In this document: positions 1 through 64,000 of the stretch, in pieces | Layout: every line of letters starts with the position of its first letter | Numbering within the stretch: position 1 is the first letter of the stretch | Source of the DNA: a virus | Direction: 5' to 3' (one strand) | IMG/VR virus record: IMGVR_UViG_3300019776_000521 | Span: 1 to 64,000 of that record | DNA length: 64,000 nucleotides | Position numbers and translations under genes: made by a program | Notes under the pieces: model-generated | What the model was told of the DNA's origin: nothing | The model's database searches: none | Seen by the model: the letters and a program-made list of their open reading frames with translations, nothing else

Positions 1-37
1 AGCACTGGCCGATTCTGGCTTATGAAAGGACTTTGAT

Positions 38-259
38 ATGGATAAAAAACAGGTTATTGCATTGGCGCGGGAGGCTGGTGGGTTGTTACCTGACCCAATG
101 GTATTCATCGCGGCCTATGAACGCTTCTTCCAAGCCGCCTACGCCGCAGGAGCAGCAGCAGAGCGGGAGGAATGCGCGAAGTTGGCAGAGCAAACAAAAG
201 GGACAGCAGGTGCAAACTATTTGATTGCCAAAGCCATCAGAGCGAGGGGAAACACATGA
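38..259 (+). CDS. small hypothetical phage protein
   Basis: 73-aa ORF; stop overlaps next ATG (ATGA at 256-259). Confidence 0.6.
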   Translation: MDKKQVIALAREAGGLLPDPMVFIAAYERFFQAAYAAGAAAEREECAKLAEQTKGTAGANYLIAKAIRARGNT

Positions 260-897
260 CTGACAGAGAAGTAATGCAGCAGGCGCTGGAGGCGTTGGGA
301 AAAGTAAGCGCAAGACGGGTAATTATGGGAAGCACTGGTGATTACCGAGCCGGTCAGCAGGACGCTTTGACAGCGACATCTGAGGACGTTGAGCCAGCCA
401 TCACCGCCCTGAAAGCCGCACTGGAGCAGCCAGAGCAGGAGCCGGTGGCGTGGTGTACAAAAAGCGACTTGGAAAACATGGCCAAGGGTTTTAGTCAAGA
501 TGTGTCAGCACGGTCGATGCGGGTGCCTCAGCTATACCCAAAGGAAAGCACTGTGCTGTTGTACACAACCCCACTAGCAGCACAGACAGAGCGGGAGCCT
601 GAGACTCGTGCAAAATGGAATAAAGGAATCAGAGATAGCGTTGATGCGTTATTGGCTCAAGCAGGTTATCAACCTGACTCTAGTGCACGGCATCAACTTG
701 CCATGATGAACTTTGACACCCCACCCACAGCACATCCAGAGCAGGAACCAGTAGCCTCCATCTACGTGACAACAGGCGGAGAGCGAGTGTTTGACGACTG
801 GCACTGCCCACTGCCTGCGGGAAGAAATCTTCTCTACACCACCCCACCCGCAGCACAGCAGCGCAAGCCGCCCACAGCATCAAGGAGAACACAATGA
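256..897 (+). CDS. modular phage protein with EQEPVA...LYTTP repeats
   Basis: Start moved to ATG 256 (GAGGGG upstream, ATGA coupling); two EQEPVA/LYTTP units. Confidence 0.7.
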   Translation: MTDREVMQQALEALGKVSARRVIMGSTGDYRAGQQDALTATSEDVEPAITALKAALEQPEQEPVAWCTKSDLENMAKGFSQDVSARSMRVPQLYPKESTVLLYTTPLAAQTEREPETRAKWNKGIRDSVDALLAQAGYQPDSSARHQLAMMNFDTPPTAHPEQEPVASIYVTTGGERVFDDWHCPLPAGRNLLYTTPPAAQQRKPPTASRRTQ

Positions 898-1442
898 CTA
901 ACTTAACCCAAGTCCTGATTCAGAAAGCTGGCGGAAAGCTGTTTCTGAACGGTGAAGAGATTGGCCCCGGCACAATCGACGTTAGTCTTGACGGACTGAC
1001 ATATCGCGCATCGGAAAAGGTTGAGGTGGAGCAGCCAGAGCAGGAGCCGATTGGTTGGCTTGACGGGGCGGATATGATGGCCGAGTTCCTGCACAGAGAC
1101 ATGAAGGCAGCGCACGACCGTTGCGGGTCAGCAACACCGCGAGAATTCACGATACCTGTTTACTTGGCCCCGCCCGCAGCACAGCCAGAGCACGGAGACA
1201 TCCGCGCTTTGAAATACCGCATCCATGAGCTTGAAGGAGAGGTTATCGGGTACAAACGGATGATTGAAGAGGCGGCGCTAAAGAAACTTGCTGACCTTGG
1301 GCAACAGATTGAGCAGGAGCCGGTGGCGTGGATGTACACACGGCTCAAAGGCGGTAGCAGCATTAAATTAGTTGAAAAACGTGCAGAAATGCCTGAAGGG
1401 GGCTGGAGCTTATACAAAGAAGAACCGCTCTACACCACCCCA
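424..1442 (+). repeat. dispersed direct repeats GAGCAGGAGCCG(GTGGCGTGG) and CTCTACACCACCCCA
   Basis: Copies near 424, 736, 1029, 1311 and near 559, 832, 1428. Confidence 0.8.
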
Positions 1443-1583
1443 CAAGCACAGCGCCCGTGGGTAGGGCTGACTGCAAGCACAATCTTAAACATGATGCCCG
1501 AAAGCATCCCTGCCGAACACGATGGCGCACTGATGGAATTTGCCCGAGACATCGAAGCCAAACTAAAGGAAAAAAAGACATGA
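894..1583 (+). CDS. modular phage protein with EQEP(I/V)...LY repeats
   Basis: 229 aa; same repeat motifs as upstream gene; ATGA coupling on both ends. Confidence 0.7.
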   Translation: MTNLTQVLIQKAGGKLFLNGEEIGPGTIDVSLDGLTYRASEKVEVEQPEQEPIGWLDGADMMAEFLHRDMKAAHDRCGSATPREFTIPVYLAPPAAQPEHGDIRALKYRIHELEGEVIGYKRMIEEAALKKLADLGQQIEQEPVAWMYTRLKGGSSIKLVEKRAEMPEGGWSLYKEEPLYTTPQAQRPWVGLTASTILNMMPESIPAEHDGALMEFARDIEAKLKEKKT

Positions 1584-1855
1584 CAGTAAAATGCATTACC
1601 AAGACTCAAAAAGCAATCATTGCACAGCAATACTGCTTTATCAAAGTCCCAGTCAAATCACTGGCTCAAGACTACCAAGTCTCGACCAGGACCATTCACC
1701 GAGTGCTAGTAGAACAAGGAGTTGCTCCTGTTCGACGCAGCAGGAAAGTGATCATCAATCAACCAGTTGAAATCATTCAACCTGTGTCACTAACTTTCAA
1801 ACAGAAAGTCATCAAAGCACTGAAAGCCTTCTTTTCCAAACTCAATGGCCAGTAA
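1580..1855 (+). CDS. small HTH-like protein
   Basis: ATG 1580 with AAGGA upstream; KSLAQDYQVSTRTIHRVL resembles an HTH. Confidence 0.6.
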   Translation: MTVKCITKTQKAIIAQQYCFIKVPVKSLAQDYQVSTRTIHRVLVEQGVAPVRRSRKVIINQPVEIIQPVSLTFKQKVIKALKAFFSKLNGQ

Positions 1856-2033
1856 AGCAACTACTTCTCAGCCGATACTCCGTGCGGTACCAATGGCCCT
1901 CTTTCCTACATTTGGGTCGCTTCAGGAAGTCGTTGACTTTGCTGATTCAAAACTCCCCATCACAGACAAGAACGAACTTCTTAGTCTCTTGATGACTTAC
2001 CACAACACCTTGCTTACACAAGTCAACAAGTAA
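1845..2033 (+). CDS. hypothetical protein
   Basis: 62-aa ORF overlapping the previous stop. Confidence 0.6.
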   Translation: MASKATTSQPILRAVPMALFPTFGSLQEVVDFADSKLPITDKNELLSLLMTYHNTLLTQVNK

Positions 2034-2040
2034 ATGCCCC

Positions 2041-2835
2041 ATGTCCAACAAAACAATAGACGCTATAAGGCGAGTACTGAACATCTTCAAAACCAGTGAA
2101 GGAGAGATTCGTCCGCATTTCATTGTCACTGGTCCCAGTGGTAGTGGTAAAAGCCATACCATTCAATGTCTTGCTGAAGAAATGGAAATTCGGTACTTCG
2201 ACATCAATGCTGCTGGCTTGACCAAAGAAGGGACTGCTGGAAATTCACTCAGCAAAGCACTGACTCCTTTGCTTCAATGCGGTGGACTGCCAACCATTTG
2301 TTTTGTTGACGAGTTCGACAAGCTGTTCATCAGTGGCAACACCAATTCAGCACTAGCTCATGAAACCACCAACGGTGTGCAGAATGAGTTTCTCAAAGTG
2401 CTTGAAGGCAGTGCGTCAGTGTTTGGTGATTACGGCAAGTACATCAACATCAAAACAGACAACGTTCTGTTTGTCTTTGCTGGTGCATTCAACGGCGAGG
2501 AAAACATCGATCTTGATCGCCTTCGAGACTTTGGCATTAAAACCGAATTCCTTGGTCGAGTTGGTTTGGCTTACGGACTTGAAAAAGTCAGCCTCACTGA
2601 AATGAAAAGCATCATGGATAACAGCAAACTATTGAGCACTTACTTGACGCTGTTTCCTGATGTCAAAAAGAAAGATGTCACCGCAGTGATCATGAAGATC
2701 CTGACTGACAACTATGAAAAAAACACCATCGGTGTTCGCATGATCAACACCTTGATCCATCAGTACTTCATCGAAGGCGGAATCAAGGACAAAGAAGCCA
2801 AGAAAACCAGCTTTCAAAAAACGTTGAGCCTCTAA
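2041..2835 (+). CDS. ClpX/HslU-like AAA+ ATPase (minimal)
   Basis: Walker A GPSGSGKS, Walker B FVDEFDKL, VQNEFLKVLEG and TDNVLFVFAGAF resemble ClpX/HslU signatures. Confidence 0.8.
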   Translation: MSNKTIDAIRRVLNIFKTSEGEIRPHFIVTGPSGSGKSHTIQCLAEEMEIRYFDINAAGLTKEGTAGNSLSKALTPLLQCGGLPTICFVDEFDKLFISGNTNSALAHETTNGVQNEFLKVLEGSASVFGDYGKYINIKTDNVLFVFAGAFNGEENIDLDRLRDFGIKTEFLGRVGLAYGLEKVSLTEMKSIMDNSKLLSTYLTLFPDVKKKDVTAVIMKILTDNYEKNTIGVRMINTLIHQYFIEGGIKDKEAKKTSFQKTLSL

Positions 2836-2855
2836 CAACCAACTCATTCAAAGCA

Positions 2856-3878
2856 ATGCAAGTCAAAATCTCTTTGGCCAAAACAATGGTGGCCTCCTAC
2901 ATTCGAGCCAAGCTTACACCCATGCTGTGGGGTAGCCCTGGCATTGGCAAGAGCGCAATCGTGCACCAGATCGCCAAGGAATATGGCCTGAAGGTCATCG
3001 ACTTGCGTCTTGCTCAATGCGATCCTACCGACCTCATGGGCTTCCCACAGATCGACGCAGCACGCCAGAAAGCGGGCTATGTGCCTATGGACACTTTCCC
3101 GATTGAAGGTGAGCCTCTGCCGGGGGGCTACAACGGCTGGCTTCTATTCCTTGATGAGGCCAACTCAGCACCCAAAGCAGTCCAAGCTGCGGCCTATAAG
3201 ATCATCCTTGATCGGATGGTCGGTCAGACCAGGCTGCACAAGAACTGCGCTGTAGTGGCAGCAGGCAACCAGGAAAGCGACAACGCAATCGTGGAGCCAA
3301 TGAGCACTGCTCTGCAGTCTCGCCTGGTGCACATCGAACTTGTGATCGATGCCACTGAGTGGACCGACAACTGGGCTGCGAACAACGACATCGATCACCG
3401 CATCAGTGACTACATCAAGTTCAAACCTGGCCAGCTGTTTACCTTCACACCGGATCACACCGACAAGACTTACGCTTGCTCTCGCACCTGGGAGTTTGCC
3501 AACCGTGTGCTGAAGGTCACTGATGAGGCTTCTCCTGAGCGCCTTCCCATGCTTGCTGGCACCCTCTCTGAAGGCGTAGCAAGAGAGTTCGTCACTTTCA
3601 TGAAGATCTACAACGATCTGCCCAAGCCCGCTCAACTGGTCAACTCACCTGAAACGATCCAGGTTCCACAAGAACCTTCAATCTTGTTTGCACTCACTGG
3701 CTCAATCAGCCACATTGCAAACGCAGACAACATGAGCCAGCTGATGAAGTACATCAAACGCTTACCTGTTGAATTTCAGGTTGTCACGATGCGTGAAACG
3801 GTTCGTCGCAACAAAACTATGATGGCTCACACTGCGGTGCAAAAATGGGTTTCCGAATCAGCAACAGATCTGTTCTGA
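2856..3878 (+). CDS. AAA+ ATPase (N4 gp24-like, MoxR-related)
   Basis: GSPGIGKS, LFLDE, AAGN, ALQSR motifs; paired with downstream vWA/metallopeptidase. Confidence 0.85.
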   Translation: MQVKISLAKTMVASYIRAKLTPMLWGSPGIGKSAIVHQIAKEYGLKVIDLRLAQCDPTDLMGFPQIDAARQKAGYVPMDTFPIEGEPLPGGYNGWLLFLDEANSAPKAVQAAAYKIILDRMVGQTRLHKNCAVVAAGNQESDNAIVEPMSTALQSRLVHIELVIDATEWTDNWAANNDIDHRISDYIKFKPGQLFTFTPDHTDKTYACSRTWEFANRVLKVTDEASPERLPMLAGTLSEGVAREFVTFMKIYNDLPKPAQLVNSPETIQVPQEPSILFALTGSISHIANADNMSQLMKYIKRLPVEFQVVTMRETVRRNKTMMAHTAVQKWVSESATDLF

Positions 3879-3897
3879 TTTTTCTTCACTTCAAACC

Positions 3898-3928
3898 AAG
3901 CCACCTACACAGGTGGCTTTTCTTTTTC
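3898..3928 (+). terminator. intrinsic terminator
   Basis: AAGCCACCT-acac-AGGTGGCTT followed by T-rich run. Confidence 0.75.
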
Positions 3929-3940
3929 AAGACACACACC

Positions 3941-4147
3941 ATGCGTACTCTCATTCACCTCTTCAAAAAACCCACTGCATTCACTATTGCTCAACAAACC
4001 TACGAGCAAGTGCAGCGTGATCTCCTGGAACAGGAATCCGCTGCTGAATACCATGCAAAGATGGTGGAGTACCACAAGCAAACTCTCCGTCGCTTGAGCA
4101 GTTACCTAAACGACCAAGGAATATCGAAAGTAGGAAAACTTGGGTGA
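3941..4147 (+). CDS. hypothetical protein
   Basis: ATG 3941 after the terminator; 68 aa, coiled-coil-like. Confidence 0.55.
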   Translation: MRTLIHLFKKPTAFTIAQQTYEQVQRDLLEQESAAEYHAKMVEYHKQTLRRLSSYLNDQGISKVGKLG

Positions 4148-4592
4148 TAGAACAACTGTAATCCTAAAAATGCTTGTTGAAGACAGTAAAGCTGCACTTA
4201 GTCTTTTAGGATTTGAACCACAAGAAACTAATGAAAATCAAACAGGCTTTGTGGATTACAGTTTCTACGAAGTAAATTACGGCAATCTTAATGGACGGGA
4301 GCACTTGCAAAAACAAGGCATTTCCTATGACTTAAGCTGGGGAAATGGAGATAGCTTTACTTCAGGGATGGAATATTGTCGTTTTTCAAAAGAAGGTGAA
4401 CTGCTAGTTTTCGATGTATATGACAACGAAGTTGGCTTAGAGCTTCATCTACTCAAAGAAGCCATCAATGATCATGCCAAGCTCATTGAAATGATCAATC
4501 GAAAGTGGGACTCTGTAACCCCATTGCCATGGGATAAACAGAGTGAATACAGCAAGATTTTTCGAACTCTTCAACTCATCAATCCAACTTAA
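4140..4592 (+). CDS. hypothetical protein
   Basis: 150-aa ORF, AT-rich, TTG start with AGGA upstream. Confidence 0.6.
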   Translation: MGDRTTVILKMLVEDSKAALSLLGFEPQETNENQTGFVDYSFYEVNYGNLNGREHLQKQGISYDLSWGNGDSFTSGMEYCRFSKEGELLVFDVYDNEVGLELHLLKEAINDHAKLIEMINRKWDSVTPLPWDKQSEYSKIFRTLQLINPT

Positions 4593-4594
4593 CA

Positions 4595-4620
4595 GGAGAC
4601 CATCAGGTCTCCTTTTCATT
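4595..4620 (+). terminator. hairpin/terminator
   Basis: AGGAGACC-atca-GGTCTCCT then TTT. Confidence 0.5.
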
Positions 4621-4630
4621 TAGAGACCTT

Positions 4631-5743
4631 ATGGAACAACTTCCACACGAAATGGCTTTGAGCAAAGCCAAGATTCAACTGATGTCTCGGCCTGACTCTG
4701 CGTTCTTCACGCATCTTGCTTTCAGCCTGAAACATTCGTTCGATGAATCGATTCCTACCGCAGGCACCGATGGTCGCAATGTGAAGTACAACCCCAAGTT
4801 CTTCATGTCGCTCAATCATGACGAACGGGTTTTTCTGATCCTTCACGAAGCCATGCATTGCGCCTATCTTCACATGGAGCGCGTCCAAAATCGAGACAAA
4901 CGCAGATACAACATTGCAGCCGACCATGTGATCAACCTTCAGCTGATCGAACGTGGATTCAGAATGCCCGTCATGGGCTTGGCTGATGGCACCTATGCAG
5001 GCATGTCCACGGAACAGGTCTACAACCTTCTACCGCCGCCTCCACCCAGCAAACCTATGGGTGGCTTCGGTGAGGATCTGCAAACGCCTGACGACCCCTC
5101 CAAGACCCTTGAAAACGACATTCAAAACGTCCTGATTCAAGCCGCCATTCAATCCAAGATGGCGGGCGATAAACCAGGAACCGTTCCAGGTGACATCCAG
5201 ATTTTTCTGGACAATCTGCTGTCGCCTAAGCTGCCTTGGTACCGCATTCTGCAAAAGTACATGCAGACGTTCAGCAAGAACGACTACTCGTTCAGGAAGC
5301 CCAACCGCAGGTTTCTTCCCAAGCACTACCTGCCGAGTATGTACAGCGAAAGCCTGATGGACCTGGCAGCGTTTGCCGACATTTCAGGCTCTGTCACTGA
5401 TAAGGAATTCCACCAGCAGCTATCCGAGACGGCTTCCATCATGAAAATGATGAAACCTTCCAAGATCACCTTTGGTCAGTTTGATACACAGATCAAGCAG
5501 ATCACCCAGGTGCGCAGCTTGACTGACATCCGAGACATCAAGTTCAGCGGCCGAGGGGGTACTCGAATCAAGCCAGTCATCGACTGGGCAAATGAGCACA
5601 AGCCTCAACTCTTGCTGCTCTTCACAGATGGCCATTTCAGGTTCCCTTCAGATCTCACCACCAAGAGTCAGGTAATCTGGCTCATCTACAACAATCCAAA
5701 GTTCACCGCACCCTTTGGAAAAGTCATTCACTACACAATTTGA
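4631..5743 (+). CDS. metallopeptidase + vWA domain protein (N4 gp25-like)
   Basis: HEAMH zincin motif; MIDAS-like DISGS, GGT, TDG. Confidence 0.85.
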   Translation: MEQLPHEMALSKAKIQLMSRPDSAFFTHLAFSLKHSFDESIPTAGTDGRNVKYNPKFFMSLNHDERVFLILHEAMHCAYLHMERVQNRDKRRYNIAADHVINLQLIERGFRMPVMGLADGTYAGMSTEQVYNLLPPPPPSKPMGGFGEDLQTPDDPSKTLENDIQNVLIQAAIQSKMAGDKPGTVPGDIQIFLDNLLSPKLPWYRILQKYMQTFSKNDYSFRKPNRRFLPKHYLPSMYSESLMDLAAFADISGSVTDKEFHQQLSETASIMKMMKPSKITFGQFDTQIKQITQVRSLTDIRDIKFSGRGGTRIKPVIDWANEHKPQLLLLFTDGHFRFPSDLTTKSQVIWLIYNNPKFTAPFGKVIHYTI

Positions 5744-5751
5744 AGGACATC

Positions 5752-6060
5752 ATGCAATACGCTGAAGCACTGAAACAGGTTCAATCCAAAAAAATCAAAG
5801 AGAATTTCATTCTCGTTGAAATCGCTTATGACAAGAAGCTCATCCTTCCCTACAAGGAAGGACTGGCTTTCATTGGCTCTCTTGCCAATGCCGAGCAGCT
5901 GCACGATCCCTACAGCAAGCCCAAGCAGATCACAGGGCTTGCACGGGACTCGATCAAGACCGACATTCTTTCGTATGAAGAGTACGAACGAATCAAGATT
6001 GCTGCCCTTCTGGGTGTCACCACTGAAGAGGTAAAACAGTACGCACTGGAAGCCTCTTAA
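5752..6060 (+). CDS. hypothetical protein
   Basis: GAAGGA upstream of ATG 5752; sits just before the helicase. Confidence 0.65.
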   Translation: MQYAEALKQVQSKKIKENFILVEIAYDKKLILPYKEGLAFIGSLANAEQLHDPYSKPKQITGLARDSIKTDILSYEEYERIKIAALLGVTTEEVKQYALEAS

Positions 6061-6073
6061 CCAACAAATCAAA

Positions 6074-7330
6074 ATGAACAGTAACACCGTTGAAATCTCT
6101 CTCACCAAAGACCAGCAAACAGCCATGGAGTTGTTCTATCAGTTCCTGACTGACCCGATTGAAACGGTGTTTGTTCTCCGTGGCTATTCAGGATGTGGCA
6201 AATCTACTCTGGTTCGCACGCTGCTTGACCGTCTTCCAGGATTTCTGCGAACGGCCAAGCTCATCAACCCAAACCAAAAGGACTACGAAGTAGCTCTGAC
6301 TGCAACGACCAACAAAGCAGCGGAGACTCTTGGAAGCATCACTGGCAACAGTGCAGTCACCATTCATTCCTTTCTTGCTTTACGGGTTCAAACAGACTTC
6401 CGAACCAACGTCACTACGCTGATTCCCAGAAACACTGATGTCAAACAAAACTACCTGCTCTTCATTGATGAAGCCAGCTACGTAGACAAGCAGCTGCTGC
6501 AGTTCATTTTTTCCCGCACAGCCAACTGCAAAGTAGTGTTCATCGGTGATCCCGCTCAGCTGACTCCGGTCAAGTCTCAAGGCACGCCTGTGTTCGACGC
6601 CAACTTCAGCGGCGCTGCACTGACCCAGGTGGTTCGACAAGCTGAAGGCAACCCCATCGTTGACCTCTCCACGAAGTTTCGTGAGACCGTCAACACCGGA
6701 GTGTTCTTCCGCTTCAAGCCTGATGGCGAGCATGTGAAGTACCTTCCCCGAGAGCAATTCAACAAGGCAATCGAAGAAGAATTCACACGACCTAATTGGC
6801 ACTACCAGGACTCTAAAATCCTGGCATGGACCAACAAATGCGTGATCGGCTACAACTCGTTTGTACGCAACCATGTGAAAGGCGATCCTGACTTTCATGC
6901 TGGTGACTACGCAATCTGCAACTCATTCATGACGATCGGCAAGCACAGCGTCAAAACAGATCAGCTGGTTTACATCAGCCACATCGGTCCTGACGAAGTA
7001 GTACATGGTGTCGCTTGCAATCGCATCACCATTGATGGCTCGTTTTCGGCTTATCAGCCCAAGAGCCTTCAAGAGAAGAATGAGCGCATCAAAAAAGCCC
7101 GACAAGACAATCACATCAACTTGGTGATTGAACTTGGAGAGCACTGGTTTGATTTGCGTGCAGCCTATGCATGCACAATCAACAAAGCCCAAGGCTCTAC
7201 ATTCGACCGAGTATTTGTTGATCTTGATGACATCCGTCGTTGCAACAGCGGAGATCAGATTGCTCGAATGCTGTACGTCGGTGTAAGTCGTGCCCGCAGT
7301 CAAGTTTTCCTTACCGGAGATCTGGTCTAA
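6074..7330 (+). CDS. SF1 RecD/Dda-like DNA helicase (N4 gp37-like)
   Basis: GYSGCGKS, IDEAS, GDPAQL, TINKAQGST, YVGVSRA. Confidence 0.9.
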   Translation: MNSNTVEISLTKDQQTAMELFYQFLTDPIETVFVLRGYSGCGKSTLVRTLLDRLPGFLRTAKLINPNQKDYEVALTATTNKAAETLGSITGNSAVTIHSFLALRVQTDFRTNVTTLIPRNTDVKQNYLLFIDEASYVDKQLLQFIFSRTANCKVVFIGDPAQLTPVKSQGTPVFDANFSGAALTQVVRQAEGNPIVDLSTKFRETVNTGVFFRFKPDGEHVKYLPREQFNKAIEEEFTRPNWHYQDSKILAWTNKCVIGYNSFVRNHVKGDPDFHAGDYAICNSFMTIGKHSVKTDQLVYISHIGPDEVVHGVACNRITIDGSFSAYQPKSLQEKNERIKKARQDNHINLVIELGEHWFDLRAAYACTINKAQGSTFDRVFVDLDDIRRCNSGDQIARMLYVGVSRARSQVFLTGDLV

Positions 7331-7345
7331 ACCAACCCTAGAATC

Positions 7346-7861
7346 ATGGAAAAGCTTCAACAAGATCCTCGCACCAAAGAGCAGATCAAGGAAGCGCTGT
7401 ATGCCTTTATCTACTCACCAGTTGAAAGGAGCTTCAATCAGCGCCTTAACAATCTGATTCTAAGAAACGCAGTATCCCTGTGTTACTCCCATCGATCGTT
7501 TTATTACAAGGGAAAGATGTACAGCGTTGATACGGGGCGTCCGCCCCTACTGCGAAACAAGCTTTCCCCTCAGTTCACTACTCAAATGGAAGAGTACCTC
7601 GAAGATCTCAGGCAACTGAAAGAAGAGGAGCTTCCTTATGTAACTGGCTTCATCAACCAGGTACTCAATGCGTCGAATGGCTTTGAAGACTATCTGCATA
7701 TCCTGCCTGAATCAGTCCACAAGCCAATTGAGAAAATGATCAATCAATGCGCCTGTCGTAATAGGCAGCTCAGCGATGAAGCAATTCAACTGCTGAAAGA
7801 AAAAAACAAGGAACCCATCAACATGCTCAAACAAAGGATGTTGATGAACTTGATCACATAA
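7346..7861 (+). CDS. hypothetical protein between helicase and polymerase
   Basis: 171-aa ORF in N4-like synteny. Confidence 0.7.
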   Translation: MEKLQQDPRTKEQIKEALYAFIYSPVERSFNQRLNNLILRNAVSLCYSHRSFYYKGKMYSVDTGRPPLLRNKLSPQFTTQMEEYLEDLRQLKEEELPYVTGFINQVLNASNGFEDYLHILPESVHKPIEKMINQCACRNRQLSDEAIQLLKEKNKEPINMLKQRMLMNLIT

Positions 7862-7869
7862 GGAAATAC

Positions 7870-10506
7870 ATGCGTCACATCATCTTCAAAGAAGCCAATA
7901 CCTACAGCGTTGCTGTCTTGATGAAACCTTCGTGTTTCAACAAGCAAGAGCTTCGACACAACTACATCGACCCCCTGATCAAGCAAGGTGTAGCAGAAGA
8001 AGAGATGATAGCGTTTACGCTCAAGCACGACCAGGACGGCAAGGCACCAGTCAAGTTGATCAAGGAATACTTGGCCAACCTGTTGCCTGCTCTGGACGGC
8101 CTGGGAGTGAAGTTCCTGTACGTCAACGACGCCAGTTATTTCAAGACCATCGCTGGCGTTGTCAAAGCAGACCCACACTTCGGATACATGCTCCCCTGCA
8201 AGATCAAGGGATTTGAGCATATGTCCGTTGTGTTGGGTCTGAACTACCTTCAACTGATCTACAACCCTGCGCTTCAAGCCAAGCTAGACCTGAGCCTAGC
8301 CACCTTAGCTTCAGGTGTAACAGGCAACTATCAAGCGATCGGCACTGGGATCATCCATTCCGCACAGTACCCAGAAAGCCTCCAGGACATCGCACAAGCG
8401 CTGCAATCGCTTTACCAATACCCAGACCTCACTTGCGACATCGAAGGCTTCTCGCTTCGTTTTAACGAAGCTGGGATAGGCACCATTGCCTTTGCATGGG
8501 ATCAGCACAACGGCATTGCCTTTGCGTGTGATTACCACAAAGAAGATGCACAAGCCAATGATTTGAATTGGCACGGCAGATTCGTCAAAAACAACCGTGT
8601 TCGTAAACTGCTGCTTCAGTTCTTCATGGACTACAAGGGTGAACTGACCTTCCACAACGCACCCTACGATGTAAAGGCCATCATCCACGCACTGTGGATG
8701 ACTGACCTCCTCGACACCGTGGGTCTGTTAGAAGGTTTGGACATCATGACCGCCAGGATGAATGACACCAAGATCATCGCCTACCTGGCCACCAACTCCA
8801 CAGCCGGTAACGTGCTGGGATTGAAGCCACTGGCTCATGAGTTTGCAGGTAACTGGGCCAAGGACGACATCAAGGACATTCGCAAGATTCCTCTGAAGGA
8901 ACTGCTCGAATACAACCTGATCGATGCTCTGTCCACTCACTACGTCAAGAGTAAGTTCTGGCCAGTGATGGTCAAGGACAACCAGCTGGACTTGTACCAA
9001 TCGCTCATGCTCCCAAGCCTGAAGCTGATCATGCAGATTGAGTTGACTGGCATGCCCATGAGTAAAGACAGGGTGCAGGAAGTCAAAAACGAGCTGATCC
9101 TTATTCAGGAAACCCACCGAATCCTGATTCAAATCAGCCCTGTTATAGCCGCGTTGAACCTGTTGCTTCAGCACTCGGCCTGGGACAAGGACTACGAGAG
9201 CCGCAAAGCCAAAGCCAAGAATCCTGGGAAAATCTTTCCCAAGAATTTGACTGCATTCGATGACACCCAGTTCAATCCAAACAGTGGTCCTCAACTGCAG
9301 CGTCTGCTCTACGAACAGATGGGCTTGCCTGTTCTGGACTTCACCGACACCAAGCAACCTGCAACTGGTGCTGAAACGATCGAAAAGCTAATCAATCACA
9401 CCAACGAACCTTCCTACAAGAAGCTACTGGAATCACTGATCAGCTATGGCAAGGTCACCAAGATTTTGTCTACGTTCATCCCTGCCTTTGAGCAAGCCAT
9501 TGCCAAAGACAGTAGTGACACTGTGTGGCTCCATGGCAACTTCAATTTGGGTGGCACAGTGTCTGGTCGATTGAGTTCTTCGGACCCCAATCTACAGAAC
9601 ATTCCTGCTGGTTCCATGTATGCCAAGCTCATCAAAGAATGCTTTGTTGGTCCTGAAGGCTGGCTCTTTGCAGGTGCTGACTTCAACTCGCTTGAAGACT
9701 ACATCTCTGCATTGACCACCAAGGATCCCAACAAGCTTGCTGTGTACGAGCGTGGGTTTGATGGCCACTGTCTCCGTGCAGCGTACTACTTTCGTGATCA
9801 GTGTCCCGAGATAGATCTCAACGATCCTGTTTCGGTCAACACAATCAAGAAGAAATACCCTCAGCTACGCCAGGATTCAAAAGGACCAACATTCCTGTTG
9901 ACTTACGGCGGCACTTATCACGGGATGATGAGCAACCTGGGTTGGCCGGAAAACAAATCCAAGGAGATCGAAAAGGGCTACCACGACCTCTACAAGGTGT
10001 CTGACGAGTACGTTCAAAAACGTCTTCATCAAGCAGCCAAAGACGGCTTTGTTGAAGTGGCATTTGGCTTGAGAGTCAGGACTCCCCTGCTTTCTCAAGT
10101 TGTGTTTGGCACTCAGGGTATGCCTTACGAGGCTGCAGCTGAAGGACGCACAGCCGGTAACGCAATGGGCCAGTCATACGGCCTGCTGAACAACCGTGCT
10201 GCAGTTGATTTCATGTGCAAGGTCTGGAAGTCCAAGTATCGATACGACATCAAGCCTATCGCCTTGATCCATGACGCTATATATCTGCTCATCAAAAATG
10301 ACGTAGAGGTTGTCGAGTGGGCCAATCGAGAACTCATCAAGTCGATGCAATGGCAAGAGCTTCCAGAGATCCAACATCCCACAGTAAAACTGGGCGCTGC
10401 TTTGGACATCTTTTGGCCTAGCTGGGCAAATCCAACGACCATTCCCAACAACGCAGATCAAAAAACCATCTTGGAGTTGTGCTCCAGAAAGGAATCAAGC
10501 CTATGA
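7870..10506 (+). CDS. family A DNA polymerase (N4 gp39-like)
   Basis: Exo DIE, GRLSSSDPNLQNIP, ADFNSLE, RQDSKGPTFLLTYG, IHDA. Confidence 0.95.
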   Translation: MRHIIFKEANTYSVAVLMKPSCFNKQELRHNYIDPLIKQGVAEEEMIAFTLKHDQDGKAPVKLIKEYLANLLPALDGLGVKFLYVNDASYFKTIAGVVKADPHFGYMLPCKIKGFEHMSVVLGLNYLQLIYNPALQAKLDLSLATLASGVTGNYQAIGTGIIHSAQYPESLQDIAQALQSLYQYPDLTCDIEGFSLRFNEAGIGTIAFAWDQHNGIAFACDYHKEDAQANDLNWHGRFVKNNRVRKLLLQFFMDYKGELTFHNAPYDVKAIIHALWMTDLLDTVGLLEGLDIMTARMNDTKIIAYLATNSTAGNVLGLKPLAHEFAGNWAKDDIKDIRKIPLKELLEYNLIDALSTHYVKSKFWPVMVKDNQLDLYQSLMLPSLKLIMQIELTGMPMSKDRVQEVKNELILIQETHRILIQISPVIAALNLLLQHSAWDKDYESRKAKAKNPGKIFPKNLTAFDDTQFNPNSGPQLQRLLYEQMGLPVLDFTDTKQPATGAETIEKLINHTNEPSYKKLLESLISYGKVTKILSTFIPAFEQAIAKDSSDTVWLHGNFNLGGTVSGRLSSSDPNLQNIPAGSMYAKLIKECFVGPEGWLFAGADFNSLEDYISALTTKDPNKLAVYERGFDGHCLRAAYYFRDQCPEIDLNDPVSVNTIKKKYPQLRQDSKGPTFLLTYGGTYHGMMSNLGWPENKSKEIEKGYHDLYKVSDEYVQKRLHQAAKDGFVEVAFGLRVRTPLLSQVVFGTQGMPYEAAAEGRTAGNAMGQSYGLLNNRAAVDFMCKVWKSKYRYDIKPIALIHDAIYLLIKNDVEVVEWANRELIKSMQWQELPEIQHPTVKLGAALDIFWPSWANPTTIPNNADQKTILELCSRKESSL

Positions 10507-10649
10507 CTCGCAGAAGTAACTACACAACGATCGCCAATGATCGTCTCGGCTGGCACAACTATTACACAAACCAATTCAACAAGAATCCCAGTGAGCATGC
10601 TGAACAGCTGGCTTGCTGGTACTTGATCCTGCATCTGGCTTTTGACTAA
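10503..10649 (+). CDS. small hypothetical protein (48 aa, below track cut-off)
   Basis: ATGA overlap with polymerase stop; open to TAA 10647. Confidence 0.5.
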   Translation: MTRRSNYTTIANDRLGWHNYYTNQFNKNPSEHAEQLACWYLILHLAFD

Positions 10650-10669
10650 GCTACCCCATTTCCTCCCTT

Positions 10670-10696
10670 AGCCCTCTTATGAGGGCTTTTTTTTTT
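10670..10696 (+). terminator. intrinsic terminator
   Basis: AGCCCTC-ttat-GAGGGCT followed by a long T run. Confidence 0.85.
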
Positions 10697-10710
10697 ACTG
10701 AAAGATTCCC

Positions 10711-11238
10711 ATGCGTTTAACCAACACAATCCGTGATGCATTTATTCGTGCAGCAATGAATGACGTTCCCTCTGTCGATTACGTAGAAGAAGTTCGGAAA
10801 GTTTTGACTGACGATACGATTGCTGGTTTACCTCAAGCCATCAAGGATATTGCCAAAGATCCTGTTCTATCTGGCTTCTTGCACAGTACATACGGTGGGT
10901 TTAATACCCGCATGTGCAGCGTCAGCTATATCGCTAACCGTCACCAAGAGCATCGTTTGAGCATGACAGCTCAAAAAACGGTCGATGAGCTGATAGCAAA
11001 GCATAAAGCGCAAACCGAGCAACGCAATACATTAAACGGAAAACTGCGTATTGCAGCCTATGGCTGCAATACCCGTAAAGCTTTGGTAGAGCTTCTACCT
11101 GAGTTTGAAAAATACCTGCCTGCTGATGAAGCCAAGGCAATTACCCAGAACCTTCCTGCAGTAGCCAATGTGCTGTCTGATTTCGTGAAAGCAGGCTGGC
11201 CTAAAAACCAACCCAAGATGCCCAAGGTCACACCATGA
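10711..11238 (+). CDS. Nmad5-like (nucleotide modification-associated) protein
   Basis: MRLTNTIRD start and NTRKALVELLPEFEKYLP resemble Nmad5 family from memory. Confidence 0.6.
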   Translation: MRLTNTIRDAFIRAAMNDVPSVDYVEEVRKVLTDDTIAGLPQAIKDIAKDPVLSGFLHSTYGGFNTRMCSVSYIANRHQEHRLSMTAQKTVDELIAKHKAQTEQRNTLNGKLRIAAYGCNTRKALVELLPEFEKYLPADEAKAITQNLPAVANVLSDFVKAGWPKNQPKMPKVTP

Positions 11239-11597
11239 GCGACAAATCTTACGTCGGCATGGGTTACTACGTTTGCCCTGTGTGCTGCACCAGGCACAGT
11301 CCTGAAGTGCTCATCAACACGCGAATGAAAGACACCCTCACTTCTGATGAGACGCTTGCTTGGGCAATGTGTCCTGAGCACAAAAAGCTTCACGACGAAG
11401 GCTACGTTGCATTGATCGAATGCACAAACCAACCAAGCTCAATGAACGATGCACAGCGTACAGGCCAGATTGCGCACGTTCGATCGAGTGTATGGCCTCA
11501 AATCTTTGATGCTTCTTTGCCTCCCAAGTTGCTTGCTTTTGTAGAGCCTGCTGTCATGACTGCGCTCAAGAAAATGCAAGCCGAAGAAGAGCCATGA
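11235..11597 (+). CDS. Cys-containing hypothetical protein (possible Zn binding)
   Basis: CPVC...CPEH motifs. Confidence 0.65.
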   Translation: MSDKSYVGMGYYVCPVCCTRHSPEVLINTRMKDTLTSDETLAWAMCPEHKKLHDEGYVALIECTNQPSSMNDAQRTGQIAHVRSSVWPQIFDASLPPKLLAFVEPAVMTALKKMQAEEEP

Positions 11598-11854
11598 TCT
11601 TCACGACAAAAGTCAACGGCATACCTTGCAAGTGTCGCGTTGATCATTTTGTTCCTGGAGTTCCAATGCGTGTGTACGGCACTGACATGGGGGATGCAGA
11701 TCCTCCTGAACCGCCAGAGTTCACGTACACGCTGCTCGACAGATCTGGGCGCCCTGCTCCTTGGCTTGAGAAATACGTCACCGTTGAGGTCTATTCCAGG
11801 CTGCTGGAAGAGTTTGAAGTTGAAATGAAAAACGACTACTACAACCCATACTGA
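11594..11854 (+). CDS. hypothetical phage protein
   Basis: 86 aa, ATGA coupling. Confidence 0.65.
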   Translation: MIFTTKVNGIPCKCRVDHFVPGVPMRVYGTDMGDADPPEPPEFTYTLLDRSGRPAPWLEKYVTVEVYSRLLEEFEVEMKNDYYNPY

Positions 11855-11855
11855 A

Positions 11856-12080
11856 ATGCTGCCTGACACGTTTCTACGTACAGAAGAAGTTCAAGCCCTG
11901 ACCAAGCGGACGGTACGTCCAGCGCAGGTCAGGGTATTGAAAGCAATGGGCATTGAACACAGGGTACGTCCTGATGGCAGCGTTGCTATCCTCAGAGCAC
12001 ACATCTCCAAAGTGTTCGATGGCAATCCTGAAGTCACCCGTCAAACCAAAACAGCTACACCCAACTGGGATGCTATGTAA
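11856..12080 (+). CDS. DUF4224-like excisionase / recombination directionality factor
   Basis: FLRTEEVQALT...AQVRVLKAMGI...RPDG; coupled (TAATG) to integrase. Confidence 0.75.
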   Translation: MLPDTFLRTEEVQALTKRTVRPAQVRVLKAMGIEHRVRPDGSVAILRAHISKVFDGNPEVTRQTKTATPNWDAM

Positions 12081-13171
12081 TGCCTCGCAAACGCAGCAAA
12101 GACAACAAGGGTCTACCTGCTCGCTGGAGACACACTCATGGAGGCTACTACTACCAGGTTCCTCCTGGCTTGGAGCACCTATGGGATGGCAAGAAAACCT
12201 TTCGTTTGGGAGCCAAGCTCAATGAAGCCTATCAAGTATGGGCATCACGCCTTGGCAAGGTAGATCAAGCCAAGACGATCGGACAACTGCTTGATCGCTA
12301 TGCCCTTGAAGTTATCCCAGCCAAAGCAGCTGCAAGCCAAAACAGCAACCGCAATCAGCTGCAGATGCTCAGGCGTGTGTTTGGTGAGCACCCTCTCCTT
12401 CCGTTTGTTCCCCAGCTGGTCTACCAGTACGTAGACAAGCGCAGCGTCAAGAAAAAGGATCCAGACACTGGCAAAGTCACTGGTGGAAGGATTGCAGCCC
12501 ATCGTGAAATCGAACTGCTGTCGCATGCGTACACCAAAGCAGTCGAATGGGGCTACATCGATCGCCATCCATTCAAGAACGAGGTAAGGCTCTCTGGTGA
12601 AAAGTCCAGAGACCGCTACATCGAAGATTGGGAAGTCATTGAGATTCTCTCATTGGCTTCACGTAGGAAGGCTGGAAGCGTTTTAATGATCCAAGCCTAC
12701 CTTCGCCTCAAGCTCCTCACTGGAATGGCTCAGGGAGACCTTCTGAGGCTTCAGGAGAGCCATATCAAAGAAGACGGCATCCACAACCAACGGCACAAGA
12801 CTGCAAACAGCACCGGCAAGAAGACCATTTACGAATGGTCACCCGAGCTTCGTGCTGCAGTAGTCCTGGCCAAGAGATCACGACCAGTGCACATCTCACC
12901 TTTTTTGTTCTGCAACAGAGACGGTGAGAGCTATGTGAACGAAGAAACTGGAGAAGCTGCTGGTTGGAAATCCATGTGGCAACGATTCACTCAACGAGTG
13001 ATCAAAGAAACCAAGGTCACTGAGCATTTCACTGAACACGACTTTCGAGCCAAGGTAGCCAGTGATGCTAAGACTCTGGAACACGCAAGATCTCTATTGG
13101 CTCATGCCGATAGCAGAACTACTGACAAGGCTTACAGACGAAAGGCTGAGAGGGTTTCTCCTCTTCGATAA
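12080..13171 (+). CDS. int: tyrosine recombinase / integrase
   Basis: HDFRAK, LAHAD, KAYRR box II residues; N-terminal arm-binding-like region. Confidence 0.9.
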   Translation: MPRKRSKDNKGLPARWRHTHGGYYYQVPPGLEHLWDGKKTFRLGAKLNEAYQVWASRLGKVDQAKTIGQLLDRYALEVIPAKAAASQNSNRNQLQMLRRVFGEHPLLPFVPQLVYQYVDKRSVKKKDPDTGKVTGGRIAAHREIELLSHAYTKAVEWGYIDRHPFKNEVRLSGEKSRDRYIEDWEVIEILSLASRRKAGSVLMIQAYLRLKLLTGMAQGDLLRLQESHIKEDGIHNQRHKTANSTGKKTIYEWSPELRAAVVLAKRSRPVHISPFLFCNRDGESYVNEETGEAAGWKSMWQRFTQRVIKETKVTEHFTEHDFRAKVASDAKTLEHARSLLAHADSRTTDKAYRRKAERVSPLR

Positions 13172-13173
13172 AC

Positions 13174-13542
13174 ATGAAAATCAAACTGAGCGAAACCACA
13201 CCGCTCCAGATCAACTATCTGGTGGCGAAGTGCCAAGGGGTGAAGTTGCATCCAGTACCACAAAGCGGAGTGATGGAGATTCATTTCTCAGAGCCGAATG
13301 GTTGCGCTACTTACCAACCATCGACCGACTGGGCCCAAGGTGGGCCGATCATCGAAAGAGAGAAAATTGAACTTAAATACCTTGGCTACGACAATCCCCC
13401 GTACTGGGGCGCGTTGAAGTTTTCCCCGAGCAGTTACGAGCGTAAAAAGGCTATTGGCCCCACACCCCTAATCGCAGCCATGCGCTGCTTCGTGGCCAGT
13501 CAGCTGGGCAATGAGATTGAGGTGCCTGATGGACTTATCTAA
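13174..13542 (+). CDS. NinX/DUF2591-family protein
   Basis: PSTDWAQGGPIIEREKI and GPTPLIAAMRCFV motifs. Confidence 0.8.
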   Translation: MKIKLSETTPLQINYLVAKCQGVKLHPVPQSGVMEIHFSEPNGCATYQPSTDWAQGGPIIEREKIELKYLGYDNPPYWGALKFSPSSYERKKAIGPTPLIAAMRCFVASQLGNEIEVPDGLI

Positions 13543-13744
13543 CTACGTGGTCTTGTACCGCATCGAGAAGATCATGACTCCGCTTGATACCCCCTTTGGC
13601 TTTCAATGCTGGGCAGACAATGCAGATCATGCCGAAGAACAGTGCATCAATGCCTATCCAGACTGCGATGTAGTCTGGGTATGGGAAGGTCCAGAAGGTG
13701 TCGGTATGCAACCAGCTTTGGCTGACTACTGGGGGAACACCTGA
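13529..13744 (+). CDS. hypothetical protein
   Basis: ATG 13529 with GAGG upstream, 71 aa. Confidence 0.6.
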   Translation: MDLSNYVVLYRIEKIMTPLDTPFGFQCWADNADHAEEQCINAYPDCDVVWVWEGPEGVGMQPALADYWGNT

Positions 13745-13884
13745 TGGGCTACTGTGATCCCAAAGCCATACGCAACGGAAAGGCTTGGGCTGATGTCGTC
13801 AACAAGACGCCCATGAACCCACCCCCAAAACCTGTACTATTGCCAAAACCCAGTTCTTTGAAAATCAAGGACTTACCGACTTAG
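13744..13884 (+). CDS. small hypothetical protein (46 aa)
   Basis: TGATG coupling; 3' half overlaps the candidate attP. Confidence 0.35.
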   Translation: MGYCDPKAIRNGKAWADVVNKTPMNPPPKPVLLPKPSSLKIKDLPT

Positions 13885-14050
13885 GATGTGGCCAAAAATA
13901 GTACAGCCACCATCATCCAAGTTGCTGATTCCACAAAGGAAATCGAATCCAGGACCATCTGGCTACGAACCAACAGTCTGAACCCGCAAAGCCAGTATTC
14001 ATGCGGATCTCCAGACACTGCTGTAGTATTGAAAGGCTGTTGTACTATAG
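13830..14050. other. candidate attP site
   Basis: Core TGGCTACGAACCAA 13960-13973; IHF consensus AATCAAGGACTTA 13863-13875 and near-consensus 13918-13930; TGTA(C/G)TAT repeats at 13832, 13898 (inverted), 14021, 14040. Confidence 0.7.
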
Positions 14051-14056
14051 ATGCAC

Positions 14057-14133
14057 GCGCCCGTAGCTCAGTTGGATAGAGCGTTCGGCTACGAACCGAA
14101 AGGCCGGGAGTTCGAGTCTCTCCGGGCGCGCCA
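14057..14133 (+). tRNA. tRNA-Arg(ACG)
   Basis: Acceptor GCGCCCG/CGGGCGC, D arm TAGCTCAGTTGGATAGAGC, loop CTACGAA, GTTCGA T loop, encoded CCA. Confidence 0.97.
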
Positions 14134-14138
14134 CCTCT

Positions 14139-14588
14139 TCACACCGTGTTGAGGCAAGCCATCTCACCATGCAGCTTTTGTGCTGCCCTGTTGTAGGCCA
14201 CTGCAGCTTCTTCTGCAGTGTCAAACCTACCCAGGTAGTGAGGCTTCTGGTTGATCTTGATCCTGGCCTCAAAACGACCAGCGTTCCTGTAGACCCCTTT
14301 GTACTTGATCTCGCCCCTTTGCTGAGGCTGGCGATTACAGGCATTGCCTGATCGATCCGTGATTCTCAAGTTGGCTTTCTGGTTGTCCAACTTGTTGTGC
14401 TTGCGATGATCAACCACTTGATCCCCCACTGCACCCATCACTAGACGGTGCATGCGGATCTTTTTGCCTTTGTGGTTTGCTACTGCATAGCCTTTGTCAG
14501 ATAAGTGCCAAGTAAATTGGCTCACTCTTTCAAAGTCTTCATCGTCAATTAAAGCAAACCCGCCTTCTACAATTGCAATTTCTTTCAT
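14139..14588 (-). CDS. HNH homing endonuclease with AP2 domain
   Basis: MHRLVM, VDHRKHNKLDNQKANLR, YKGVY, LGRFDTAEEAAVAYN. Confidence 0.9.
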   Translation of the reverse strand: MKEIAIVEGGFALIDDEDFERVSQFTWHLSDKGYAVANHKGKKIRMHRLVMGAVGDQVVDHRKHNKLDNQKANLRITDRSGNACNRQPQQRGEIKYKGVYRNAGRFEARIKINQKPHYLGRFDTAEEAAVAYNRAAQKLHGEMACLNTV

Positions 14589-14632
14589 ATGCCCCTTAAT
14601 TTACGAACCAGTAGGCATTCTATCAAAACCAT

Positions 14633-14893
14633 ATGAACCAAGTAATCCCAATCCCACCCATTGTCAGCACCGTAACCACTGTCCACGCAGTCGATCGCTG
14701 GAAAGAAGCCGTTGTCAACGAGCTAATGACTGCTCACATCTACGGAAGCAGCCACCAACACGATCCCAAGAAAGCCATCCAAGATGTCATTTCCTGGCAT
14801 GTGCAAGTAGCTTTGGACCCTCAAGTCTCCAGCGATGCTCAAAAGCTCATCGATCGTGGTGCAGCAGAAGAGCGTGCAAGGCTTCAGGGATGA
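14633..14893 (+). CDS. hypothetical protein
   Basis: 86-aa ORF coupled to next gene. Confidence 0.6.
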   Translation: MNQVIPIPPIVSTVTTVHAVDRWKEAVVNELMTAHIYGSSHQHDPKKAIQDVISWHVQVALDPQVSSDAQKLIDRGAAEERARLQG

Positions 14894-15105
14894 GCCAGAA
14901 AGCTCCAGGAGACGCGATCGCGGCCAAGCAGGGCCATCGGTACACCTACAACAATCACAGCGTCCTGGCCCTCAATACAGGCCGCATCGTCAGGATCCTG
15001 TCTTTTGATCCTGCCAAGCCTTGGTTTGGAAAGATCCAAAAAGTACCTGCTTGCTTTCTTACACCTGAGCCTATGGCCTACTTCCATGGAGAAATTCCAC
15101 AATGA
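14890..15105 (+). CDS. hypothetical protein
   Basis: ATGA coupling at 14890; C-terminal part of track ORF 14494-15105. Confidence 0.55.
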   Translation: MSQKAPGDAIAAKQGHRYTYNNHSVLALNTGRIVRILSFDPAKPWFGKIQKVPACFLTPEPMAYFHGEIPQ

Positions 15106-15275
15106 CCACAAAAGCTATTTCCCCGTTCAGCCTGGACTACGTGAGCCAGCTGAAGCCAGAACGCAAACAACCCTTCAAGAGGGTTGTGTTGACTCAGCCA
15201 CCTGTGAATGCCAGATCGAACATTGCCAGCGTGGATGAAGGCAAAGCTGCTCGGCTTCGTAAAGCCAACATCTGA
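15102..15275 (+). CDS. hypothetical protein (57 aa)
   Basis: ATGA coupling, GGAG upstream; stop abuts the Rz stop. Confidence 0.45.
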   Translation: MTTKAISPFSLDYVSQLKPERKQPFKRVVLTQPPVNARSNIASVDEGKAARLRKANI

Positions 15276-15782
15276 CTACCGGCTCAAAGCTTCCCTGGCT
15301 TTGTTGTACTGCCTGTAGCAGGCTGCAAGCTGTAGTCGAATGGTGTCGGCTCGGAGAGCTTCTTCCACATCCTCCGATCCAATCGTTCCAGGAAGCTGGG
15401 TTCCATCACTTCCCTGGGTAGCTCCTCCAGTGCTGGCAGCTGCGGAGGCTTTGGGCATTGGGGAACTTGTGGCTCCGTTTGCTTCAGCGTTGAGCAACCT
15501 CCTAAGAAGAGAATCACGCTGAGCAGTAAGATTCCTGATTGCTTCATTGGTTTCTTTCCGGGTTACTGCCGACGACAGGCCAAGATCCTGCTCCGTCTTT
15601 CTTACCGATTCGATCGCGGCTGCAACAGCTATCGCTGTTGCCGCTCGCTCACTTGCTATCTCCAATTCCAAGCCAGCGACTTCAAGCTGACTTTTGTGCA
15701 GGCGCATTGTCTGCGCTACCAGCAGACCGCCGATCACAACCAGCAATGCGATGCCGAGGTATTCTTTGATCGCATCAACCAT
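15276..15782 (-). CDS. i-spanin (Rz-like)
   Basis: N-terminal TM helix plus coiled coil, directly after endolysin. Confidence 0.8.
   Translation of the reverse strand: MVDAIKEYLGIALLVVIGGLLVAQTMRLHKSQLEVAGLELEIASERAATAIAVAAAIESVRKTEQDLGLSSAVTRKETNEAIRNLTAQRDSLLRRLLNAEANGATSSPMPKASAAASTGGATQGSDGTQLPGTIGSEDVEEALRADTIRLQLAACYRQYNKAREALSR
15284..15547 (-). CDS. o-spanin (Rz1-like lipoprotein) embedded in Rz
   Basis: Signal peptide with lipobox LGGC, Pro-rich, nested in another frame. Confidence 0.8.
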   Translation of the reverse strand: MKQSGILLLSVILFLGGCSTLKQTEPQVPQCPKPPQLPALEELPREVMEPSFLERLDRRMWKKLSEPTPFDYSLQPATGSTTKPGKL

Positions 15783-16275
15783 TGATTACCTCCATGCAGG
15801 AGGCGTGTGATTTGAGCCTGTCTTTCCACAATCCAGAACAACTCCTGTTGCCTGGTGCAGAGCAATCCTGTCCATTGGACCTGTTCCACATCAGGATTGC
15901 GTTGCAGGCTCCTGCATAGTCTTCCGCGTTCAATCGCTTGACCAGAGTCGAATTGCAGAATGCACTTGAGCCAATGTTGTAGCTCAGGTTCACGTACAGA
16001 TCGTACTCAGGCTGACTCAAGGGAACCTTGACGCATTGCTTTAAGGCTCCTTCAAACTGGTTGGCATCAACCAGTGCACGCTGAATAGCGGGGACTACCT
16101 TGAGAGAGTCTCCCTGTTTCACACCTTCGGTCGTACCAAACCCAACGGTCGGTACTTTCCATCCATAGGTGGGATCAGGATAAGCTTTCTCACGATAGTC
16201 TTCACGCTGAAGGATTCCCAGGAATCCAGCAGCTGAAAGCGCCAGTACGCCAACAACCATTCGAGGATGCTTCAT
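15775..16275 (-). CDS. GH24 lysozyme endolysin, probably SAR type
   Basis: Weakly hydrophobic N-terminus; E..D..T triad (REDYREKAYPD...PTVGFG); YNIG. Confidence 0.9.
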   Translation of the reverse strand: MKHPRMVVGVLALSAAGFLGILQREDYREKAYPDPTYGWKVPTVGFGTTEGVKQGDSLKVVPAIQRALVDANQFEGALKQCVKVPLSQPEYDLYVNLSYNIGSSAFCNSTLVKRLNAEDYAGACNAILMWNRSNGQDCSAPGNRSCSGLWKDRLKSHASCMEVING

Positions 16276-16505
16276 TCGTACATCCCCATTCGACGGTAGT
16301 GCTCAGCCTCTTCTCGCTTGTCCTGCTTGTGCTTGTAGTACCAGTTGATGGCAAAGCCTCCCAAGCCAAGAGTGATACCGAGAAACACTCCAAACTCGCT
16401 GGAAAGCAGCCACCCAAGGACACTGGTGCTTGCGCCTGTGTAGGTAGCTTTGCTGCCTACTGCTGACATCGTTGCATCGAATGTAGTCTGTTGTTCTGGT
16501 GTCAT
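16272..16505 (-). CDS. holin
   Basis: 77 aa, hydrophobic core, INWYYKHK charged tail, upstream of endolysin. Confidence 0.8.
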   Translation of the reverse strand: MTPEQQTTFDATMSAVGSKATYTGASTSVLGWLLSSEFGVFLGITLGLGGFAINWYYKHKQDKREEAEHYRRMGMYE

Positions 16506-16567
16506 AGATAAACTTTCTTTTTGGTTTTAAAGCAAATACTTGCTAAACATTGTACGTTCACGCTTAT

Positions 16568-17320
16568 TCACTGAAAATGACGCGAAGGGGAATCTGTACG
16601 AATCAGGCGGATAAATACAGCCCCTACATCCAAGTGCCACCAGTGAGTTCTGAAGTCGGCTTGCCCTGGATAGTCGTGGTGAGTTTTATGCTGCCATTCG
16701 CCCCCTGTGGGAAAAAGAAACTCCAACCAGGGTAGATTCCTAGCACCACCTTGGCGGCGGTGACTAAGAAGTTGGTGAATAACGCCAAAAGCTTGCGCAG
16801 TGCCCATTGGCATAAGGTACGCAAACAAAAACACAGTTGGAGATACGAACAGCAGAGCGCCAGCGTACACCCCCCACAAAGCAAACCAGTAACGGTGAAT
16901 AAAGTCTAGCGTTGGGTCTCCAGCTATTTTCTTTACTCGCTCCATAACCATGGGCACCCGACGGAACTGCTTAAAAATTAGGTACTTCCAGTTGACTTCG
17001 TGTGGATCAAGATCAGTATCGGCGTGGATGTGGTGAGTGGTATGCGCAGAAGCCCAGACGTAGGGCGAGCCATACAACAAAGTCGTGCTGTAGAACGCTA
17101 TGAAGTTGTGCCAGAAGCGCGAAGTCTTGAACGCTCCATGGGTGAAGTATCGATGCAGCCCACCAGACACAATAGCCGTGTTGAAATGGTGAATGAAGAA
17201 CCACGCTAAAAGCCACCAAGGACTCACCAGGCCCGCTGTTGCGAGGGCCACCCCAAAGACAACGCCAATCACCCCGATTACGTATCCAAAGCCTATATGC
17301 CACCCTGCATGCCTAAACAT
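16568..17320 (-). CDS. membrane fatty-acid desaturase-like protein (delta-9 type)
   Basis: His boxes HRYFTH, HTTHH, HKTHH; TM segments; AGGAGG before ATG 17320. Confidence 0.85.
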   Translation of the reverse strand: MFRHAGWHIGFGYVIGVIGVVFGVALATAGLVSPWWLLAWFFIHHFNTAIVSGGLHRYFTHGAFKTSRFWHNFIAFYSTTLLYGSPYVWASAHTTHHIHADTDLDPHEVNWKYLIFKQFRRVPMVMERVKKIAGDPTLDFIHRYWFALWGVYAGALLFVSPTVFLFAYLMPMGTAQAFGVIHQLLSHRRQGGARNLPWLEFLFPTGGEWQHKTHHDYPGQADFRTHWWHLDVGAVFIRLIRTDSPSRHFQ

Positions 17321-17867
17321 AAGCACCTCCTAACAAAAAGCCATATACAAACCCAGAAGCAACCATCAAAGAGCCGTCAGCAACAAACGCTGTTCCGGCT
17401 GGGTGCGGCCCCAGGTCGCCCGTGCAAGTGATAACTCGCTGTCCTGGCTCAAGTGTAAAGGTGTCACCGTCTTCGATGCGAAGCACCGAGAGGTCAGGCA
17501 GCGCTGCGCGGTTAGCGTGCCAGTTGAAGCACCAGAACTCCAACTCCTCCATCACGGTTGTCGTGATGCTTCCGGCTGGCGTGTCTGGCCTGTCGCCAGA
17601 AAACATCCCCGGAACACGATCAGGGTAGGCAGTTCCATCCTCATGGATCAGAGTTGCTCGACCACGAACGTACAGCGTCAGGTTGCAGGACTTTGCACGC
17701 GGAATAGGCGCTGCTGCACGAGTAACCAGCTTGCTGCCCACAGGCATGACGTGACGATGCACTTTCCAACCAAAAGCCATCATGGGCTGCACAATGATAT
17801 GGCCCTGTTGAGCCTCTTCATGCGCCCGCCACTGCTGGCGCGTTGGTACGCTAGTCAGTGTGGTCAT
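17313..17867 (-). CDS. hypothetical beta-rich (possibly cupin-like) protein
   Basis: 184 aa, coupled to both neighbours. Confidence 0.65.
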   Translation of the reverse strand: MTTLTSVPTRQQWRAHEEAQQGHIIVQPMMAFGWKVHRHVMPVGSKLVTRAAAPIPRAKSCNLTLYVRGRATLIHEDGTAYPDRVPGMFSGDRPDTPAGSITTTVMEELEFWCFNWHANRAALPDLSVLRIEDGDTFTLEPGQRVITCTGDLGPHPAGTAFVADGSLMVASGFVYGFLLGGAYV

Positions 17868-18250
17868 CAGTCGGTCCGTTCGAGGTCATAGACAATAGTG
17901 GGCGCAGGTGATTGCGATTGCGGCTCCACATAAGAAAGGGAAACACTCTGCGTTTGAGCGTCAATCTCTTGTATGGCAATCATGCTGGAATGAAAAACGC
18001 TTAGCGCGTCAATAAAGACTTGCCCGCCCTCACGCTCAATTACCCAAGAAACAAGCTGTTCTTTGGTCACTTGGTCAAACGGGGTAAATCCTTGAATACC
18101 CTCGACATCAAAGAGCGTCGTTCCGGCGCCCACGGACGTAAACCCGTTGCGCTCAAAAATGACTGTCCACTCAACCTTGGCAATAACGTTTTCATTTTCA
18201 CCAAGTTGTGGAAATACCCGCACAGATGTGATTTTAAAAGTTTGGTTCAT
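17867..18250 (-). CDS. tail-fibre-associated hypothetical protein
   Basis: 127 aa; FTPFDQVTKEQLVSWV motif seen in fibre-adjacent proteins. Confidence 0.65.
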   Translation of the reverse strand: MNQTFKITSVRVFPQLGENENVIAKVEWTVIFERNGFTSVGAGTTLFDVEGIQGFTPFDQVTKEQLVSWVIEREGGQVFIDALSVFHSSMIAIQEIDAQTQSVSLSYVEPQSQSPAPTIVYDLERTD

Positions 18251-18693
18251 GGGTTTGCTGCTCCGTAAAGCTGAGATAAAGCGATTGCGCCTGACGCTGG
18301 CACGCCAGTGTTAATAGTTTCTGTGCCGGAGCTGGTTCGGCGTGTGTAGTAGGTAACCCCGCTAGCCAAAGGGCCTCGGTAGTAAGTGTAAGCACCAACT
18401 GTTACAGAGGTGGTTGCTTGCGAATTTATACCAGCGGTAACTACTGATCCCCCCCAAACTAAATAGCTATACGAATAAACACTGGGTTCGCTTTTTCCAC
18501 CACTCGAATAAACATCGTACCAATATCCCACGGAAGTACTTGCCCACCCGCCACCAGCCGGCTCAAAAATTGTTGCCGTTCGCGTAGTTGGCACGTAAGC
18601 ACCACCCCGGTAATACTCGCTCATCGAGATAGGGTTGGCCCCACCCAGCGCCGCCTGGACGCTTGCAAGGTTGTATGCGGAGACAGTTCCCAT
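18247..18693 (-). CDS. small fibre tip/adhesin-like protein
   Basis: PISMSEYYRGG and SGAIALSQLYG motifs; Gly/Tyr-rich; follows the fibre gene. Confidence 0.6.
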   Translation of the reverse strand: MGTVSAYNLASVQAALGGANPISMSEYYRGGAYVPTTRTATIFEPAGGGWASTSVGYWYDVYSSGGKSEPSVYSYSYLVWGGSVVTAGINSQATTSVTVGAYTYYRGPLASGVTYYTRRTSSGTETINTGVPASGAIALSQLYGAANP

Positions 18694-21326
18694 TACTTAG
18701 CCAGTTGCAGTTTTAGCGCGTTGAGTTCCTCGCGCAGGCTGGTTACTTCTTTAGCCAAAGCCACGCACGCCGCCAGGGCTGCGTTGCCGTAGGCCACGGA
18801 CAGCATGCCGTCGCTGCCTTCCATGATGGCTTCGGGCATCACTTCGCGCAGGCTCTGCGCACTCACGCCGACCTGGGTAGCTCCGCTATCAATGCGTTCG
18901 TAGGCTCCATGCTTGACGGCTGCGAAGCGGGTCAGGAAGTCGGCGGGCAGTGGGCGCCAGTTTGTTTTCAAGCGCTCGTCGGAGTAAGCGGTGACGTTGC
19001 CGTTCATCGTCAAGTTGCCGGTCATGTCCATTTGCAATCGATTGACTGCAGCTGACCAGCCACCAATACGAAACACGTTGTCTGAGTCCAGACCCATGTT
19101 TAAACCATAAGCCCCTGGCCGATGCATTGACCATACTGCTCCACCACTACCTTGTCCTGTAACTTCTGGTCCAGCTTTTCCTGCATATCCTGTGTTTTGG
19201 CCAGAAACACTCAGACCAAAAATAGTTGCAGTTCCTCCAATGGTTCCTGCAGTTACCGCATAAGCAACGCTCAGCGCACTGGTCAAATACGTGCGCAAGT
19301 AATCATCACTGCCATTGGTACCCCAAACCCGAGATGGGTTTGAGTTGTTGCCTTCATTACCGTTGCTGCTGTTGATGTAACCAACTTGAAGGTAGCCGTT
19401 ACCATCAGTACGGACTACCTTGTTAGCTTCATTGTTTCGAGCGGTGTGAACATTCAATCCATAAGCTGTACCGGCATTACCAGTAACGCTAATACCCCAA
19501 GTACCTGAAGCACTGCCGCCTGTAAGAGTTGGGCTGTAGGAGTTGTAATTGCCACTATGCAGCGCAGTGTATTGAGTACCACCCCCATACGTGCCTGAAT
19601 AAATGTAAAAATCCCCGTTTTGATGAAAAAATTTCCATCCATAACTTTCGTTGTAGTAGCCAGTAGTGTTGCCATTTGACATCCAATGACCGTTGCCACC
19701 TCCTTCAGGCATGTTTTGCATTGCAATGCCTTGATACCCACCTTTAGCACCACGAATAGCAATCGGCGTGTAGCTTGAAAGGTCGTTGGCGTGAATGTGT
19801 GCACCGTAATGGTTAGGCCAGTAAAGACCATACGATCCGTTTGCTTGCAACCAAGTATTTACTTGATAATACGAACTTCCTTGCTGTGACAGTACACGAC
19901 TACCGTTGTCGTAAATACCAACAGCGTACAATTCTTTGCTGCCATATGTACCACTACCGATTTTTACTGCACCACCTTCAAAATAGTTAAGTTCAAGTGG
20001 ATCACTGCCACGACCATTCACGGTGTCAAAATAACCGTTGTTTCCAAAAATACCAAAGTTGCTATTTGCAGAGTTAACAAAGTTTGGTGCATTAACAGTT
20101 CCGCTCAACGTTCCACCGCTCAAAGGCAGTGCATAGGAACTGTAATTTCCTTCGTGTAAAAGATCTTTCCATGCATTTAAAGTAGCCGAATCTCCGTTAC
20201 GAGTTCTAAATCGAAGACCATTACCACCTCCGTTATAAGGAGCGTTTAACCACAAATCGTAGCCACTTGCAGCAAAGCGAACAATTGGTCCTGTGTATGG
20301 TGCATTAAGACCATAAGTAAACCCCGTAGCATTGGAGTCCATTGTGTTTGCATCTAACGTAAAGCCTTGATACGCCATTAAATTTGAAGGCTTACTGCTA
20401 ACGCCACTCCACGCTACTGCAGATGCCGTAGCTGCATTACCTGTAACGTTAATACCCCAAGTGCCGGAAGCTACACCTCGGATCGAAGTCATTGCGTGAC
20501 TCAAGGTTGACTTGCGCGACCAGCCATCTCCGTTGGAAGTAATAAACGAACTGATCGTCGGATTTTCAGATTCGCCAGTGTTGAAATTAATGTGATTGGC
20601 GTAGATGTAGCCGCTTGCATCACGACGAACAATATTGTCGGCGTTAACACCCGTCGAAGCTGTAATCGTTGCGGAGTTGGCTTGTCCGCTGATCGTAGCT
20701 GCATTACCCGTAATGCTGATGCCCCAAGTGCCCGATGCACCTGTACCTGTGAGCGTTGGAGCATATGAGTTGTAGTTACCTGCGTGAAGAACTGAACTAC
20801 CTTTGTAGGTAAACGTATTCATTCCAGCAGCAAAAATCACGGTAGACCATAAGTTGTCTACTACTTCAAACATTCTGTCAGCACTGTTCCCCAACTGGAC
20901 AGTTGCTGTGCCCGTCAAACGATCTGATGCACGACCAATCCACGCTTCGCCTGTATTTAAAGTAGAACTCGAAAACGTACCCATCCTAATGCGGCCTGAC
21001 ATGTCGCCGCCACTCAAAGGCAAGTAGCTTGTCAGAGCCGCACTGGTGATGTACCCATTCGGATTAGTACTGTTGTAAGGAGTAAACCCAAGTGCCGTTG
21101 TTACGTTTGCACTAGAAATCTCACCCCGAATAGTTGCCGAGCTTTTGTTCTCGACGTTACCAATACCCAGGTTGGTTCTGGCAGTCCCAGCGTTCACAAG
21201 ATCGCTCAGGTTGAGCGATGCAACAAGCTTTTGCCCAAGCTCTGTGTTCAGGGCCGTGAAGTTGCCATCAAGCTCTGCATTGGTAAGAGGAGAGCCTTTT
21301 GTATTGCGAAGCGTGAGAGCTGCCAT
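18693..21326 (-). CDS. long tail fibre with C-terminal intramolecular chaperone (peptidase S74)
   Basis: Gly/Asn/Ser-rich repeats SGTWGISxTGNA; YSDERLK cleavage motif; terminal coiled coil. Confidence 0.9.
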   Translation of the reverse strand: MAALTLRNTKGSPLTNAELDGNFTALNTELGQKLVASLNLSDLVNAGTARTNLGIGNVENKSSATIRGEISSANVTTALGFTPYNSTNPNGYITSAALTSYLPLSGGDMSGRIRMGTFSSSTLNTGEAWIGRASDRLTGTATVQLGNSADRMFEVVDNLWSTVIFAAGMNTFTYKGSSVLHAGNYNSYAPTLTGTGASGTWGISITGNAATISGQANSATITASTGVNADNIVRRDASGYIYANHINFNTGESENPTISSFITSNGDGWSRKSTLSHAMTSIRGVASGTWGINVTGNAATASAVAWSGVSSKPSNLMAYQGFTLDANTMDSNATGFTYGLNAPYTGPIVRFAASGYDLWLNAPYNGGGNGLRFRTRNGDSATLNAWKDLLHEGNYSSYALPLSGGTLSGTVNAPNFVNSANSNFGIFGNNGYFDTVNGRGSDPLELNYFEGGAVKIGSGTYGSKELYAVGIYDNGSRVLSQQGSSYYQVNTWLQANGSYGLYWPNHYGAHIHANDLSSYTPIAIRGAKGGYQGIAMQNMPEGGGNGHWMSNGNTTGYYNESYGWKFFHQNGDFYIYSGTYGGGTQYTALHSGNYNSYSPTLTGGSASGTWGISVTGNAGTAYGLNVHTARNNEANKVVRTDGNGYLQVGYINSSNGNEGNNSNPSRVWGTNGSDDYLRTYLTSALSVAYAVTAGTIGGTATIFGLSVSGQNTGYAGKAGPEVTGQGSGGAVWSMHRPGAYGLNMGLDSDNVFRIGGWSAAVNRLQMDMTGNLTMNGNVTAYSDERLKTNWRPLPADFLTRFAAVKHGAYERIDSGATQVGVSAQSLREVMPEAIMEGSDGMLSVAYGNAALAACVALAKEVTSLREELNALKLQLAK

Positions 21327-21343
21327 ATCATTTCCTTACCTGA

Positions 21344-21802
21344 TTAAACAGCGTTCAGGGTAACGGTCCAAGTCACCGACATCGTGTCGTCTGCACCTTT
21401 GTTGACCACTGGAAACACCGTGCGGCACAGCATGTCACCAGCCGTAAGCGCATTGAAAATGCCAGCTTCAGTAACTGCACCTGTTGCATCTCCTGGCTCA
21501 AACGAAGCCACGTACTGCACCTTCTCGCTGTTGGTGCCGGTGATCGTTGAGCTATCCAAAGCTTCCCGAGAACCCAGGGTAGTTACCAGATTGGTTTGTG
21601 CTGCCGCAGCAGCTGTCGTACCAGAGCCAAGAGCCATGTGAGACATCACGGCTTTGGCCGTACCCACCATACGGCTGATGATGAAAGCCAAACCAGCATT
21701 CACTACCAGGTTCTTGACCTCACGCTCTTCTTTCACATTGCCAAACTTGTCCGTGAGGACAATGTTGAGCTGGCCACTGATTTTCAATTGATCTTTGATC
21801 AT
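21344..21802 (-). CDS. tail-associated structural protein
   Basis: 152 aa; KNLVV..G, TEAGIFN motifs. Confidence 0.7.
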   Translation of the reverse strand: MIKDQLKISGQLNIVLTDKFGNVKEEREVKNLVVNAGLAFIISRMVGTAKAVMSHMALGSGTTAAAAAQTNLVTTLGSREALDSSTITGTNSEKVQYVASFEPGDATGAVTEAGIFNALTAGDMLCRTVFPVVNKGADDTMSVTWTVTLNAV

Positions 21803-21814
21803 AGGATTTCCTTG

Positions 21815-22732
21815 TTAAAAAGTTAGGGAAGCACCGACGTAATCTTCCGAGAAATAAGTGAAGTCTGAATATCCCTGACTTCTCAACGACCCACCATCGG
21901 ATAACTGAGTCGATTCCGCAAGAAACCTATTGAACGTTGTTTGAACCAAAAGTAAATCAGACACCGTTCCTAGATCAGTGGTTCCTTTTAAAAACTCCAT
22001 TGTCTGATCATCAAGAATAGTTGCAGCACCATCGATGTCATCTGTCGTGTTGACTTGATCGTAGAGTTGCTTGCTTTTTGCAATAAACAGCAACTCAGCA
22101 ACTGCAGCACTATCACCCAATGGTTTGTCTAAAGTCGTTGCAATTACATCTGTTGTGCTTGCGCTATCTGACAATGCTTTGAAAAAGTCAATTACATCTG
22201 CATCAGAAAAGCTGCCGGAATCAGTAAGATTTTTGATAACGCTTTGCGTTATGAAATCAGAAGTTACTGAACTATCACTCAACGGTTTATCAAAACCAAA
22301 AACAACAGTGTCTACAGCTGCGTAACTGTCGTTGATAGCCTTAAAAAACTCAATTATTTTGGTGTCATTTGCACTGGGTATCTCGCTCAGCCCTTTAGTG
22401 AACTCTGCTGCAATGGCATCAGAAAGCGTAGCGTTGTCCACAAGGCTTTTGAAAAAAGACTTGACCATCACATCCAGTGATGTAGCCGAGTCTTCTTTTA
22501 TAAGTCGAGTGATCCAGTGACCCAAGGCATACAGCAGCTTCATTCTTGAAGCTTCTGCAGTGGCAGCAATGCTGGCCACGCTTACAGACGCAGCAATTTT
22601 TGCTACTTCTACAGACGCAGCAATTTTTGTCACTCCTACAGACGCAGCTATCCGTGCCGCTACTACAGACGTAGCCATGTCCAGCCGTGCAGCTGCAAGT
22701 GATATTGCGGCTGCTACGGCAGAAAGCTTCAT
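21815..22732 (-). CDS. repeat-rich putative structural protein
   Basis: IAASV repeats, then repeated K.L.D....D units. Confidence 0.65.
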   Translation of the reverse strand: MKLSAVAAAISLAAARLDMATSVVAARIAASVGVTKIAASVEVAKIAASVSVASIAATAEASRMKLLYALGHWITRLIKEDSATSLDVMVKSFFKSLVDNATLSDAIAAEFTKGLSEIPSANDTKIIEFFKAINDSYAAVDTVVFGFDKPLSDSSVTSDFITQSVIKNLTDSGSFSDADVIDFFKALSDSASTTDVIATTLDKPLGDSAAVAELLFIAKSKQLYDQVNTTDDIDGAATILDDQTMEFLKGTTDLGTVSDLLLVQTTFNRFLAESTQLSDGGSLRSQGYSDFTYFSEDYVGASLTF

Positions 22733-23064
22733 GCAAGCTCCTCACGGACCTTGAACTTGAGAAGAGTAAAAATGGTCTCTCTTAGGCCACTGGAGAGCAC
22801 CACTTCGATCTCACCTTCGTAGTCCCCTGCTTCCACATCCAGGTTGCCTGCAGCCCATTCGATGTAGCAGATACCCTGTGTAGCCATCCCAACCAGGATG
22901 GTGGCTTGTCTGGAAAACAGGACTACCTCGGTATCAACCGCACGAAAATGCAGCGTTACAGAGGCATTGGTGAGGTCTATGGGCAGGTTTGTGAGTTCGT
23001 TCGTCAGCGTGAGCTTGATCTGAGGCCCAGTGTCGTTACGAACCAGTTTGATTTTTTCACTCAT
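22729..23064 (-). CDS. BppU-like Ig-fold baseplate/adaptor protein
   Basis: PIDLTNASVTLHF...GDYEGEIEV. Confidence 0.65.
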   Translation of the reverse strand: MSEKIKLVRNDTGPQIKLTLTNELTNLPIDLTNASVTLHFRAVDTEVVLFSRQATILVGMATQGICYIEWAAGNLDVEAGDYEGEIEVVLSSGLRETIFTLLKFKVREELA

Positions 23065-23208
23065 GTGCAGGATCTCCGACGTTCTTTGAGATCCTGCTTA
23101 AACAGGATCAAAGGGATTTAGGTCGGAAGTTCCTGCAATGATCAGACATCCGTTTCAGGCCGCTATTACACCACAGAGTCAATTAAGCCAAACACACCAG
23201 TCCTGTTT

Positions 23209-23694
23209 TCAGGGCTGGATTGGCCATTGGATATTGAGCGGATCAGGCTGGCTCGTGACATCACGCAAGGCTTGCCGATATACCTGCCAGGAAGCGTACA
23301 GAGCCTCTCCAAGGCGTTGCTTAGCCGACAAGGTATCAGTCCAGTCAGACGTAGCCAAAAGGCTTCCACGACGCAGCCTGACAAGCTCCCAGGCTCTTTC
23401 AATGCCTTCCTGGATACGCTGCGCTTCACCGTAAGGAAGCCAGCCTTCAGGAGGCTCTTGAAGCAGCCCTGAAATGGTGAACACCGAAAGCTTTTCAGAT
23501 GTTGGATCATAAAACATTTGCCCACGACGATCGACGTAAAGAGTCCAGTTGTCGCCTACACGCCGCCACACCATTCCTACAGGACAATCGCCTGTTGGTG
23601 CAATGAATTCTTTTGGGCCTTGATTGACAAACTCAGAGGCCAAGTAAGTCGAAATCACAAACCCATTTTCATCAGTCTTTGCAAGTGTGTTCAT
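23209..23694 (-). CDS. tail fibre assembly chaperone
   Basis: VRLRRGSLLATSDWT...WQVYRQALRDVTSQP..WP; start set by ATGA coupling. Confidence 0.8.
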   Translation of the reverse strand: MNTLAKTDENGFVISTYLASEFVNQGPKEFIAPTGDCPVGMVWRRVGDNWTLYVDRRGQMFYDPTSEKLSVFTISGLLQEPPEGWLPYGEAQRIQEGIERAWELVRLRRGSLLATSDWTDTLSAKQRLGEALYASWQVYRQALRDVTSQPDPLNIQWPIQP

Positions 23695-25823
23695 AGCTTG
23701 AATAGGCTCCATGCATAGTTGTCTAACCTGATTGAATTTACTGATACTGCAGTAGTTACGTTTCGTATTGAAACAGTGCACCACAGCCAGATTCTATTCG
23801 TAGGGCTGTTATTACCAGCGCTTCCCACTGTAAAGTGAGTTGACTTTTGCCTGATTTCGCAACTGATGTAAGTGGAAAACAATTCAGTTGGAGAACCTCC
23901 ACCAAACCACGTTACATACGAAGTATCAATTTTAAGCAATGCTCCGTAATACTGGTTTATGGAAAAATTGGCAAAGTTAGCATCGTCAATACCAGTATCA
24001 ATCCAAAAGTTATGTCCAGTGTCTTGGCTGTACGCTGTCGTGTAATAAGTATTGTCACCACTTGTATAACTGGTGGTGGAAGTCGTGTTTAGTACTACAC
24101 CTAGATAACCACTGCCAGAAGCAGCAGAATCCCGTCTTTGAATTCTGACTCGATCTGCAGTTACAGTCCCGTCGTTTAAAACACTGAATCTTCCGCCAAC
24201 AGTTGCAAAACTTTTGGCAGTCATTGCTCCATTCACAATGTCAAAGTTGCTGTTGTATATGTCACCAGCAGCAGTTACTTGAAGATATTTTCCAGTGTTG
24301 AAATTTCCAAGAAGCAACCCACTGGGTCCAAGGTAAAAACCATTACCCGAAGTTGGCCAAGCGTATCCAGAATAGGAACCACCAAATATTTCGTTGACTT
24401 GAAGGTAGTTGGCTTTGATCTTGCCATTCTCAATTACCACTGCACCTGCTTCATCTCGAAGCTTGGTAAAAGTCAGTGTGTTGATAACAGCCTGATCAAT
24501 GAACACTTCATTGTTGCTGATGATGAATGGCTTTTTCTTGTTGGCAGCAGTTCGACCAACCCAAAAGGTATCAACATCAAACCCAGCTTCAACTGTCGTG
24601 CCGTCGTTGTAAATACCAAATCCACCAATCAACCCATTCACAGTCACCTTGGCTGTGTACAGAGCACCTATCTGCGTGACTTTGCCATCCACCGTGTTGA
24701 TGTTGGTTTGCAGCGTAGTCTGAGCCGAAGCAATATTGTTGTTTAGCGTTGCCTGAGAAGTAGTGATAGCACTGCTGATCGCACCATCCGTCCCTGTCTT
24801 TGTGTAGTAGTTGGACTGCAAAGCAGCAGTATTTGTGTAATTAGCAAGAGAATTGTTCAGGGTCGTTGTTGACACCAGCGTAGACGTTGCACTCGAAATT
24901 GCCGAGTCGGTAGCCGTCTTTGTGTAATAGTTAGTTTGCAGTGACGCTGTATTTGTGTAATTACTTAAGGCTGTGTTTAGTGCCGTGGTTGAAACCAGCG
25001 TTGAAGTAGCCGAAGAAATTGCGCTATTGGTTCCAGCTTTTGTAAAGTAGTCATTCAACAGCGTTGCACGAGTAGCAGGAAGACCTGTCGTCGCGTTGTT
25101 TACCTGAGCATTCAGCAGTGTGTACAAAGAAGCGTTTGCTTCGTCTCCAGTCACCCTGGCAGATTGTTCCTGTTGAATCAAAGCCAAGTTGCTTTGGTTT
25201 GCTGCTGCCACAGTATTAAGTTGCGTTACAAGTGCGGAGTCGCCGTCCTGGCGATCTGTGATCTCTTCATTGAGAAATGTGAGCGCTTGAGTAACGCCGG
25301 TTTGTACTTGAGCCAAAGCTGTACTCAATGCAGTGTTGGACGCAATCCTGTCGTCAACCTCATCTAAAAGGTCTTGATAGTTCAGAGTGATTTTGTCAAT
25401 TTCTGTCTTCAAAGATTGAGCCAATAATCCTGAATCAATCTTGCTGGTCAACAACTCGATCATGTTGTCAATCGTAGGCCGAGCTATAGCCGAAGCTGGG
25501 CCAATCAAATCACCTATCGTACCGTTTACCGATACGATTCTGATCCAGTAGTAATACGTCAGCTGCGCGTTGACAGTGCTCTTGTCATAAAAGAAATTGC
25601 CACCAACAGTAGCAATCACTATTGCAGAATTGAAGTTGGGGAGAATACCCCGATACAAAATCACATGTGATACTGCAAACGGATTGACTGTTGGATACGT
25701 CCACGAAACATCAATGCCGCCAAACGCAGGAGTGGCAGTGAGAATGCTGTTGTTATCAGGGTCTCCAGGCTGAGGCCAATTCCCCGTACCAGTACCGCAC
25801 ACATTAGTTGAGCATGTTGCCAT
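23691..25823 (-). CDS. tail tip / host-specificity protein (DUF1983-like)
   Basis: FN3-like N-terminus, coiled coil, GLIGGFG...KPFII...VFIDQAVI. Confidence 0.8.
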   Translation of the reverse strand: MATCSTNVCGTGTGNWPQPGDPDNNSILTATPAFGGIDVSWTYPTVNPFAVSHVILYRGILPNFNSAIVIATVGGNFFYDKSTVNAQLTYYYWIRIVSVNGTIGDLIGPASAIARPTIDNMIELLTSKIDSGLLAQSLKTEIDKITLNYQDLLDEVDDRIASNTALSTALAQVQTGVTQALTFLNEEITDRQDGDSALVTQLNTVAAANQSNLALIQQEQSARVTGDEANASLYTLLNAQVNNATTGLPATRATLLNDYFTKAGTNSAISSATSTLVSTTALNTALSNYTNTASLQTNYYTKTATDSAISSATSTLVSTTTLNNSLANYTNTAALQSNYYTKTGTDGAISSAITTSQATLNNNIASAQTTLQTNINTVDGKVTQIGALYTAKVTVNGLIGGFGIYNDGTTVEAGFDVDTFWVGRTAANKKKPFIISNNEVFIDQAVINTLTFTKLRDEAGAVVIENGKIKANYLQVNEIFGGSYSGYAWPTSGNGFYLGPSGLLLGNFNTGKYLQVTAAGDIYNSNFDIVNGAMTAKSFATVGGRFSVLNDGTVTADRVRIQRRDSAASGSGYLGVVLNTTSTTSYTSGDNTYYTTAYSQDTGHNFWIDTGIDDANFANFSINQYYGALLKIDTSYVTWFGGGSPTELFSTYISCEIRQKSTHFTVGSAGNNSPTNRIWLWCTVSIRNVTTAVSVNSIRLDNYAWSLFKL
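24775..25060 (-). repeat. 120-bp (40-aa) tandem repeat, about 2.5 copies
   Basis: Y(F/Y)TKxxTxxAISSA recurs; DNA at 24781, 24901 and 25021 aligns. Confidence 0.85.
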
Positions 25824-25891
25824 TTGATACCCTTCAAAGAAGCATTTCTTGCTGCTTTACAAGATTTCCCCAACCAACCTGAAAGAACCAA

Positions 25892-26635
25892 GTGAAAGCA
25901 ATCTACGAAAACCATTATCTCACCGATCGTGATGTCGCCAACTATGCTAGGCAATCCTTTGCCGGTCTAGCAGAGCACTTCACCGAAGATCAAAACAACA
26001 AGCTGATTCAGTTTTTGGCTAGAGGAATGGCTTCTGGAGACTGGGAAACTCTTTTGAAAAAGATTGGTGCACCCTATGGTTTGACTCAAAAAGAGTTGCA
26101 TGAAACAGCTGTGTATCTTCGCAAGATTCCTGAGCATTGGGTTCCCTTTGGCCATCCACACATTACGCTCAGAATGCAAGCTCCAATCCCAGTCAGAGTG
26201 CAATGTTTTAAGCACAAGATAGGACTGGTTGAGTCTGAAGAATCCAGAAGGTATATCTCTAGCAGGCCGGAGGTCTACGTGCCTCCGTATTTCCGAGCCA
26301 AGGCTGCAAACGTCAAGCAAGGTTCTGGGGACATCCATCCCCACAGTGATCCTTGGAAAGACGCTTACACACGGCTCACGACGCAATGCGTAGAGACGTA
26401 CCTGCTGATGGTCGAGTCCGGCGTCTGCCCAGAGCAAGCACGGTTCATCCTGCCCCAGGGCTGCGAGGTCAACTGGGTCTGGACAGGATCCCTGTACGCA
26501 TTCGCCAACTTCTACAACCTGCGCTCAGATTCCCATGCTCAAAAAGAGATCCAGGAGCTGGCTGCAAGCGTCAATGAAATCATCTCCCCGCTATTCCCAG
26601 TGTCCTGGGCGGCATTAACGGACGGCAAGTACTAG
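25892..26635 (+). CDS. thyX: flavin-dependent thymidylate synthase
   Basis: HWVPFGH, KHK...EESRRY, EQARFILP, RSDSHAQKEI. Confidence 0.9.
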   Translation: MKAIYENHYLTDRDVANYARQSFAGLAEHFTEDQNNKLIQFLARGMASGDWETLLKKIGAPYGLTQKELHETAVYLRKIPEHWVPFGHPHITLRMQAPIPVRVQCFKHKIGLVESEESRRYISSRPEVYVPPYFRAKAANVKQGSGDIHPHSDPWKDAYTRLTTQCVETYLLMVESGVCPEQARFILPQGCEVNWVWTGSLYAFANFYNLRSDSHAQKEIQELAASVNEIISPLFPVSWAALTDGKY

Positions 26636-26679
26636 GCATAGAAATCACAGTAAACTCGGATCCCCGATTTATTGCAGAT

Positions 26680-26780
26680 AAAAGCCCTTCCGGGCTTTTC
26701 TATGAAGTAAGTCAGCTGTAAGGTTGACTTGCAGAGCCAAAGCTTCCAGGTTCCCGTGGGAGGCATTGGCTCTTTTTTTG
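26680..26780 (+). promoter_or_regulatory. three tandem hairpins in the nrdJ leader, last one terminator-like
   Basis: AAAAGCCC/GGGCTTTT; AAGTCAGC/GTTGACTT; AGAGCCAA/TTGGCTCT plus T run. Confidence 0.55.
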
Positions 26781-26807
26781 TCCCCAGGAACCCTTGAAAG
26801 AGCCTCT

Positions 26808-28748
26808 ATGCCATTTAAAAATCCCCTGCCTACCCAACTCCAGGAATACATCCACAAGAGCCGCTACGCCCGTTGGATCGACTCTAAACAGCGTCGAGAA
26901 ACCTGGGAAGAAACCGTCCAGCGATACGTGGACTACTTCGCAAACAAGTTCGAGCATTACCCAGCTGCTCAGATCTACGAAAGCATTCTCAATCTGAAAA
27001 CCATGCCTTCGATGCGAGCACTCATGACTGCAGGCCCTGCATTGGAACGCGATCCAATGGCTGGCTTCAACTGCACCTTTGTGGCAGTTGACGATCAACG
27101 GGCCTTTGATGAAATCCTCTACATTCTTATGTGTGGCAGCGGTGTCGGCTTTAGCGTAGAACGCCAGTTCATAGCCAAGCTGCCGATCGTTGGAGCCAAA
27201 GCAGTTCAAGATTCCGAAGGCTTGCTCAGCATTGAAAGCGCTGACTCGCTGACACCGATCAATGAAACGATCGTCGTGCGCGACAGCAAAGGTGGCTGGG
27301 CTGGAGCCTTCAAAGAACTTATTGCATGGCTCTACAAAGGCTTCATTCCCAAGTGGGATGTCAGCCTGGTGCGTCCTGCTGGAGCCAAGCTGAAAGTCTT
27401 TGGCGGACGAGCCAGTGGCCCACAGCCACTGATTGATCTTTTCGCTTTCACTGTCGAGACCTTCAAAGCAGCTGCTGGTCGCAAGCTCACCAGCATTGAA
27501 TGCCATGATCTGGTTTGCAAGGTTGCAGACATTGTGGTTGTGGGTGGTGTGCGTCGCAGTGCACTGATCTCGCTGAGCAACCTCAGTGACGATCGTATGC
27601 GTGGAGCCAAGAACGGCCAATGGTGGGCAGTGGAACCTCAGCGTGCCCTGGCCAACAACTCAGCTGCTTACACCGAACGGCCGTCGATGGAACTGTTCAT
27701 GAAGGAATGGCTCTCGTTGATCGAGTCCAAGTCCGGTGAACGTGGAATCTTCAATCGTGAAGCCGCAATCAAGAAGGCAGTCGAAAGCGGACGCCGTGAT
27801 GCAAGCAAAGTTGTAGGCGTCAATCCTTGCGCCGAAATCACGCTGCGCTCAGCAGGCGTATGCAACCTATCTGAAGTGGTGATCCGCAAAGACGACACCA
27901 TTGAAGCCCTGATCGAAAAGGTTCAGGTGGCCACCATCATCGGCACCTATCAATCGATGCTGACCGACTTCCGCTATGTGCGTGACATCTGGAAACAGAA
28001 CCAACAGGAAGAACGTCTGCTTGGTGTATCGCTAACCGGCATCATGGATCACCCAGTTCTCAGCCAAACAAATGACCTGGCTGAATTCTGGTTGAAGTGC
28101 ATGAAGGCTGCAGCCATCGAAACCAACAAAGAATGGGCCGAAAAACTTGGCATCAATCAATCGGTTGCAATCACTACCGTAAAACCAAGTGGCACAGTGT
28201 CTCAGCTGGTGGACTCAGCATCAGGAATCCATCCTCGTTACTCGGAGTACTACATACGTACTGTCCGAGCCGACAAGAAAGATCCCTTGGCTCAGCTGAT
28301 GCGCCAGCAAGGCTTCCCGGTTGAAGACTGTGCAATGAAACCAGGCAGCACTGACATCTTCAGCTTTCCCGTGCAAGGACCAAGCGCTGCGGTATTCCGC
28401 AACGATCGGTCTGCACTTGAACAGCTGGAGCACTACCTAATGGTGCAAACCTTCTGGTCTGAGCACAACGTCTCCATCACGGTCTACGTCAAGGACCATG
28501 AATGGATGGGTGTTGGTGATTGGGTCTACCAGAACTTTGACAAGCTGGCCGGTGTGAGCTTCCTGCCTCACAGCGATCACAGCTACAAGCAAGCGCCTTA
28601 CCAGGAGTGCAGCAAGGAAGAGTACGAAGCCCTGCTTGCACGCATGCCCAATTTTGATTGGGAAGAGCTGGCCATTTTTGAGCAAGACGACTCCACCGTC
28701 AACACCAAAGAGTTGGCGTGCACTGCTGGCCAGTGTGAATTGATCTAA
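26808..28748 (+). CDS. nrdJ: class II (B12-dependent) ribonucleotide reductase
   Basis: MPSMR, FNC, VGGVRRSA, NPCAEI, TVKPSGTVS, C-terminal CTAGQC; no small subunit in window. Confidence 0.9.
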   Translation: MPFKNPLPTQLQEYIHKSRYARWIDSKQRRETWEETVQRYVDYFANKFEHYPAAQIYESILNLKTMPSMRALMTAGPALERDPMAGFNCTFVAVDDQRAFDEILYILMCGSGVGFSVERQFIAKLPIVGAKAVQDSEGLLSIESADSLTPINETIVVRDSKGGWAGAFKELIAWLYKGFIPKWDVSLVRPAGAKLKVFGGRASGPQPLIDLFAFTVETFKAAAGRKLTSIECHDLVCKVADIVVVGGVRRSALISLSNLSDDRMRGAKNGQWWAVEPQRALANNSAAYTERPSMELFMKEWLSLIESKSGERGIFNREAAIKKAVESGRRDASKVVGVNPCAEITLRSAGVCNLSEVVIRKDDTIEALIEKVQVATIIGTYQSMLTDFRYVRDIWKQNQQEERLLGVSLTGIMDHPVLSQTNDLAEFWLKCMKAAAIETNKEWAEKLGINQSVAITTVKPSGTVSQLVDSASGIHPRYSEYYIRTVRADKKDPLAQLMRQQGFPVEDCAMKPGSTDIFSFPVQGPSAAVFRNDRSALEQLEHYLMVQTFWSEHNVSITVYVKDHEWMGVGDWVYQNFDKLAGVSFLPHSDHSYKQAPYQECSKEEYEALLARMPNFDWEELAIFEQDDSTVNTKELACTAGQCELI

Positions 28749-28755
28749 GCAAATC

Positions 28756-28778
28756 GACTCCCCTCAATGAGGGGAGTC
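28756..28778. other. perfect GC-rich hairpin after nrdJ
   Basis: GACTCCCCTC-aat-GAGGGGAGTC with no T tail. Confidence 0.5.
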
Positions 28779-28800
28779 CAACCAACCAGGAGAAAGAACC

Positions 28801-29049
28801 ATGGAAGTACCCATGTCGAAAAAGTACCCCCAGTACTACAAGCCAGTAGGCACCTTGATTGAAGTCGATGTCTACGCAGTTCACAAGCTGTTTGAAATCC
28901 AAGATCCCTCTGGTGCCATCCAGCACGCCAGCAAAAAGCTTTTGCTTTCCGGCTCACGTAACGGTGGCAAGTCAGCCTTCAAAGACATCGTTGAAGCGCG
29001 GGACACGCTTACCCGTTGGATCCAGCTGAACGAACCAACTGTCGTCTAA
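28801..29049 (+). CDS. conserved phage hypothetical protein
   Basis: DVYAVHKLF..AIQHASKKLL.SG.RNGGK motif; AGGAG RBS. Confidence 0.75.
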   Translation: MEVPMSKKYPQYYKPVGTLIEVDVYAVHKLFEIQDPSGAIQHASKKLLLSGSRNGGKSAFKDIVEARDTLTRWIQLNEPTVV

Positions 29050-29099
29050 GCACCAAGCGGGATCCTCCCGCTCTTACGATCAATCAACCAAGGTATCCA

Positions 29100-30086
29100 A
29101 TGACCCAACGATTTGCCAATGTGTCGGAAGTGCCTCTTGCACTTGCCGTGTTTCTCGCATCTGATTTTTACGATCACGATGACGATCCGTTTACCGTCAG
29201 TGCGACAACGCTGCTGAAGCCACTGCGGCAAATCATCCTACCTTCCCGCATTCCTGCTGGAGAAGGCTTGGTGAACCTTGCTGACATGATGAACAACCGA
29301 ATGGGTAGTGCCATCCATGACGGCATTGAAAAAGCCTGGATGACCAACCATCGCAAAGCCATGCAATCCATGGGTTTGCCTGCGCGAGTAATCGATCGTG
29401 TGGTGATCAATCCGCCCATGGAAGAGCTACTCGGTCCTGACTCCATTCCAGTCTACCTGGAGCAACGGCTTACTCGACAACTTGGCAAGTGGAAGATCAC
29501 TGGCAAGTTCGACTTCATTGGAGAAGGTCGGGTACAGGATTTCAAATCCACCAGCACCTTCACCTACAAGAAGCAAACGAGTGCTGACAAGTACACTCAG
29601 CAAGGCAGCATCTATCGGTGGCTTGATCCCAAGAAGATCACTCAAGATCAAATGGACATCCATTACATCTTCACCGATTGGAAGGGTGCAATGGCCAAGA
29701 CCGATTCAAGCTACCCGCCCAAACGGTTTCACACTCAGACTTTCGATCTGATGAGCCTTGCCGAAACCGAAAGCTTCATTCGACGCAAGCTGGCTTTGAT
29801 CGAACAGCACTGGGATTCTCCTGAAGAAGAAATCCCTCTGTGCGACGACACGGATCTGTGGCGCAGTGAACCCCAGTTTAAGTATTACAAGAACCCAGAC
29901 AAGACTGCTCGCAGCACCAAGAATTTCGACACCATGCAAGACGCCATGCTCCGGCTTTCAGAAGACGGCAATGTCGGCATTGTGAAAGAAGTTCCTGGTC
30001 AAGTCACCGCCTGCAAGTATTGCCCAGCATTCGCTGCATGCACCCAAAAAGACCAACTTGTTGCTTTGGGTGATCTCATTCTTTAA
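29100..30086 (+). CDS. PD-(D/E)XK exonuclease (N4 gp42-like)
   Basis: GSAIH, GKFD...DFK, C-terminal CKYC...C cluster. Confidence 0.85.
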   Translation: MTQRFANVSEVPLALAVFLASDFYDHDDDPFTVSATTLLKPLRQIILPSRIPAGEGLVNLADMMNNRMGSAIHDGIEKAWMTNHRKAMQSMGLPARVIDRVVINPPMEELLGPDSIPVYLEQRLTRQLGKWKITGKFDFIGEGRVQDFKSTSTFTYKKQTSADKYTQQGSIYRWLDPKKITQDQMDIHYIFTDWKGAMAKTDSSYPPKRFHTQTFDLMSLAETESFIRRKLALIEQHWDSPEEEIPLCDDTDLWRSEPQFKYYKNPDKTARSTKNFDTMQDAMLRLSEDGNVGIVKEVPGQVTACKYCPAFAACTQKDQLVALGDLIL

Positions 30087-30101
30087 CTCAGAAAGCAATC
30101 C

Positions 30102-32243
30102 ATGAAAACATTTGAAGAGATGGAGTACCACCCGACTTCAGAAAAGCTTGTCAACATTCTTTGCAGCAAGACCCAAAACAGCAACCCACTGTTTTTCCGA
30201 GTGCTGGTTGGCTACTACTTCAGTCTGGTGGCATCCATGATGCGAACCACCATTGCAACGCATGATCGCGGAGACATCCCCGTGAACATGTACGCATTAA
30301 ACCTGAGTACCTCTGGTTCAGGCAAAGGCTTCTCGACCAACATCATTGAGAACGAAGTCATCAACCTGTTCCGATCCAGGTTCCTGGAAGAGACCTTTCC
30401 CATCCTGGCCGAGAACAACTTGCCAAAGCTTGCACTCAAGCGATCCAACCGCAAGAGCACGGATCCAGATGAAGAACTGGTTCGTGTCCAGAAGGAATTC
30501 GAGCAGCTTGGCTCACTGGTGTTCAGCTTTGACTCAGGCACCCCTGCTGCAGTCAAGCAGATGCGCCACAAGCTGCTGATGGCTGACGCAGGCTCCATGA
30601 ACTTGCAGATCGATGAGATCGGTTCCAACCTGGTTGGCAACATGGATGTGCTCGACACATTCATCGAACTCTACGATGTCGGCCTGATCAAATCCAAGCT
30701 GATCAAGAACACTTCAGACAATGTGCGTAACGAAGAAATCGTGGGTCGTACTCCGACCAACATGATGCTCTTTGGCACGCCATCCAAGCTGCTGAACGGC
30801 AGCAAGACCGAGGAAGAACTCTACTCAATGCTGGAGACTGGCTATGCCCGTCGATGCTTTTTTGGCTACAGCCGTGCATCCAACAAGATCCACGAACAGA
30901 CGCCTGAAGAGATCTACGCTCAGCTGACCAACAAAGACGCCAACCTGTACCTCCAGGATCTCTCCAATCGCCTGGAGAACCTTGCGGACATCATCAACGT
31001 CAACAAGCGCCTGGTCATCACCAAGGAAACCAGCCTGCTGCTGATTGAGTACAAGCTCAAGTGTGAGCGTGAAGCGCACCTGTACCCGGAGCATGAGGAG
31101 ATCAAGAAAGCAGAGATCTCGCATCGCTACTTCAAAGCCCTGAAGCTTGCCGGTGCCTATGCCTTCATCGATGATTCGACGGAACTGACCGAAGCACACC
31201 TGTACCAAGCCATCAAGCTTGCCGAAGAGTCGGGAGACTCATTCAACCGGCTGCTAACTCGAGATCGAGCCTACGTGAAGCTGGCCAAATACATCGCAAC
31301 TTGCAAGCGTGATGTTACTCAAGCCGACCTGGTGGAAGACCTTCCTTTCTATCGTGGTGCACAGGGCCAGAAATCAGAGATGCTGAGCTTGGCGATCGCC
31401 TATGGCTACAAGAACAACATCATCATCAAGAAGTCATTTTCTGACGGCATCGAATTCCTTCGGGGTGAGACGCTCAAGAAGACCGACATCAACAAGATGG
31501 TGTTGAGCTACAGCACCGACATCACCTCCGATTACCGCAACGAGCATGCACCGTTTGACCAGCTGCACAAGCTGACTCAAGCATCAGGACTCCACTGGGT
31601 AGCCCACCATCTCAATGGTGGCTATCGCAACGAGGAGAACTGCATTGCTGGCTTCAACCTGGTGGTGATCGACGTAGATGGTGGTGTCAACATCAGCACA
31701 GCCAAGTTGCTGTTGAAGAACTACAAGTTCCTCATCTACACAACCAAGCGACACACGGCACAGGAAAACAGGTTCCGCATTGTTCTGCCAATCAACTACG
31801 AGTTGGCCATGGATGCCAAGGACTACAAAGAGTTCATGGCAAACATCTACGAATGGCTTCCATTCGATGTGGACAAGGCAACCAATCAGCGTGCACGCAA
31901 GTGGCTGTCTCACGACGGCAGCTACGAGTACAACGACGGCGACATTCTCGACGCCCTGCCCTTCATTCCCAAGACCAGCAAGAATGAAGAACGCAAAGAG
32001 CTGATGAACACACAGCAATCCATGGACAACCTGGAGCGCTGGGTGATCAACAACATCGGGGATGGCAACCGTAACAACATGCTGCTGCGCTACGCAATGA
32101 TCCTGCTTGATGGTGGTTTCGACTTTGAAAACATCCGTCAGCGCGTCATGACTTTGAACAGCAAGATTGCCGACAAGCTTGATGAAGCCGAGGTCATGGC
32201 AACTATTATGATCACAGTGGCCAAGACCATTTCCAAACGATAA
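30102..32243 (+). CDS. primase (N4 gp43-like)
   Basis: SGSGKG, IDVDG, GNRNNMLLRYA (PriCT). Confidence 0.9.
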   Translation: MKTFEEMEYHPTSEKLVNILCSKTQNSNPLFFRVLVGYYFSLVASMMRTTIATHDRGDIPVNMYALNLSTSGSGKGFSTNIIENEVINLFRSRFLEETFPILAENNLPKLALKRSNRKSTDPDEELVRVQKEFEQLGSLVFSFDSGTPAAVKQMRHKLLMADAGSMNLQIDEIGSNLVGNMDVLDTFIELYDVGLIKSKLIKNTSDNVRNEEIVGRTPTNMMLFGTPSKLLNGSKTEEELYSMLETGYARRCFFGYSRASNKIHEQTPEEIYAQLTNKDANLYLQDLSNRLENLADIINVNKRLVITKETSLLLIEYKLKCEREAHLYPEHEEIKKAEISHRYFKALKLAGAYAFIDDSTELTEAHLYQAIKLAEESGDSFNRLLTRDRAYVKLAKYIATCKRDVTQADLVEDLPFYRGAQGQKSEMLSLAIAYGYKNNIIIKKSFSDGIEFLRGETLKKTDINKMVLSYSTDITSDYRNEHAPFDQLHKLTQASGLHWVAHHLNGGYRNEENCIAGFNLVVIDVDGGVNISTAKLLLKNYKFLIYTTKRHTAQENRFRIVLPINYELAMDAKDYKEFMANIYEWLPFDVDKATNQRARKWLSHDGSYEYNDGDILDALPFIPKTSKNEERKELMNTQQSMDNLERWVINNIGDGNRNNMLLRYAMILLDGGFDFENIRQRVMTLNSKIADKLDEAEVMATIMITVAKTISKR

Positions 32244-32257
32244 AGAAAGGAGCCTAC

Positions 32258-32725
32258 ATGGGCTGCGATATTCACTGGTACTCCGAAACCAAACGCAACG
32301 GTCAATGGGAGTGCGATCAAGCAAACACATTCTGCTATGACGAAGAAAACTATCCAGAAATGGATAGCTTTCCCGGTCGTGATCGAGATTATTGGTTTTT
32401 TGGCTTGCTGCAGCCTGGTGTCCGTTCCCATTGGGATTGGTCGTTTTCTGAGCGAGAAATCATCCCTGATGACTTGTCTAAAGAAGTCAAAACAATTTGG
32501 GATCGTTGGGACTCGGATGGCCACAGCCATGGATACGTCACTCGGGAAGAGATCAAAGCCAAACTCGAAGAACTCAAACCTCTTCGCACTCAGCATCTGA
32601 TCAATCCGACCGACGAGGCAAATATCGTCAGGCACCACGTTACCAAACTAGAGAACTGCTTGACCCATCTGACCTCAGACGTTCTCGATTCCGATCAGCG
32701 GATCGTCTTCTGCTTCGACAACTGA
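32258..32725 (+). CDS. hypothetical phage protein
   Basis: MGCDIH...RDY..FG...HSH...RIVFCFDN family pattern; GGAG RBS. Confidence 0.75.
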   Translation: MGCDIHWYSETKRNGQWECDQANTFCYDEENYPEMDSFPGRDRDYWFFGLLQPGVRSHWDWSFSEREIIPDDLSKEVKTIWDRWDSDGHSHGYVTREEIKAKLEELKPLRTQHLINPTDEANIVRHHVTKLENCLTHLTSDVLDSDQRIVFCFDN

Positions 32726-32777
32726 TCCACCAATGGGGCGCTTTCCGGCGCTTCTGCGAAAACAACCAAGGAACTCA

Positions 32778-33503
32778 ATGTCCGAAACCAATGACCATCT
32801 GGTCTTGCTCTGTGGCAAGTCTGCTACAGGCAAGTCCGCATCGCTGATGGGTATTCAAAACCCTGAAGGCGTGCTTTATCTCAACTGTGAATCTGGCAAG
32901 CGATTGCCTTTCAAAACCAAGTTCATCCAGAAGACGATCACCGATCCGCTTCAAGTAAACGAGGGCTTTGACTGGGCTGAAACGCAACCCCATGTGCACA
33001 CCATTGTGGTGGACAGCCTCACTTACCTGCTCGACATGTACGAGAGCTTGTATGTGCAGAATGCCGCCAATGGCATGCAAGCCTGGGGCCAGTTTGCCCA
33101 GTACTTCAAATCACTGATGCAGCACTACGTTGCCAAGTCAACGAAGCGCATCATCTTCACGGCTCACACTTCAGACACACTGAATGAATCCGAAATGCTG
33201 ATGGAAACCAAGGTGCCTGTTAAAGGCTCCTTGAAGAACAACGGCATTGAGTCATACTTCAGTATTGTCATCTCATCGAAGAAGGTGAACCTGAAAGCAC
33301 TGAAGGATTATGGTTCGGCTTTGCTGACCATTACTCCTGAAGAGGAAGCACTTGGATTCAAGTATGTCTTCCAAACCAAGATCACGAAGGAGACGGTGAA
33401 CGAGCGTCTGCGTGGTCCTCTCGGGTTGTTCGATACAAAGGAAACTTTTATCGACAACAACATTCAGCTGGTTCTTGACCGACTGAAAGACTACTACGCC
33501 TAA
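32778..33503 (+). CDS. Sak4-like AAA ssDNA-annealing protein (N4 gp44-like)
   Basis: GKSATGKS, VVDSLT, FTAH. Confidence 0.85.
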   Translation: MSETNDHLVLLCGKSATGKSASLMGIQNPEGVLYLNCESGKRLPFKTKFIQKTITDPLQVNEGFDWAETQPHVHTIVVDSLTYLLDMYESLYVQNAANGMQAWGQFAQYFKSLMQHYVAKSTKRIIFTAHTSDTLNESEMLMETKVPVKGSLKNNGIESYFSIVISSKKVNLKALKDYGSALLTITPEEEALGFKYVFQTKITKETVNERLRGPLGLFDTKETFIDNNIQLVLDRLKDYYA

Positions 33504-33544
33504 AGCGTTGTATAACCACTCCCCCAAACCAAAGGAAATTAAAC

Positions 33545-34285
33545 ATGTCCCTGCTTGCAAACCTTTCTACCGACGCATCCATCACCGAAGAAAAAGACTC
33601 GGTTGGAGCCAATGGCCCCCTGGATTCGGGCCTGTACAACTCGACCGTGGCAATGGCCTATCTGATCAAATCGGATGGCGGTGCACTCGGCCTGGTTCTC
33701 AACCTGAAGACTGATTCGGACAAAGAAATCCGTCAGACTCTCTGGATGACCTCCGGCACTGCCAAAGGCGGCTTGAACTACTACACCGACAAAGCCGGTG
33801 CAAAGCAGTACTTGCCTGGTTTCAACCATGCCAACAGCCTTGCGCTGCTCACCTGCGGCAAAGAGATCTCTGCTCTGGAAACCGAAACCAAAGTGGTCAA
33901 GGTCTACTCCAAGGAAGCCAAAGCCGAGGTGCCCACCAAGGTCGAAGTGCCGATGGATCTACTTGGCAAGGAAATCCTGGTTGGCCTGATTCGCCAAACC
34001 GTGGACAAGACGGCCAAGAACGCAGCCACCGGCATCTACGAGCCGACTGGTGAAACCCGTGACGAGAACGAAATCGACAAGCTGTTCCGTGCGAAAGATC
34101 GCATGACCACTGCCGAGATTCGTGCTCAAGCCACAGAACCCGCATTCGTCGAAACCTGGGCCACCAAATGGGCCGGTAAGACGCGCGATCGTACCAAGGG
34201 TACCTCTGGTACTCCTGGTGCACCGAAACCTGCTGGAGCACCAGCAGCTGTTGCCAAGAAGCCGACGACGAGCCTGTTTGCCTGA
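33545..34285 (+). CDS. single-stranded DNA-binding protein (N4 gp45-like)
   Basis: YLPGF motif and C-terminal TTSLFA; synteny. Confidence 0.85.
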   Translation: MSLLANLSTDASITEEKDSVGANGPLDSGLYNSTVAMAYLIKSDGGALGLVLNLKTDSDKEIRQTLWMTSGTAKGGLNYYTDKAGAKQYLPGFNHANSLALLTCGKEISALETETKVVKVYSKEAKAEVPTKVEVPMDLLGKEILVGLIRQTVDKTAKNAATGIYEPTGETRDENEIDKLFRAKDRMTTAEIRAQATEPAFVETWATKWAGKTRDRTKGTSGTPGAPKPAGAPAAVAKKPTTSLFA

Positions 34286-34300
34286 TTCTTGGCAATCCAC

Positions 34301-34330
34301 AAGAGATGGCAATTCAGCCATCTCTTTTTT
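34301..34330 (+). terminator. intrinsic terminator
   Basis: AAGAGATGGC-aattca-GCCATCTCTT plus T run. Confidence 0.85.
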
Positions 34331-34353
34331 CTCACCTCAACTAGGAAACTTCT

Positions 34354-34554
34354 ATGCAACTTGATGGCAATATGCCCCTGACCCTGCAGCTGACCGTGGA
34401 TAGCGCAAACATTGTGCTGGCCGCTCTCAGCACCCAGCCTTACGATCGTGTGGCAGCACTGATCGGGATCATCCAGCAGCAAGCTCGGACCCAGATCGAA
34501 GCGTCGCAGCCGCAAGTGATGGCGCAAGAGCAGACCTCAATTCTGAAAGAATGA
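34354..34554 (+). CDS. hypothetical protein
   Basis: 66 aa; LAALSTQPYDRVAALI. Confidence 0.6.
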   Translation: MQLDGNMPLTLQLTVDSANIVLAALSTQPYDRVAALIGIIQQQARTQIEASQPQVMAQEQTSILKE

Positions 34555-34555
34555 G

Positions 34556-34966
34556 ATGCACAACGTCACTTCTCCCAGAACTGACGACTCCGGCATTGAG
34601 CAGGAAATCGTAGCCAAAGGCAAAGTTGCTCCGCGCGTTACACCTGCGGACATCGAAGCCAACATTGCCAGCGAGCACTACTTTACGGCTCGTGACGGGC
34701 GCCGTGGCGCACTGTACGAAGAAACCTATGTTGGGCGCGAACGGCCAGTGGTAGACAACTCTGACCTTTTGCCGCTCGGCCTTCTGACTTTCTGCGTACT
34801 GGTTCTGCGTAACGGCTTTACCGTCACAGGTGAATCGGCCTGCGCAAGTCCTGAAAACTTCGATGCAGAAATCGGCCGCAAGATCGCCAGGCAAAACGCT
34901 GTGCAAAAGATCTGGCCCCTGATGGGCTATGAACTGCGCAGCAAACTGGCTGGAGATGCAGCATGA
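34556..34966 (+). CDS. phage gp49/gp66-family protein
   Basis: LTFCVLVLRNGFTVTGESACASPENFDAEIGRKIA signature. Confidence 0.85.
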   Translation: MHNVTSPRTDDSGIEQEIVAKGKVAPRVTPADIEANIASEHYFTARDGRRGALYEETYVGRERPVVDNSDLLPLGLLTFCVLVLRNGFTVTGESACASPENFDAEIGRKIARQNAVQKIWPLMGYELRSKLAGDAA

Positions 34967-35313
34967 CGCGCACAGACATCGCCCGTGTGTGCCATGAGGT
35001 AAATCGGGCCTACTGCTCAGCCCTTGGTGATCATAGCCAGCCTAGCTGGGAAGACGCACCCGAGTGGCAGAAAAGCAGCGCGCTGCTAGGTGTGAACCTG
35101 CATTGCGACAGTAATGTAGGGCCTGAAGCCAGCCACGAAAGCTGGATGAAACAAAAACTTGCTGAAGGATGGGTCTACGGGCTTGTAAAAGATCCCGTTG
35201 CCAAAACGCATCCTTGCATTGTTTTGTTCGATGATCTTCCTCAAGCACAAAAAGCCAAGGATTTCATCTTTCAAGCCATCGTTCATTCCTTGAGAGAAAG
35301 CGCAGTCCAATGA
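34963..35313 (+). CDS. RyR-domain protein
   Basis: HESW...GWVYG...KTHPCIV.FDDLP..QKAKD. Confidence 0.8.
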   Translation: MTRTDIARVCHEVNRAYCSALGDHSQPSWEDAPEWQKSSALLGVNLHCDSNVGPEASHESWMKQKLAEGWVYGLVKDPVAKTHPCIVLFDDLPQAQKAKDFIFQAIVHSLRESAVQ

Positions 35314-35609
35314 CCAAGATTCCCGACAACACCGTGCACATCAAAAACATCGATCACTTCATCCAGATCTTGTGCCATTGGCACGAAGGCAAGGTGAAGA
35401 CTCTTGAGCACATGCTTGGCATTCCGCAAGGCGTGGAGGTCACGTTCAACGATGATGGTCCGCAGATCCTGCAAGGTGAACTGCATCGGGGCTTCATCAT
35501 CGGCTTGTCTCTTGGTTTGATGGAACTGGGCACCCTGCCCTTTGCCGTCGAAATGGAAGAAGAAGAAGAAGCAAAACCAGCAACCGTCAATGAGCCAGTT
35601 CAGCACTAG
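35310..35609 (+). CDS. hypothetical protein
   Basis: 99 aa, coupled to neighbours. Confidence 0.7.
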   Translation: MTKIPDNTVHIKNIDHFIQILCHWHEGKVKTLEHMLGIPQGVEVTFNDDGPQILQGELHRGFIIGLSLGLMELGTLPFAVEMEEEEEAKPATVNEPVQH

Positions 35610-36216
35610 CACCATTACGGTTGTCGGCCAGGATCCCAGTCTAAGAAACTGGGGTCTTGCGGTAGGCACCTTCAATCTGGAAAGCCAAAAGCTCACGATC
35701 AAGCTGCTGGATCTGACCAACCCTGAATTGTCAAAAGCAAAACAGGTCCGTCAGAACAGTATTGACCTTGAGGCGGCGTACCAGCTGTACAAGGGTGCCG
35801 TTACCGCAGCAGAGGGCGCTCACGCAGTCTTCGTTGAAGTACCTGTAGGTAGCCAGTCCGCAAGGGCAATGGCCTCCTACGGGGTCTGTGTGGGCGTCCT
35901 GGGGGCATTGAGAGCGAATGGTATTCCCTTCTTCGAGGTGACTCCCGCAGAGGTCAAGCTTGCCGCAGGCGGTCACAAGAACGCCAGCAAGCAAGACATG
36001 ATCAAGTGGGCCATGGCTGCACATCCTGAAGCCAACTGGCCCATGTACAAGCACAACGGCAAGACCATCGTGAGCGAAGCGAAAGCAGAGCACATGGCGG
36101 ACGCTGTTGCTGCCATTTACGCAGGACTTTCCTGCAATGCGTTCAAACAAATGTTGCCGTTCTTTTCGGCACACCTGAAGAAAGAAGCCAATGCAAATTC
36201 AGCTCAAACAAACTGA
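35590..36216 (+). CDS. RuvC-like Holliday junction resolvase
   Basis: VGQDPSLRNWG, FVEVP, HMADA. Confidence 0.8.
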   Translation: MSQFSTSTITVVGQDPSLRNWGLAVGTFNLESQKLTIKLLDLTNPELSKAKQVRQNSIDLEAAYQLYKGAVTAAEGAHAVFVEVPVGSQSARAMASYGVCVGVLGALRANGIPFFEVTPAEVKLAAGGHKNASKQDMIKWAMAAHPEANWPMYKHNGKTIVSEAKAEHMADAVAAIYAGLSCNAFKQMLPFFSAHLKKEANANSAQTN

Positions 36217-36493
36217 AATCGTCACTGCACTGAAGCAGTACATCCACAATCAGGGCATCAACCTGACTGGGAAAGAAGTCACCATCGCCTTTACCGCTGG
36301 TCGCAAGGAAAGCGGTATCAGCGCTGAGTTGACCATTGAAGACTCCAGCATTCCTGGTTTCTCCGAAGCTGACAGTGTGGTTGCTCCGGTCACCTTGACG
36401 GTGGTTCCATCCGACTCCGGCAATGATCGACCTGCAGAGGGTGATTCCGAGCCTGAACCTGTTGCAAAGACGCCTACCGGCTTGTTCAGCTAA
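36191..36493 (+). CDS. N4-like hypothetical protein
   Basis: MQIQLKQTEI...FTAGRK..G; ends GLFS. Confidence 0.7.
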   Translation: MQIQLKQTEIVTALKQYIHNQGINLTGKEVTIAFTAGRKESGISAELTIEDSSIPGFSEADSVVAPVTLTVVPSDSGNDRPAEGDSEPEPVAKTPTGLFS

Positions 36494-36505
36494 CAGGTCG
36501 CAGGC

Positions 36506-36730
36506 ATGGGCGTACTCAAGGGGATCGGCTATACCCTAGCCGCTATCCTGGTTCTTGCAGTACTATTGATCGGAGGAGCGCTCATATCTTCATTTGTTCT
36601 CGTAGCAGGATTTTTCCTGTTCGTGGCAGCTGTTGTGTCTCTAATCGCACTCTGGATCAAGGAATGCTGTGAATCAGTACCAAATCGAACGAAGCAAAGC
36701 CAAAGAGCAGGCCCCAAAGAAGGCGCTTGA
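36506..36730 (+). CDS. small membrane protein
   Basis: Long hydrophobic stretch, probably two TM helices. Confidence 0.65.
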   Translation: MGVLKGIGYTLAAILVLAVLLIGGALISSFVLVAGFFLFVAAVVSLIALWIKECCESVPNRTKQSQRAGPKEGA

Positions 36731-36770
36731 GGCACTCTTCGATGAACCGCCCAAACCCAAAGGAGTACCC

Positions 36771-37076
36771 ATGGCTAACAAGATTGATGATCTTCAAAAG
36801 CAGATCGACGCCCTGCAAAGGGAAAAAGATGCGCTACTGTCCAAGGAGAGATCCTTGGCCATTGAGGACATCAATTCCAAAATCAAGACTTTCGGCATCA
36901 AAGCCAGGGATCTGGAATTTGGAGAAGGGGCGAAAGCCTCCGCCATTGGCAAGCCCAAGGTAGCCATGAAGTACCGATCAGGTGCCAACTCCTGGTCCGG
37001 TCGTGGACGCAAACCCAAATGGGTTGAAGACCACCTTACGAAGGGTGGAAAACTTGAGGACATTCTCATCAAGTGA
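36771..37076 (+). CDS. H-NS family DNA-binding protein
   Basis: N-terminal coiled coil; KYR....SWSGRGRKPKW; AGGAG before ATG 36771. Confidence 0.85.
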   Translation: MANKIDDLQKQIDALQREKDALLSKERSLAIEDINSKIKTFGIKARDLEFGEGAKASAIGKPKVAMKYRSGANSWSGRGRKPKWVEDHLTKGGKLEDILIK

Positions 37077-37105
37077 TGGAAACCAGTGGCTTGCTTGGTT
37101 AGAAT
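37077..37105 (+). promoter_or_regulatory. candidate sigma70 promoter
   Basis: TGGAAA-17 bp-TAGAAT. Confidence 0.4.
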
Positions 37106-37109
37106 GCAA

Positions 37110-37450
37110 GCCCGACTCATCCCCGTAAGGGATGGCCATCAAGCAAGCCACTGAGCCTGGTAGTCGCGCTCCGGGTCGTTTCAGATGACAACAGCCGCAA
37201 GGCTAATTGGCAGTGGCTTACTTGATGGTGATTCGTAGCACAGCCGATCCTGTGTGTAAGCCCTTGTCGTAACCACATGCCAATGTGGGGGCTACGATTG
37301 GCCACCATCACCCAGCAGCGGTAATACACGATTTACCAGTGTGAGCCGAGTCTTTTAGTAGATAGGCAAGCAACAGCACAAGAAAATTCGTGTGACATCC
37401 CGGAGAGAGACGGGAAGAAACCCCCCAGGTAACACTGGGGGGTTTTTCTT
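37110..37450 (+). ncRNA. putative structured ncRNA of unknown family
   Basis: No credible ORF; many helices including AGCC-GCAA-GGCT; bounded by candidate promoter and terminator. Confidence 0.55.
37415..37450. terminator. bidirectional terminator between middle and late modules
   Basis: AAGAAACCCCCCAG...CTGGGGGGTTTTTCTT. Confidence 0.85.
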
Positions 37451-40400
37451 TTACTTCACAATTGCCATCGCAGTGTGCACCGTAGCCAAGTTGTCCAGTG
37501 CACCAAAGTACTGGAAAGCTCCAGAGTGCAATGGATTGTTTCCAATGTGCTGCGTAAACGAACTATCCAGAACGATGGGTCCGAGTTCCATGTAATGATT
37601 CAGTGCAATGGCTGACAGTACACGGGCCGGGTTCTCCCTGGCCAGCTTCAGCAGCACCCGTTGAATGCGTAGGAAGTACTTGGTAAATGGCGTCAGGCCC
37701 ATGTCGTCCGTGTACTGCAAACCACGGTGCATCGGGATGTCGTAGTTCACAAAGGCATCCGACGCTTCCTGAATTGCAGCTTCACGGCTCAACGGGTTCG
37801 TGCCCCTGCTCACCAGGTGCTGGTACAGCGTGTACCGAGCCACGAAGTCCGACAGCTGTGTAATGCGGCTCAGAGTCTGGTACATGTTGGTGTCATGCGT
37901 CATGTACACCGCCCTGCCTGCAGCACGAATCTTGGGGTTCAGCCTGCTGGTGAACTTCTCCGTCTTTCTCACAAACTCACTCTTGTACGAGTAGATGTTT
38001 TCCTCAGCAGCAAGATCTTCCACGATCGTAGGCATCAGCCCTGCTTCAATCAGTTCCTTGACCGGATTCCTAGCAATCGCGTCTTTCAAGCGAACGATTT
38101 CATCCTTAATTTCCTTTTCCTTACCCAGTCCGTAATCGACCTCCAGCATCGTCTGCAGATCCGCCAAACGCTGGCTATCTCTCTGGTATGCCGTAGCACC
38201 TTTCAACGCCACCAGGTGATGCTGCAATACGTCCTTCAACGACACGCCTGACATGGCAAGCAGCGACAAGTTCGACCAGATGTTCCCAAGCATCACAAAG
38301 CCAGTCTTGACCACAATGATGTCTTTGGTCTCGGCTACCAATTCCTGCCATGCACGTTCGCCCCTGGTGATCACTACGGCTGCTCTCTTGGCGTAATCCT
38401 CTGCGTCAGCTGCAGACAAGCCATGCCGCATGCCTGCGTAGTTTGCAAGCACTGTCTGCACCACATACACAAACAAGCCTTCCAGCTTGTTTCGTGCATC
38501 AGGATCCTTCTGGAACATCGACGCCAAAGTCAGCTTGCGATACCCAAACATGATGTCCAGTGAATCGCTGCGCACCTTCATGCCGTCCCTACCCCACACT
38601 GCCCTGATGTCTTTCTTCGTAGCATCAGGCAGTAAATCCCAGATCGCACGCATCTCAGGATCAGTGCTCCGATCGCCAACTTCAACGTAAGAATCCTTGC
38701 GGGTTGCGTACTCCAGTTCGTACTGTTCACGCAATACAGTGACTGCTTTTTTGTTCTGTTCCCGACTGGTCTCCTTGTCGTAGATCGAACCAGCAATCAC
38801 ACCGATCAGATTCTCAAACCTGTTGTCCCGCTCAAGCAGGTTGTCCTTGGTGGACTCAGCCATCATGTAGCGCCAGTTCACGATCGCACCTGTCTCGTTG
38901 TAGACAGGAATCATGTGGTTTTCTCTTTCAGCTGACAGATCCCTACGCGGATCACCCATACCTTGCATAGCAGCCAGCTTTTCGTTGGTGATGGTCGCTT
39001 GCATGCTTGCATTCTCAAGCCCGTTCAGCGTGTTCACGTTTACGTAGCCGCTGTGCTTTTTGCTGCCCCTAGACTTCATGCTGGACAAGGAAAACGCACC
39101 CGAAAGCCAAGGAGACAAGCCACCGTCCCTGAGCACGTAGATTCGCTTAGTTTCGGTATCCGGGTCAGCACGATCGTTAGACACCAGTGCGCCTGCCGAG
39201 TAGCCCTGGTTCACAAGCTCCTTGCCTTCTGCCTCGGTAGCAATCTTGATCGCTGTATGCGGGTTTAGGATCTCCGGCGTGTAGCCATGGATCATCAGCG
39301 CAGGATTGCCTTTGAACAACCGTTGTAGCGACTCCTCTTCCAGCTGCTTGTGCAGCTTCAACAGGAACTCAACACCGTTGCCATTGTTATCAGTTCGACT
39401 GTTTTCAGTCCTGAAAACTTCTTTGGCTTGGCTCAAGTGGTCACCTGCTGTGTACTTCAAGGCGTACAAAGAGATCAATGCTGCAATCACAGGCTCTGCC
39501 TGTTTTGCTTCAGCCTCAGAGATCTGCCGCTGGTACTGAGTGTTGGCCATCCTGGAGATCAAGTGTGCATTGAGCATCAGCACAGGAATTCTGGCTCGTC
39601 CAGTTGCTTTGAAGTAACCCAAACCATTGATCTGTTCGATGTACTTGTCTTTGTATTTAGAGGTCAGCTGAGACTCAAAGTTTTCAATGGCTTTGTCTAC
39701 TGCCTTGTAATCCCCAACCAGCTTCTCCAAATCAGCAACGCTGTAGTGATTCAGCAAGTTGTGCAAACCAGTTCTTAGAAACACAGCAGACACTGCAGCT
39801 TTGGCTTCCTTGCTCATTGCTTTGCCATTCTGAAACACGCTCAGCACAAGCTTCGAGTGCTGCGTGATGATGTTCTTGCGCTCACCTTCATGGCGCTTGG
39901 TTTCACGCAGCAGAGCATTGAACTTGTCCAACGGTCCCTTCAGTTCATTGAGCAAACTTGCTGCAATGCCTTGCCTGCCTTTGAACTGCTGATCACGAAG
40001 AATTTTCAATCCGTCAATCACTTGCTCCACCCGATCATTGGCAATGGTTCGAGCTATGCCCCCTGCTGCTTGAACAAACGCATTGCCGTTGTTACGAACA
40101 AATGACGAACCAGCAAGGTCACCTGCTTTTTCCCGGATGCCATCTGCCAGCGCTTTGACGCCTCTTTCAACTGGTTCAAGAATGCTGCGCTCTGTTGCAC
40201 GCTTCTTGATGAGCACTCGCTTTTTGGCTTCGATGTCCACCAGCTGGCCAACCAACGCTTCCAGCTTGGCGTCAGCGTTCTGACCAGCGTAGGTGTGCGT
40301 GAACTTCTCATTGAAGAAATTCAAAATGCGCTCAAAGATGCTTTCGAGCTTCTCGGTGAACGTCATGTCCTGGGCTGCTTTGCGTGAAGCAACCTTGGTT

Positions 40401-43400
40401 GCTCTTTTCAACAGCGTATTGAACTTTTCGCTGGCCAGGCCCAGGGCTGCAAATCGAGCCAGGTAATCCGAGCGATCGCCGTTGTTGCTCTCCAGCTTGA
40501 ACACAAAGTCGTAGTCTTCCTGGGACGCAAAATCCGATGGCTTGAGCGTATTGCGCATTTCAAGGTACAGATCAGCCAGCTGCTTGTAGGCAATCTTGGT
40601 TTGGGACTCGTTGCCGTTCAACGCTGCCCGCACGGTGGCTTCCACCTGCTGCATGGCAAAGTCTTCCTGTGCACTACCTGCAAACCCAGACGCCACAATC
40701 GATGATGCAAAGGGAGCGTTGCCTGTTTCCATGGCTTTGAGCCATACCGCCAAGGGATTGCCTGCCTCGGTCTTGCGCATCTGCTCTGCAAACGCACCAA
40801 ACGGGCCGTGGAGCTTCTCTACGATGCCACCCAGTAGGTTGGCCAGGTGCTCCTGGAACGAAGGCTCTACGGAGCCATTGGCCAAGGCGTTGTGGATGTC
40901 CAGGGTCGTGTACTTGTCGATCTGCTCGACGGTCTCCTGAGCAAGGTTCAGGTCGGCGTTGCTTGTCTTCTTTGCTTGAGCCGCTTCCGCAAACAATCCC
41001 GACACATTTGCAACCAGCACAGCCATGCCGTTGTTGAGATTCTCGTCAGGCTTTTTGAACAGCAGTTGCGTCAGCGTAGCGATGAACTTCTTCATGCCGG
41101 TGATCAGCGAGGTGCTGCCGGTCTTGGACTCCATGGTGATCTTGCTCAGCACATCACGCTGCAGGCCCAGGTTGGTCATGCCCCAAGCCACGAACTCTTG
41201 AACGTTGGCCAAAGCTGCCGTGTAGTCGTTCAGTCCGTTTTGCTTTGCATACTCTTGAGCCTTGACCCGCAGAGCTTCAAGCTCAGCCACCAGTGCTGCT
41301 GCTTCGCCGGTTGGCTTGTCGATCACCCGTGCAATCGCTGCGTGCACCAGTTCATGCAGCAATGTTTCGGCTGTCAAACCAGAGTTCTGAAACTCTGGAC
41401 TGAGTACGTAGATTTCCTCCTGGCCATTCTTGACGACGTACCACCCACGGGAATTGGTTGTGGGCTTTTCCAGAACCATGCTTTCCGCTGTCTCGGATGT
41501 CACAAACTTGATCTTCAAGTCAGGGCTAACCACCCGACTGACCAAAGCCAGGATCTTGCGATTGATTGCATTCATCCGTCCAGGTGCACCAAGCAGTGCA
41601 ATCACTTGGGACGCCGAGGCATTCGGATTGGCTTTGAAAAACCTGACCAGATCGCCATCACTTTCAATCTTTGGCGTACCGATTGGTCCAAACAGACTAT
41701 CGGCAGTAGCAACAGGCTTCTCGGTTGCAGGAGCAGGCTTTTCGGAAACACTCATGCCCAGGGCTTCAGAGATGATCACAAGAGCTTCTTGTTCCTTGGC
41801 AGAAAGCCCCTCTTTCAACGCAGACTGCATTGCTGCAGCATCACTACGATCGGCTTCGGTGACTTCGTAATTGCCACCTTCGAGTGCGTACTGATCAACC
41901 GAACCCATCTGGCTCAATGCTTCAAGACGCACACTGTCTGCGCTGAAAGCCGTGCTTGTTGCGTTTTGCAGCATGTCGCTCAGCACCGTGTCAGGGCTCA
42001 TCTCGTTCTCACCTGCAAACTTGTTCAACGCTTGCGTGAGATTCTCGACAACCTGAACAGGAAGATCCTTCTGAGCCAACAGCTCAGACAAGCCAACAAC
42101 CGTGCGAGACAACATGTTCGCCATCTCCGTTGCCGGAGAGTAGTTCAGCAGTGCACTCCAAGTAGCTTGATTCAGGTTCTGTGCTGTCTGACTAAATCCG
42201 CCCAAACCAGATCCATGAGCATCATGGATGTTTAGCACTTCATTGCCATCTGCAGCGTTGTGTGAGATTGCAGAGTCCAGCGAATGCGTGGACATCACGA
42301 CCATTGCTACGCCAGGATTGCTTTCGATCGTTTCAAACGCAGTAGCTTCGACCGATGATTGCTCAACGTAGCCGCCTTTCTTCTTGCTCCAAACCTTGGT
42401 TCCTTTGATTGCAGAACCAAACTTGACATTGCTTTTGAACGTGCTGCGAGTGCTGAGCTTGCGGCTTGATTTCGATGCAAACAGGCCAGCACGCAAGGAA
42501 CCACTTTCCTTGGACATGAGCGTGTGCATCACAGGAGCAAGCTTGCTCACTCGTTTCTTGAGTTCTTCCTGCTGCTTGAGTGTCAGATCGTGAATCGGAC
42601 GGTTCTTGCTATCTACTGCAATTTCACCAGACGCCACCAACTCAGCCAGGTACGCATCACGCAAGCCCATGTACGCTGCGTTGTACAGCTCGAATGAGAA
42701 CTGAGCACTCTTGTTCAGTGCATCGCGTTTGCTGATGAAATTGCCAAAGTCAGCGGACATTGTTTCCGACACTGCTTTGCCCAGCGTGTTCTTGAAGCTG
42801 TTCTTTAATGCCTTGATCTGATCTGAATCAAACTCGTAAGCAAGCAGCTTTTCCACAGACATCAATGAAAGCTTGGCGCCATCACCACCCCTCAGCAATA
42901 CATTGATGTTGTTGATAGTGGCTCGAATATCTGCTTTGCCTGCAGCCACATCTTCCATGCTGGAGTAGATGGATTCAATAAAGCCATCGGCCATGCTGTC
43001 TACAGCCGAACCAACAGAGGAGCCAAAGATCATCGCCGTCAAAGGCGTCTTGATGATGTTTCGACGCTTCTTGAGAATCTCAGGTGTCTCAAGAGTCAGA
43101 TTCCCGGTAAACGCATACACAGCGTTCAAAGTTGCACCAATCTTGCTGTCTTTCAGCAGCATCTTCTGCACGGCATTCGTCATGTGCAATGCAGTGATCT
43201 CGTATAAATCTTTGGCACCAGGCTTACCACGCCAAACGTTGTAGTTGGTGTTGGGATTGCTTTTCTCGAAGAACCCACCACGATTGAGCAAGCCAAACAA
43301 ATCCTTCACAGACTTTGCTGCACCAAGCAGGATATGGCTCAGCATGGGGCCATTGGTTACCCCGTCTACCTCGCCCATCATCTGAACGGAAAAGCTGTTC

Positions 43401-46400
43401 TTGCCATCAAGCTGCGCTTGTGCTTCCGTAGCCAAAGCCATCAGTGCATCCAGCGAATGAAAATTCATTCCGCCTTTCTTGACTCCAGCAAGCAGGACTT
43501 TTCCTTCTTCTGAAGTGATGCCACCTTCAAACACTGTCTTGCGCAACACTGCTACAGCGGCTTTGATCTCCGGCTGATTGACGTAGGATTCATAAGCAGC
43601 CAACGAAGTCTTGTTGGCTTGCTTGTCTGTCTTGACTCCCAGACCTTCAAGAACCCTGAGCCGAAAGTTGTCCATCTGATCGGCATTGCCCATATCGACC
43701 ATCGTGGTCCATGCGTTGCGAAATAGCATGAAGCGATGGATCTTGCTGGTCTGCGGATTGATGACGTTGGTGGCAATACCAACTCGTTGCTGCTTCCACA
43801 CCGAATGCTCAAAATACATTGGAGCTTCGATGTCAGCCATGCTTTTGACAAACTCCATGAACCTATCCAGTTCACGAAGCAGCCCATCGTTCTTTGCCTG
43901 CAAACCTGGCTTGTTGACTGCATGAGTTTTGGTGTCGGAAATCTCAACGACACCTGCAATGCCTTGAAGCACATCGTCACCAAGCTGCGTGATCAGCTGC
44001 CACATGTCTTGCCGCACATAGTTGGCTTCTGCATTCTTGGCAGCAACAATCTTTGCAAGCTTCTCCGGTACGTTCTGGTTGGTGTTGCGTGTCTTTTTCT
44101 GCACAAACGGAACTGGCTCAAGGCTGGGTTCCTTCAAACCAGACTCTACTGAAAACAGCTTGTCGAGCACTCCTTGCGAACCAATGGATGCCTTGACGAT
44201 CCGCTCTGCATCAGCAGGCAAAGTGCTCTGCGCATTCCTGGCAAGTTTGACGAAATGAAATTCTGCGTTCGTGTTCGTGCTTTCCTTGTTCGTCAACGCA
44301 GCCATGGTCTCACCTGAGACTGTTGACCTTTCAAGCAGTCCTAGATCCATCATCAACTTCCATGCATGTGCACCCAGGGAAGCTTCCAGGTCAGGCATCA
44401 GATTGACTGGGGCATCCTTCGACACTTTGAAACCAAGCGCCTGTACAACTGCTTGGCCAAGCGAGTTGCGCACCAGGTTTTCCCTTACGCCTACGTTGCC
44501 GAGCACCATGCGTTCAGCTTGCGAGACGCTGACAGTTTCATCCCGATCGAGAATCGCGTTGATGTCTTCGTCAGTGTTGTACAGATTCTTGGATGCAGCT
44601 TCTGCAACCCAGCTGAACACTGCATAGCTGATTGCAGTCTTCACATTCTGATCAACATCTAGCTTTCCATCGTTCTCTTGGATCAGGTACTGCATCATGT
44701 CTTCGTACCGGAACTCTTTGGTACGAGCACTCAGATTCTTTTGAATCAACCCTTGCCATTGCTGGTTCAGTTCTTGAAACAGCTGCAGCACTTCTTGCTG
44801 CTTGCCGCTGAGAGACTTGATGCCAAGGAAATCCAGAACATTCTGAGCACCCTGGCTCAGGAAGTTTTTCACCTTCACTAAAGGCCGCTCAGTCAGATCG
44901 CCTTCACGACTGGCTTGCTGAGTGAAGAAGTCTGCAATGAGGTTACGAAGAGGAAACGATGTCCCCTCCGTGGACTTTTCCTGAAGCGTCGTAACAGCAC
45001 CAGGCTGCGTAGACAGTGCACTTGCGACCTCTTCAGAAACTGGAACAACCTCTGAAGGGGTCGTGCTAGTCTGCTCAGTAGACTGCAGTTGACCTTGATT
45101 TGTCTCAGGAGACGCAACAGTTGTCCTAGTAGAGCCGGAGGCTCCTACAGACGCAGCAGGCTCACCCGAAACACTTTCTACGGTTTGTCCAGCGGCGGAT
45201 TCAGTTGCTGCGGTTGCTGGTACTGAGGGGTTGACGGCTCCTCCTTCAACTCCTCCGGTCGGCTGACTCGTACCTGCTTCAGTCGAGGGCGCAGTTTCTG
45301 TGCGATTCGGACTGGCTTGTAATCCTTCGAGTGTTTGCGATACGTTCGAGACATTACTGACTCCATTGGAAATAGGTTGGGCAAACTTCAGCCCGTAGGC
45401 TGCTCGAAGCTCTGTTGCCGCCTTGGTCAGTGCATCCGATTCAATCTGAATGTTATCAACAATTTTGGTGCTGTTCCTGACAATATCCAGGCCACCATTT
45501 TGCTGACGTTCTTTTTGACTGGGCCATTTCCCAGTTTCAATCGACCAGCTTCCATTGCCATCACTAACAATGCGCCGCTCCTGCCCGTCTTTCTCAAACA
45601 GGGCTTTTGCTTCAGCAGCCACTTGTGCTTTCTGCTGATGGTCGCTGACAAAGTTGTCCAGCAGCTGCAACTGCGCAGTAGCGGCTTTTGAGTTGTTTGC
45701 TGCCAGTGCAGTCGTGACATTGGCTCGGTATTGCTGAATACCGATGTTCCCTTTGCCGCCATAGAAAACCTCCTTCGAGACCTTATCCATGGTCTTGAGT
45801 TGGTTCTCTGCTTGCCGTGCTTGCGTGAATGCCCGCAGGTAGCCCCGCTGCGGGTCCGTCAGGCCGTTTGTCGTGTCATTGGCAAGCGACGCAGCCAGGT
45901 TGGTATCCAGGCGCTCTGGCGTGGCCATAGACAGGTTGATGATGCTGTCCGCTGCAGCCTGTGAAGCTACCGGATCAGCAGCAGTGATCTTTGCAGCCTC
46001 AGCTTCTACATCCAGCTCCTTGGATTGGTTTTCCTGATTGAAGTTATTCAGCACCTCCTGAGCTGATGCAATCTGCTCATCAAGCCGAGAGATCTGCTTT
46101 TGCAACCTTGGACCAGCGTCTGTCTCCTTGGCCAGGGTTGCAAGTTCAGCTTCCAGAGCATCGACGGTAGGCTGATCTCCAGCTTCTCTGGCTTGAACCA
46201 GTTGAGCCATGTAGCCAGCCACAGCTTCAGGCGAGATAGAAGCGTAGTTTTCTTCTGCTTTTTGTTTCTGCTCAAGCAGATCAGACACGATGCCCGATGC
46301 CTGCTCAAACTTTGCTTGTTTCAGTTCGGGCGTAGCGGTCGGCAATTGGCTGTGGCCATACAAAGCCGATACAGCCTGATCTGGGGCGTAGGACGGGCTT

Positions 46401-47647
46401 TTGGGATCCAGGAAGGTAGTGACATCACCTGAGACAATCGCAGCTTGTAGGGCTTCTGCTTTCGTTGCGTCGGCTACTTTCTTTTCAAATTTAAGCAGAG
46501 ACATTTCGGATGCAGACTTCAAAGTCTGAATACCACCACCCATGATTCCGCCCATGAAGGCACCCTGACCAGCAGCAGCACCAACGCCATCAAAAAGCTC
46601 TTGTGCTGGCTTAATCTCCTTGACTGCAGAATTTCCAAAATAGCGTCCGCTACCCTCTTCTATTCCTTCCTGCCCAGCTTCTCCAACAAATGCTTTGGGT
46701 ACAGCAACAAAACCACCTGCTTTCTTGCCAATCAGAGCTTTCTCAATTGCAGTACCACCAGGAAGTGCAGAAGAAAACAACGAAACTGCTCCTGCTTTAA
46801 GCGTAGCTTCTCCGGCCAACTGCGATGCAATAGCTTGCTTGGCTTGTTGAGGACCAAGGCTTTCAGCCAAAGCTACATACTCAGGGTTTTGATCCCAAAC
46901 AGCATCAGGCAACGACATCATTCGCTGCATCGTGTCTGAACCAACATCGACACCTTGCAACACAGCGCCCGTACCAACAGCAGCAGCTGTGCCACTCTTT
47001 TCCACAGCAATCTGTCCGGCTTTGGTTGCTGCAACTTTAGGCAGTGTTTTGGCTGTAGCAGCAGCAGCTAGTTCAGCACCACGACCTACTTTGCTCATCA
47101 CTCCCAGTTGCGCTGCTTGTTGAGCCAAAAACTCAGGAATGCTTCCTGGGTCTTTTGCAGCTTCCCAGAATGCAGCACCAAACTCTGCAGCAACTTGCCC
47201 AGCTACACCTGTTACGCCATCACCTAAAGCTTCCCGTGCTGCTTTGCCCGCTTTGCCAGCAACCACTGCTTTTTCTTGATTTTTGGCTTGAGCAAAAGCT
47301 GATTTCAGTTTTTCTCGTTCATCAGACATTTTGCTGATGTCTTGTGTTTCAGGCCCGTACCAATCACCAGTGGTAGCTTTGTCGTAAACCATCGCTGGCA
47401 ACTTGGCCAGTCCATCGATACCTTGAACAGCTGACAAAGCCAAGTCTTTTGTGTAGTCCCCCCACGACCTACCTTCATCAATGGCTTGATCTCTGGCTAC
47501 TTGCGCAGTGTTTTGCGCCAACGCTTGCCGGTAAGTTTCCAAGCCAGCAAGCTTCTCTTGACGAGCTTGAAGAATTTGATCAATCTTTTCAGGATTCGGC
47601 GCACCATACTTTTGAAGCAAATACTGATCAACATTGAAGGTGGCCAT
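37451..47647 (-). CDS. virion RNA polymerase (N4 gp50-like), about 3398 aa
   Basis: Start MATFNV; no Cys seen; EVDGVTNG, RNIIKTPLTAMIFG, IHDA; synteny. Confidence 0.95.
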   Translation of the reverse strand: MATFNVDQYLLQKYGAPNPEKIDQILQARQEKLAGLETYRQALAQNTAQVARDQAIDEGRSWGDYTKDLALSAVQGIDGLAKLPAMVYDKATTGDWYGPETQDISKMSDEREKLKSAFAQAKNQEKAVVAGKAGKAAREALGDGVTGVAGQVAAEFGAAFWEAAKDPGSIPEFLAQQAAQLGVMSKVGRGAELAAAATAKTLPKVAATKAGQIAVEKSGTAAAVGTGAVLQGVDVGSDTMQRMMSLPDAVWDQNPEYVALAESLGPQQAKQAIASQLAGEATLKAGAVSLFSSALPGGTAIEKALIGKKAGGFVAVPKAFVGEAGQEGIEEGSGRYFGNSAVKEIKPAQELFDGVGAAAGQGAFMGGIMGGGIQTLKSASEMSLLKFEKKVADATKAEALQAAIVSGDVTTFLDPKSPSYAPDQAVSALYGHSQLPTATPELKQAKFEQASGIVSDLLEQKQKAEENYASISPEAVAGYMAQLVQAREAGDQPTVDALEAELATLAKETDAGPRLQKQISRLDEQIASAQEVLNNFNQENQSKELDVEAEAAKITAADPVASQAAADSIINLSMATPERLDTNLAASLANDTTNGLTDPQRGYLRAFTQARQAENQLKTMDKVSKEVFYGGKGNIGIQQYRANVTTALAANNSKAATAQLQLLDNFVSDHQQKAQVAAEAKALFEKDGQERRIVSDGNGSWSIETGKWPSQKERQQNGGLDIVRNSTKIVDNIQIESDALTKAATELRAAYGLKFAQPISNGVSNVSNVSQTLEGLQASPNRTETAPSTEAGTSQPTGGVEGGAVNPSVPATAATESAAGQTVESVSGEPAASVGASGSTRTTVASPETNQGQLQSTEQTSTTPSEVVPVSEEVASALSTQPGAVTTLQEKSTEGTSFPLRNLIADFFTQQASREGDLTERPLVKVKNFLSQGAQNVLDFLGIKSLSGKQQEVLQLFQELNQQWQGLIQKNLSARTKEFRYEDMMQYLIQENDGKLDVDQNVKTAISYAVFSWVAEAASKNLYNTDEDINAILDRDETVSVSQAERMVLGNVGVRENLVRNSLGQAVVQALGFKVSKDAPVNLMPDLEASLGAHAWKLMMDLGLLERSTVSGETMAALTNKESTNTNAEFHFVKLARNAQSTLPADAERIVKASIGSQGVLDKLFSVESGLKEPSLEPVPFVQKKTRNTNQNVPEKLAKIVAAKNAEANYVRQDMWQLITQLGDDVLQGIAGVVEISDTKTHAVNKPGLQAKNDGLLRELDRFMEFVKSMADIEAPMYFEHSVWKQQRVGIATNVINPQTSKIHRFMLFRNAWTTMVDMGNADQMDNFRLRVLEGLGVKTDKQANKTSLAAYESYVNQPEIKAAVAVLRKTVFEGGITSEEGKVLLAGVKKGGMNFHSLDALMALATEAQAQLDGKNSFSVQMMGEVDGVTNGPMLSHILLGAAKSVKDLFGLLNRGGFFEKSNPNTNYNVWRGKPGAKDLYEITALHMTNAVQKMLLKDSKIGATLNAVYAFTGNLTLETPEILKKRRNIIKTPLTAMIFGSSVGSAVDSMADGFIESIYSSMEDVAAGKADIRATINNINVLLRGGDGAKLSLMSVEKLLAYEFDSDQIKALKNSFKNTLGKAVSETMSADFGNFISKRDALNKSAQFSFELYNAAYMGLRDAYLAELVASGEIAVDSKNRPIHDLTLKQQEELKKRVSKLAPVMHTLMSKESGSLRAGLFASKSSRKLSTRSTFKSNVKFGSAIKGTKVWSKKKGGYVEQSSVEATAFETIESNPGVAMVVMSTHSLDSAISHNAADGNEVLNIHDAHGSGLGGFSQTAQNLNQATWSALLNYSPATEMANMLSRTVVGLSELLAQKDLPVQVVENLTQALNKFAGENEMSPDTVLSDMLQNATSTAFSADSVRLEALSQMGSVDQYALEGGNYEVTEADRSDAAAMQSALKEGLSAKEQEALVIISEALGMSVSEKPAPATEKPVATADSLFGPIGTPKIESDGDLVRFFKANPNASASQVIALLGAPGRMNAINRKILALVSRVVSPDLKIKFVTSETAESMVLEKPTTNSRGWYVVKNGQEEIYVLSPEFQNSGLTAETLLHELVHAAIARVIDKPTGEAAALVAELEALRVKAQEYAKQNGLNDYTAALANVQEFVAWGMTNLGLQRDVLSKITMESKTGSTSLITGMKKFIATLTQLLFKKPDENLNNGMAVLVANVSGLFAEAAQAKKTSNADLNLAQETVEQIDKYTTLDIHNALANGSVEPSFQEHLANLLGGIVEKLHGPFGAFAEQMRKTEAGNPLAVWLKAMETGNAPFASSIVASGFAGSAQEDFAMQQVEATVRAALNGNESQTKIAYKQLADLYLEMRNTLKPSDFASQEDYDFVFKLESNNGDRSDYLARFAALGLASEKFNTLLKRATKVASRKAAQDMTFTEKLESIFERILNFFNEKFTHTYAGQNADAKLEALVGQLVDIEAKKRVLIKKRATERSILEPVERGVKALADGIREKAGDLAGSSFVRNNGNAFVQAAGGIARTIANDRVEQVIDGLKILRDQQFKGRQGIAASLLNELKGPLDKFNALLRETKRHEGERKNIITQHSKLVLSVFQNGKAMSKEAKAAVSAVFLRTGLHNLLNHYSVADLEKLVGDYKAVDKAIENFESQLTSKYKDKYIEQINGLGYFKATGRARIPVLMLNAHLISRMANTQYQRQISEAEAKQAEPVIAALISLYALKYTAGDHLSQAKEVFRTENSRTDNNGNGVEFLLKLHKQLEEESLQRLFKGNPALMIHGYTPEILNPHTAIKIATEAEGKELVNQGYSAGALVSNDRADPDTETKRIYVLRDGGLSPWLSGAFSLSSMKSRGSKKHSGYVNVNTLNGLENASMQATITNEKLAAMQGMGDPRRDLSAERENHMIPVYNETGAIVNWRYMMAESTKDNLLERDNRFENLIGVIAGSIYDKETSREQNKKAVTVLREQYELEYATRKDSYVEVGDRSTDPEMRAIWDLLPDATKKDIRAVWGRDGMKVRSDSLDIMFGYRKLTLASMFQKDPDARNKLEGLFVYVVQTVLANYAGMRHGLSAADAEDYAKRAAVVITRGERAWQELVAETKDIIVVKTGFVMLGNIWSNLSLLAMSGVSLKDVLQHHLVALKGATAYQRDSQRLADLQTMLEVDYGLGKEKEIKDEIVRLKDAIARNPVKELIEAGLMPTIVEDLAAEENIYSYKSEFVRKTEKFTSRLNPKIRAAGRAVYMTHDTNMYQTLSRITQLSDFVARYTLYQHLVSRGTNPLSREAAIQEASDAFVNYDIPMHRGLQYTDDMGLTPFTKYFLRIQRVLLKLARENPARVLSAIALNHYMELGPIVLDSSFTQHIGNNPLHSGAFQYFGALDNLATVHTAMAIVK

Positions 47648-47687
47648 ATAGTCTTTCGGTCTGAAGGAAGTGGTAGCTATTCTAAAG

Positions 47688-47712
47688 AAAAAGCCGGGAG
47701 TTACCCGGCTTT
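47688..47712 (-). terminator. hairpin/terminator upstream of vRNAP
   Basis: AAAGCCGGG-agtta-CCCGGCTTT with A run on left (T run on minus strand). Confidence 0.65.
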
Positions 47713-47714
47713 GA

Positions 47715-49679
47715 TTATTGCCTTGCTCTAAACACTGGTGGATAAACAGGATTGGGGTCTTTCCACAAGCCACGCTTTTCTTTACGTGCAGTGTTTTCTG
47801 CAATGTTGAGATCAACGTTCCTGAGAGTTTGCTGCGCAAACGCTTTGTACACCCAAGCTGCACCTTGCTCTACCATGGCATGGTCAAGACCTTTGCCTTC
47901 AATCTCAACCTGACAAATAGATCTACCGGCGTACTTGCCATCAGGACGAACAATTCTGATGTTCACTTCTTTGTTGAGAATCAGCTCTTCCAGACGTTTC
48001 TTCGATTCCTCTCCAAACGGCTGACCATTTTTGTTGTACTGCTTCTTTGCAGTCTCCGGTGCGTCGATCGTATCTATCCTGCAGTTGATTCCGTTTTCAG
48101 AAGAAAACGTGTCTCCATCAGCAACGTAGCTAACTACTGCTTTTACCCCGGTGCCTTTTGGAATAGCACCAGGAGCAGCTTTTACTGCGCTGACTGGTTG
48201 CTTCCATTTGACATCTTTGGGTAGCTCTATCGGATCAGTTTTAGCTACCGGAGAACCATTGACAGGATTGAGAGCAAAGCCAGTCGAATCAGCTACGGCT
48301 GGCTTTGATTTTGACGAAGTAGAAAAACCGCTGTTGAAGCTAACAGCAGCTGGAGCCTCAGTTACCTCTTTTTTTTTTTCCGGTGCGCTTGTTTCAGCTT
48401 TTGCACTGGAGATAGCTCCGTACCTCTGAAATTCTTCGATCAGCGGATCAACGGCCAGAGTCTGAGGAACATCAATCAGACCACCTCGTCCAACAATCCT
48501 CTGTGTTGGTCCACTAACCTTTGGTTTAGGCAGCAGACTTTCAATCTTCTTATCAAAGCTGTCAGCGTAACCTTTGCTACCAAACCAGTTGGTATCAACT
48601 GAAGAAAGCAAAGCCGATTTCACAACACTAAGCGGAACAGGTACGTTGACTGTAATCGGCTTTCCATCTTCACCAATGGTAGTCCGAGTGATACCATTTT
48701 TGGCAAGATTGGAAATTCTTTCCATCAGGTATGCACGACCGTTGCTGTCGTCTTTGCCACCAATTCCGTTAGTCTTTGCAATGGTAGCAAGCTCTACAAG
48801 ACTGTCTGGAGTCAGCAGCCCACCTTTGTACACGTTGTCTTGTAACGCAAGATCTAGCTTCTTGACGTTTTGAGCAGCAGCACGTTCACGCTCTGCTCGG
48901 TCAGCAGTCAATCTTGAAGCGTTTGTTGAAGCTTCTGAAGCACTGATGCGGGCTTGTATTTCTTTTCGAACCAAGTCGGCATTGTTAACTGTGTTTTGAA
49001 GACTTTGGTTATCAAGACCAGCTTTGGTAACAGCAAGAGGTCGCAGCAAAGCACGTTGTGATTCTTCTGTGCCTCGACGAGTTTCTTCTGCTACTCGGCG
49101 CTTCTCTTCTTCAGTATCAAAACCAAACCTTGTTGAAGCACGATCTCGTTCTGTCAGAGTCTGCTGCCGCGTATCGATCGTCTTTGCCAGGTTCACGGCT
49201 TCCCGCAGATCAGGTCGAGCAGCCAGCATCTCGCCTGCACGCTTTGGATCCTGCAAAGCCATGAGGTTGATCGCACGAACGTCTGCTTCCTGAGCAGCAT
49301 CCAGCATCGTGTTCTTGTACGTGATGCCTTGAACGTCACGCTGCTGGAGCGTATTAACGCGCCCATCACGAAGAGCATTCACTGCAGCCCGATCAATCAC
49401 AGCGCCATTTGCAGCAACAGCTTGATCCAGTGCACCAGACCTGTTCAAAACGTTGAACTGGTCCACGTTTTCAGCTTGATAAATCTTGCTCAACGCATCT
49501 TGCGTAGCAGCTTGATCTTGTCGTTTCCACAAAGCCTGATCGAAAGTATCGCTTTCTTTGAGAGTGCTTTTCAGGCTGTCAAACGCTCCAGCAAAAGCCT
49601 GTTGCGCATAAGCAAGCGGACGACTGGCATCTGCCAGGGAAGGTCCGGTAACGGTACGCCAAGTGATGGGGGTAGCCAT
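47715..49679 (-). CDS. N4 gp51-like ejection protein with C-terminal thermonuclease (SNase) domain
   Basis: PITWRTV start typical of gp51; DGDT, RIDTIDAPE, KYAGR, GAAWVY, ARKEKRGLW. Confidence 0.85.
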   Translation of the reverse strand: MATPITWRTVTGPSLADASRPLAYAQQAFAGAFDSLKSTLKESDTFDQALWKRQDQAATQDALSKIYQAENVDQFNVLNRSGALDQAVAANGAVIDRAAVNALRDGRVNTLQQRDVQGITYKNTMLDAAQEADVRAINLMALQDPKRAGEMLAARPDLREAVNLAKTIDTRQQTLTERDRASTRFGFDTEEEKRRVAEETRRGTEESQRALLRPLAVTKAGLDNQSLQNTVNNADLVRKEIQARISASEASTNASRLTADRAERERAAAQNVKKLDLALQDNVYKGGLLTPDSLVELATIAKTNGIGGKDDSNGRAYLMERISNLAKNGITRTTIGEDGKPITVNVPVPLSVVKSALLSSVDTNWFGSKGYADSFDKKIESLLPKPKVSGPTQRIVGRGGLIDVPQTLAVDPLIEEFQRYGAISSAKAETSAPEKKKEVTEAPAAVSFNSGFSTSSKSKPAVADSTGFALNPVNGSPVAKTDPIELPKDVKWKQPVSAVKAAPGAIPKGTGVKAVVSYVADGDTFSSENGINCRIDTIDAPETAKKQYNKNGQPFGEESKKRLEELILNKEVNIRIVRPDGKYAGRSICQVEIEGKGLDHAMVEQGAAWVYKAFAQQTLRNVDLNIAENTARKEKRGLWKDPNPVYPPVFRARQ

Positions 49680-50305
49680 TATTTCACTCCGTTGCGCTGC
49701 ATGTAAGAGCCAACAGACTCATACGCACCAGGATTGGATGCCACACGCGCTTTTTGCCGATCTTCCAGAGAAGAATTTGTGGTGGTCTTTTGAGCTTCAA
49801 AGTTGCGTTCAAACTGCGACTTGCTGTTTTCAAAAACGTCTTTAGCCAGGTTGTACTGCTGCATGCCCATGTACAAGCTTCCAAGACCTTGAGCTGCACC
49901 AAGTGCCAAACCACCCCAGCCCTGCTGATCGCGTGAGCCAAGAAACCCGCTGTCTCGAAGGTAGCCGGTAATGCCTCCTCCACCGCTCCCAGCTGAAGAA
50001 AAGTCTCCCCATGCGCCAGGAATGCTGTTTGCACCAAAGATGCTGGTTCCATCCAATGCTTGCTTGGATAGCGGGCTGACCATGTTGACCGGATCGTTGG
50101 GCATCATGGCTGGCTGATTGGTGTAGCCACCCCAGTCTCCCCACGCACCAGGAACAGAATTGGCACCAAACGAATTGGTGCCATCCATGGTGTTTTTCTT
50201 GAACGTCTGCTGAGGAGTGAGCAATCGTGGATCGACTCGGGGAGGCAAGTAGTCCATTCCATAACTTCCAGAACCCATAGGCTGGTAATCGTATTTGCTA
50301 GGCAT
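49679..50305 (-). CDS. N4 gp52-like ejection protein
   Basis: Gly-rich TM-like region; NSSLEDRQKARVA; synteny. Confidence 0.75.
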   Translation of the reverse strand: MPSKYDYQPMGSGSYGMDYLPPRVDPRLLTPQQTFKKNTMDGTNSFGANSVPGAWGDWGGYTNQPAMMPNDPVNMVSPLSKQALDGTSIFGANSIPGAWGDFSSAGSGGGGITGYLRDSGFLGSRDQQGWGGLALGAAQGLGSLYMGMQQYNLAKDVFENSKSQFERNFEAQKTTTNSSLEDRQKARVASNPGAYESVGSYMQRNGVK

Positions 50306-52514
50306 AAGAGGAATCTCCTAACGTGTCTTTCAATTTGGGAAGGGTGAGTGCGACATCCACGTAGTAGGAGATTGCAGTGATACCCAATGTTCCGATGTTA
50401 CCGGAATGTACTGTTCGATTATAAAAGGCTTGCGGCTCTTCCCCAAATATGACAATGGGAGCCAACAGATTATTGCTTTCAAGCAAGTCTTTGGCTTCAT
50501 CAAGAAGCTTGGTTTGCTCTTGGGCATAGTTGAAAAAGTCAGCTTGTTCAGTCATCAAGCCTTCCATTTTGGCTTGCATGATTGCTTGCTGAAGACCTGT
50601 AGAAAGCTGAAGCATTGCTTCGGCCCAGGGCGCTCCTTGTACACCGCCTGCTGTAATGAGTTCATAACCGCCGTAAAGCAAGGCTATGAGCGCAACAACA
50701 GTGGCAAGCTCTGTACCAAACGCTTTGACAAACAACTTGAAGCCGACTGCCAACAGCTGGCCGACAACCAAGTTCACGACAATCGTGGCTATAAGACCTG
50801 CTGATCCAGTCAAGCCAAGTGCTGTTGCAATAAATGATCCACCGTCAGCACCATAGGTATAAACCGTAATGATGATGGCAACGATAACCAGCAATAATTG
50901 AAACAAACCAGTCTGATACCACTTTACTTCTGTAACTACCCTGCTGTTGAAAACAAAATGCAATGACCTTGCATACAGAGTTTCTCTGTCTGGAATTGGG
51001 TAAGTACTAGAAATACTCTTGTCGATCGGAATCAGCAAAATGTTGTCTGTTTCATCTGCGGTAGTCGTGTACTCCCCGTATACGTAGTACGTCATCTTCA
51101 GGTTTGAAACTTGGATCTCTTCAAACAATCCAACAGCAATTTGCTTGCGATACGTGTGTGTGCCTGAAGGGATGCTTGTATAGGTTATGGCTCCAGTCTC
51201 AGAGTTCACAAACTCTGTCTGAACGTTAACTGATGAAAACAAACTGGTGTGCGTACCAATAACACCAATGGAACCTGCAACAATTTTCTTGTAGATGCCT
51301 TCGTTAGACAAAGCCATCTTGAATTGTGAATCTTTGATGATCGACGCATTTCGTGATACAGACCCATCACCAAATTTCGATTGAAGAGCGCTCAATGCTG
51401 GATAAGCCGTACCACCCATTGCGTAATGCATGGCGTCAAAATAGTCAAAAAGATACCTGCACTCAATTTGGTTTGTAGATACTGCTGGTACACCCAGCAT
51501 AAGCATGGCTTGCTCTACATCTGCAATATCCGGGTTATCGTCAATGGCTTCTGCCATCAAATCAAAATCAATTCCCAAATACTTGACCATCTTTTTTGTG
51601 GTCAAGTACGCCTGAGTTGTTTTGTTTGAGATGACGGATTGCTTGTTGTACCGGAAGTACGCAAACGGAAAATAAGAGCCATTGACTGCAGGGCCATCGA
51701 CAAACACATTGTCAAGGCTTGGGTAAGTACCAAGCTTGTTCTTGTACATCCAGTATTTGGTCTGCCCTGAGAACGAATACTTTGCGTGAAAGTAATCTGC
51801 TGTGAAATCATATTCCTGCACAGACAGGACAAACGATTCTTCGCTCAATGGAGCGTTGGCTGAAGCCTTCCACACGTAAGTCACCTTGAGGTGCAAATCA
51901 GTGGCTGTAGGGCTTTTGTAGATCGGAGATGGTGGAGCAAGGGATACCACACCCCCAAGGCTTGCAAGACGCTCTGGCGTGTATCCAGAGGCTGCAGCGG
52001 TACCCCATTGATCCAGTGCACCAAGCTCAAATGAATCCGCCTGGTTTGCAGGGACAACCACCACCATGTCTTTCAAATAGACAGGAGCGCCTTTCTGAGC
52101 AGAAAGTACGCTCATCTGATTTGTGGCTTGGCTGTAGCCATACTGGGAAACCAGCTTTGTCCAGCCAATATGCAGTGCATTTGGCGGACCATAGTGCGAG
52201 TACTCCATGAACACTTGTTGGCCTTCAAGCGTTTCAATGACTGCTTCGACCTGTAGGCGTCCCTGGGTAGAAGAGTACACATCTCCCGATGGCAAGCCGT
52301 AGACGTAGTGATCTTCGGCGTATCGGTACATGCGTTCAGCCCTTACGCCAACGCTTGCAGCCAACTCTTCCATTACAAAATCGGTCAGATCACCTTCATT
52401 GAAAAATGACTTGATGACCCCAGTCTTGATCGACTGAGGCATTGCGTCGTCTTTGATAACTCGGGAGACAACCGTACCGACTGTAGTTCTGTAGCTGCTG
52501 CTGAACAGTCCCAT
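50298..52514 (-). CDS. N4 gp53-like protein
   Basis: MGLFS start, VKWYQTG followed by hydrophobic block; synteny. Confidence 0.8.
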   Translation of the reverse strand: MGLFSSSYRTTVGTVVSRVIKDDAMPQSIKTGVIKSFFNEGDLTDFVMEELAASVGVRAERMYRYAEDHYVYGLPSGDVYSSTQGRLQVEAVIETLEGQQVFMEYSHYGPPNALHIGWTKLVSQYGYSQATNQMSVLSAQKGAPVYLKDMVVVVPANQADSFELGALDQWGTAAASGYTPERLASLGGVVSLAPPSPIYKSPTATDLHLKVTYVWKASANAPLSEESFVLSVQEYDFTADYFHAKYSFSGQTKYWMYKNKLGTYPSLDNVFVDGPAVNGSYFPFAYFRYNKQSVISNKTTQAYLTTKKMVKYLGIDFDLMAEAIDDNPDIADVEQAMLMLGVPAVSTNQIECRYLFDYFDAMHYAMGGTAYPALSALQSKFGDGSVSRNASIIKDSQFKMALSNEGIYKKIVAGSIGVIGTHTSLFSSVNVQTEFVNSETGAITYTSIPSGTHTYRKQIAVGLFEEIQVSNLKMTYYVYGEYTTTADETDNILLIPIDKSISSTYPIPDRETLYARSLHFVFNSRVVTEVKWYQTGLFQLLLVIVAIIITVYTYGADGGSFIATALGLTGSAGLIATIVVNLVVGQLLAVGFKLFVKAFGTELATVVALIALLYGGYELITAGGVQGAPWAEAMLQLSTGLQQAIMQAKMEGLMTEQADFFNYAQEQTKLLDEAKDLLESNNLLAPIVIFGEEPQAFYNRTVHSGNIGTLGITAISYYVDVALTLPKLKDTLGDSSYA

Positions 52515-52532
52515 CTGATTTCCGATTCAGAA

Positions 52533-52564
52533 TAAAAAAATGGGGAGCGCAATGCTCCCCATTT
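52533..52564 (-). terminator. intrinsic terminator
   Basis: A run then ATGGGGAGC-gcaat-GCTCCCCAT. Confidence 0.8.
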
Positions 52565-52578
52565 CAGAGATCAAATGC

Positions 52579-53748
52579 TTACGCATTCACACCCGTCAAC
52601 AGCTTGTCCACTGCCCGACCTACGAACGTATCTGCCAGCTTGTTGGTCGAATCGGCCACAGTACCTTCGTCAGTAGTGCGACGAACGTTCCAGGTATCGA
52701 CCATAAGCTTGGCGGCTTTCTGTTCGGCATCTCTGGTAAAACCAGAAGTCTGAGCCTGGTAAAGCAGCTTCTGACGACCCACAACGCTGTTGTCGTCCAC
52801 ACCCAGTGCAGTGACTTGAGCGCGTTCCGTAGCGACTTTCTGGCTGAGCAGAGAAGTCTCTTGAGCCGCCTTGAGCACATTGCCCATGGTGAGATCAAAC
52901 TCTGCAGTGAGCTTGCATTGCTGAGCAGTAAGCACTGTGCCTTCGATGATGGCATTGGCTTTCTGCTGTGTGATGAGTAGCGTTTGGGCTTCAATTTGAA
53001 GACTTTGAGTAACCAGGTTTGTCGTTTGCTGGATTGCCTGAGCCTTGTTGGCATCGATGAGCAAGCCTTGCTTTGGAATGTTGCTGGCTTCAGCAAGCAA
53101 GTTGGCAGTCTGCTGCGTCACTTGATTCTTCTGAGCAACCAGCACATCGCCTTGCTTGGGAACGTTCAACGTCTCTGCAGTAATCTGCGCAGCCTGTGCG
53201 TCAACACGCAGCTTGTCTGCAGCAAGATTGAGTTTCTGCTGAAGCTGCACTTCTTTTTGAGCATCAAGCAAGGTGCCTTGCTTGGGAATGTTGAGAAGCT
53301 CAGCAGCAACATTTGCAGTTTGAGCTTCAAGCTGAGTCTTTTGAGCAGTAACAACCAGGGTTTCCTGAGCCAGCTTAATTCGCTGAGCAGTGGCTGTCAG
53401 TAGCTCGTCAACCAGGTTGGCTTTTTGTTGATTGATCAACAGCGTTTGAGCTTCGATTTGTAGCTTTTCAGAAGCAGCTTTGTCGATCTGAGACTGAGCC
53501 AGCAGAATCTGTTTTTGCAGCAGCTGAGCTTCCAGATCGGTTTTTTCCTTGGTGAGCAGGAATTGCAGAGCCGTCTGCATCACCTGCGTCAAGGAGCCTA
53601 GATAGACCGTTGAATACTCTGCACCCTTGATTCGGTTCTTGTTGAACTCCGCTTCAAGGTGAGCCTTGTTGGCTCGCATCAGAACGTCAAAAACACCCGT
53701 TCCATCAAGGGTGGCTTGAGTCAGGTCTGCTACTGCAATTGTGGTCAT
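52579..53748 (-). CDS. N4 gp54-like virion protein with coiled-coil repeats
   Basis: [16 protein letters not shown], three N(I/V)PKQG repeats, [11 protein letters not shown]. Confidence 0.8.
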
Positions 53749-53772
53749 AGGGCTATCCAGGCTTGGTGTTGC

Positions 53773-54345
53773 TTAGTCGATCGATTTGGCCATAGCTTGT
53801 CGCTGAGCCAGTTCCTGAAGCTCTTCAGGAGAAAGGTTTGGCAAGACTTCAATAGCAAATTCCTTGATCAGCTTGCCCTTGCGAGAAGAGTTCCCGCGAG
53901 CATCACGCACTGTGGTGAAGATCTGGCATTGACGCTGAACCAACTGGTTGTAGATCACACGGGGAACATGCCAACCTTCTTCAGCATTGAAGGGCACGAA
54001 CTTGGTGAACGAACCAATGAGGGAATTCCCGGCAGTGATGATCTCGCCTTCCCATTCGGACTTGGCTGGATTCATGCAGGTCACGCGGATTCGCACAAGC
54101 TCGTTGGATTCACGCTTCTTGCGTGCACGGCGTTGCGATTCCGTTTCTTCAGCCACTGCTACCACTTCAACAGCAGCAGGCTTGTCTTGTTTGTCGCTGG
54201 CAGTCGTGGCTGCGTTGACTTTCTCACGCAGCTTCTCCAGGCCAATCGAAGGGTGATAGCTCAGACCCAGCAGATCAGCACGGGCCTTCAAAGAGGTCAA
54301 CTCGTCTTGAGTGACCAAAGCATCATCGTTATCAATATCAGACAT
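53773..54345 (-). CDS. N4 gp55-like protein
   Basis: LKARADLLG, LVRIRVTCMNP, KEFAIEVLP. Confidence 0.8.
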   Translation of the reverse strand: MSDIDNDDALVTQDELTSLKARADLLGLSYHPSIGLEKLREKVNAATTASDKQDKPAAVEVVAVAEETESQRRARKKRESNELVRIRVTCMNPAKSEWEGEIITAGNSLIGSFTKFVPFNAEEGWHVPRVIYNQLVQRQCQIFTTVRDARGNSSRKGKLIKEFAIEVLPNLSPEELQELAQRQAMAKSID

Positions 54346-54364
54346 TGCGGTTCCTTTGGATTAC

Positions 54365-54399
54365 AAAAACAGAGGGGTGACCAGAATCAGCCACCCCTC
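54365..54399 (-). terminator. terminator after capsid gene
   Basis: GAGGGGTG...CACCCCTC with A run on left. Confidence 0.65.
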
Positions 54400-54408
54400 C
54401 TTGCTTGC

Positions 54409-55803
54409 TTACATGCGAGCGACGGTCTTGATCAGGGCAAGACGTTCAGGGCGCAGAGCCATGAAGCCGTAGTACCACTTGATCGACATGAAGCCGGTCT
54501 CACCGTAAGGATCATTGCGATCAGCCGTAGCCTCGCCAGGAGCCTTGTGGGTAATCTTGAACTTCACGGTCTTGCCATCGGTCTGGAAGCCGATCGTGGT
54601 GAACGACTCGTCGCCAACCACCAGAATCGGGAACACATCGTAGTGAACCCCGTTGTCGTAGTTGAGCGAATCGGTGACCAGTGCACCAGCACCGGACCAC
54701 TTCATCATCTCGGGAACCACGACGATTCGGAACTGATCGACAGAGCCAACTTCACCAGTGACGGTCGTCCCACCAGCTGCATACTTCTCCACGCCGATGA
54801 AAGCGGGGTTGTTATGCAGATCCTTCATGGCCTTGAAGGTCGGCAGCAGTTCCGTGCCGATGTAGGCAATGCGTGCAGCAGGCAGCGTCTTGGTGTCCAC
54901 CAGGCGGGTACCCGTGATGACGGTGGTCATCTTGGGCGTGCGGTTGTTGTCGAGGTCAATCGACAGCCGCAGCAGATCGCCGTAGGTCACCAGGTCATTC
55001 GAGCCGATCTCGCTGTTCTGGGTGGCATCACCAGCGTACTTGATCACCCCAGCGGAGTTGATCAGGTCGATCTGCAGAGCGTCTTCGGTCATCTCGTTGG
55101 CGCCCATCACCATCTCGCGGTTGATGTGCATCATCAGTTCCGCGTCGGTGTCGAAGTCCAGAGACTCCTGGGTGTACTCATCGAAGAAGCCGAACTTCTC
55201 GATGGTGCCTTCGATTTCCTTGCGCTTGAAGCCAACCTTGTTGACCCGACCGCCCGTTTCCGAAAGAGCAGGCAGCTTGCCGCTGATGGTGCCGATGTCC
55301 TTGCTCGAACCGTACAGGTTGCCGGAACCTTGGGTACGGACAGAGTAAGGAACAGCGGCCAACACAGCAGCCGTCAGAGCCTGGGTCGAAGGAATCAGTT
55401 CCTTCTTGCTGGCGGTAACCGTCCAAGGGCTGGAAGCACCGCTCTTCACAGCGACACCGGCCTGAATGGCGTTGATGGCAGCAGCAGCAGCGGTTGCAGC
55501 AGCTTCCACCGTGTAGGTCTGAACCAGGCCAGCCAGGGTCACCGTGTAGGAAGTGGACGAAATTGCAACGCCAGCGGCATCAATGCCCTGATCGTTCAGG
55601 TTGGCGTCATCCAGCAGCGGCAGGTAGTGGTACCGCTTGATCTTCTTGCCCATGTTCTTGGGCATGGAGGTCACATCAGCCAGCTGGCTGAAGTACTGCT
55701 CTTTTTGAGCTTCGATCAGAGCTTTTTTCTGATAGAACTCGTTGACGATTTGGCTACCAGCGCTCGAAGGCGTGGTCGGGGGGGCGTTGTACTTGATAGT
55801 CAT
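54409..55803 (-). CDS. major capsid protein (N4 gp56-like)
   Basis: YLPLLDD.N.NDQGIDA, GNLYGSSKD, DPYGETGF.SIKWYYG. Confidence 0.95.
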   Translation of the reverse strand: MTIKYNAPPTTPSSAGSQIVNEFYQKKALIEAQKEQYFSQLADVTSMPKNMGKKIKRYHYLPLLDDANLNDQGIDAAGVAISSTSYTVTLAGLVQTYTVEAAATAAAAAINAIQAGVAVKSGASSPWTVTASKKELIPSTQALTAAVLAAVPYSVRTQGSGNLYGSSKDIGTISGKLPALSETGGRVNKVGFKRKEIEGTIEKFGFFDEYTQESLDFDTDAELMMHINREMVMGANEMTEDALQIDLINSAGVIKYAGDATQNSEIGSNDLVTYGDLLRLSIDLDNNRTPKMTTVITGTRLVDTKTLPAARIAYIGTELLPTFKAMKDLHNNPAFIGVEKYAAGGTTVTGEVGSVDQFRIVVVPEMMKWSGAGALVTDSLNYDNGVHYDVFPILVVGDESFTTIGFQTDGKTVKFKITHKAPGEATADRNDPYGETGFMSIKWYYGFMALRPERLALIKTVARM

Positions 55804-55818
55804 AGGAATCCTTCGTGG

Positions 55819-56994
55819 TTACAGAAATTGTTTGTTGACCAACTTGCTGAATTCTTCGTCCGACAGTGACAAAGGATTGAAGTCCTTGTTTGTCGAGCTT
55901 GGAGCAGCAGGCTTAGTGGAGCTTGCAGCTCGCCTTTTGTCTTTCAGTTTGTCTTCATCTTCCTTCTTCGGTTTCGGAGTCACCACCACTGGCTTGGCTG
56001 CTGGTTGCCCTTGAGCTTGGGAGCTACCCTTGCTCAAGTGGTTAAACGCACCCTTGGCGTGTAGTGAATCACCGACTTGCCGGTAGGCTTCGATGTCGGA
56101 CAATCCATTCAAGCGACCAAACACGCGCTCGCTTTCAACCTCTTTGCTGATGATGTCGTAAATGCCACTTTCAACATGGCCATTGATGACTTTCAGCAGT
56201 TGAGGCGATCCAGCGATCACCTGTTTGCTTGCACCGTCCCACTTAGTGCTAACAATTTCGAGAGTCCGGTTGTACGAAGGCGTGCCCTGAAGTTCATCAA
56301 GCACCGTATCCAGTTCAATCTCACGATCGTCAACAGTGTAAGCAGTCTGTTTGTATCCGCTTGCTTTCTCAGCGTCAAAATCCATAGGATCAATGCCGCT
56401 GTCTTTGACCAGCTTGTTGATTGCTGCTGGATTTTTCTTTTCCAGGTCAATCAGAAAGCCGATCTTATCTTCGCTCAAAAGACCGTTGTTTTCCAACAGC
56501 TTCATGAGTTTCAGATTCGGTTTGAGAGCCGCCATCTTCTTGTTGTAGTTGGCTCCCATCTGCATCAGGGCAATTGCATCGTCAACACTGTTGACGTTGA
56601 TCTCACGCCCGTTTGCTTTGAATGGAGCCAGAAGACGCTTGTACTCTGCCTCAAAATCAATGGTTTCTTCCTTCGGCTTTTCAGGATCTTCATCCTTCTT
56701 CTCGCCTTCAGGCTTTTCAGACTCAGGAGCTTTTTCCTCCGAGTCTTTTTTCTCAGTTTCACCGGCTTCGTCCACTTCCTCCTCTGCCACCTTGTCGGTG
56801 GCATCGTCGTCAGCGTCCGTCGCCTTGGATTCGGTATCTGCAGCTTCAGCCACGGGGGCTTCGTCAGCAGGCGGTTCGTCTTTTGCAGCCACTTCTTCCT
56901 TGGGCTGCTCAGCAACACCAGGCCCCTGGCTGTTCATGATCTCTTCGTCGGACATGCCCAGGTAAGAGGGCTGTTCATTGGTCGGATCAGCCAT
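55819..56994 (-). CDS. N4 gp57-like protein (scaffold / 'tape measure')
   Basis: Acidic N-terminus, PFKANGRE, LMQMGANY, LSDEEF. Confidence 0.85.
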   Translation of the reverse strand: MADPTNEQPSYLGMSDEEIMNSQGPGVAEQPKEEVAAKDEPPADEAPVAEAADTESKATDADDDATDKVAEEEVDEAGETEKKDSEEKAPESEKPEGEKKDEDPEKPKEETIDFEAEYKRLLAPFKANGREINVNSVDDAIALMQMGANYNKKMAALKPNLKLMKLLENNGLLSEDKIGFLIDLEKKNPAAINKLVKDSGIDPMDFDAEKASGYKQTAYTVDDREIELDTVLDELQGTPSYNRTLEIVSTKWDGASKQVIAGSPQLLKVINGHVESGIYDIISKEVESERVFGRLNGLSDIEAYRQVGDSLHAKGAFNHLSKGSSQAQGQPAAKPVVVTPKPKKEDEDKLKDKRRAASSTKPAAPSSTNKDFNPLSLSDEEFSKLVNKQFL

Positions 56995-57334
56995 TGCTCA
57001 CCTCCTCGGCCAGCAGCTCGTCACGGGTTTCTTCATCGGAAGCGATTGCCTTGCGAGCAATTGCTGCTTTGTGGGCCACCGTGTGAAAGTATTGACTCAC
57101 GGCTCCAATGGCATCGATCTGAGCGACGATCGCCTTTTGCATGTCGGCGCTTTGAAAGCTTTGATCGGCTTTCAGATGAACCAGACGAATGGCTTCTTGC
57201 TCGAAGTAGCCTTCCATCACAACACGCTTGAAATCACGATTGGTTTTGAGACGCTCAAGCGCCTCACCCAGATCGGAAATCTTCCGTGCGTGTTTGATGT
57301 TCTCTTCAATCGCTTGGATTGTTTCGTTACTCAT
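56987..57334 (-). CDS. N4 gp58-like protein
   Basis: ALERL..NRDFK.V..EGY; synteny. Confidence 0.8.
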   Translation of the reverse strand: MSNETIQAIEENIKHARKISDLGEALERLKTNRDFKRVVMEGYFEQEAIRLVHLKADQSFQSADMQKAIVAQIDAIGAVSQYFHTVAHKAAIARKAIASDEETRDELLAEEVSNG

Positions 57335-57407
57335 TGATCTACCAGTGCTTTCTAAAGTTAATAGAGGTTAGGGCAGTTAATTACCCATACCCCGTACTAT
57401 ATATCTT

Positions 57408-59573
57408 TTATTTGTCTTTTTTCAGCATGTATTGCTTCAGAAGATCACGATCTTGGTCTTCTTTATCGAATTGACGGTCCAAAAGCTTCAACTGAGCCTG
57501 ACTTCGGGCCTGTTCTCCATGGAGTTCTTTAGCCCGCTCTTGTTTCACACCAGACTCCTGCTCAACAAAGTCCAGGTTCTTCAAATCAGTATCCGATTTG
57601 ATCTGACCTTGCTTGGCTTGCTCAGTTCCAGACTTGGCTGAGTGGAGTTGCGCAGTAGATTGGTAGCTCATGGCCTGTGCATTCTCTTTGGCAATCTGTG
57701 CCTTGAGCAATTCGATCTCCAACTGCGCTTTTTCCTGAACCAAAGGATCCGGCTGAGGCTGGAACGTCATGATTCTGTGGGCCAAGTCAGGCATTTTCCG
57801 TAGTTTGGCGATGTCGGAGAGAATCATCTTCATCATTTCAGGATCGGAATTGGGTCCGACCGTCTGAAGCAGGAAACCCAGCTGCTCTGCCTTGTTGGTA
57901 TCTTCTTCGGCTGTGGAAATCGACAACCGCAGATCAAAATTACCAGGCAGATCGTCCTTGCGAACGGTGACAAACTCCTCGTTGGTGACCCGAACCACCT
58001 CTGTATCGGAGAGAAACTCGGCATTCATGCTGATGATCTTCCGACCCACCTTGATGATGCCGTTGGATAGCCGTCGCAGGATGGCAAGCTCGCGCTTGGA
58101 AGCCGCATCCAAGGCCCCACGAACGCCTGCAGCGACATCCCCAAGGCTTTGCCCTGAGACGCCCTGGGAGTACGCCTTGACGCCTGTGAGGGACTCCGCT
58201 TCCATGTTCTGCATGCTCAGCATGAACTGTGCAGATTCAGGAATTTGAGGGAAAACGTGCATGTGCACACCTTGCCGGGGATCCACATTGGCGTTGAATT
58301 CGTAATCCTGGCCTTTGTCGAACTTGCGTCGATTAGTGGTATCCAGCATGTCCTTGCGGATACCCGTCTGACCATTGGCCGATTTGCCCATGATGTCGAT
58401 CATTCCACGGGTAACTGCTCCGATGACCTTCTGGTTGTCTTCCAGGAGTGCTCCATCAGGCTCGCCGTAGATACTCTTGCGAACGGGTAGATACTGAGCC
58501 GAGACAAAAGGAATCTTCTTGTCAGGGTAGGGATTCTCTTCCATTCGGATCAGGGTATCTCCTACCCAGGCAGCAACAAATGGCTTGACGATTCCCGTGC
58601 CGTCAATATCCCAGTAACCCCAATACTCATAAACCACGAATTTCTTTCGTGGCTTGTCACTGAAATTGAAGTTCTTCGAACCATCGGACGATGAATGGTC
58701 CGGTTGATTCAGGATCGAGTTTCCAGTGAGATTGATCTTGTCGAGATTCTTGTACTTGCCGTCCTTTTCCAGCTGAGAAAGAGACGACTCAAAGCTGTAA
58801 ATGACAAAGTTGGCTTTCTCAATGTCGCCCATGCAGGTCGGATCAATGATCACGTTGCGGTAATCACAGACTTCCAGGGTGGGCTTGTTGCTCACCGTTC
58901 GGGTGCGCTTTTCTTCCTTTTGCCCAATGACCACGGGTTCAATAGGCTGGCCCTGCTCCATCGTCAGATCGTGAGCCTGCTTCAGTTCTTCCGGTACGTC
59001 GGTGGCGTATTGGCTGGGAGACTCCTGCATCATCTTGTGAAGATGCTCATGCATCGGAGCAAACTCAGGGTTCACCCTGAACTCGACTTCAGGAAAAGTA
59101 CCTGTGTATTCCTCTTCGATAAACTCCCAGCCGACTCGGACAATTACCGTGCCTTCGTCCACTGCAGCACGGACGTATTCATCCACAAACTGTGTCTTGT
59201 CAACGGCGACATTGAACTGGTGATTCAACAGCAGCTGGTTTTGTTCAGCTGCTTGTCGATCTTCCCAAGTGATTGGTTTGACGTTGAATACATCGTCGGT
59301 ACTGAGGAAGGGTTCACTCAGTGATGCATAGCGCCATTCGGCCTGTTTCCGAATCAGCTTCGGTACAATGCTCGAATTGCCCTTTGGCGTTTCAATCTTG
59401 GCTTTGCCGGTGACATTCAGGTTATCTAGCCAGATACCTATCTTGGCTTCCTGAGCATCATGAATCGACCGAGCATCCAGCAAATCCTGCTTTAGGTCTG
59501 CAATTGTCGGCGCTTTAGCCCATTTGGTCAGCGGCTTGGGGTCGTTGTTTGTCTGTTCGGTCTTTTCATTCAT
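57408..59573 (-). CDS. portal protein (N4 gp59-like)
   Basis: PKLIRKQAEWRY, YEYWG, RGALDAASKRE, LDFVEQESG. Confidence 0.92.
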   Translation of the reverse strand: MNEKTEQTNNDPKPLTKWAKAPTIADLKQDLLDARSIHDAQEAKIGIWLDNLNVTGKAKIETPKGNSSIVPKLIRKQAEWRYASLSEPFLSTDDVFNVKPITWEDRQAAEQNQLLLNHQFNVAVDKTQFVDEYVRAAVDEGTVIVRVGWEFIEEEYTGTFPEVEFRVNPEFAPMHEHLHKMMQESPSQYATDVPEELKQAHDLTMEQGQPIEPVVIGQKEEKRTRTVSNKPTLEVCDYRNVIIDPTCMGDIEKANFVIYSFESSLSQLEKDGKYKNLDKINLTGNSILNQPDHSSSDGSKNFNFSDKPRKKFVVYEYWGYWDIDGTGIVKPFVAAWVGDTLIRMEENPYPDKKIPFVSAQYLPVRKSIYGEPDGALLEDNQKVIGAVTRGMIDIMGKSANGQTGIRKDMLDTTNRRKFDKGQDYEFNANVDPRQGVHMHVFPQIPESAQFMLSMQNMEAESLTGVKAYSQGVSGQSLGDVAAGVRGALDAASKRELAILRRLSNGIIKVGRKIISMNAEFLSDTEVVRVTNEEFVTVRKDDLPGNFDLRLSISTAEEDTNKAEQLGFLLQTVGPNSDPEMMKMILSDIAKLRKMPDLAHRIMTFQPQPDPLVQEKAQLEIELLKAQIAKENAQAMSYQSTAQLHSAKSGTEQAKQGQIKSDTDLKNLDFVEQESGVKQERAKELHGEQARSQAQLKLLDRQFDKEDQDRDLLKQYMLKKDK

Positions 59574-59630
59574 AGGTTCTTTCTTCTGCGGATAGTTACA
59601 ATCATTCCATTAACTCACAGAAATAGCAGC

Positions 59631-60050
59631 ATGCATATTCAAGCACTTCACAAGGCATTCATTATGCCAACAAAGGGTACCGATCAAGCCGGAGCCTTTG
59701 ACATCTACATGCCCGAAGCAGGTGTCGCCTCTGGTGCACACACCATGTATGGGCTTGGATTCGCAGCTGCCGTTCCCAATTCTCACGTTGCTCTTTTGCT
59801 GCCACGATCCAGCACTGGAGCAAAACATGGGCTGGAACTGAACAACTCTTGTGGAGTAATTGACTCCGATTATCGTGGAGAATGGAAGGCCGTTCTACGA
59901 ACCAAGTCGGGCTTACCGTTTTCCTGGGCTGCAGGTGAACGTTTGCTCCAGTTCATAGTGGTTCCTCTTGCCCAGGTAACCCTGCAACAAGTCGAGATGC
60001 TAGACGATACCAGTCGTGGGACTGGAGGGTTTGGCTCTTCAGGCAAATAA
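59631..60050 (+). CDS. dut: trimeric dUTPase
   Basis: AGAFDI, PRSS, GVIDSDYRGE, RGTGGFGSSG. Confidence 0.95.
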   Translation: MHIQALHKAFIMPTKGTDQAGAFDIYMPEAGVASGAHTMYGLGFAAAVPNSHVALLLPRSSTGAKHGLELNNSCGVIDSDYRGEWKAVLRTKSGLPFSWAAGERLLQFIVVPLAQVTLQQVEMLDDTSRGTGGFGSSGK

Positions 60051-60131
60051 GAAAGTAGGTTTGAATAAGGCAAGCCAGCCTTTATCCCTCTTCTGCATCT
60101 CAACAGTGTCTTTTGTTTACAAGGATCCTTT

Positions 60132-62915
60132 ATGACAACGAAAAACGTTTCAATCACCCCGGTCTGGTCTCAGATCGCAGACAAAACCGATGGTGAACTC
60201 CTCGTCACCTGGAAAGCGGCTGTATCGGTAGAGATTGCTCTTACCGAACTTGATGCAGTCCCAACCAAGGAAGGGCACATCTTTGCCCGTGAAACTCCTG
60301 TTACCCGCACTTTGCTGGGTGCAGGTTATGTGTGGGCCAAGATCATCCCTGGCAACTCTCCCAAGAAAGTTGTTCTCACGGTCAGCAACAGCCCCTACAT
60401 CAGCAGCGGGGGTGGTGGAGGTGGTTCCGGTACCGATCGGGAACTGGTTGTCTCAACTTACCTTTGCAAGACCGCTTTCACCGGAGCCAGTGTGGGTGAC
60501 ACCATCACGGCTACCCAGATCATCGACGTTACGAGTACCCCAACCAACGTCTCAACCATCTGGCGCAATCAAACCACTGCAGCCAATTTGGCTTCTACTC
60601 CGTCTGCAGTCAACCTGGAACTTGTTGGCTCTGCAGCGCTGACCAATGCGCAACTTCGAGCCGCTGCTGTATCCACTGCCCCCAACGTCAGCCGTGGTAG
60701 TGGAGTCGTAGATGCCAACACGCAGCGAGTAACCCTGGCTTCTGATGGGCCTGGAGTTCAAAACCTAACGGACATCAATGCCAAGACGCCCGCTTTGGTT
60801 GGTGGTGCAGTTCCTGTTACCGGGGCGCTGACCGACACCCAACTGCGTAATAGCCCGGTGCCTGTATCTCCGCAAAACATCACCACCAAGTTCCGGGATG
60901 CTTTTGAGGTCTACTCTCCTGGCCAGAACTGGAATGAAGTCAAAGGCAGTGGCGACCTGATCTACGTGGATGGCAATGCAGCAGCATCAAGCTATCTGGT
61001 TGTCAGCAAGGATCCATTGACCGCAGGTACGGAATCGACTGTTACGTCGATCCTTTCCTTTGATATGCCAATCGAACTTGCAACTGGCGTATCGATGTCT
61101 CAGCGTACTCTGGGTCAAGAGTTTGCAATCGAGATCATCGACACCCAAGCTGCTTTGGCTGCGGCTGCTGACATCGCCATTTCCAGCATCACGCAAGCCA
61201 CCACTGTTCTGACCATAGACACGGTTACCTCTCATGGTTTGAGCGTTGGTCGAGCATTCGGTATCAATGGTTGTAGCAACTTGCTGGCCAACTACCCTGC
61301 TCTGGTGGTTGCATCGGTACCCAGTCCTACCCAGTTCACGGCTACGGCAGGCCCTGGCGGTACTATCCCATCCCAAACCATCACGAACCCAGCTGGAGCC
61401 AAAGGCTCTGTCTATTTGCGTGAACGCTTGGGTCGTGCTCAGAACGGTATCAGCCAGATCTTTGAAAGCGCTACCGTCACTACTGCTTCGTTGTACATTC
61501 GATCGGAAGCAGGTGACGCTCTGCCGTCCGGCACGATTGCAGGTGCTCACGGCGTCACTGTTGGTACGACTGCACCAGTGCAGCTGGTGAACTCGGCATA
61601 CCAGTACGCATTCATTCCGACTTCTGAGTTCCGCATTTACGCTCAAGCCGATCGGGTTCAATGGGCAGACTCTGCAATCGATGCCGTTACTCAAACGACC
61701 TCGCGCTTGCTTCGTACCCAGGTATGCCCTGATCCAAGCGTTGGCTACAAAGTGCGCGTTCGAGCTGTCAACGCCAAAGCATTGACGGTACCAAATGCTC
61801 AAATCGTAACTGCGGTAAAAACCGGCACTACAACTGCAACGATCACTACTGATGTTGCGCACAATCTGACGGCCAATGATCCAGTAGCCATCTACGGTAT
61901 TCGGGATCAAGCAGCTACCAGCTTCCCCAACTTGCTGACTGCCACGGTAGTAGCTTCGGTAGTGAACGCAACCACGTTCACGATTGCGATTGGTACTGCC
62001 GGTACTGCTACCTCCTACGGAGGTTACGTTGCCAAGATCAACGGTGGCAACTTGCCGTCGTCGCTTGGCCACAGCGCAGTCATTGCACAGTCGGCAACCC
62101 TGTCCACTTTGGCTGATGGCACTCGGCAACTGGTTCTGGTCGGCAACACCAACTGGGCCAGCTTGAGCATCGGTGATCTGGTCAACACGCTGGGTGTGCG
62201 CAACGCAACCAACGGTGCCACCCTGGGTGTGGATGGAGCCTGGAAGGTTGCCAATGCGGCTACCACTACGCTGACTCTCGTACTGCCTTTCACTGGCAGC
62301 ATGTCCCTCCCGGTTGATTTTGTTTCGACCAACTGTGGTGGTGGCGTGATCAAGCGTACCGACATGCGCCTGAGCTTTGTGCGTGTGTTTGACTTCGAGC
62401 GGCAGCGAGTGGAACTGCTGGCTCGACCTGTGGGTGACATGGCAGCTGCAGTTCCAGTGGTGATGCAAGGTGGTAGCTTGTCCACCATTGCTACCGTCAC
62501 TGGTGTAACTACGGTGACGACCGTAACTACAGTTGGTACGGTGACTGCAATCACCACTCTGGGTACTCCAGCTGCACCTGCCACACCATTCTTTGTCAAC
62601 TCGACGGCATCGACCAACGGTGCATTGATCTTGACTGGAACTTCCGGGGTGAATGCTTTCTACGCCAGCAACACGGGTGCAGCTGCTGCTTACGTGAAGC
62701 TGTACAACAAAGCCACTGCACCTACGGTTGGAACCGACATTCCAGAAATGGTTGTGACGATTCCGCCGAACGGACAAGTTGAACTCACACCTGGGTTCAA
62801 TGGCTATCGTTTCGCTCTTGGTCTTGGCATTGCAATCACAGCTGGTGTTGCGGATACCGACACTGCTGCTGTTGCTGCTGGTCAAGTCAAAGTCAAACTC
62901 TCTCGCGTTGCTTAA
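60132..62915 (+). CDS. large Thr/Ala/Val-rich multidomain putative virion or surface protein
   Basis: 927 aa, beta-rich repeats (TxxxHxL), poly-Gly linker, TTV repeats; AAGGA RBS. Confidence 0.75.
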   Translation: MTTKNVSITPVWSQIADKTDGELLVTWKAAVSVEIALTELDAVPTKEGHIFARETPVTRTLLGAGYVWAKIIPGNSPKKVVLTVSNSPYISSGGGGGGSGTDRELVVSTYLCKTAFTGASVGDTITATQIIDVTSTPTNVSTIWRNQTTAANLASTPSAVNLELVGSAALTNAQLRAAAVSTAPNVSRGSGVVDANTQRVTLASDGPGVQNLTDINAKTPALVGGAVPVTGALTDTQLRNSPVPVSPQNITTKFRDAFEVYSPGQNWNEVKGSGDLIYVDGNAAASSYLVVSKDPLTAGTESTVTSILSFDMPIELATGVSMSQRTLGQEFAIEIIDTQAALAAAADIAISSITQATTVLTIDTVTSHGLSVGRAFGINGCSNLLANYPALVVASVPSPTQFTATAGPGGTIPSQTITNPAGAKGSVYLRERLGRAQNGISQIFESATVTTASLYIRSEAGDALPSGTIAGAHGVTVGTTAPVQLVNSAYQYAFIPTSEFRIYAQADRVQWADSAIDAVTQTTSRLLRTQVCPDPSVGYKVRVRAVNAKALTVPNAQIVTAVKTGTTTATITTDVAHNLTANDPVAIYGIRDQAATSFPNLLTATVVASVVNATTFTIAIGTAGTATSYGGYVAKINGGNLPSSLGHSAVIAQSATLSTLADGTRQLVLVGNTNWASLSIGDLVNTLGVRNATNGATLGVDGAWKVANAATTTLTLVLPFTGSMSLPVDFVSTNCGGGVIKRTDMRLSFVRVFDFERQRVELLARPVGDMAAAVPVVMQGGSLSTIATVTGVTTVTTVTTVGTVTAITTLGTPAAPATPFFVNSTASTNGALILTGTSGVNAFYASNTGAAAAYVKLYNKATAPTVGTDIPEMVVTIPPNGQVELTPGFNGYRFALGLGIAITAGVADTDTAAVAAGQVKVKLSRVA

Positions 62916-62924
62916 AGGAACCAT

Positions 62925-63089
62925 ATGGGAATTACAGAACTCATCACCATTCTCAACAACCGTCTGAACTATCTTGCAATCCAACGCAACGAAGCGTTCT
63001 CCAGGGGCGACCTTTCGATGCTTTCGATGTTCGACGCAGACATTCAAACTACCACGGCTACCCTGAGTCAGCTGCAATCCTTGGGGTAA
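62925..63089 (+). CDS. small hypothetical protein (54 aa)
   Basis: AAGGAA RBS, ATG 62925, TAA 63087, terminator follows. Confidence 0.6.
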   Translation: MGITELITILNNRLNYLAIQRNEAFSRGDLSMLSMFDADIQTTTATLSQLQSLG

Positions 63090-63107
63090 GCTGATCAAAC
63101 CCCAATG

Positions 63108-63138
63108 AGAAAGGCCCCATCAAGGGGCCTTTTTCTTT
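63108..63138. terminator. bidirectional terminator
   Basis: AAAGGCCCC-atcaa-GGGGCCTTTTT between convergent genes. Confidence 0.85.
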
Positions 63139-63153
63139 GGTGCAATGAAGTGT

Positions 63154-63906
63154 TTAAACCCAGCCGTTGCTCTCCAGCCTGGTGTTCTGGCTTCCCTGAT
63201 CCACACGGAGGTTGAAGGTTTCCAGATCCTTGCAGGCTGCTTCGTACTTAGCAGCGTAGTTGTTTCCTGCATTGAACTCGTTCGTCATGCCTGTGGGCGT
63301 GTGCACACGGCTGGCCACGAACAAAAGCAGCGGAGCCAAGTGGCTGTACGGAAGATCGACTTCAACTGCTTCAGGATCCAGATCACCTTCGTCAGTTACC
63401 AGGATCTTGTGGTTGGCCCGGTAGACCACTTCCAGGGTCGAAGTCTTCAGTTCATCCGGCAGATCCATTGAACCATTCACAATGGCTGAAGGCACACGCA
63501 AAACAAAAGCACTGGGAGTAAACAGAGAGTAGGTGTCCGAATCGTCATTCAAGCCAAGCTCAAAGCCGTCAGCCGTGTACACCCGTTCGATCTTGTGGAT
63601 GTCGTCAATGAACGGTGCAGCAGTGGAGTCCGCGATGTAGCGCACCGGCTCCTTGGATTTCGTGCTGCTCACAGCGTAGCTGCTGTTGATCGGGTAGGTA
63701 GTACGGTTGGCCTGAAGCGTCAGGATCAGCCGGCCCTCCTTCAACGGAAAGCGCTTGTGCAGTTCGGTCAAGCCAAGTCGCACATGCGACAGCACACGAT
63801 CGTAGTTCGCAGCAGAAATCACCCCAGCCTCACCACCCCCAATGCTCAGCTGCGAAAGCTCGCCATATGTCAGCTGGTCAAACACTTCTTTCAGTTTCAT
63901 AGGCAT
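63154..63906 (-). CDS. N4 gp67-like head-tail adaptor
   Basis: L.YGELS, GLTELHKRF.LKE, V.YRANH, ends NGWV; true start may be ATG 63900. Confidence 0.8.
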   Translation of the reverse strand: MPMKLKEVFDQLTYGELSQLSIGGGEAGVISAANYDRVLSHVRLGLTELHKRFPLKEGRLILTLQANRTTYPINSSYAVSSTKSKEPVRYIADSTAAPFIDDIHKIERVYTADGFELGLNDDSDTYSLFTPSAFVLRVPSAIVNGSMDLPDELKTSTLEVVYRANHKILVTDEGDLDPEAVEVDLPYSHLAPLLLFVASRVHTPTGMTNEFNAGNNYAAKYEAACKDLETFNLRVDQGSQNTRLESNGWV

Positions 63907-63909
63907 TCC

Positions 63910-64000
63910 TTAAACAATGTACGACGCTCTGCGATCCACGGGTTCACTGTCGATGTCGAGATCCCACATTCCTCCACCTTTGGTGGATTCGGTCATGGGA
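63910..64000 (-). CDS. terminase large subunit, C-terminal fragment (partial)
   Basis: Reads ...GMWDLDIDSEPVDRRASYIV*; N4-type ending and position. Confidence 0.7.
   Translation of the reverse strand, partial: PMTESTKGGGMWDLDIDSEPVDRRASYIV

Follow-up and report, generated by a model that had tools for sequence, protein, structure and literature searches.

The locus described here raises the question of whether a 14-base match to the anticodon arm of a bacterial tRNA-Arg(ACG), lying close to a complete tRNA-Arg(ACG) gene in a phage genome, is an attachment site at which integration would break the host gene and put a phage gene in its place. The window, by which we mean the whole stretch of 64,000 bases that was analyzed, covers positions 1–64,000 of an IMG/VR virus record that has 73,555 bases and is rated 100% complete. 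The source phage is N4-like (Schitoviridae). Both subunits of the N4-type RNA polymerase II are encoded at positions 69013–71219 of the record (phrog_2166, 5.9e-103; phrog_2051, 1.7e-117), and an ORF of 3,470 aa at 37451–47863 fits a virion RNA polymerase in size and place. The RNA polymerase II genes form the right end of the record, for which IMG/VR lists no end repeats; compared with the gene order of phage N4, this suggests that the record is circularly permuted. The probable hosts of the phage are Burkholderiales, and the best reading of the locus, to which we give slightly better than an even chance, is tRNA-dependent lysogeny in an N4-like phage of these hosts.

Anatomy of the putative attachment site

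The features on which the argument turns are the following, with the offsets of repeats counted from the first G of the core.

11856–12080, plus strand: excisionase-like gene, 74 aa (phrog_1266, 2.5e-09; Pfam DUF4224, 9e-11)
12080–13171, plus strand: tyrosine integrase gene, 363 aa (phrog_1, 2.6e-27; Pfam PF00589, 20.9 bits)
After the integrase gene, up to 13884: NinX-like gene and two small ORFs
13833–13840, plus strand: arm-type repeat P1, TGTACTAT, at -128 from the core (-129 in L002, -128 in L018)
13898–13905, minus strand: arm-type repeat P2, TGTACTAT inverted, at -63 from the core (likewise in L002, L009, and L018)
13960–13973, plus strand: putative attP core of 14 bases, equal to the anticodon arm of Burkholderiales tRNA-Arg(ACG) (3-bp stem, CTACGAA loop, stem)
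13974–14021, plus strand: non-tRNA spacer, at the position where a terminator hairpin follows the tRNA 3' half in relatives
14022–14029, plus strand: arm-type repeat P'1, TGTAGTAT, with one mismatch, at +61 from the core and 19 bases before P'2
14041–14048, plus strand: arm-type repeat P'2, TGTACTAT, at +80, an invariant block in four aligned attP/attL sequences
14057–14133, plus strand: complete tRNA-Arg(ACG) gene (ARAGORN; Rfam, 68 bits, the tRNA gathering score being 29)
14139–14588, minus strand: HNH-AP2 homing-type endonuclease gene (phrog_99, 5.2e-38; Pfam AP2, 5e-08)

The excisionase-like gene ends at the start codon of the integrase gene, and an ORF just upstream of this module (10711–11238) matches Pfam Nmad5 (nucleotide modification associated domain 5, 3e-11). 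The HNH-AP2 gene lies 5 bases from the tRNA gene and is absent in the related loci L002 and L004; the lysis genes come next after it, and no relatives of it were found in IMG/VR. It is one of three HNH endonuclease genes in the genome, the others lying at 4631–5743 of the window and 71394–71864 of the record.

It had been predicted that the 14-mer, TGGCTACGAACCAA, corresponds to the anticodon arm of the phage tRNA with 83 bases between the two elements, and the coordinates bear this out, the gap spanning 13974–14056. The arm of the phage tRNA reads TTCGGCTACGAACCGAA, and the block common to the two is GGCTACGAACC, at 13961–13971 and 14087–14097. This tRNA is the only one in the window, as scanned with ARAGORN, and in the whole 73.5-kb record. 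Within the window, GGCTACGAACC has two matches at up to one mismatch versus an expectation of 0.49, and at least two are seen in 7 of 100 shuffles; taken by itself the repeat would be weak evidence, and its meaning rests on comparison with relatives.

The 8-base repeat TGTACTAT marks the attP arms, and arm repeats are found at matching offsets in a subset of the integrase family (L002, L009, L018, L029, L031, and L049), including the following.

L002: left -129 and -63 (inverted); right +105 and +124
L009: left -63; right +105 and +124
L018: left -128 and -63; right +83 and +102
L031 and L049 (prophage attL): left none reported; right +105 and +124

The right pair has the same 19-base spacing in the window as in the relatives and is closer to the core by 44 bases than in most of them. 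The positions of the right pair (+105/+124, +83/+102, and +61/+80) differ by steps of 22 bases, or about two turns of the helix, as would be seen if a spacer of varying length had preserved the helical phase. A MAFFT alignment alternatively places P'1 opposite a GTAGTA element after the tRNA half in L002, in which case ~51 bases, the terminator hairpin and one repeat among them, would have been deleted. Under either alignment a perfect arm repeat lies between the core and the tRNA gene, which starts 8 bases past P'2, and beyond the tRNA gene there is none.

The left flank of the 14-mer is homologous to that of the relatives (ggaccatcT in the window, gggaccagcT in L002), and the homology to their attP sites ends exactly after CCAA at 13973; the 14-mer is therefore the core of attP and not the anticodon arm that belongs to the tRNA. 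Rfam finds no tRNA-like sequence around it even at E ≤ 10, and no T arm or acceptor strand follows, so that the lack of these parts noted in the original prediction is confirmed. We also considered the 14-mer as a piece of a decayed tRNA and rejected this on the flank comparison and the Rfam result. Where L002 has 89 bases comprising the remainder of the tRNA and a terminator hairpin, the window has ~45 unrelated bases. Between the core and the next shared gene there are 919 bases in the window versus 437 in L002 and 345 in L004, and the surplus consists of the tRNA and HNH genes.

A simple consensus scan found no promoter-like site between the core and the tRNA gene. The only plus-strand site of this kind, a consensus match at 13858–13887, lies left of the core, so integration would part it from the tRNA gene; a weak terminator-like hairpin, likewise a consensus match, lies 3' of the tRNA gene at 14190–14207.

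Relatives and their attachment sites

A scan of IMG/VR with the integrase recovered 27 related loci (48–80% identity), and in 11 of them GGCTACGAACC lies beside the integrase gene. The complete 3' half of tRNA-Arg, down to the CCA, directly follows GGCTACGAACC in 10 of these 11 loci; in the eleventh, L003, the contig stops 13 bases past the core, and those bases fit too. The nearest relatives of the integrase, L002–L006 (73–81% identity by alignment), carry the core on the same strand as the integrase gene, and so does the window. Because GGCTACGAACC occupies the same place relative to the integrase gene and the arm repeats in these relatives, the region of the 14-mer can be assigned as attP on comparative grounds, and we regard this assignment as close to certain. 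The earlier proposal of the 14-mer as an attP core thus gains from three sides, namely these relatives, the arm repeats, and the prophage junctions described below.

Classical restoring attP sites of the same integrase family (L002, L004–L006, L009, L014, L018, L022, and L028; 48–81% identity, core GGCTACGAACC) continue through the tRNA 3' half to the CCA and a terminator, whereas the window has neither. Its attP lacks the run of tRNA sequence from the crossover to the 3' end by which a restoring site is recognized and is unable to restore the tRNA, as had been predicted from the missing 3' half after the core. A further proposal, that the altered stem of the window's core protects against self-targeting, is unsupported, since the bases left of GG are very varied among the attP sites of the family, which tolerate such differences, and in L029 even the GG itself is replaced.

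Two of the five nearest loci belong to N4-like genomes of 70 kb (G406 and G407; 95–96% complete), which encode an N4-type RNAP1 that is 82% and 72% identical, respectively, to that of the source phage; both retain the tRNA 3' half and carry no tRNA-Arg gene. In G407 there are no tRNA genes at all, and the only ones in G406 are those for tRNA-Asn(GTT) and tRNA-Tyr(GTA), adjacent to each other at 63175–63339 (1176–1340 of L088) and far from attP. The distribution across these genomes is complementary: the relatives have the restoring half without a tRNA-Arg gene, and the window has the cognate tRNA gene without the half.

The arrangement in the window is also seen outside this record. Contigs of four public runs, which held at most 0.15 of the sampled words and yielded contigs from related phages, were placed on 12000–15500. 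Record 16 of run X5, from another study, covers 13948–14619 without a break (87 differences and 15 gaps; ~87% identity) and holds the same stretch of core, spacer, tRNA, and HNH gene; record 24 of X6 covers 13983–14133; and the spacer 13974–14021 is also present in record 3 of X1 and record 7 of X2. The relative in X1 and X2 shares 13586–13874, 13957–14014, and 14106–14594 with the window and has 826 bases versus 232 in the window; these about 590 extra bases in the region indicate that the locus is structurally unstable. Because the stretch recurs in contigs of other runs, it is neither an assembly accident nor confined to one genome, and the region varies.

Host tRNA genes and the integrase

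In bacterial genomes, scanned at one genome per species, we found 43 related loci (41–67% identity), mostly of Betaproteobacteria by record title. In 8 of the 43, a tRNA-Arg(ACG) gene has its 3' end toward the integrase gene, the prophages in tRNA-Arg(ACG) being L030, L031, L042, L049, L050, L055, L056, and L068. The host tRNAs read CTTGGCTACGAACCAAGG in L030, L031, L049, L055, and L056 and CCTGG...CCAGG in L042, L050, and L068. The betaproteobacterial arm that the original prediction had given, TTGGCTACGAACCAA, is real and occurs in the host tRNAs at the prophage junctions of the first five of these loci. Other loci of the integrase family adjoin tRNA-Arg(TCT), tRNA-Arg(CCT), tRNA-Ser(GGA), or tRNA-Lys(CTT); with five tRNA genes next to one integrase family (L029–L071), the family re-targets readily.

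Paired att repeats, or both ends of the element, are visible in L030 and in genome G004, where the full tRNA gene and a repeat of its positions 29–77 lie 51.8 kb apart. At an inner junction in L029 the sequence to the left of CTACGAACC shows no relation to the tRNA, and the left limit of identity is CTACGAA, which places the crossover in or to the right of the 7-base anticodon loop. These prophages show the classical layout, where the 3' part of the tRNA arrives with the element; it falls under the anticodon-loop sublocation among the classes reported by Williams in 2002. On contig 3 of the Ferrigenium MAG G005, in which L029 lies, a full tRNA-Arg(ACG) gene (663820–663896) is accompanied by repeats of the 3' half at 725769–725813 and 773960–774011, 62 and 110 kb away, which suggests that two elements are inserted in tandem at one tRNA.

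The 14-mer is present in 236 of 401 sampled Burkholderiales genomes (234 of 399 without two genomes flagged as unpublished) and absent in 165 of the 401, with controls using the reversed pattern near zero. The 317 matches are distributed as one copy in 174 genomes, many of which are incomplete, two in 47, three in 11, and four in 4; the copies in the 62 multi-copy genomes are often in tandem, 100–400 bases apart. The complete chromosome G004 has one tRNA-Arg(ACG) gene, the other close match being tRNA-Arg(CCG).

The integrase of the window has K240, H320-x-x-R323, H342, and Y352, and lambda R212 aligns with A217, which is followed by Q218; the canonical first catalytic arginine is absent. The Pfam PF00589 score is below the cut-off of 27.1, and a profile of the integrase alignment gave no match to PDB sequences at E ≤ 0.01. 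The canonical first arginine is missing in about a third of the integrase family, as seen from the residues that follow TG-x.

RR: 31 integrases
AR or SR: 16 integrases, including those of the integrated prophages L007, L029–L031, L049, L055, and L056
AQ or SQ: 7 integrases, those of the window, L002–L006, and L043

Integrases with glutamine as the second residue have also lost the otherwise conserved Asp in GWDSMW (integrase residues 214–223 and 295–300 in the window); its position is taken by K in the N4-like sequences, six in all, and by A in L043 and L044. From the alignment, this covariation looks as though a salt bridge had been lost and not a catalytic residue. The integrated relatives without the canonical arginine have A or S and then R, and members that lack this arginine clearly integrate; the lambda mutant R212Q is said to be defective. 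No att repeats were found around the SQ-type integrase in L043. We take the window integrase to be active, with moderate confidence, because members without the arginine integrate, because the AQ clade (dN/dS 0.05–0.18) keeps tRNA halves, which match two different host tRNA variants, and because dN/dS is low (about 0.09–0.11 relative to L002 and L004). The gene is intact and under purifying selection, and it is preceded by the excisionase gene. The closest integrase of a cultured phage is that of Xanthomonas phage PBR31 (MT119766.1), with 59.8% identity over 100% of the query; PBR31 has an adjacent excisionase gene like that of the window, and it is a 40-kb phage that is not N4-like.

From anatomy to a proposed mode of lysogeny

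The anatomy of the site and its comparison with the family are direct observations. From them we infer that the phage integrates, that the host promoter drives its tRNA, and that this tRNA is required. In the mechanism that we propose, 13833–14048 would be a functional attP for the lambda-type tyrosine integrase of the xis-int module (11856–13171), with the anticodon loop of the host tRNA-Arg(ACG) gene as the crossover region. The ancestral attP would have carried the tRNA 3' half, so that the gene was rebuilt on integration; in the lineage of the window the 3' half and the terminator would have been replaced by unrelated DNA, leaving a common core of 14 bp, and integration would thus split the host tRNA irreparably. 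Recombination within CTACGAA would produce two junctions, attL with the host promoter, positions 1–43 of the host tRNA, the 83-base spacer, the phage tRNA, and then the HNH gene onward, and attR with the integrase gene onward, the left arm, the core, and the orphan 3' half of the host tRNA. Because the core and the phage tRNA both lie on the tRNA sense strand of the core, the phage tRNA would come to stand in line behind the host promoter. Where the host has only one such gene, the lysogen would not survive without the phage tRNA as long as the prophage is in place, and precise excision would restore the host gene. A fuller claim can be put forward, which we hold tentatively and rate somewhat below an even chance: that the phage is a temperate N4-like virus of freshwater Burkholderiales and replaces the single essential tRNA-Arg(ACG) of its host by its own allele in cis, cutting the host gene at the anticodon loop and bringing a tRNA gene that lacks a consensus promoter under the host promoter; that the relatives with the restoring half show a conversion from restoring to replacing caught in the act; and that this has come about in an integrase clade without the canonical first arginine.

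Parts of this scheme had been predicted. The claim that integration cuts the host tRNA and sets the phage tRNA just behind its promoter agrees with the orientation of the two elements and the 83-base geometry, whereas no attL or attR of the source phage, nor any extended match to the right flank, was found in the sequence searches. The host search that had been called for recovered the 14-mer in the majority of sampled Burkholderiales genomes, and prophage ends at 13960–13973 were not found. As for dependence of the lysogen on the phage tRNA, it is favored by the 174 of 236 genomes with a single 14-mer and weakened by the 62 with two to four copies. Exact searches of IMG/VR for the core with its right flank and for the left flank with the core each gave zero matches, as did a gapped pattern (the core followed by a base other than G, with a tRNA start 75–105 bases on); the same gapped pattern gave 11 matches in JGI metagenomes, all of them host tandem tRNA-Arg arrays, which we rejected as noise. 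Among the ends listed for the contigs of the four runs, neither a tRNA 5' half joined to 13974 nor a 3' half joined to 13973 was found. The core plus the next five bases, at up to one mismatch, had four matches in 151 genomes versus six for the control, all four in unrelated sequence. An N4-like RNAP1 query that does recover G406 and G407 had no match in the 401 sampled Burkholderiales genomes. The favored reading is further weakened by the missing first arginine of the integrase, by the lack of a recognizable repressor among the ORFs scanned, by the shifted position of the P' repeats, and by the structural instability of the locus seen in X1 and X2.

The absence of a lysogen, a junction, and an N4-like prophage from these searches is what would be expected if the attP were a relic, an explanation that we consider unlikely and still the one to be weighed most closely. 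The 3' half would have been lost together with viable integration, the excisionase and integrase genes would persist while lysogeny is defunct or rare, and the tRNA and HNH genes would be a mobile cassette of lytic growth, serving translation capacity or escape from tRNA-targeting defenses, that may have arrived by recombination, perhaps attracted by the tRNA-like sequence of attP. It would also account for the missing first arginine and for the lack of a recognizable repressor among the 42 distinct ORFs scanned; the tRNA and HNH genes are extra relative to L002 and L004 in a genome with three HNH endonucleases, and CGT, CGC, and CGA make up 65% of the Arg codons in long ORFs, so that the tRNA would aid lytic translation as well. 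A relic is harder to reconcile with arm repeats and a 14-bp core that stand in place as in the relatives while the DNA between them has been replaced, with an intact integrase of low dN/dS, and with the recurrence of the architecture in a diverged relative from another study. That the only tRNA of the genome should be the cognate one and abut attP is also hard to obtain by chance (about 1 in 40 anticodons by our own estimate).

The numbers of host genes bear on a milder alternative, in which the phage does integrate at the 14-mer, but in hosts with at least two tRNA-Arg(ACG) genes, so that its tRNA would be helpful and not required. Genomes with two to four copies of the 14-mer and the tandem tRNA-Arg(ACG) arrays common in metagenome contigs speak for such hosts, whereas the 14-mer is single in nearly three-quarters of the genomes that have it, many of them incomplete, and the restoring half has been retained in the relatives without a tRNA-Arg gene, a sign that losing the gene carries a cost; we regard this alternative as improbable. 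Still less probable, and in our view barely tenable, is that the phage attaches through its full tRNA gene, the anticodon arm of which would then be the core, so that recombination would give two chimeric complete tRNAs and the 14-mer would be a leftover. The 11-base block, including the whole 7-base loop, is indeed common to the phage and host tRNAs, but the arm repeats are all upstream of the tRNA gene and flank the 14-mer, and the flank homologous to the attP of the relatives is the left flank of the 14-mer and not that of the tRNA. A functionless chance repeat of the 11-mer, for which the shuffles of the window would speak if taken alone, was rejected as next to impossible by its constant place relative to the integrase gene and arm repeats in 11 of 27 relatives.

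The reading that we favor, tRNA-dependent lysogeny, concerns a phenomenon that is already known; what is notable here is the host group, the phage family, and the in-line layout. It has been described in actinobacteriophages, namely Fionnbharth (K4), cluster L, and Gaia (X), whose systems combine a tyrosine integrase with arm sites, a core of 8–17 bp, no rebuilt tRNA, and a cognate phage tRNA, whereas sister phages have a core of 43–49 bp and no tRNA gene (Guerrero-Bustamante & Hatfull 2024, PMC10865867). As far as the text of that paper describes them, the pairs Fionnbharth and Boilgate, and Gaia and Omega, show the same pattern as the window and its relatives, and the likeness extends to an attB in a tRNA gene (predicted for the source phage from its integrase family), a core of 14 bp within the range of 8–17 bp, and a tRNA with the same anticodon. 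The window differs in its Pseudomonadota host, its N4-like podovirus background, and the tRNA-Arg(ACG) involved, and in being known from sequence alone; moreover, the Fionnbharth tRNA lies elsewhere with a promoter of its own that has been demonstrated, whereas the tRNA of the window abuts attP codirectionally. The same text names one possible case outside Actinobacteria, Lactobacillus prophage Lj965, and its Discussion asks how common tRNA-dependent lysogeny is elsewhere (PMC10865867).

Two further systems come close. Prophages of Sinorhizobium meliloti cut tRNA-Leu(UAG) centrally, inactivating the gene, and carry a tRNA whose anticodon is the same but which was not copied from that gene; according to the main text they resemble Mesorhizobium phage vB_MloP_Lo5R7ANS (PMC11476347). 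That case is alphaproteobacterial, involves another tRNA, and consists of integrated prophages, whereas the phage described here is known in its free form. Lysogeny genes in N4-like phages are not confined to the window either, 54 N4-like genomes and proviruses having been reported with integrase or similar genes in a paper whose main text describes neither attP nor the target site nor a role of the tRNA (PMC10654107). No case of tRNA-dependent lysogeny in N4-like phages or Schitoviridae came to light in the main texts of the literature searched, PMC13015707 among them, in line with the original prediction. The locus is a candidate for this kind of lysogeny in Gram-negative bacteria and among the N4-like phages, a group that for a long time was regarded as strictly lytic. 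Because the ancestral restoring state is kept in sister genomes, the evolutionary step is visible, and the layout suggests an economical arrangement in which the host promoter would serve the replacement tRNA. A further point concerns annotation: attP cores of ~14 bp escape searches for long blocks of tRNA identity.

The phage tRNA is identical to the tRNAs at the prophage junctions at 59–65 of 77 positions and shares the acceptor stem, D arm, and discriminator base with the target tRNAs; it is not a copy of the target tRNAs seen. An origin by aberrant excision, in which a host tRNA was captured together with upstream DNA, was rejected as the simple account on two grounds, the presence of P' repeats of the phage itself in the spacer and this limited identity. 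The closest match that we found to the phage tRNA, at 71 of 77 positions, is the second ACG gene of the tandem array L082, one of the metagenome contigs L072–L082, which carry arrays of tRNA-Arg(ACG), tRNA-Arg(ACG), and tRNA-Arg(TCG).

Follow-up and report, generated by a model that had tools for sequence, protein, structure and literature searches.

A modular array of predicted structured RNA cassettes next to the virion RNA polymerase gene of an uncultured N4-like phage

The gap between converging genes

The DNA analysed here (the window) comes from an IMG/VR virus record of 73.5 kb and comprises its first 64 kb. By sequence, a large open reading frame on the - strand (37451-47863, 3470 aa) is the virion RNA polymerase (vRNAP) of an N4-like phage, as 474 phage records match its C-terminal 499 residues, with 44-45% identity for the best of them (LUZ7, KPP21 and LIT1 types). 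This identity to LUZ7-type vRNAPs and an N4-type SSB identify the source of the window as an uncultured N4-like phage. The SSB is encoded on the + strand 5' of the gap described here, together with a Sak4-like protein and a RuvC-like resolvase. The gene directly 5' of the gap (36669-37076, + strand, 135 aa) carries an H-NS C-terminal domain (PF00816, 41.9 bits). Since the H-NS-like gene lies on the + strand and the vRNAP gene on the - strand, the gap of 37077-37450 is located between converging genes. Its sequence is single-copy in the record. The integrase-like gene of the phage adjoins a tRNA and lies 24 kb from the array; the array is not adjacent to the phage's own tRNA gene.

An earlier note on this DNA had described the gap as one unannotated RNA of ~340 nt, dense with helices and with mutually exclusive pairings. 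The six helices it listed are all found where it placed them, namely CATCCC/GGGATG (37118-34), the AGCC-GCAA-GGCT hairpin (37193-204), TCGTAGC/GCTACGA (37233/37291), CCACAT/ATGTGG (37273-88), TCCCG/CGGGA (37398-415) and GACTC/GAGTC (37114/37348). The last one is found in the window without being conserved in relatives, as its 3' partner belongs to the variable hairpin of module D. The complementarities are confirmed as well, with 14/14 positions between segment A (37084-97) and 37140-53, 17/18 between segment B (37136-53) and the C segment (37211-28), and 8/8 pairs in the TGATGGTG/CACCATCA helix. The density of structure is also real: the + strand folds at -150.8 kcal/mol (z -5.27, 0 of 100 shuffles as good) and the - strand at -148.3 kcal/mol (z -4.62 against shuffles). 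In predictions the fold depends on the start of the transcript, with A-B pairing in the minimum free energy fold when A is included and the B-C hairpin when the RNA starts at 37112. The open reading frames listed inside the gap match no PHROG family, in line with a non-coding element.

Judged by the comparisons below, the gap is a + strand array of four separately conserved modules and a terminator, which related phages mix and match. Its features are the following.

37077-37105, + strand: candidate promoter TGGAAA-17-TAGAAT, 9/12 matches
37081-37112, + strand: leader, predicted H-type pseudoknot of stems S1 and S2 with an A-rich stretch between
37081-85 / 37096-100, + strand: leader stem S1, AACCA / UGGUU
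37088-94 / 37106-112, + strand: leader stem S2, GGCUUGC / GCAAGCC
37084-37097, + strand: segment A, a 14-nt copy of the module B 3' arm within the leader pseudoknot
37113-37134, + strand: linker CGACU and GUAA-capped hairpin P1 (CAUCCC-CGUAA-GGGAUG)
37136-37228, + strand: module B, 18-bp closing helix CCAUCAAGCAAGCCACUG / CAGUGGCUUACUUGAUGG with a GCAA-capped hairpin inside
37223-37310, + strand: module C, three-helix domain closed by UGAUGGUG (37223-30) and CACCAUCA (37303-10)
37311-37420, + strand: module D, predicted pseudoknotted motif of ~110 nt with the tail AGCAGC, a hairpin (37320-37) whose loop (37325-31) pairs with 37388-94, helices 37339-42/37376-79 and 37345-47/37365-67, a variable hairpin and a conserved GGCAAGCAACAG
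37395-37417, + strand: punctuation element, GACA followed by the hairpin UCCCG-GAGAGAGA-CGGGA
37416-37456, + strand: intrinsic terminator, 13-pair stem (37416-37447) followed by the T run TTTTTCTTTT

Conservation and covariation of the cassettes

A search with the vRNAP C-terminus gave 12 IMG/VR loci. Four of these, which are 71-78% identical in the vRNAP C-terminus, carry at this position a homologous gap that is 360-600 nt long, and nhmmer of the homologous gaps gave E-values of 5.9e-21 (L010) and 1.5e-07 (L009). Exact-pattern scans with conserved blocks found 19 + 19 + 13 viral stretches, 22 metagenome stretches and three genome stretches. The genome stretches are prophage-like regions titled Comamonas sp., Corticibacter populi and Ottowia sp., which points to Comamonadaceae as the hosts. 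Because the homologues were found with exact DNA patterns, conserved columns are biased and diversity is limited (effective sequence number 1.91). Covariation was detected in the leader, in P1 and in module D. The gap does hold a structured element at the RNA level, as the earlier note had supposed.

Stem S2 of the leader has 6-8 Watson-Crick pairs in nine of nine N4-like leaders. It occurs in four covarying versions (GGCUUGC/GCAAGCC, GUCUUGC/GCAAGAC, GUCUGC/GCAGAC and GACUGC/GCAGUC), including one compensated one-base indel, and its 3' strand lies directly 5' of CCGAYU while its 5' strand is the segment in the hairpin loop. The S1 stems vary (AACCA, ACCCGCC, CCUGCC, UACCCGU, AGCCC) and keep their pairing. 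A covarying loop pairing combined with a changing, paired stem argues for an H-type pseudoknot, with the A-rich UAAUAAAAU or UAGAAU as its third loop; both stems of this predicted structure thus carry compensatory changes. The linker is followed by P1, in whose stem the fixed CCCGUAAGG is flanked on either side by four free positions; these are Watson-Crick paired in 76 of 76 cells, in seven stem versions among 19 distinct leaders. The scan pattern for P1 imposed no pairing.

The candidate promoter overlaps the leader and is the single sigma-70-like site found in 36400-37900, where 0.9 are expected by chance. The -10-like hexamer (TAGAAT/TAAAAU) is kept in N4-like leaders and the -35 is not conserved; the conserved hexamer may be the RNA loop 3 of the pseudoknot equally well as a promoter. 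Segment A forms a direct as well as an inverted repeat in the window and is identical to the B 3' arm of L018 and L044. Among the leaders compared, no other is complementary to its own first long hairpin, and the A-B pairing is thus a peculiarity of the window.

Module B folds alone at -43.3 kcal/mol (z -5.09). Nearly unchanged copies of the 93-nt cassette are found in L018, L025 and L044, where it takes other places in the array and has other neighbours, and its GCAA loop changes to GGAA in copies, so the GNRA type is retained. There are four near-identical copies of B and three near-identical copies of C. A - strand frame is open through B in 4/4 copies (62-94 codons); its flanks differ between loci and it matches no family. 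A long closing helix of 17-23 pairs is present 3' of P1 in 12 of 19 loci (simple scan, one mismatch allowed). Between hairpin types the arms are wholly different in sequence and still pair, as for AUAAGAAAUGAAGGCUG... in L005 and CCAUUAGAUCUGGGGACUG... in L009, and the interiors can be homologous.

Module C overlaps the 3' arm of B by 6 nt and is also found in L024 and L044, where CCACAU/AUGUGG is replaced by CUGCAU/AUGCAG and CUACAU/AUGUGG. Between the three copies, two helices have compensatory or wobble changes. Pattern scans for further copies of C and B gave mostly false matches for C, with 13 of 15 matches beyond the known loci being unrelated sequence, and 2 of 6 for B.

The 3' arm of the long hairpin usually ends in UGAUGG followed by UG. 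In eight arrays this octamer pairs with the downstream CACCAUCA at at least 7/8 Watson-Crick positions. The closing helix of C has compensated variants, namely UGUUGGUG/CACCAACA (L016), UGAUGGC/GCCAUCA (L020) and GAGGGUG/CACCCUC (L093). Where an array has no C-type domain, the arm and its upstream partner have changed in concert, as in CUAUCAG/CUGAUAG (L003) and CUAUCAAG/CUUGAUAG (L010). From the compensated downstream variants and the co-drifting upstream arm, both pairings of UGAUGG appear to be selected. The overlap of the B 3' arm with the closing helix of C is, on these comparisons, conserved and covarying. The mutually exclusive pairings proposed in the earlier note therefore stand for the B 3' arm and the TGATGGTG/CACCATCA helix, and fall for A-B, which is absent from all other leaders. 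The dual pairing could be a functional two-state element, or the joints could serve recombination or processing and give rise to it as a by-product.

Module D was aligned from 27 distinct copies. RNAalifold predicted 18 pairs in this alignment, eight of them with double changes. In the proposed full structure of 27 pairs in five helices, 91.5% of 728 cells are paired, versus 30-43% when the partners are slid by 1-3 columns. In total, 15 of the 27 pairs change on both sides, and the covariation score was reached by 0 of 500 shuffles; phylogeny is disregarded by the shuffles and taken into account by the slid-partner control, and the two controls agree. The 4-bp helix GYRU/GYRC is found in three versions (GUGU/GCAC, GCAU/GUGC and GCGU/GCGC). 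The loop of the first hairpin, AUACACGA, is complementary to UCGUGU 57 nt downstream in 27/27 copies, with seven invariant pairs. Since this predicted 7-bp pseudoknot helix is invariant and its 5' strand is fixed by the search pattern, it contributes no covariation, and further parts of D (GCAGCGG..ATACACGAT...CCAG) are likewise invariant by construction of the exact patterns.

G-U cells outnumber A-C cells in D (91 versus 23), and two U-G pairs are invariant in 27/27 copies. This indicates that the functional strand is the + strand of the window and that the molecule is RNA. Copy lengths of 109-131 nt show no periodicity of 3 nt, and none of the frames is open throughout the set. The variable hairpin has a long form in 16 of the 27 copies, and most of the long-form loops have self-complementary cores, for example UACGCGUA, UAGUGCACUA, UAGCUAGCUA, UAGGUACCUA and GUGCAC. 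These palindromic loops suggest a loop-loop dimerisation of the long form; the copy of the window is of the short form without a palindrome. The D model R1 found one full copy per locus, with 13 matches of 98-130 bits in 37 sources (352 kb), and it scored the copy of the window at 107.9 bits (E 1.2e-30).

The punctuation element, at the 3' end of D, has a stem in which 5/5 pairs covary. The same arrangement of GACA, stem, GARAGA and stem also closes the unrelated modules E and Y in relatives; its loop is GAGAGA, and GAAAGA in distant N4-like relatives. No extra copies were found in the window. The array ends in a G+C-rich hairpin followed by a U run, that is, in an intrinsic terminator (-23.3 kcal/mol, z -4.85), which abuts the stop codon of the vRNAP gene (37451, - strand). 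The terminator of L044 is the same.

Exchange of modules and comparison with known RNA families

Array modules were marked by signature motifs. The 11 N4-like arrays have ten different module orders, and in L018, L021 and L029 the flanks are the same and the cassettes alone differ. Examples of module orders are the following.

Window: leader-B-C-D-terminator
L044: leader-M1'-Y-B-C-E-D-terminator
L025: leader-M1-X-E-B-D-FIN
L018: leader-M1-Tarm-B-E-FIN
L021: leader-M1-X-E-FIN
L029: leader-M1-X-E-D-FIN
L009: leader-M1-X-E-D-FIN
L003: leader-M1-E-terminator
L010: leader-B''-E-D-G-terminator

The idea of one ~340-nt RNA was thus given up, as there are at least four modules, which elsewhere are found apart and in other orders. 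Module D is also found outside arrays. One N4-like genome has it at another place (L036), and in other loci it lies between the genes for a Cro-like protein and a primase/helicase (L045), before a thymidylate synthase gene (L053), near an integrase gene (L070) and directly after tRNA-like 3' ends (L046, L062). In L046, L062 and L070 it stands beside tRNA or tRNA-like elements. So varied a set of contexts speaks against a riboswitch tied to one gene. A gene-specific riboswitch or cis-regulator was also rejected because the genes downstream of D are diverse or absent, with none downstream in the window. Apart from the three host genomes found by pattern, 150 further Comamonadaceae genomes gave one partial match to D of 24 bits, in which the 3' half is missing. 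D is rare in host genomes and is thus not a host housekeeping RNA.

Neither the D motif nor the leader/hairpin architecture is in Rfam. At the gathering score, the only Rfam 15 match in the whole window is the tRNA at 14057. At E≤10, the region of 36950-37550 has 15 matches, all sub-threshold, the best being ctRNA_p42d on the terminator (24.6 bits against a cut-off of 50). The arrays of relatives matched nothing at E≤0.1 nor at the gathering score, and two full arrays at E≤5 gave only look-alikes of terminators and miRNAs. Rfam classes of self-cleaving ribozymes were not matched in the window, in the gap or in two arrays of relatives. With blastn against 50,697 GenBank phage records, the gap has no match and module D has a single match of 30 nt (E=1). 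ARAGORN and Rfam found no tRNA or tmRNA in the gap, and none in the arrays of the 12 + 19 loci except genuine neighbours in L046 and L049. A candidate structured RNA upstream of a tRNA-Arg, in a stretch with CCGACT and GCCACCATCA, was rejected, as its folding is not significant (z -1.35).

Further classes were rejected by their protein partners. For a bacterial Y RNA (YrlA-like), TROVE is absent from the phage and from three host genomes, and two arrays have no Rfam match to it at E≤5. For reverse-transcriptase arrays (UG27, retrons), the 73.5-kb phage record has 0 RVT_1 matches. Public sequencing runs with the sequence comprise 0 listed RNA runs and only three DNA entries of small share. The literature found on non-coding RNAs of N4-like phages or Schitoviridae is the LUZ7 work only.

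Possible function of the array and alternative explanations

Beyond the conservation, covariation, strand, modularity, terminator and absence from Rfam described above, the most likely function, inferred from this analysis, is a processed set of trans-acting small RNAs. With moderate confidence we propose that the gap encodes a + strand non-coding RNA of ~370 nt, made of four cassettes and a terminator, that is processed and acts in trans on a host component. The transcript would end at the intrinsic terminator, and its four cassettes (the leader pseudoknot with the GUAA hairpin, the long hairpin B, domain C and motif D) would evolve independently, as part of a pool of RNA modules exchanged among Comamonadaceae phages and prophages. 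The joints between the cassettes would be the short conserved CCAUCA and UGAUGG, which would form the bases of the module helices. As the same UGAUGG can pair with the upstream or the downstream CCAUCA, neighbouring modules would compete. Transcription of the array may come by way of the rightward gene block, of which it would be the tail, or may start at its own -10-like element. Host RNases may then cut the transcript at the joints into several stable small RNAs, which would act in trans on a host component and not on a neighbouring phage gene. Three points speak for such RNAs: phage types that are unrelated and have a host family in common carry the same cassettes, the genes next to these cassettes vary, and abundant, partly processed small RNAs are described for the syntenic gap of LUZ7 (PMC9163698).

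A bolder version of this proposal seems to us possible, if rather doubtful. In it, Comamonadaceae phages would share a library of exchangeable RNA cassettes, with the CCAUCA/UGAUGG joints driving both the shuffling and the two-state pairings. D would be a new catalytic or ligand- or protein-binding class whose long form dimerises by palindromic kissing loops, and the array would serve anti-defence or the hijacking of the host RNA machinery.

The array might alternatively be a cis-acting 3' end element, in which hairpins and terminator insulate the converging units and protect the upstream mRNA from 3' exonucleases. The position between converging genes, a terminator that can work in both directions and hairpins at the same place in distant N4-like relatives are consistent with it. 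Against it, the loops, the junction strands and a predicted pseudoknot are conserved in sequence in addition to the stems, and in other phages the same modules are found upstream of genes and beside tRNA genes. We hold this explanation to be unlikely.

Just as unlikely, in our estimate, is that D is a self-cleaving ribozyme or a processing element that would trim the RNA on its 5' side, such as a tRNA or tRNA-like end. The compact core, a predicted pseudoknot with many invariant unpaired bases, would suit a ribozyme. In L046 and L062, 0-3 nt separate ...CCACCA from the start of D, and in the arrays D starts 3 nt 3' of CAUCA; tRNA or T-arm-like elements lie nearby. However, no Rfam ribozyme model matched, HDV-like and hammerhead layouts, drawn by hand, do not appear to fit, and many copies of D have no tRNA-like end before them.

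The reading of the earlier note was a single switch RNA whose fold is set by segment A, with long and short transcripts folding differently, and with a role in RNA-based immunity or lysogeny control like P4 CI and P1 C4. P4 CI and P1/P7 C4 are phage-encoded, processed small RNAs in which the middle of the transcript is complementary to a segment on either side, one upstream and the other downstream. The middle segment B of the window is likewise complementary to A upstream and to C downstream, and the predicted folds flip with the 5' end. The phage has an integrase-like gene beside a tRNA, and temperate relatives carry units of D and leader between a Cro-like gene and a P4-alpha-like primase gene. 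Against this, the A-B pairing is in no other leader, and A is inside the conserved leader pseudoknot, which would form first. The B-C pairing is the stem of a hairpin cassette, and the modules are found apart from one another. P4 CI and C4 lie upstream of the genes they repress in a temperate element, whereas the terminator and the converging vRNAP gene 3' of the locus leave nothing downstream to control. The phage is N4-like, and the C4 antisense and P4 CI models have no match in the whole window (gathering score) or in 36950-37550 (E≤10), where no other Rfam family passes its threshold. Antisense targets are not above chance, as the conserved GGCAAGCAACAG of D has 9 matches in the phage against 11.65 expected, and in two host genomes it has many scattered near-matches without a clear target. 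The novel structured RNA of the earlier note thus holds and its single RNA does not, while its A-B switch is not conserved and its immunity function is unsupported; we consider the switch very improbable.

Hairpins acting at the DNA level, as promoters of the phage RNA polymerases, as a replication origin or as recombination sites, are the least probable explanation and hardly credible to us: the early and middle promoters of LUZ7 are DNA hairpins (PMC9163698), the CCATCA/TGATGG joints resemble recombination points and the array adjoins replication genes, but the G-U excess argues for RNA and, read from the opposite strand, the invariant U-G pairs become A-C mismatches, the loops have 5-13 nt versus 3-4 nt in the LUZ7 promoters, and phages outside the N4-like group carry the leader and D as well.

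Among known systems, one close to the proposed processed small RNAs is a hotspot in the orf69-orf70 gap of LUZ7 (sRNA1-3), from which abundant sRNAs of <250 nt, partly processed, are described late in infection (PMC9163698). Both phages are N4-like and both have, after SSB and gp46-like genes and just before the converging vRNAP gene, a non-coding gap of ~400 nt with a long GNRA-capped hairpin. They differ in that three ORFs lie between the LUZ7 gap and the vRNAP gene, no sequence similarity to the gap of the window was seen by reading, and no modular grammar is known to have been described for the LUZ7 gap. LUZ7 ORF69 and the H-NS-like protein of the window are unrelated (E 2.8).

The T4 species 1 and 2 RNAs are stable, processed RNAs within a phage tRNA cluster, co-transcribed with or adjoining tRNAs, and their function was long unknown. 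D resembles them by standing beside tRNA or tRNA-like elements (L046, L062, L070), a likeness of context, while the array of the window lies away from its tRNA gene. ROOL and GOLLD are large, ornate structured RNAs of phages whose function is not known. Self-association of both by loop contacts is described (10.1101/2024.12.08.627333). The palindromic loops of long-form D could kiss in a similar way, although the D copy of the window has no such loop, neither family matched in Rfam and the modules are much smaller. The prophage ncRNA arrays of the UG27 reverse transcriptase are built (bioRxiv 10.64898/2026.09.22.753630) of units with a main hairpin, a basal hairpin and a pseudoknot, which are gained and lost between close relatives. 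Both are phage-borne arrays of structured RNA units; the UG27 arrays repeat one unit type and depend on reverse transcriptase, whereas the phage of the window has no RVT_1 and its modules are of different types.

What is new here is a motif, D, supported by covariation and with a predicted pseudoknot, together with the leader/hairpin architecture. The comparisons also provide direct evidence for a trade in structured RNA modules, like that in protein genes, between phages that are unrelated and have one host family in common. To our knowledge, phage non-coding RNAs with a known role are very few, and mostly single short antisense RNAs. The small-RNA hotspot of LUZ7 gains a comparative framework. 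Should host defence or RNA processing be what the modules act on, these would be a new class of phage accessory elements that gene-centred annotation misses.

Palindromic loops of module D

Module D, the pseudoknotted motif of about 110 nt in the RNA array, has a variable hairpin, and in 15 of the related loci (L009, L010, L025, L029, L044, L045, L053, L055, L056, L058, L062, L068, L070, L072 and L073) most of its loops carry a self-complementary core of 4-10 nt. These cores vary from copy to copy yet remain palindromic, with CGCG, GUGCAC, GCUAGC and GGUACC among them. Loop sequences that change while staying palindromic suggest that these copies of module D form kissing-loop dimers.

Hairpin of the LUZ7 hotspot and tRNA-like elements

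In the N4-like phage LUZ7, a long, almost perfect hairpin capped by CCCCGCAACGGGG lies inside the sRNA hotspot, an intergenic gap with abundant small RNAs (PMC9163698):

LUZ7 42644-43041 (L048 5688-6085), sRNA-hotspot gap

This hairpin resembles the long hairpins of the window's array in style, but its sequence is unlike theirs.

Some cassettes, the exchangeable modules of the arrays, contain T-arm-like GGTTCGAT(T/C)CC elements and acceptor-like stems. These were seen in the L002 and L018 arrays, after module D in L045 and downstream of D in L070, and ARAGORN called no tRNA at the sites in these four loci.

Genes of the window

The following genes and gene block were annotated:

36669-37076, +, H-NS-like gene, directly upstream of the array
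10711-11238, +, gene of an Nmad5-match protein, after the DNA polymerase gene
14139-25823, -, leftward late-type block (endolysin, tail-fibre proteins)
14139-14588, -, HNH gene
14057-14133, tRNA-Arg gene
12080-13171, +, integrase-like protein gene (PHROG 1, E 2.6e-27)

At its C-terminus the H-NS-like product, 135 aa long, carries the DNA-binding domain of H-NS (PF00816, 41.9 bits), and the position of its gene just before the RNA array is kept in relatives. The Nmad5 match (nucleotide modification associated domain 5) gives a hint that nucleotides or DNA are modified. The rightward replication genes are interrupted by the late-type block.

Upstream of tRNA-Arg, the stretch 13870-13920 contains both joint motifs of the array, CCGACT and GCCACCATCA; folding of the whole region was without significance (z -1.35). 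The nearby integrase-like protein scores 20.9 bits with Pfam Phage_integrase, under the family cut-off. A tRNA gene with an integrase-like gene beside it is unusual in an N4-like genome, since these phages are regarded as strictly lytic.

Follow-up and report, generated by a model that had tools for sequence, protein, structure and literature searches.

The capsid proteins 10A and 10B of phage T7 are a well-known pair in which a minority C-terminal extension is produced by a −1 shift. A comparable arrangement is described for the tail chaperone G/GT of phage lambda, whose C-terminally extended minority product arises when decoding slips into the −1 frame close to the 3' end of the gene (PMC5009743). 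Run-length recoding is represented by dnaX of Thermus, which, according to two accounts, contains a run of nine A residues (A9) with close stops in the other frames and gives about 50% short product; the same accounts describe dnaX of Escherichia coli as using frameshifting at A AAA AAG (PMC1088944, PMC5009743). Here we examine a gene for a predicted phage ejection protein in the window, by which we mean the whole 64,000-nt stretch of a metagenome-assembled viral record that was analysed. Phages of the N4 type deliver proteins into their hosts, including an RNA polymerase of 3,400 residues, via a tunnel of gp52 and gp51. Multiple copies of N4 gp51 surround the portal (12 in the virion) and are ejected to form the tunnel, where gp51 occurs as a decamer after ejection; the protein has 644 aa, and the extract available of this source does not mention a nuclease (PMC13434306).

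The window gene occupies the same slot as N4 gp51 and gp72 of Pseudomonas phage DEV, flanked by a gp52-like gene on one side and the virion RNA polymerase gene on the other, and differs from N4 gp51 in having a core of about 437 aa followed by a staphylococcal nuclease (SNase) domain. Unlike staphylococcal nuclease itself, this domain has no signal peptide and is tethered through a linker to an ejection protein rather than secreted as a free enzyme. Unlike lambda G/GT and T7 10A/10B, the protein that is extended belongs to the ejected tunnel, and what is added to it is an enzyme, a predicted nuclease. As in dnaX of Thermus thermophilus, a sense-strand A-run of at least nine residues lies within an ORF that yields the long product by standard decoding, and off-length transcripts would meet close stops in both other frames and yield a short product (PMC1088944). 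The Thermus gene encodes a clamp loader, whereas the window gene encodes a phage ejection protein with the run at the point of domain fusion; slippage, described for the Thermus gene, is proposed for the window site. As assembled, the window also differs from the −1 cassette type of E. coli dnaX. It is relatives of the window gene, here called the short design, that resemble that cassette: their in-phase heptamer is identical or equivalent to it, and a stem-loop lies 5–6 nt downstream. The E. coli shift leads to a shorter protein, whereas the −1 shift in these phages, like that of lambda G/GT, would lengthen the protein, here by adding the nuclease. Homologues of gp51, like those of dnaX, appear to use either a ribosomal or a run-length route (PMC1088944, PMC5009743).

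Results

The gp51–nuclease gene and its surroundings

On sequence grounds the 654-aa gene (P0001; Table 1) is an ejection protein of the N4 gp51/DEV gp72 type from an N4-like phage, fused to SNase. Its ATG shares one base with the stop of the gp52-like gene. According to PHROG matches and the ORF map, genes for a gp52-like protein, a gp53-like protein, the major capsid protein and the portal lie upstream and the gene for the virion RNA polymerase lies downstream, the arrangement of an N4-like structural module; a frame check of the polymerase ORF found one stop only, the terminal one. A profile of the core family (alignment A1) matched the DEV gp72 chain 8vxq_R (E 1.1e-8), with profile positions 1–229 aligned to chain residues 1–221, the N-terminal half only. 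All 60 homologues of P0001 covered at most 67% of the query. The nuclease domain scored 71.6 bits with Pfam PF00565 (E 8.6e-20; cut-off 21). When aligned to chain 1f2m_A it retained DGD, R..D.PE and GR, and its predicted catalytic and metal-binding columns were invariant or nearly so in alignment A2; the aligned positions are presumably D21, R35, D40, E43 and R87, with metal-binding and catalytic roles.

Table 1. Features at and around the gp51–nuclease gene (window coordinates)
Feature	Position	Strand	Basis or remark
gp50-like virion RNA polymerase; probable start codon ATG (47647)	37451..47647	−	phrog_2206, E 5.9e-52
Intrinsic terminator, immediately 3' of the SNase stop	47690..47712	−	Terminator scan
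gp51-type ejection protein, linker and SNase, 654 aa (P0001)	47715..49679	−	ORF, translation, synteny, profile
SNase (staphylococcal nuclease) domain, residues 534–641	47757..48080	−	Pfam PF00565
Low-complexity linker, residues 438–533 (about 95 aa)	48081..48368	−	Codons read
10-bp hairpin then T-rich stretch, 17 nt past the run	48326..48351	−	Weak, not significant
TGA stop, reached at 12 A or via a −1 shift	48358..48360	−	Predicted product ...PEKKKRGN, 440 aa
TAA stop, reached at 10 A or via a +1 shift	48362..48364	−	Predicted product ...PEKKKR, 438 aa
A11 run (GAA AAA AAA AAA), proposed slippage/recoding site	48369..48379	−	Sequence read
gp51 core, residues 1–437, terminal E434 K435 K436 K437	48369..49679	−	Alignment A1
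gp52-like ejection protein gene	49679..50305	−	phrog_2646

The stretch from the run to the SNase core contains no in-frame ATG, GTG or TTG, and the nuclease therefore depends on translation of gp51; a separate nuclease gene in the window was rejected on this ground. The closest homologues of the nuclease module are P0220 (70% identity) and P0224 (61%). Their linkers are homologous to that of the window as well, which is shorter by about 17 residues at its start.

Megablast of the gene found no near-identical DNA in the phage collection, and the full-length protein retrieved no relative in a first search of viral_contigs. A sequence pattern in which a gap of variable length replaced the run had no match in viral_contigs, from which the window's own record may be absent. 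A look-up of sequencing runs, DNA or RNA, returned none for this stretch. With tblastn, P0001 matched three records of the phage collection, none of them N4-like, and the gp51 core was unmatched throughout.

The A11 run and the flanking stops

The + strand reads eleven T residues at 48369–48379, with a C on either side. The first-pass annotation had reported eleven A on the coding strand, within CCG GAA AAA AAA AAA GAG GTA ACT GAG, at the boundary between core and linker; the strand read confirmed the run and these codons, which are in frame in the 654-aa ORF, and the run aligns with the basic tail that ends all 28 relatives examined. The two shifted readings it had proposed, AGG TAA and AGA GGT AAC TGA, were also found. 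A 10-A version reads GAA AAA AAA AAG AGG TAA and reaches TAA (48364–48362) after two sense codons, and a 12-A version reads AAA AAA AAA AGA GGT AAC TGA and reaches TGA (48360–48358) after three. Taken alone, such close stops in both frames are only modestly unusual, as stops in both frames within at most three sense codons follow 24 of the 603 codon boundaries of the gene (4.0%), and one of the two may be a vestige of an ancestral gp51 stop.

Only two homopolymers of at least eight residues were found in the 64 kb, the A11 run and a T10 serving as the U-tract of a terminator between genes. In the 14 further long ORFs that were tested, A or T runs never exceed six. The run also goes counter to codon usage: AAA makes up 37.3% of Lys codons (265/711), and the other three KKK tripeptides are encoded by mixtures of AAG and AAA.

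An A AAA AAA heptamer lies in phase within the run, trivially so. As assembled, the −1 frame ends after three codons and the nuclease sits in the zero frame. The hairpin downstream of the run has a predicted energy of −17.7 kcal/mol (z −1.42) and is one of five terminator-like sites found, against 3.6 ± 1.6 in shuffled sequences. It was rejected both as a frameshift stimulator and as a terminator because of this z-score and because terminator-like sites are no commoner than in shuffles.

The natural C-terminus of the gp51 family

All 28 relatives in alignment A1 terminate in a Lys/Arg tail that aligns with the PEKKK of the window. P0002, which at 77% identity is the closest relative of the core, ends in ...PEKKKKK, and another gp51 protein, P0009, ends in VKKQK. 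The TAA of the window aligns with the gp51 stop of the short-design loci (the TGA inside GTGAC), and the same frame holds TAG or TAA in L044, L039 and L037. The short products predicted for the window (...KKKR) would reproduce the canonical basic C-terminus of the family.

Short design: nuclease out of frame

Eight loci from further uncultivated N4-like phages (L004, L005, L035, L036, L041, L042, L043 and L045) make up the short design, in which gp51 ends at a stop in its own frame and SNase lies in the −1 frame (8/8). Each has an in-phase heptamer, A AAA AAA, A AAA AAG or C CCA AAG, followed after 6 nt by the TGA stop; in L004, for example, the junction is CCA AAA AAG CAG AAG TGA and its −1 frame reads KK AEVT. 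The predicted trans-frame junction, KK joined to SEVT or SPVT, is the same as that of the in-frame fusions. The Val codon at the junction is GTG in all short-design loci.

A stem-loop starts 5–6 nt past the heptamer in all seven distinct junctions of this design. It has 18 pairs, 10 of them with compensatory changes, and 89.7% of its cells are paired as against 74.9% in shuffles, a value reached by none of 500 shuffles; sliding the partners left only 40–52% paired. Folded singly, six of the seven junctions gave z-scores of −3.3 to −4.3, and L043 gave −1.73. A consistently placed Shine–Dalgarno-like element upstream of the heptamer was not found in this design. The nuclease of these loci could instead be made by termination–reinitiation at the conserved GTGA overlap, an explanation that we rank below frameshifting because it does not account for an in-phase heptamer at a fixed distance of 6 nt, for a stem-loop that buries the GTG, or for the match between the trans-frame junction and the in-frame one. 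Nuclease ORFs annotated as separate genes with an 'MT.P..' start are probably trans-frame extensions of gp51.

Long design: nuclease in frame

The long design comprises the window and four further loci (L037, L039, L044 and L046), which provide three distinct junctions at the DNA level as L039 and L046 are close relatives. The four share a junction of the form CAA/GAA AAA AAA AGY, an A9 run that is the sole A-run of at least six residues in the ORF upstream of the SNase core. Stops follow within 1–4 codons in both other frames, and the stop codons differ between loci. The fold of L044 is weak (z −0.94) and, like the window, this locus has no strong stem-loop, which fits a run-length mechanism needing no stimulator. 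The window and L044 also share GTA as the Val codon. At L038, by comparison, the junction has no run; A9 was found in 4/4 in-frame loci of the EKKS type whose DNA was read, and the run is not universal.

Among the best 150 of 8823 homologues of the nuclease module, 37 proteins were gp51–SNase fusions, defined by a length of at least 550 aa, the gp51 N-terminal motif ..ITW.. and a C-terminal SNase; judged from these sequences, the fusion is a recurrent architecture. Twelve of these 37 carry [EQ]KK[SN], mostly as EA[EQ]KKSP, and all-A codons at this motif were seen in L037, L039, L044 and L046. Three more have GKKKS or SKKKV at the junction, and the remaining 22 have neither [EQ]KK[SN] nor KKK there. 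Together with L038, these 22 indicate that a gp51 armed in every copy is viable and that the run does not occur in every fusion. A search of viral_contigs for EA[EQ]KKSPE[VI] in any codons gave five matches, one of which is a true gp51–SNase junction (the contig of L039); the other four are unrelated.

Among 80 metagenome loci surveyed, a gp51-type gene was joined to the nuclease in only six (L041–L046). We left out L055, L058, L061, L062, L090, L104 and L105, whose upstream ORFs have no gp51 N-terminus and/or no heptamer. The remaining 67 were not counted, having either no long upstream ORF that meets the nuclease frame or an in-frame stretch (L064, L094, L102).

Discussion

The reading towards which we lean, with modest confidence, is that a group of N4-like phages has a conserved recoding site where the gp51 core ends and that the A11 run is the form taken by this site in the present phage, so that one gene would encode two proteins. 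Standard decoding of the 11-A template would give the 654-aa gp51–linker–SNase protein. The short product could come about by either of two routes: reiterative transcription, in which the polymerase slips on at least nine A residues and makes mRNAs with 10 or 12 A, or a +1 or −1 shift of the ribosome on the Lys codons. After such a slip, two or three further codons would be read before a stop, giving gp51 of 438 or 440 aa. The approximately 12 copies of gp51 around the portal would then include both plain tunnel subunits and nuclease-bearing ones, and the nuclease would be ejected into the host along with its gp51 subunit. The first-pass annotation had suggested that slippage sets the ratio of armed to unarmed subunits, or that phase variation toggles it. 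The former idea gains strong comparative support from the position of the run at the family C-terminus, the relatives with A9 and the relatives of frameshift type, and the sequence fits polymerase and ribosome equally; for the latter we found no specific support.

An unlikely, though by no means fanciful, alternative is that the true or majority genome has 10 A, such that gp51 stops at the TAA and the nuclease is made by a minority −1 frameshift on A AAA AAG, as in the short-design relatives, with the eleventh A being an assembly error, a sequencing error or a minor variant. A one-base homopolymer error, the alternative already named in the first-pass annotation, is possible in a metagenome assembly. 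The 10-A version would be gaplessly colinear with L004 in both frames, and a −1 shift on it would yield PEKKKEVTE, identical to the 11-A reading. The closest core relative, P0002, stops at its K run; P0220 and P0224 begin with MTPQPP and MTAQPP, the start that gene callers give to short-design ORFs; and the longest contig given for the P0220 cluster has the same length, 7204 bp, as that given for P0009, a hint of a shared contig rather than proof of one. However, the window fold is weak where all seven short-design junctions have a stem-loop, and the linker of the window is short precisely where P0220 encodes that stem-loop. The Val codon of the window is the GTA of L044 and not the GTG of the short-design loci, the stop of a 10-A version would lie 3 nt past the heptamer instead of 6, and stops in both frames are a signature of the long design. 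A plain in-frame fusion, in which the A-run is no more than three Lys codons remaining from the ancestral C-terminus and frameshift site, slippage is unselected noise and only the 654-aa protein matters, appears less probable still. It would be in keeping with the majority of fusion representatives that have no K-run motif, with the runless L038 and with the roughly 4% of positions in the gene at which close stops arise by chance, the TAA being explicable as a vestigial gp51 stop. Yet the run opposes codon usage and is the sole coding run longer than six in the 15 ORFs tested, and A runs of at least nine are generally selected against in coding regions on account of the slippage that they cause (PMC1088944). 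Furthermore, A9 with flanking stops recurs in L037, L039/L046 and L044 with differing stop codons, and both predicted short products match the canonical C-terminus of the family.

Heritable phase variation is the remaining possibility, under which slippage in replication would toggle the genome between 10, 11 and 12 A and whole lineages would be armed or unarmed, with no mixture within a virion. Mutability is to be expected of an 11-nt homopolymer, closely related proteins do differ at this point (P0002 ends in KKKKK and the window reads through), and both designs occur among related phages. We nevertheless regard this as very improbable. The conserved RNA stem-loop of the short-design relatives favours recoding at the level of expression over switching at the level of DNA, and frameshifting at A AAA AAG would let a 10-A variant go on making some fusion protein, so that no clean on/off state would result.

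More tentatively, and somewhat on the doubtful side of an even call, the recoding site that we propose for the window may be one form of an interchangeable, clade-wide switch at the C-terminus of the N4-like ejection tunnel protein, in which either a frameshift or an A-run doses enzyme warheads. In the frameshift phages the short protein would be the default and the armed one would be made by a −1 ribosomal frameshift stimulated by the stem-loop. In phages with A9 to A11, the window included, the armed protein would be the default and the short one would be made by slippage of polymerase or ribosome. The warhead carried on the approximately 12 ejected subunits would be a nuclease, accompanied in some relatives by a cell-wall (peptidoglycan) hydrolase.

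Were gp51 produced in two forms in a fixed proportion, the load of enzyme cargo could be controlled and assembly of the tunnel left unblocked, which would be a simple way of injecting an enzyme as soon as infection begins. Such a system would be the second natural case, after dnaX, of homologues that alternate between ribosomal and run-length recoding. No published description of gp51 recoding was found in the literature searched and, as far as that literature extends, this would be the first recoding event described in the ejection proteins of the Schitoviridae. The same junction with two solutions, a frameshift cassette and a poly-A run, offers a natural comparison of recoding mechanisms, for which the ratio, cost and evolutionary switching between the two designs are directly measurable with reporters.

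A separate observation concerns the 3' end of the gene. In L003, a locus without the nuclease, the gp51 stop is followed by a terminator nearly identical to the one that follows the SNase stop in the window (47690..47712).

The A11 run and its gene

The window is a portion of a 73,555-bp IMG/VR virus record that is rated complete. The A11 run lies in a 654-aa ORF whose neighbours match PHROG families for a portal, a major head protein and a virion RNA polymerase, arranged as in N4; the ORF itself occupies the gp51 slot of this order. Its core-family profile matches the structurally solved ejection protein gp72 of DEV, an N4-like Pseudomonas phage, over the N-terminal half (8vxq_R, E 1.1e-8). 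According to the excerpted text of PMC13434306, N4 gp51 is an ejection protein present in 12 copies around the portal; once ejected it forms a decameric periplasmic tunnel, and its C-terminus is thought to extend to the inner membrane.

Residues 534-641 form a staphylococcal-nuclease (SNase) domain (PF00565, E 8.6e-20), and alignment with the solved enzyme indicates conservation of positions that we take to be metal-binding and catalytic. Reading through the codons of the low-complexity linker between the A11 run and the SNase domain revealed no in-frame ATG, GTG or TTG, so the nuclease can be produced solely as a gp51 extension. The intrinsic terminator after the SNase stop is almost identical to L003:3765-3790, which lies about 35 nt past the gp51 stop of this nuclease-less relative; linker plus nuclease thus resembles a cassette that was inserted after the gp51 C-terminus and ahead of the terminator. 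For the virion RNA polymerase the most likely start is an ATG downstream of the terminator (3398 aa), and the GTG heading its longest ORF, inside the nuclease gene, is an unlikely start.

Coordinates of features in the window
Feature	Position	Strand	Basis
gp51-type ORF with nuclease (P0001)	47715-49679	-	
A11 run (T x11 on the + strand)	48369-48379	-	window sequence
Hairpin followed by TTTTTCT	48326-48351	-	consensus scan
Intrinsic terminator after SNase stop	47690-47712	-	hairpin scan and sequence
Likely ATG of virion RNA polymerase	47647	-	
GTG heading longest polymerase ORF	47863		
Intrinsic terminator with T10 U-tract	10670-10696	+	sequence
Start of ORF following T10 terminator	10711		

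The first-pass annotation had described the A11 run with rapid stops in both shifted frames, and the window sequence and frame reads confirm this. The coding strand reads CCG GAA AAA AAA AAA GAG GTA ACT GAG. With 10 A it becomes GAA AAA AAA AAG AGG TAA, giving 438 aa with two more codons before the stop, and with 12 A it becomes AAA AAA AAA AGA GGT AAC TGA, giving 440 aa with three; thus any single-base slip terminates gp51 two or three codons on. Only two homopolymers of at least 8 nt occur in the window, the A11 run and the U-tract of an intergenic terminator, and the A11 run is the sole A or T run longer than 6 in the 15 long ORFs tested. In these ORFs AAA accounts for 37.3% of Lys codons (265/711) and the remaining three KKK tripeptides use mixed codons. 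Stops within three sense codons in both other frames are found at 24 of the 603 codon boundaries of the gene, and such paired stops, taken by themselves, are weak evidence. The other long homopolymer, T10, is the non-coding U-tract of a clean terminator (AGCCCTC TTAT GAGGGCT then T10) in the gap before an ORF.

The run lies at the natural C-terminus of the gp51 family. The whole-protein search gave 60 homologues of 396-533 aa, none covering more than 67% of the 654-aa query. All 28 that were aligned have a short tail of Lys and Arg at the C-terminus (...APAPSTKRK, ...PSGKKK), and this tail aligns with PEKKK of the window protein; the closest relative (77% identity) ends in ...PEKKKKK. A slip in either direction would therefore produce a canonical gp51, ending in ...PEKKKR or ...PEKKKRGN.

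gp51-nuclease junctions in relatives

A search of 1.84 billion representative proteins with the linker and nuclease gave 8823 matches. Among the best 150, 37 are fusions of at least 550 aa with the gp51 N-terminal ..ITW.. motif and a C-terminal nuclease, and many others are 'stand-alone' ORFs of 200-260 aa starting MT.P.... We examined DNA from 6 IMG/VR loci and 80 metagenome loci, with a gp51-type gene joined to the nuclease in 6 of the 80; L004 and L005 came from a separate scan with the gp51 core. Joined loci fall into two designs, short and long, with two exceptions. L038 is an in-frame fusion without a run at the junction. L040 (the same as L011; 2397-2819) has the nuclease module +1 relative to gp51, with an overlap lacking a slippery run or heptamer, which could reflect a sequencing frameshift, another recoding mechanism or a decaying gene.

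In the short design (L004, L005, L035, L036, L041, L042, L043 and L045; eight loci, seven distinct junctions) gp51 stops in frame, as in TCA AAA AAA GCG AAG TGA, and the nuclease lies in the -1 frame. All eight carry an in-phase heptamer (A AAA AAA, A AAA AAG or C CCA AAG) exactly 6 nt before TGA. The predicted -1 product, ...KK|SEVT.. or ...KK|SPVT.., has the same junction as the in-frame fusions (AEKKSPEV and similar). A two-tier stem-loop begins 5-6 nt past the heptamer, from a conserved GTGAC, with 18 consensus pairs and compensatory changes in 10. Its pairing cells reach 89.7%, against 74.9% in shuffles (0 of 500 as high) and 40-52% with partners slid, and single-sequence folds score z -3.3 to -4.3 in six of the seven junctions (L043, -1.73). 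Judged from sequence, this layout is that of a -1 programmed frameshift with a stimulatory element, and by the same reading the 'MT.P' starts are GTG ACN within GTGAC, chosen by gene callers. The core scan gave 32 complete gp51 3' ends, of which L004 and L005 alone have an A-run of 6; the runs in the other 30 are at most 5 long.

The long design comprises the window and L037, L039, L044 and L046, with gp51 and nuclease in one frame. The four relatives share the junction CAA/GAA AAA AAA AGY, an A9 run that is the sole A-run of at least 6 upstream of the SNase core in the ORF, with stops 1-4 codons off in both other frames (TAG, TAA or TGA, varying by locus). Strong structure is absent past the run (z -0.94 in L044, -1.42 in the window). 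The motif [EQ]KK[SN], mostly EA[EQ]KKSP, is present in 12 of the 37 fusions among the best 150 matches, GKKKS or SKKKV in three and no such motif in 22; it encodes A9 when the codons are GAA/CAA, AAA, AAA and AGY, as they are in 4/4 loci with DNA.

GAG GCT (protein E-A) precedes A9 in all three of L037, L039 and L044, placing a Shine-Dalgarno-like GAGG 3-4 nt upstream. L046 (381-1376) is close to L039 with an identical A9 junction, and a mid-gene frameshift breaks its gp51 core; the record probably comes from an older assembly prone to errors, or the gene is a pseudogene. In the linker coding region of the window, 17 nt past the A-run, a 10-bp hairpin is terminator-like in the consensus scan, yet not significant against shuffles.

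Proposed recoding at the A11 run

The short and long designs may be likened to the dnaX genes of E. coli and Thermus. As excerpted in PMC1088944 and PMC5009743, E. coli uses a ribosomal -1 shift on A AAA AAG with a stem-loop. Thermus has an A9 run, and there the long protein is made from transcripts that keep the templated length; other lengths reach nearby stops, with about 50% short product. Long-design features are more pronounced in the window (A11 versus A9), and we therefore take the 654-aa armed protein, the gp51-linker-SNase fusion, as the standard product. Standard decoding would yield this protein, gp51 of canonical length would arise from mRNAs with a wrong number of A and/or from ribosomes shifting frame at the Lys codons, and tunnel subunits would form a mixed population of plain and armed copies. 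If each of the twelve copies bore a folded 16-kDa domain, packing or assembly of the tunnel may be impeded, and the nuclease may act at entry on host or competing nucleic acid. The proposal of the first-pass annotation, that slippage supplies armed and unarmed gp51, is well supported by comparison of relatives and putative for the window phage; we lean slightly towards the A-run as assembled serving dual-product expression.

Alternatively, the true run may be 10 A and the default reversed, with short gp51 as the standard product. A 10-A window would be colinear with the short-design L004, gap-free in both frames, and would put A AAA AAG in phase. Both of the nearest relatives of the nuclease module, P0220 at 70% identity and P0224 at 61%, belong to the 'MT.QPP' type of the short design, so that the window lineage probably has a short-design ancestor. 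For the extra A, genuine mutation, variation within the population and faulty assembly are all conceivable. However, the window has no strong stem-loop, about 17 residues are deleted exactly where it would be, the Val codon is GTA rather than GTG and both other frames contain stops, all of which favour a real change of design. We consider a 10-A template unlikely, and a recoding site of either polarity, A11 or 10 A, probable.

On comparative grounds, the gp51 ejection protein and its nuclease cargo appear to be linked by a conserved recoding junction with two interchangeable designs, apparently undescribed. Among the articles listed from full-text literature outside subscription journals, main texts gave no relevant report of frameshift, slippage or nuclease extension of N4-like or Schitoviridae ejection proteins, and no match for Schitoviridae with thermonuclease. 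A tblastn search of a phage collection with P0001 gave three matching records, none N4-like, and no match to the gp51 core.

As noted in the excerpt of PMC13434306, a peptidoglycan hydrolase seems to be absent from the ejection proteins of N4. Some relatives (L037:654-3092, P0072, P0231 and P0065) have an additional cargo that sits between gp51 core and nuclease, annotated in P0231 as PF01832 (glucosaminidase) with PF00565. The GQWGLETGWGKS motif of P0231 is also found in P0072/L037, and the A9 junction of L037 precedes both domains.

Follow-up and report, generated by a model that had tools for sequence, protein, structure and literature searches.

A staphylococcal nuclease-type domain at the C-terminus of a predicted tunnel ejection protein from an uncultivated N4-like phage, with candidate recoding signals in its gene family

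The ejection proteins of short-tailed phages are channel builders, and some of them also carry a cell-wall hydrolase; the ejected protein gp16 of phage T7, for example, includes a lytic transglycosylase. Acinetobacter phage Presley encodes a comparable protein, gp80 ("lytic tail fiber protein, contains SLT domain"), at the position of the N4 gene for gp51. In phage N4 itself gp50-52 are described as undergoing ejection (PMC13434306), as an initial annotation of the locus treated here had stated, and the entire N4 gp51, like the entire gp72 of phage DEV, is described as a virion component (PMC13434306, PMC11445570). The same two papers place the C-terminus of N4 gp51 at the inner membrane and the C-terminal end of DEV gp72 more than 200 Å away from the outer-membrane end. 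The word "nuclease" does not occur in the main text of either paper. Two further systems are relevant below. The dnaX gene of E. coli is described as giving tau and gamma through a -1 frameshift at A_AAA_AAG, and that of Thermus as using transcriptional slippage, each of the other two frames being closed by a stop close by (PMC5009743). Staphylococcal nuclease (SNase) is reported to require about 0.5-1 mM Ca2+ and to be inactive intracellularly, and engineered capsid-SNase fusions, in which a Ca2+-activated nuclease sits in a DNA-filled capsid, are reported to destroy viral genomes (PMC5035972).

The window, by which we mean the whole stretch of 64,000 nucleotides that was analysed, contains a minus-strand series of genes (phrog_2220, phrog_2646, a 654-aa open reading frame and phrog_2206) in the N4 order gp53-gp52-gp51-gp50 (Table 1). 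The 654-aa frame thus lies between the gene for a small membrane ejection protein and that for the virion RNA polymerase (vRNAP), as do its positional equivalents in N4 and Presley, and this synteny bears out the earlier assignment of the protein to the gp51 position. Presley has an annotated terminator whose position equals that of the hairpin found 3' of the gene in the window. The source of the gene is an uncultivated N4-like phage. A megablast search with window positions 44000-52600 against phages gave no match, and the best identity of its portal protein to that of any isolate is below 60%.

Table 1. Positions in the window of the gene for the nuclease-bearing protein, its parts and its neighbours
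Feature	Position	Strand	Remarks
gp53-like protein, phrog_2220	50298..52514	-	738 aa
gp52-like small ejection protein, phrog_2646	49679..50305	-	208 aa; upstream; overlaps start of the 654-aa frame
Gene for tunnel protein + SNase	47715..49679	-	654 aa; stop 47715-47717
Body, N4 gp51/DEV gp72-type periplasmic-tunnel ejection protein (predicted from homology and synteny)	48369..49679	-	aa 1-437
A11 homopolymer	48369..48379	-	codons E434-K437; body/cargo boundary
Linker	48159..48368	-	aa 438-507; rich in A/P/S/V; low pLDDT
SNase (thermonuclease) domain	47745..48158	-	aa 508-645; Pfam, phmmer, AlphaFold2 + Foldseek
Terminator-like hairpin	47690..47712	-	9 bp, 6 GC, T-run; between the 654-aa gene and the vRNAP start
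Virion RNA polymerase, gp50-like, phrog_2206	37451..47647	-	3400 aa; downstream; likely start ATG 47647

The body of the protein is, by its sequence, a member of the ejected tunnel-protein family of N4 gp51 and DEV gp72. We make this assignment because a profile of aa 1-445 matched the structure of DEV gp72 (8vxq_R/9bgo) in the PDB over positions 1-303 with E = 4.2e-10; the same profile reached the N4 delta-C gp51 chain at E = 0.12, and hhalign of the body against N4 gp51 gave a probability of 84.6% (E = 6.8e-06) restricted to aa 1-160. Sixty homologues of the body were found, with lengths of 396-533 aa, and the nearest of them, P0002, is 77-81% identical and ends in a run of Lys where the body of the window protein ends. 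In this family the protomer is all-helical and builds a tube of 9-10 subunits, and the virion contains 12 copies arranged around the portal. The window protein shares with N4 gp51 and DEV gp72 a homologous N-terminal body and the same slot between the gp52-like gene and vRNAP, and like DEV gp72, which is described as soluble (PMC13434306), it has no hydrophobic segment. Its end is different: published descriptions give N4 gp51 (644 aa) a terminus of hydrophobic helices and DEV gp72 (521 aa) one that binds vRNAP, and neither has a nuclease, whereas the window protein continues after aa 437 into the linker and the SNase domain. In carrying an enzyme on an ejection or internal virion protein it resembles T7 gp16 and Presley gp80, but its cargo is a nuclease and theirs is a cell-wall hydrolase.

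The presence of an SNase domain at the C-terminus, claimed in the initial annotation from the motifs DGDT, R..IDAPE and GR, is confirmed. All three motifs are there (aa 521-524, 534-542 and 585-586, respectively), the Pfam SNase model PF00565 matches aa 534-641 (window 47757-48080) with E = 8.6e-20 and a score of 71.6 bits (cut-off 21), and a second profile search found the same site with E = 2.3e-22 and 75.6 bits. The thermonuclease models of NCBIfam gave matches below threshold only, and the PADLOC defence library gave none. A phmmer search of PDB sequences aligned aa 520-643 with chains of S. aureus nuclease (E = 3e-07). For aa 481-654 AlphaFold2 gave a model with a mean pLDDT of 90.3 and low values in its linker part. 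The best Foldseek comparisons of this model include 1snc, a staphylococcal nuclease (E = 1.5e-08, target-normalised TM 0.73); for 1snc and 1stn together E was about 1.5e-08 and the target-normalised TM 0.71-0.79, and the predicted fold comprises the OB-fold barrel and three helices. The SN domains of human SND1 were matched as well. The fold occupies approximately aa 508-645, so that the coordinates originally given for the domain (47715-48150) were essentially right.

In S. aureus nuclease we take Asp21 and Asp40 to be Ca2+ ligands (with Thr41 acting via its backbone) and Arg35, Glu43 and Arg87 to be the catalytic residues. In the phmmer alignment D523, R534, D539, E542 and R586 of the window protein stand at D21, R35, D40, E43 and R87, and A540 occupies the position of Thr41. 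The window protein carries the intact set of SNase Ca2+ and catalytic residues and, to judge from this, is probably an active nuclease. Among the 150 closest cluster representatives, 122 retain all five; R586 is conserved in every one and E542 in 148, and D539 is replaced by N or E in 21. An alignment of 42 sequences has these positions invariant except that of D40, which is not fully conserved. The two enzymes thus share a fold, as modelled, together with the Ca2+ ligands and the catalytic Arg/Glu/Arg at about 26% identity, but the phage domain, unlike the S. aureus enzyme, has no signal peptide, forms the C-terminal domain of a virion-type protein and is preceded by some 25 conserved residues (approximately aa 483-507). 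A pair of cysteines, C533 and C589, flanks the two catalytic arginines and to our knowledge is lacking in S. aureus SNase. Both are present in 120 of the 150 representatives, C533 never occurs without C589, and the substitutions of the pair come as large/small couples (e.g., I-G, V-A), which would be expected of residues in contact; they could form plain core packing instead of a disulfide.

Nuclease cargo is common among uncultivated N4-like phages. Among the 150 closest SNase relatives, 48 representatives are at least 400 aa long, and in 45 of these 48 the domain is at the extreme C-terminus. A gp51-type N-terminus was recognised by HMM in 29 of the 48, and by eye, from an N-terminal motif, in a further eight. 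In six of the 37 carriers an SLT or glucosaminidase (peptidoglycan hydrolase) domain lies between the body and the SNase. No hydrophobic or membrane segment was found in the ten proteins scanned, which include the six hydrolase-bearing carriers. Body and cargo distances are correlated (Mantel r 0.27, a value reached by one of 2000 permutations), and the association of the two parts is, as far as such comparisons tell, old and recurrent. A metagenome scan gave eight loci. For the SNase part, searches of deposited records brought up no Schitoviridae: P0001 matched three records, none of them from Schitoviridae, and P0147 and P0073 as queries gave no Schitoviridae SNase match among the 15 matches listed for each. 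Literature searches gave no report of an SNase or thermonuclease in Schitoviridae, N4-like phages or ejection proteins, and none among the matches listed that links Schitoviridae or N4-like phages with frameshifting.

The linker that joins the two parts had been described as rich in Pro, Ala and Ser, which is correct, although Val should be added (its 70 residues include 11 A, 9 P, 9 S and 8 V). No start codon lies in frame within it; 3' of the A11 run, codon 572 is the first. The run itself is one of two homopolymers of at least eight nucleotides in the 64 kb and the sole intragenic one, and it contains the heptamer A_AAA_AAA in register. The fusion is read through it in the zero frame; the -1 frame stops after six codons and the +1 frame after four (counted from within the run). 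Slippage at long A-runs is not known to require a stimulatory RNA structure. The hairpin found 3' of the run (z -0.8) is no better than those of shuffled sequence, so that we argue for slippage in the window from the run itself, which probably permits the tunnel protein to be made both with and without the nuclease. The length of the run could be an assembly miscount. The initial annotation had overlooked both the slippery run at the junction and the -1 frame cargo that many relatives have.

In some relatives the nuclease is fused to the tunnel protein, and in others it is a separate frame of about 240 codons. At all nine split loci (seven lineages) the SNase is encoded in the -1 frame, which runs open through the junction, the stop is a TGA within GTGA, and 1-3 codons 5' of that stop there is an X_XXY_YYZ heptamer in register. 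By contrast, such a heptamer is absent from all seven gp51-like genes without cargo, each of which ends in TAA, and in a control comparable heptamers were present in only 2 of 74 other frames of the window. The candidate signals therefore track the cargo (9/9 vs 0/7), and they do so in two forms within one gene family, since fused genes of three lineages (the window, L013 and L016) have runs of A9-A11 exactly at the boundary, with both other frames stopping after 3-7 codons. The A9 run is identical in two assemblies, L016 and L017; the fused genes of L015 and L018 have no A-run. A downstream hairpin is strong in L011, L014 and L016 (z of -2.5 to -3.9), moderate in L003 (-1.9), and absent from L012, L013 and the window (-0.5 to -1.5). 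The window junction has the layout of Thermus dnaX and the split relatives that of E. coli dnaX. In both, a slippery site in register and the frame arrangement of a dnaX-type site are found, and by analogy with dnaX recoding would be expected. Since many relatives have the cargo in the -1 frame downstream of a frameshift site, it is probably present on only some copies of the protein. Ordinary termination-reinitiation would also account for the GTGA overlap of the split loci, and its product would be a free protein of about 240 aa. As with dnaX tau/gamma and lambda G/GT, two products from one locus would share their N-terminus and be made in a set ratio, and both dnaX layouts occur in the gp51-SNase family; unlike in those cases, the choice here would set whether a structural subunit bears an enzyme.

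We favour, with a probability of roughly 0.5, a mechanism in which the nuclease is dosed by recoding, gated by Ca2+, delivered by the ejectosome and active in the periplasm. If RNA polymerase slipped on the A11 run, or the ribosome slipped by -1 on A_AAA_AAA, the result would be a bare subunit of 438 or 440 aa, because both other frames stop almost immediately, and this would be made beside the 654-aa armed subunit as gamma is made beside tau in Thermus. The relatives with a split gene would arrive at the same pair of products by the inverse route, as in E. coli dnaX, with the nuclease reached by a -1 shift at the in-register heptamer. Armed subunits would be packed with bare ones around the portal and expelled on infection. 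The low Ca2+ of the cytoplasm would keep the nuclease silent in the cell that produces it, and activity would begin in the next host's periplasm, at the end of the tunnel nearest the inner membrane. It would probably attack nucleic acid that lies unprotected in the envelope, whether foreign or from a competitor. The initial annotation had remarked that the phage genome must somehow be spared; the answer we propose is that while in the periplasm the phage's own DNA would be enclosed, and so shielded, by the tunnel.

The periplasm is favoured because of the Ca2+ requirement, the position of the carrier's C-terminus at the inner-membrane end of the tunnel and the tandem with peptidoglycan hydrolases in proteins that have no membrane segment; the conserved Cys pair would suit an oxidising compartment and is counted on the same side. 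Against it, we know of no periplasmic substrate for such an enzyme, and the DNA of other phages normally traverses the periplasm within conduits of its own. Further, a Ca2+-activated nuclease would lie beside packaged DNA in Ca2+-containing water, the very arrangement by which the engineered fusions destroy viral genomes. More doubtful is the fuller statement that widespread N4-like phages, by -1 frameshifting or poly-A slippage, load a set small number of armed subunits whose Ca2+-gated nuclease is harmless to the packaged genome, becomes active in the next host's periplasm alone and destroys unprotected competitor DNA there from the opening seconds of an infection, before phage gene expression.

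The in-frame fusion of the window might itself be a homopolymer error of the assembly, the true run being A10 and the gene split, so that the tunnel protein would measure about 438 aa and only a -1 frameshift would give access to the nuclease. Removal of one A does give exactly the L012 layout, with a slippery heptamer and a stop two codons later, and the Lys run that ends P0002 falls at the same point. We nevertheless consider this improbable, since other lineages have in-frame fusions at an A9 boundary (L016 and L017 agreeing in this), in-frame fusions are numerous among the long representatives (the 37 noted above), L015 and L018 are fused without any run, and the window offers no start codon for a separate nuclease frame. 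Such an error would alter the default product and leave the biology unchanged. Much less credible still is the idea that the domain is a non-catalytic OB-fold binder of nucleic acid, which might hold the end of the genome near the portal or the tunnel exit. Inactive SN-like domains do exist (those of SND1 are among the best fold matches), and the carrier is of a type described as encircling the portal beside the DNA, but the retention of the five Ca2+ and catalytic positions here and in most relatives, and their near invariance in the 42-sequence alignment, argue for an enzyme.

Two other readings keep the enzyme active and move its site of action. The initial annotation had the nuclease act before phage gene expression on host DNA or RNA, on defence nucleic acids or on competing elements, which would require that it pass the channel with vRNAP into the cytoplasm. 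The fusion, the intact catalytic residues and the ejected-family carrier on which that interpretation was built all stand; the proposed cytoplasmic action on host DNA or RNA does not fare as well, and the evidence indicates the periplasm instead. It is true that the carrier is of an ejected type, that its C-terminus would be at the inner-membrane complex beside vRNAP, and that SNase is described as cleaving both DNA and RNA (PMC5035972). However, SNase-type enzymes are reported by the same source to need approximately millimolar Ca2+ and to be inactive inside cells, the hydrolase tandems without a membrane segment and the conserved Cys pair fit an envelope location better, the phage genome would be equally exposed in the cytoplasm, and the tethered molecules would number at most about a dozen; we therefore think cytoplasmic action unlikely. 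We give similarly little credence to a long isoform that is not delivered by the virion and serves late, in or near the cell that produces it, either by being released at lysis into Ca2+-containing medium and digesting host DNA there so that progeny are freed, or as an assembly helper of the lambda G/GT type that mature particles lack. Lambda gpG and gpGT are both described as absent from virions (PMC5009743), secreted SNases are described as clearing extracellular DNA, and the difficulty of a nuclease beside packaged DNA would not arise. On the other hand, this would leave unexplained both why the cargo is joined to an ejection protein, whether by fusion or by frameshift (at least 37 of the cluster representatives are fused), and why it stands in tandem with cell-wall hydrolases that serve entry, and in DEV and N4 the whole gp72/gp51 is described as present in virions.

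A nuclease cargo would be a new class of virion-delivered weapon, one that precedes phage gene expression, and at the slippery junction recoding would be put to a new use, namely in setting the number of armed subunits in an injection machine. Direct tests of the finding are possible, since the enzyme type concerned is among the best studied. The fusion would also have, in capsid-targeted viral inactivation, an engineered counterpart, in which SNase on a virion protein is described as silent in the low-Ca2+ cytoplasm and active outside (PMC5035972). The engineered fusion destroys the genome of its own virus, whereas the natural phage lineage retains the fusion and so must somehow avoid that outcome; that a Ca2+-activated nuclease is apparently kept beside the phage's own densely packed DNA is a puzzle.

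There is a practical side to the split arrangement, in that gene callers working on metagenomes split or misplace the cargo. Of the 150 closest representatives, sixty are short and consist of linker and SNase only, which gives them the appearance of orphan proteins. A secreted late protein was rejected as an explanation, as neither these sixty nor the window protein has a signal peptide. One SNase match, in Moraxella phage Mcat8, is a free protein of 239 aa encoded outside the structural genes.

The initial annotation had placed a thermonuclease (SNase) domain with catalytic-type motifs at the end of the 654-aa ORF, behind an A/P/S-rich linker, and had proposed an HMM check. Motifs and linker are both present, and Pfam SNase (aa 534-641, E 8.6e-20), a match of aa 520-643 to S. 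aureus nuclease among PDB sequences (E 3e-07), an AlphaFold2 model of aa 481-654 (pLDDT 90.3 from aa 512 on, disordered N-terminal to this) and a Foldseek search with that model (staphylococcal nuclease 1snc, E 1.5e-08; also the SN domains of SND1) all agree. The fusion is real, and the identity of the nuclease domain is secure. In the PDB sequence alignment D523, R534, D539, E542 and R586 align with S. aureus D21, R35, D40, E43 and R87, the residues by which that enzyme binds Ca2+ and catalyzes cleavage; S. aureus T41, in which the Ca2+ ligand is the backbone oxygen, corresponds to A540. All five key residues are intact in 122 of the 150 best SNase relatives, and most of the exceptions carry N or E in place of D40. 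A pair of cysteines, C533 and C589, flanks both catalytic arginines and, in the model, sits on strands 3 and 5. Both are present in 120 of the 150 relatives, and the first was never seen without the second; relatives without the pair have co-varying large/small residue pairs in its place, a pattern as for residues in contact. A C533-C589 disulfide is possible; to our knowledge S. aureus nuclease has no Cys pair of this kind.

Positions of features in the window, and members of two groups of related loci (L) and related proteins (P)
Feature	Position	Strand	Remark
Nuclease-bearing ORF	47715-49679	-	654 aa
C533 codon	48081-48083
C589 codon	47913-47915
A11 run	48369-48379	-	body/cargo junction
Linker hairpin	48326-48351	-	10 bp, with U-rich tract; 17 nt 3' of A11
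Intergenic hairpin	47690-47712	-	9 bp, 6 GC, then T-run
Virion RNA polymerase (vRNAP)	37451-47647	-	3400 aa; PHROG
Portal	57411-59573	-	PHROG
T10 run	10687-10696
tRNA-Arg	14057-14133	+	anticodon ACG
Long ORF	60132-62912	+	927 aa
Long ORF	60987-63098	-	703 aa
Split loci (nuclease a separate ORF)			L003, L004, L011, L012, L014, L091-L094
Tandem cell-wall hydrolase + SNase carriers			P0073, P0115, P0120, P0147, P0158, P0174

The SNase is a new type of cargo, and its carrier is an ejection protein of a known kind. Residues 1-445 have 60 metagenome homologues of 396-533 aa. Their profile hits Pseudomonas phage DEV gp72, whose structure has been solved (E 4.2e-10), and can be aligned to the first 160 residues of N4 gp51 with 84.6% probability. 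The portal is ringed by twelve copies of gp72/gp51; upon ejection these refold to form a tube of 9 or 10 subunits that spans the periplasm, the N-terminus contacting the outer-membrane pore protein and the C-terminal end lying >200 Å off at the inner membrane, where vRNAP binds (PMC11445570, PMC13434306). According to these papers the N4 ejection proteins have no peptidoglycan hydrolase; the word "nuclease" occurs in neither. The abstract of PMC13434306 gives gp51 as the outer-membrane complex and gp52 as the periplasmic tunnel, the opposite of its results and discussion (gp52 outer membrane, gp51 tunnel); we took the roles from the main text. Our literature search found no description of such a nuclease fusion.

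With an E cut-off of 0.001, an exhaustive search with aa 481-654 gave 9388 cluster representatives, of which the best 150 were analyzed. Forty-eight of these are at least 400 aa long, and in 45 of them the SNase forms the extreme C-terminus. A body HMM assigns a gp51-type N-terminus to 29 of the 48; judged by eye, 8 further ones share its N-terminal motif or represent truncated calls of proteins of this type. Sixty short representatives, of about 160-260 aa, are made up of a stretch rich in Pro, Ala, Ser and Thr, then a conserved pre-SNase segment and finally the SNase, and none of the 60 has a signal peptide; 11 other short ones do have signal peptides and resemble ordinary secreted bacterial nucleases. 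In 36 fused proteins the nuclease is the better conserved part, about 50% identical to that of the window protein as against 31-38% for the body, and the distance matrices of the two parts correlate with a Mantel r of 0.27 (reached by 1 of 2000 permutations). Against 50,697 deposited phage records, from which close relatives of the window's genome may be missing, the nuclease part found no Schitoviridae (the window query matched only 3 records), and two other fused queries found no Schitoviridae nuclease among the 15 matches listed for each; the closest deposited case is phage Presley, with an SLT-bearing protein at the gp51 position. The same SNase type lies behind an endolysin-like domain in one 400-aa protein (P0094), and it ends a 2297-aa protein (P0154; phrog_30152, "virion structural protein") and large phage virion proteins of 965-1368 aa matched in BFVD. 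Since it ends other large virion proteins, nuclease cargo on virion proteins may be wider than the N4-like phages.

The closest body homologue (P0002, 448 aa, 77-81% identical) ends in a lysine run exactly where the window protein continues, and here the window has a run of A11. No gene in the whole 64 kb has another homopolymer of at least 8 (the sole other such run, T10, lies between the DNA polymerase gene, which ends at 10506, and the next ORF, which starts at 10711), and A11 runs counter to the codon usage of the phage itself, which favors AAG over AAA (149 to 81 in vRNAP). The zero frame is open into linker and nuclease; from inside A11 a stop follows after 6 codons in the -1 frame and after 4 in the +1 frame, with predicted products of 440 and 438 aa, respectively. 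No in-frame start codon follows A11 before codon 572, which is inside the SNase domain, and by its sequence the window nuclease could be produced only as a fusion. A hairpin within the linker-coding region is terminator-like; such sites are not above shuffle frequency, and its fold z-score is only -0.8.

The comparison covered 15 N4-like relative loci with a nuclease, 6 fused in frame with the body (4 lineages) and 9 split (7 lineages). Fused loci L013 and L016/L017/L095 have A9 precisely where body and cargo meet, and both other frames stop within 3-7 codons; fused L015 and L018 have no homopolymer run there. In all nine split loci the nuclease ORF occupies the -1 frame, the body stop is a TGA inside GTGA, and an X_XXY_YYZ heptamer (A_AAA_AAG, A_AAA_AAA or C_CCA_AAG) stands in zero-frame register 1-3 codons ahead of that stop. 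The -1 frame is open through the site and encodes Lys-Lys-x-Glu/Pro-Val-Thr, which matches the in-frame Lys-Lys-Lys-Glu-Val-Thr of the window. None of seven cargo-less gp51-like genes (L002, L005-L008, Presley (L099) and N4) has the heptamer, and all seven stop at TAA; among window ORFs (stop-to-stop, at least 150 aa) 2 of 74 have one within the last ten codons. Stable hairpins start 3-6 nt 3' of the heptamer in L003 (-30.5 kcal/mol, z -1.9), L011 (-42.5, z -3.2) and L014 (-32.5, z -2.5), and one follows the A-run of fused L016 (z -3.9); in the long-run loci (L012, L013 and the window) downstream hairpins are no better than shuffles. In the split loci ordinary termination-reinitiation at GTGA may be at work instead, which would leave their heptamers unaccounted for. 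The split loci resemble E. coli dnaX, in which A_AAA_AAG directs a -1 shift, and the fused A-run loci resemble Thermus dnaX, a single ORF with close stops in both other frames in which transcriptional slippage gives about 1:1 products (PMC5009743). Because both layouts are described for dnaX, we infer that one locus of this family gives two proteins, a tunnel subunit that is bare and one armed with the nuclease. The putative recoding signal that accompanies the cargo is conserved, and our literature searches found no prior description of it.

In 6 of 37 related carriers there is a second enzyme, and the order is body, then glucosaminidase or SLT domain, then SNase; in L013 (fused gene 605-3028) A9 precedes both enzymes. 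The periplasm is the only possible working place of a cell-wall hydrolase, and no hydrophobic membrane-crossing segment was found in the 10 proteins scanned, including the six tandem carriers. N4's own ejection proteins are without such hydrolase activity, according to PMC13434306. Four lines point to the periplasm as the place where the nuclease would act: the C-terminal end of the carrier lies where the periplasmic tube reaches the inner membrane; SNase depends on about 0.5-1 mM Ca2+ and has no activity inside cells (PMC5035972); a cell-wall hydrolase can share its chain, without a membrane-crossing segment; and the paired cysteines, possibly a disulfide, adjoin the catalytic arginines. The phage's own DNA would there be enclosed by the tunnel, which would answer the question, raised by the initial annotation, of how the genome is spared; our guess at the target is unprotected foreign DNA in the envelope. 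Two points count against the proposed scheme of recoding, packaging and delivery. The length of A11 may be an assembly miscount, and engineered capsid-SNase fusions, which destroy viral genomes (PMC5035972), likewise put a Ca2+-activated nuclease beside packaged DNA, as the phage would in natural waters. Self-damage might be avoided by unfolded or sequestered cargo, by low copy number through recoding, or by the inaccessibility of condensed DNA.

The 73.5-kb contig IMGVR_UViG_3300019776_000521, an uncultivated virus rated complete, is N4-like (Schitoviridae) as judged by its PHROG matches, which also include the major head protein, DNA polymerase, primase and others. Portal identity to each of 590 matching deposited phages is <60%, and a megablast search of deposited phages with window positions 44000-52600 gave no nucleotide-level matches. 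The nuclease ORF has gp52-like and gp53-like genes upstream and vRNAP downstream, in the same order as in N4. The 67-nt gap between its stop and the vRNAP start holds a terminator-like hairpin, which could keep vRNAP expression below that of the tunnel protein; in Presley a terminator is annotated at the equivalent position. Elsewhere in the window two long ORFs overlap on opposite strands, the + strand one with no PHROG match, and there is a single tRNA gene, for Arg.
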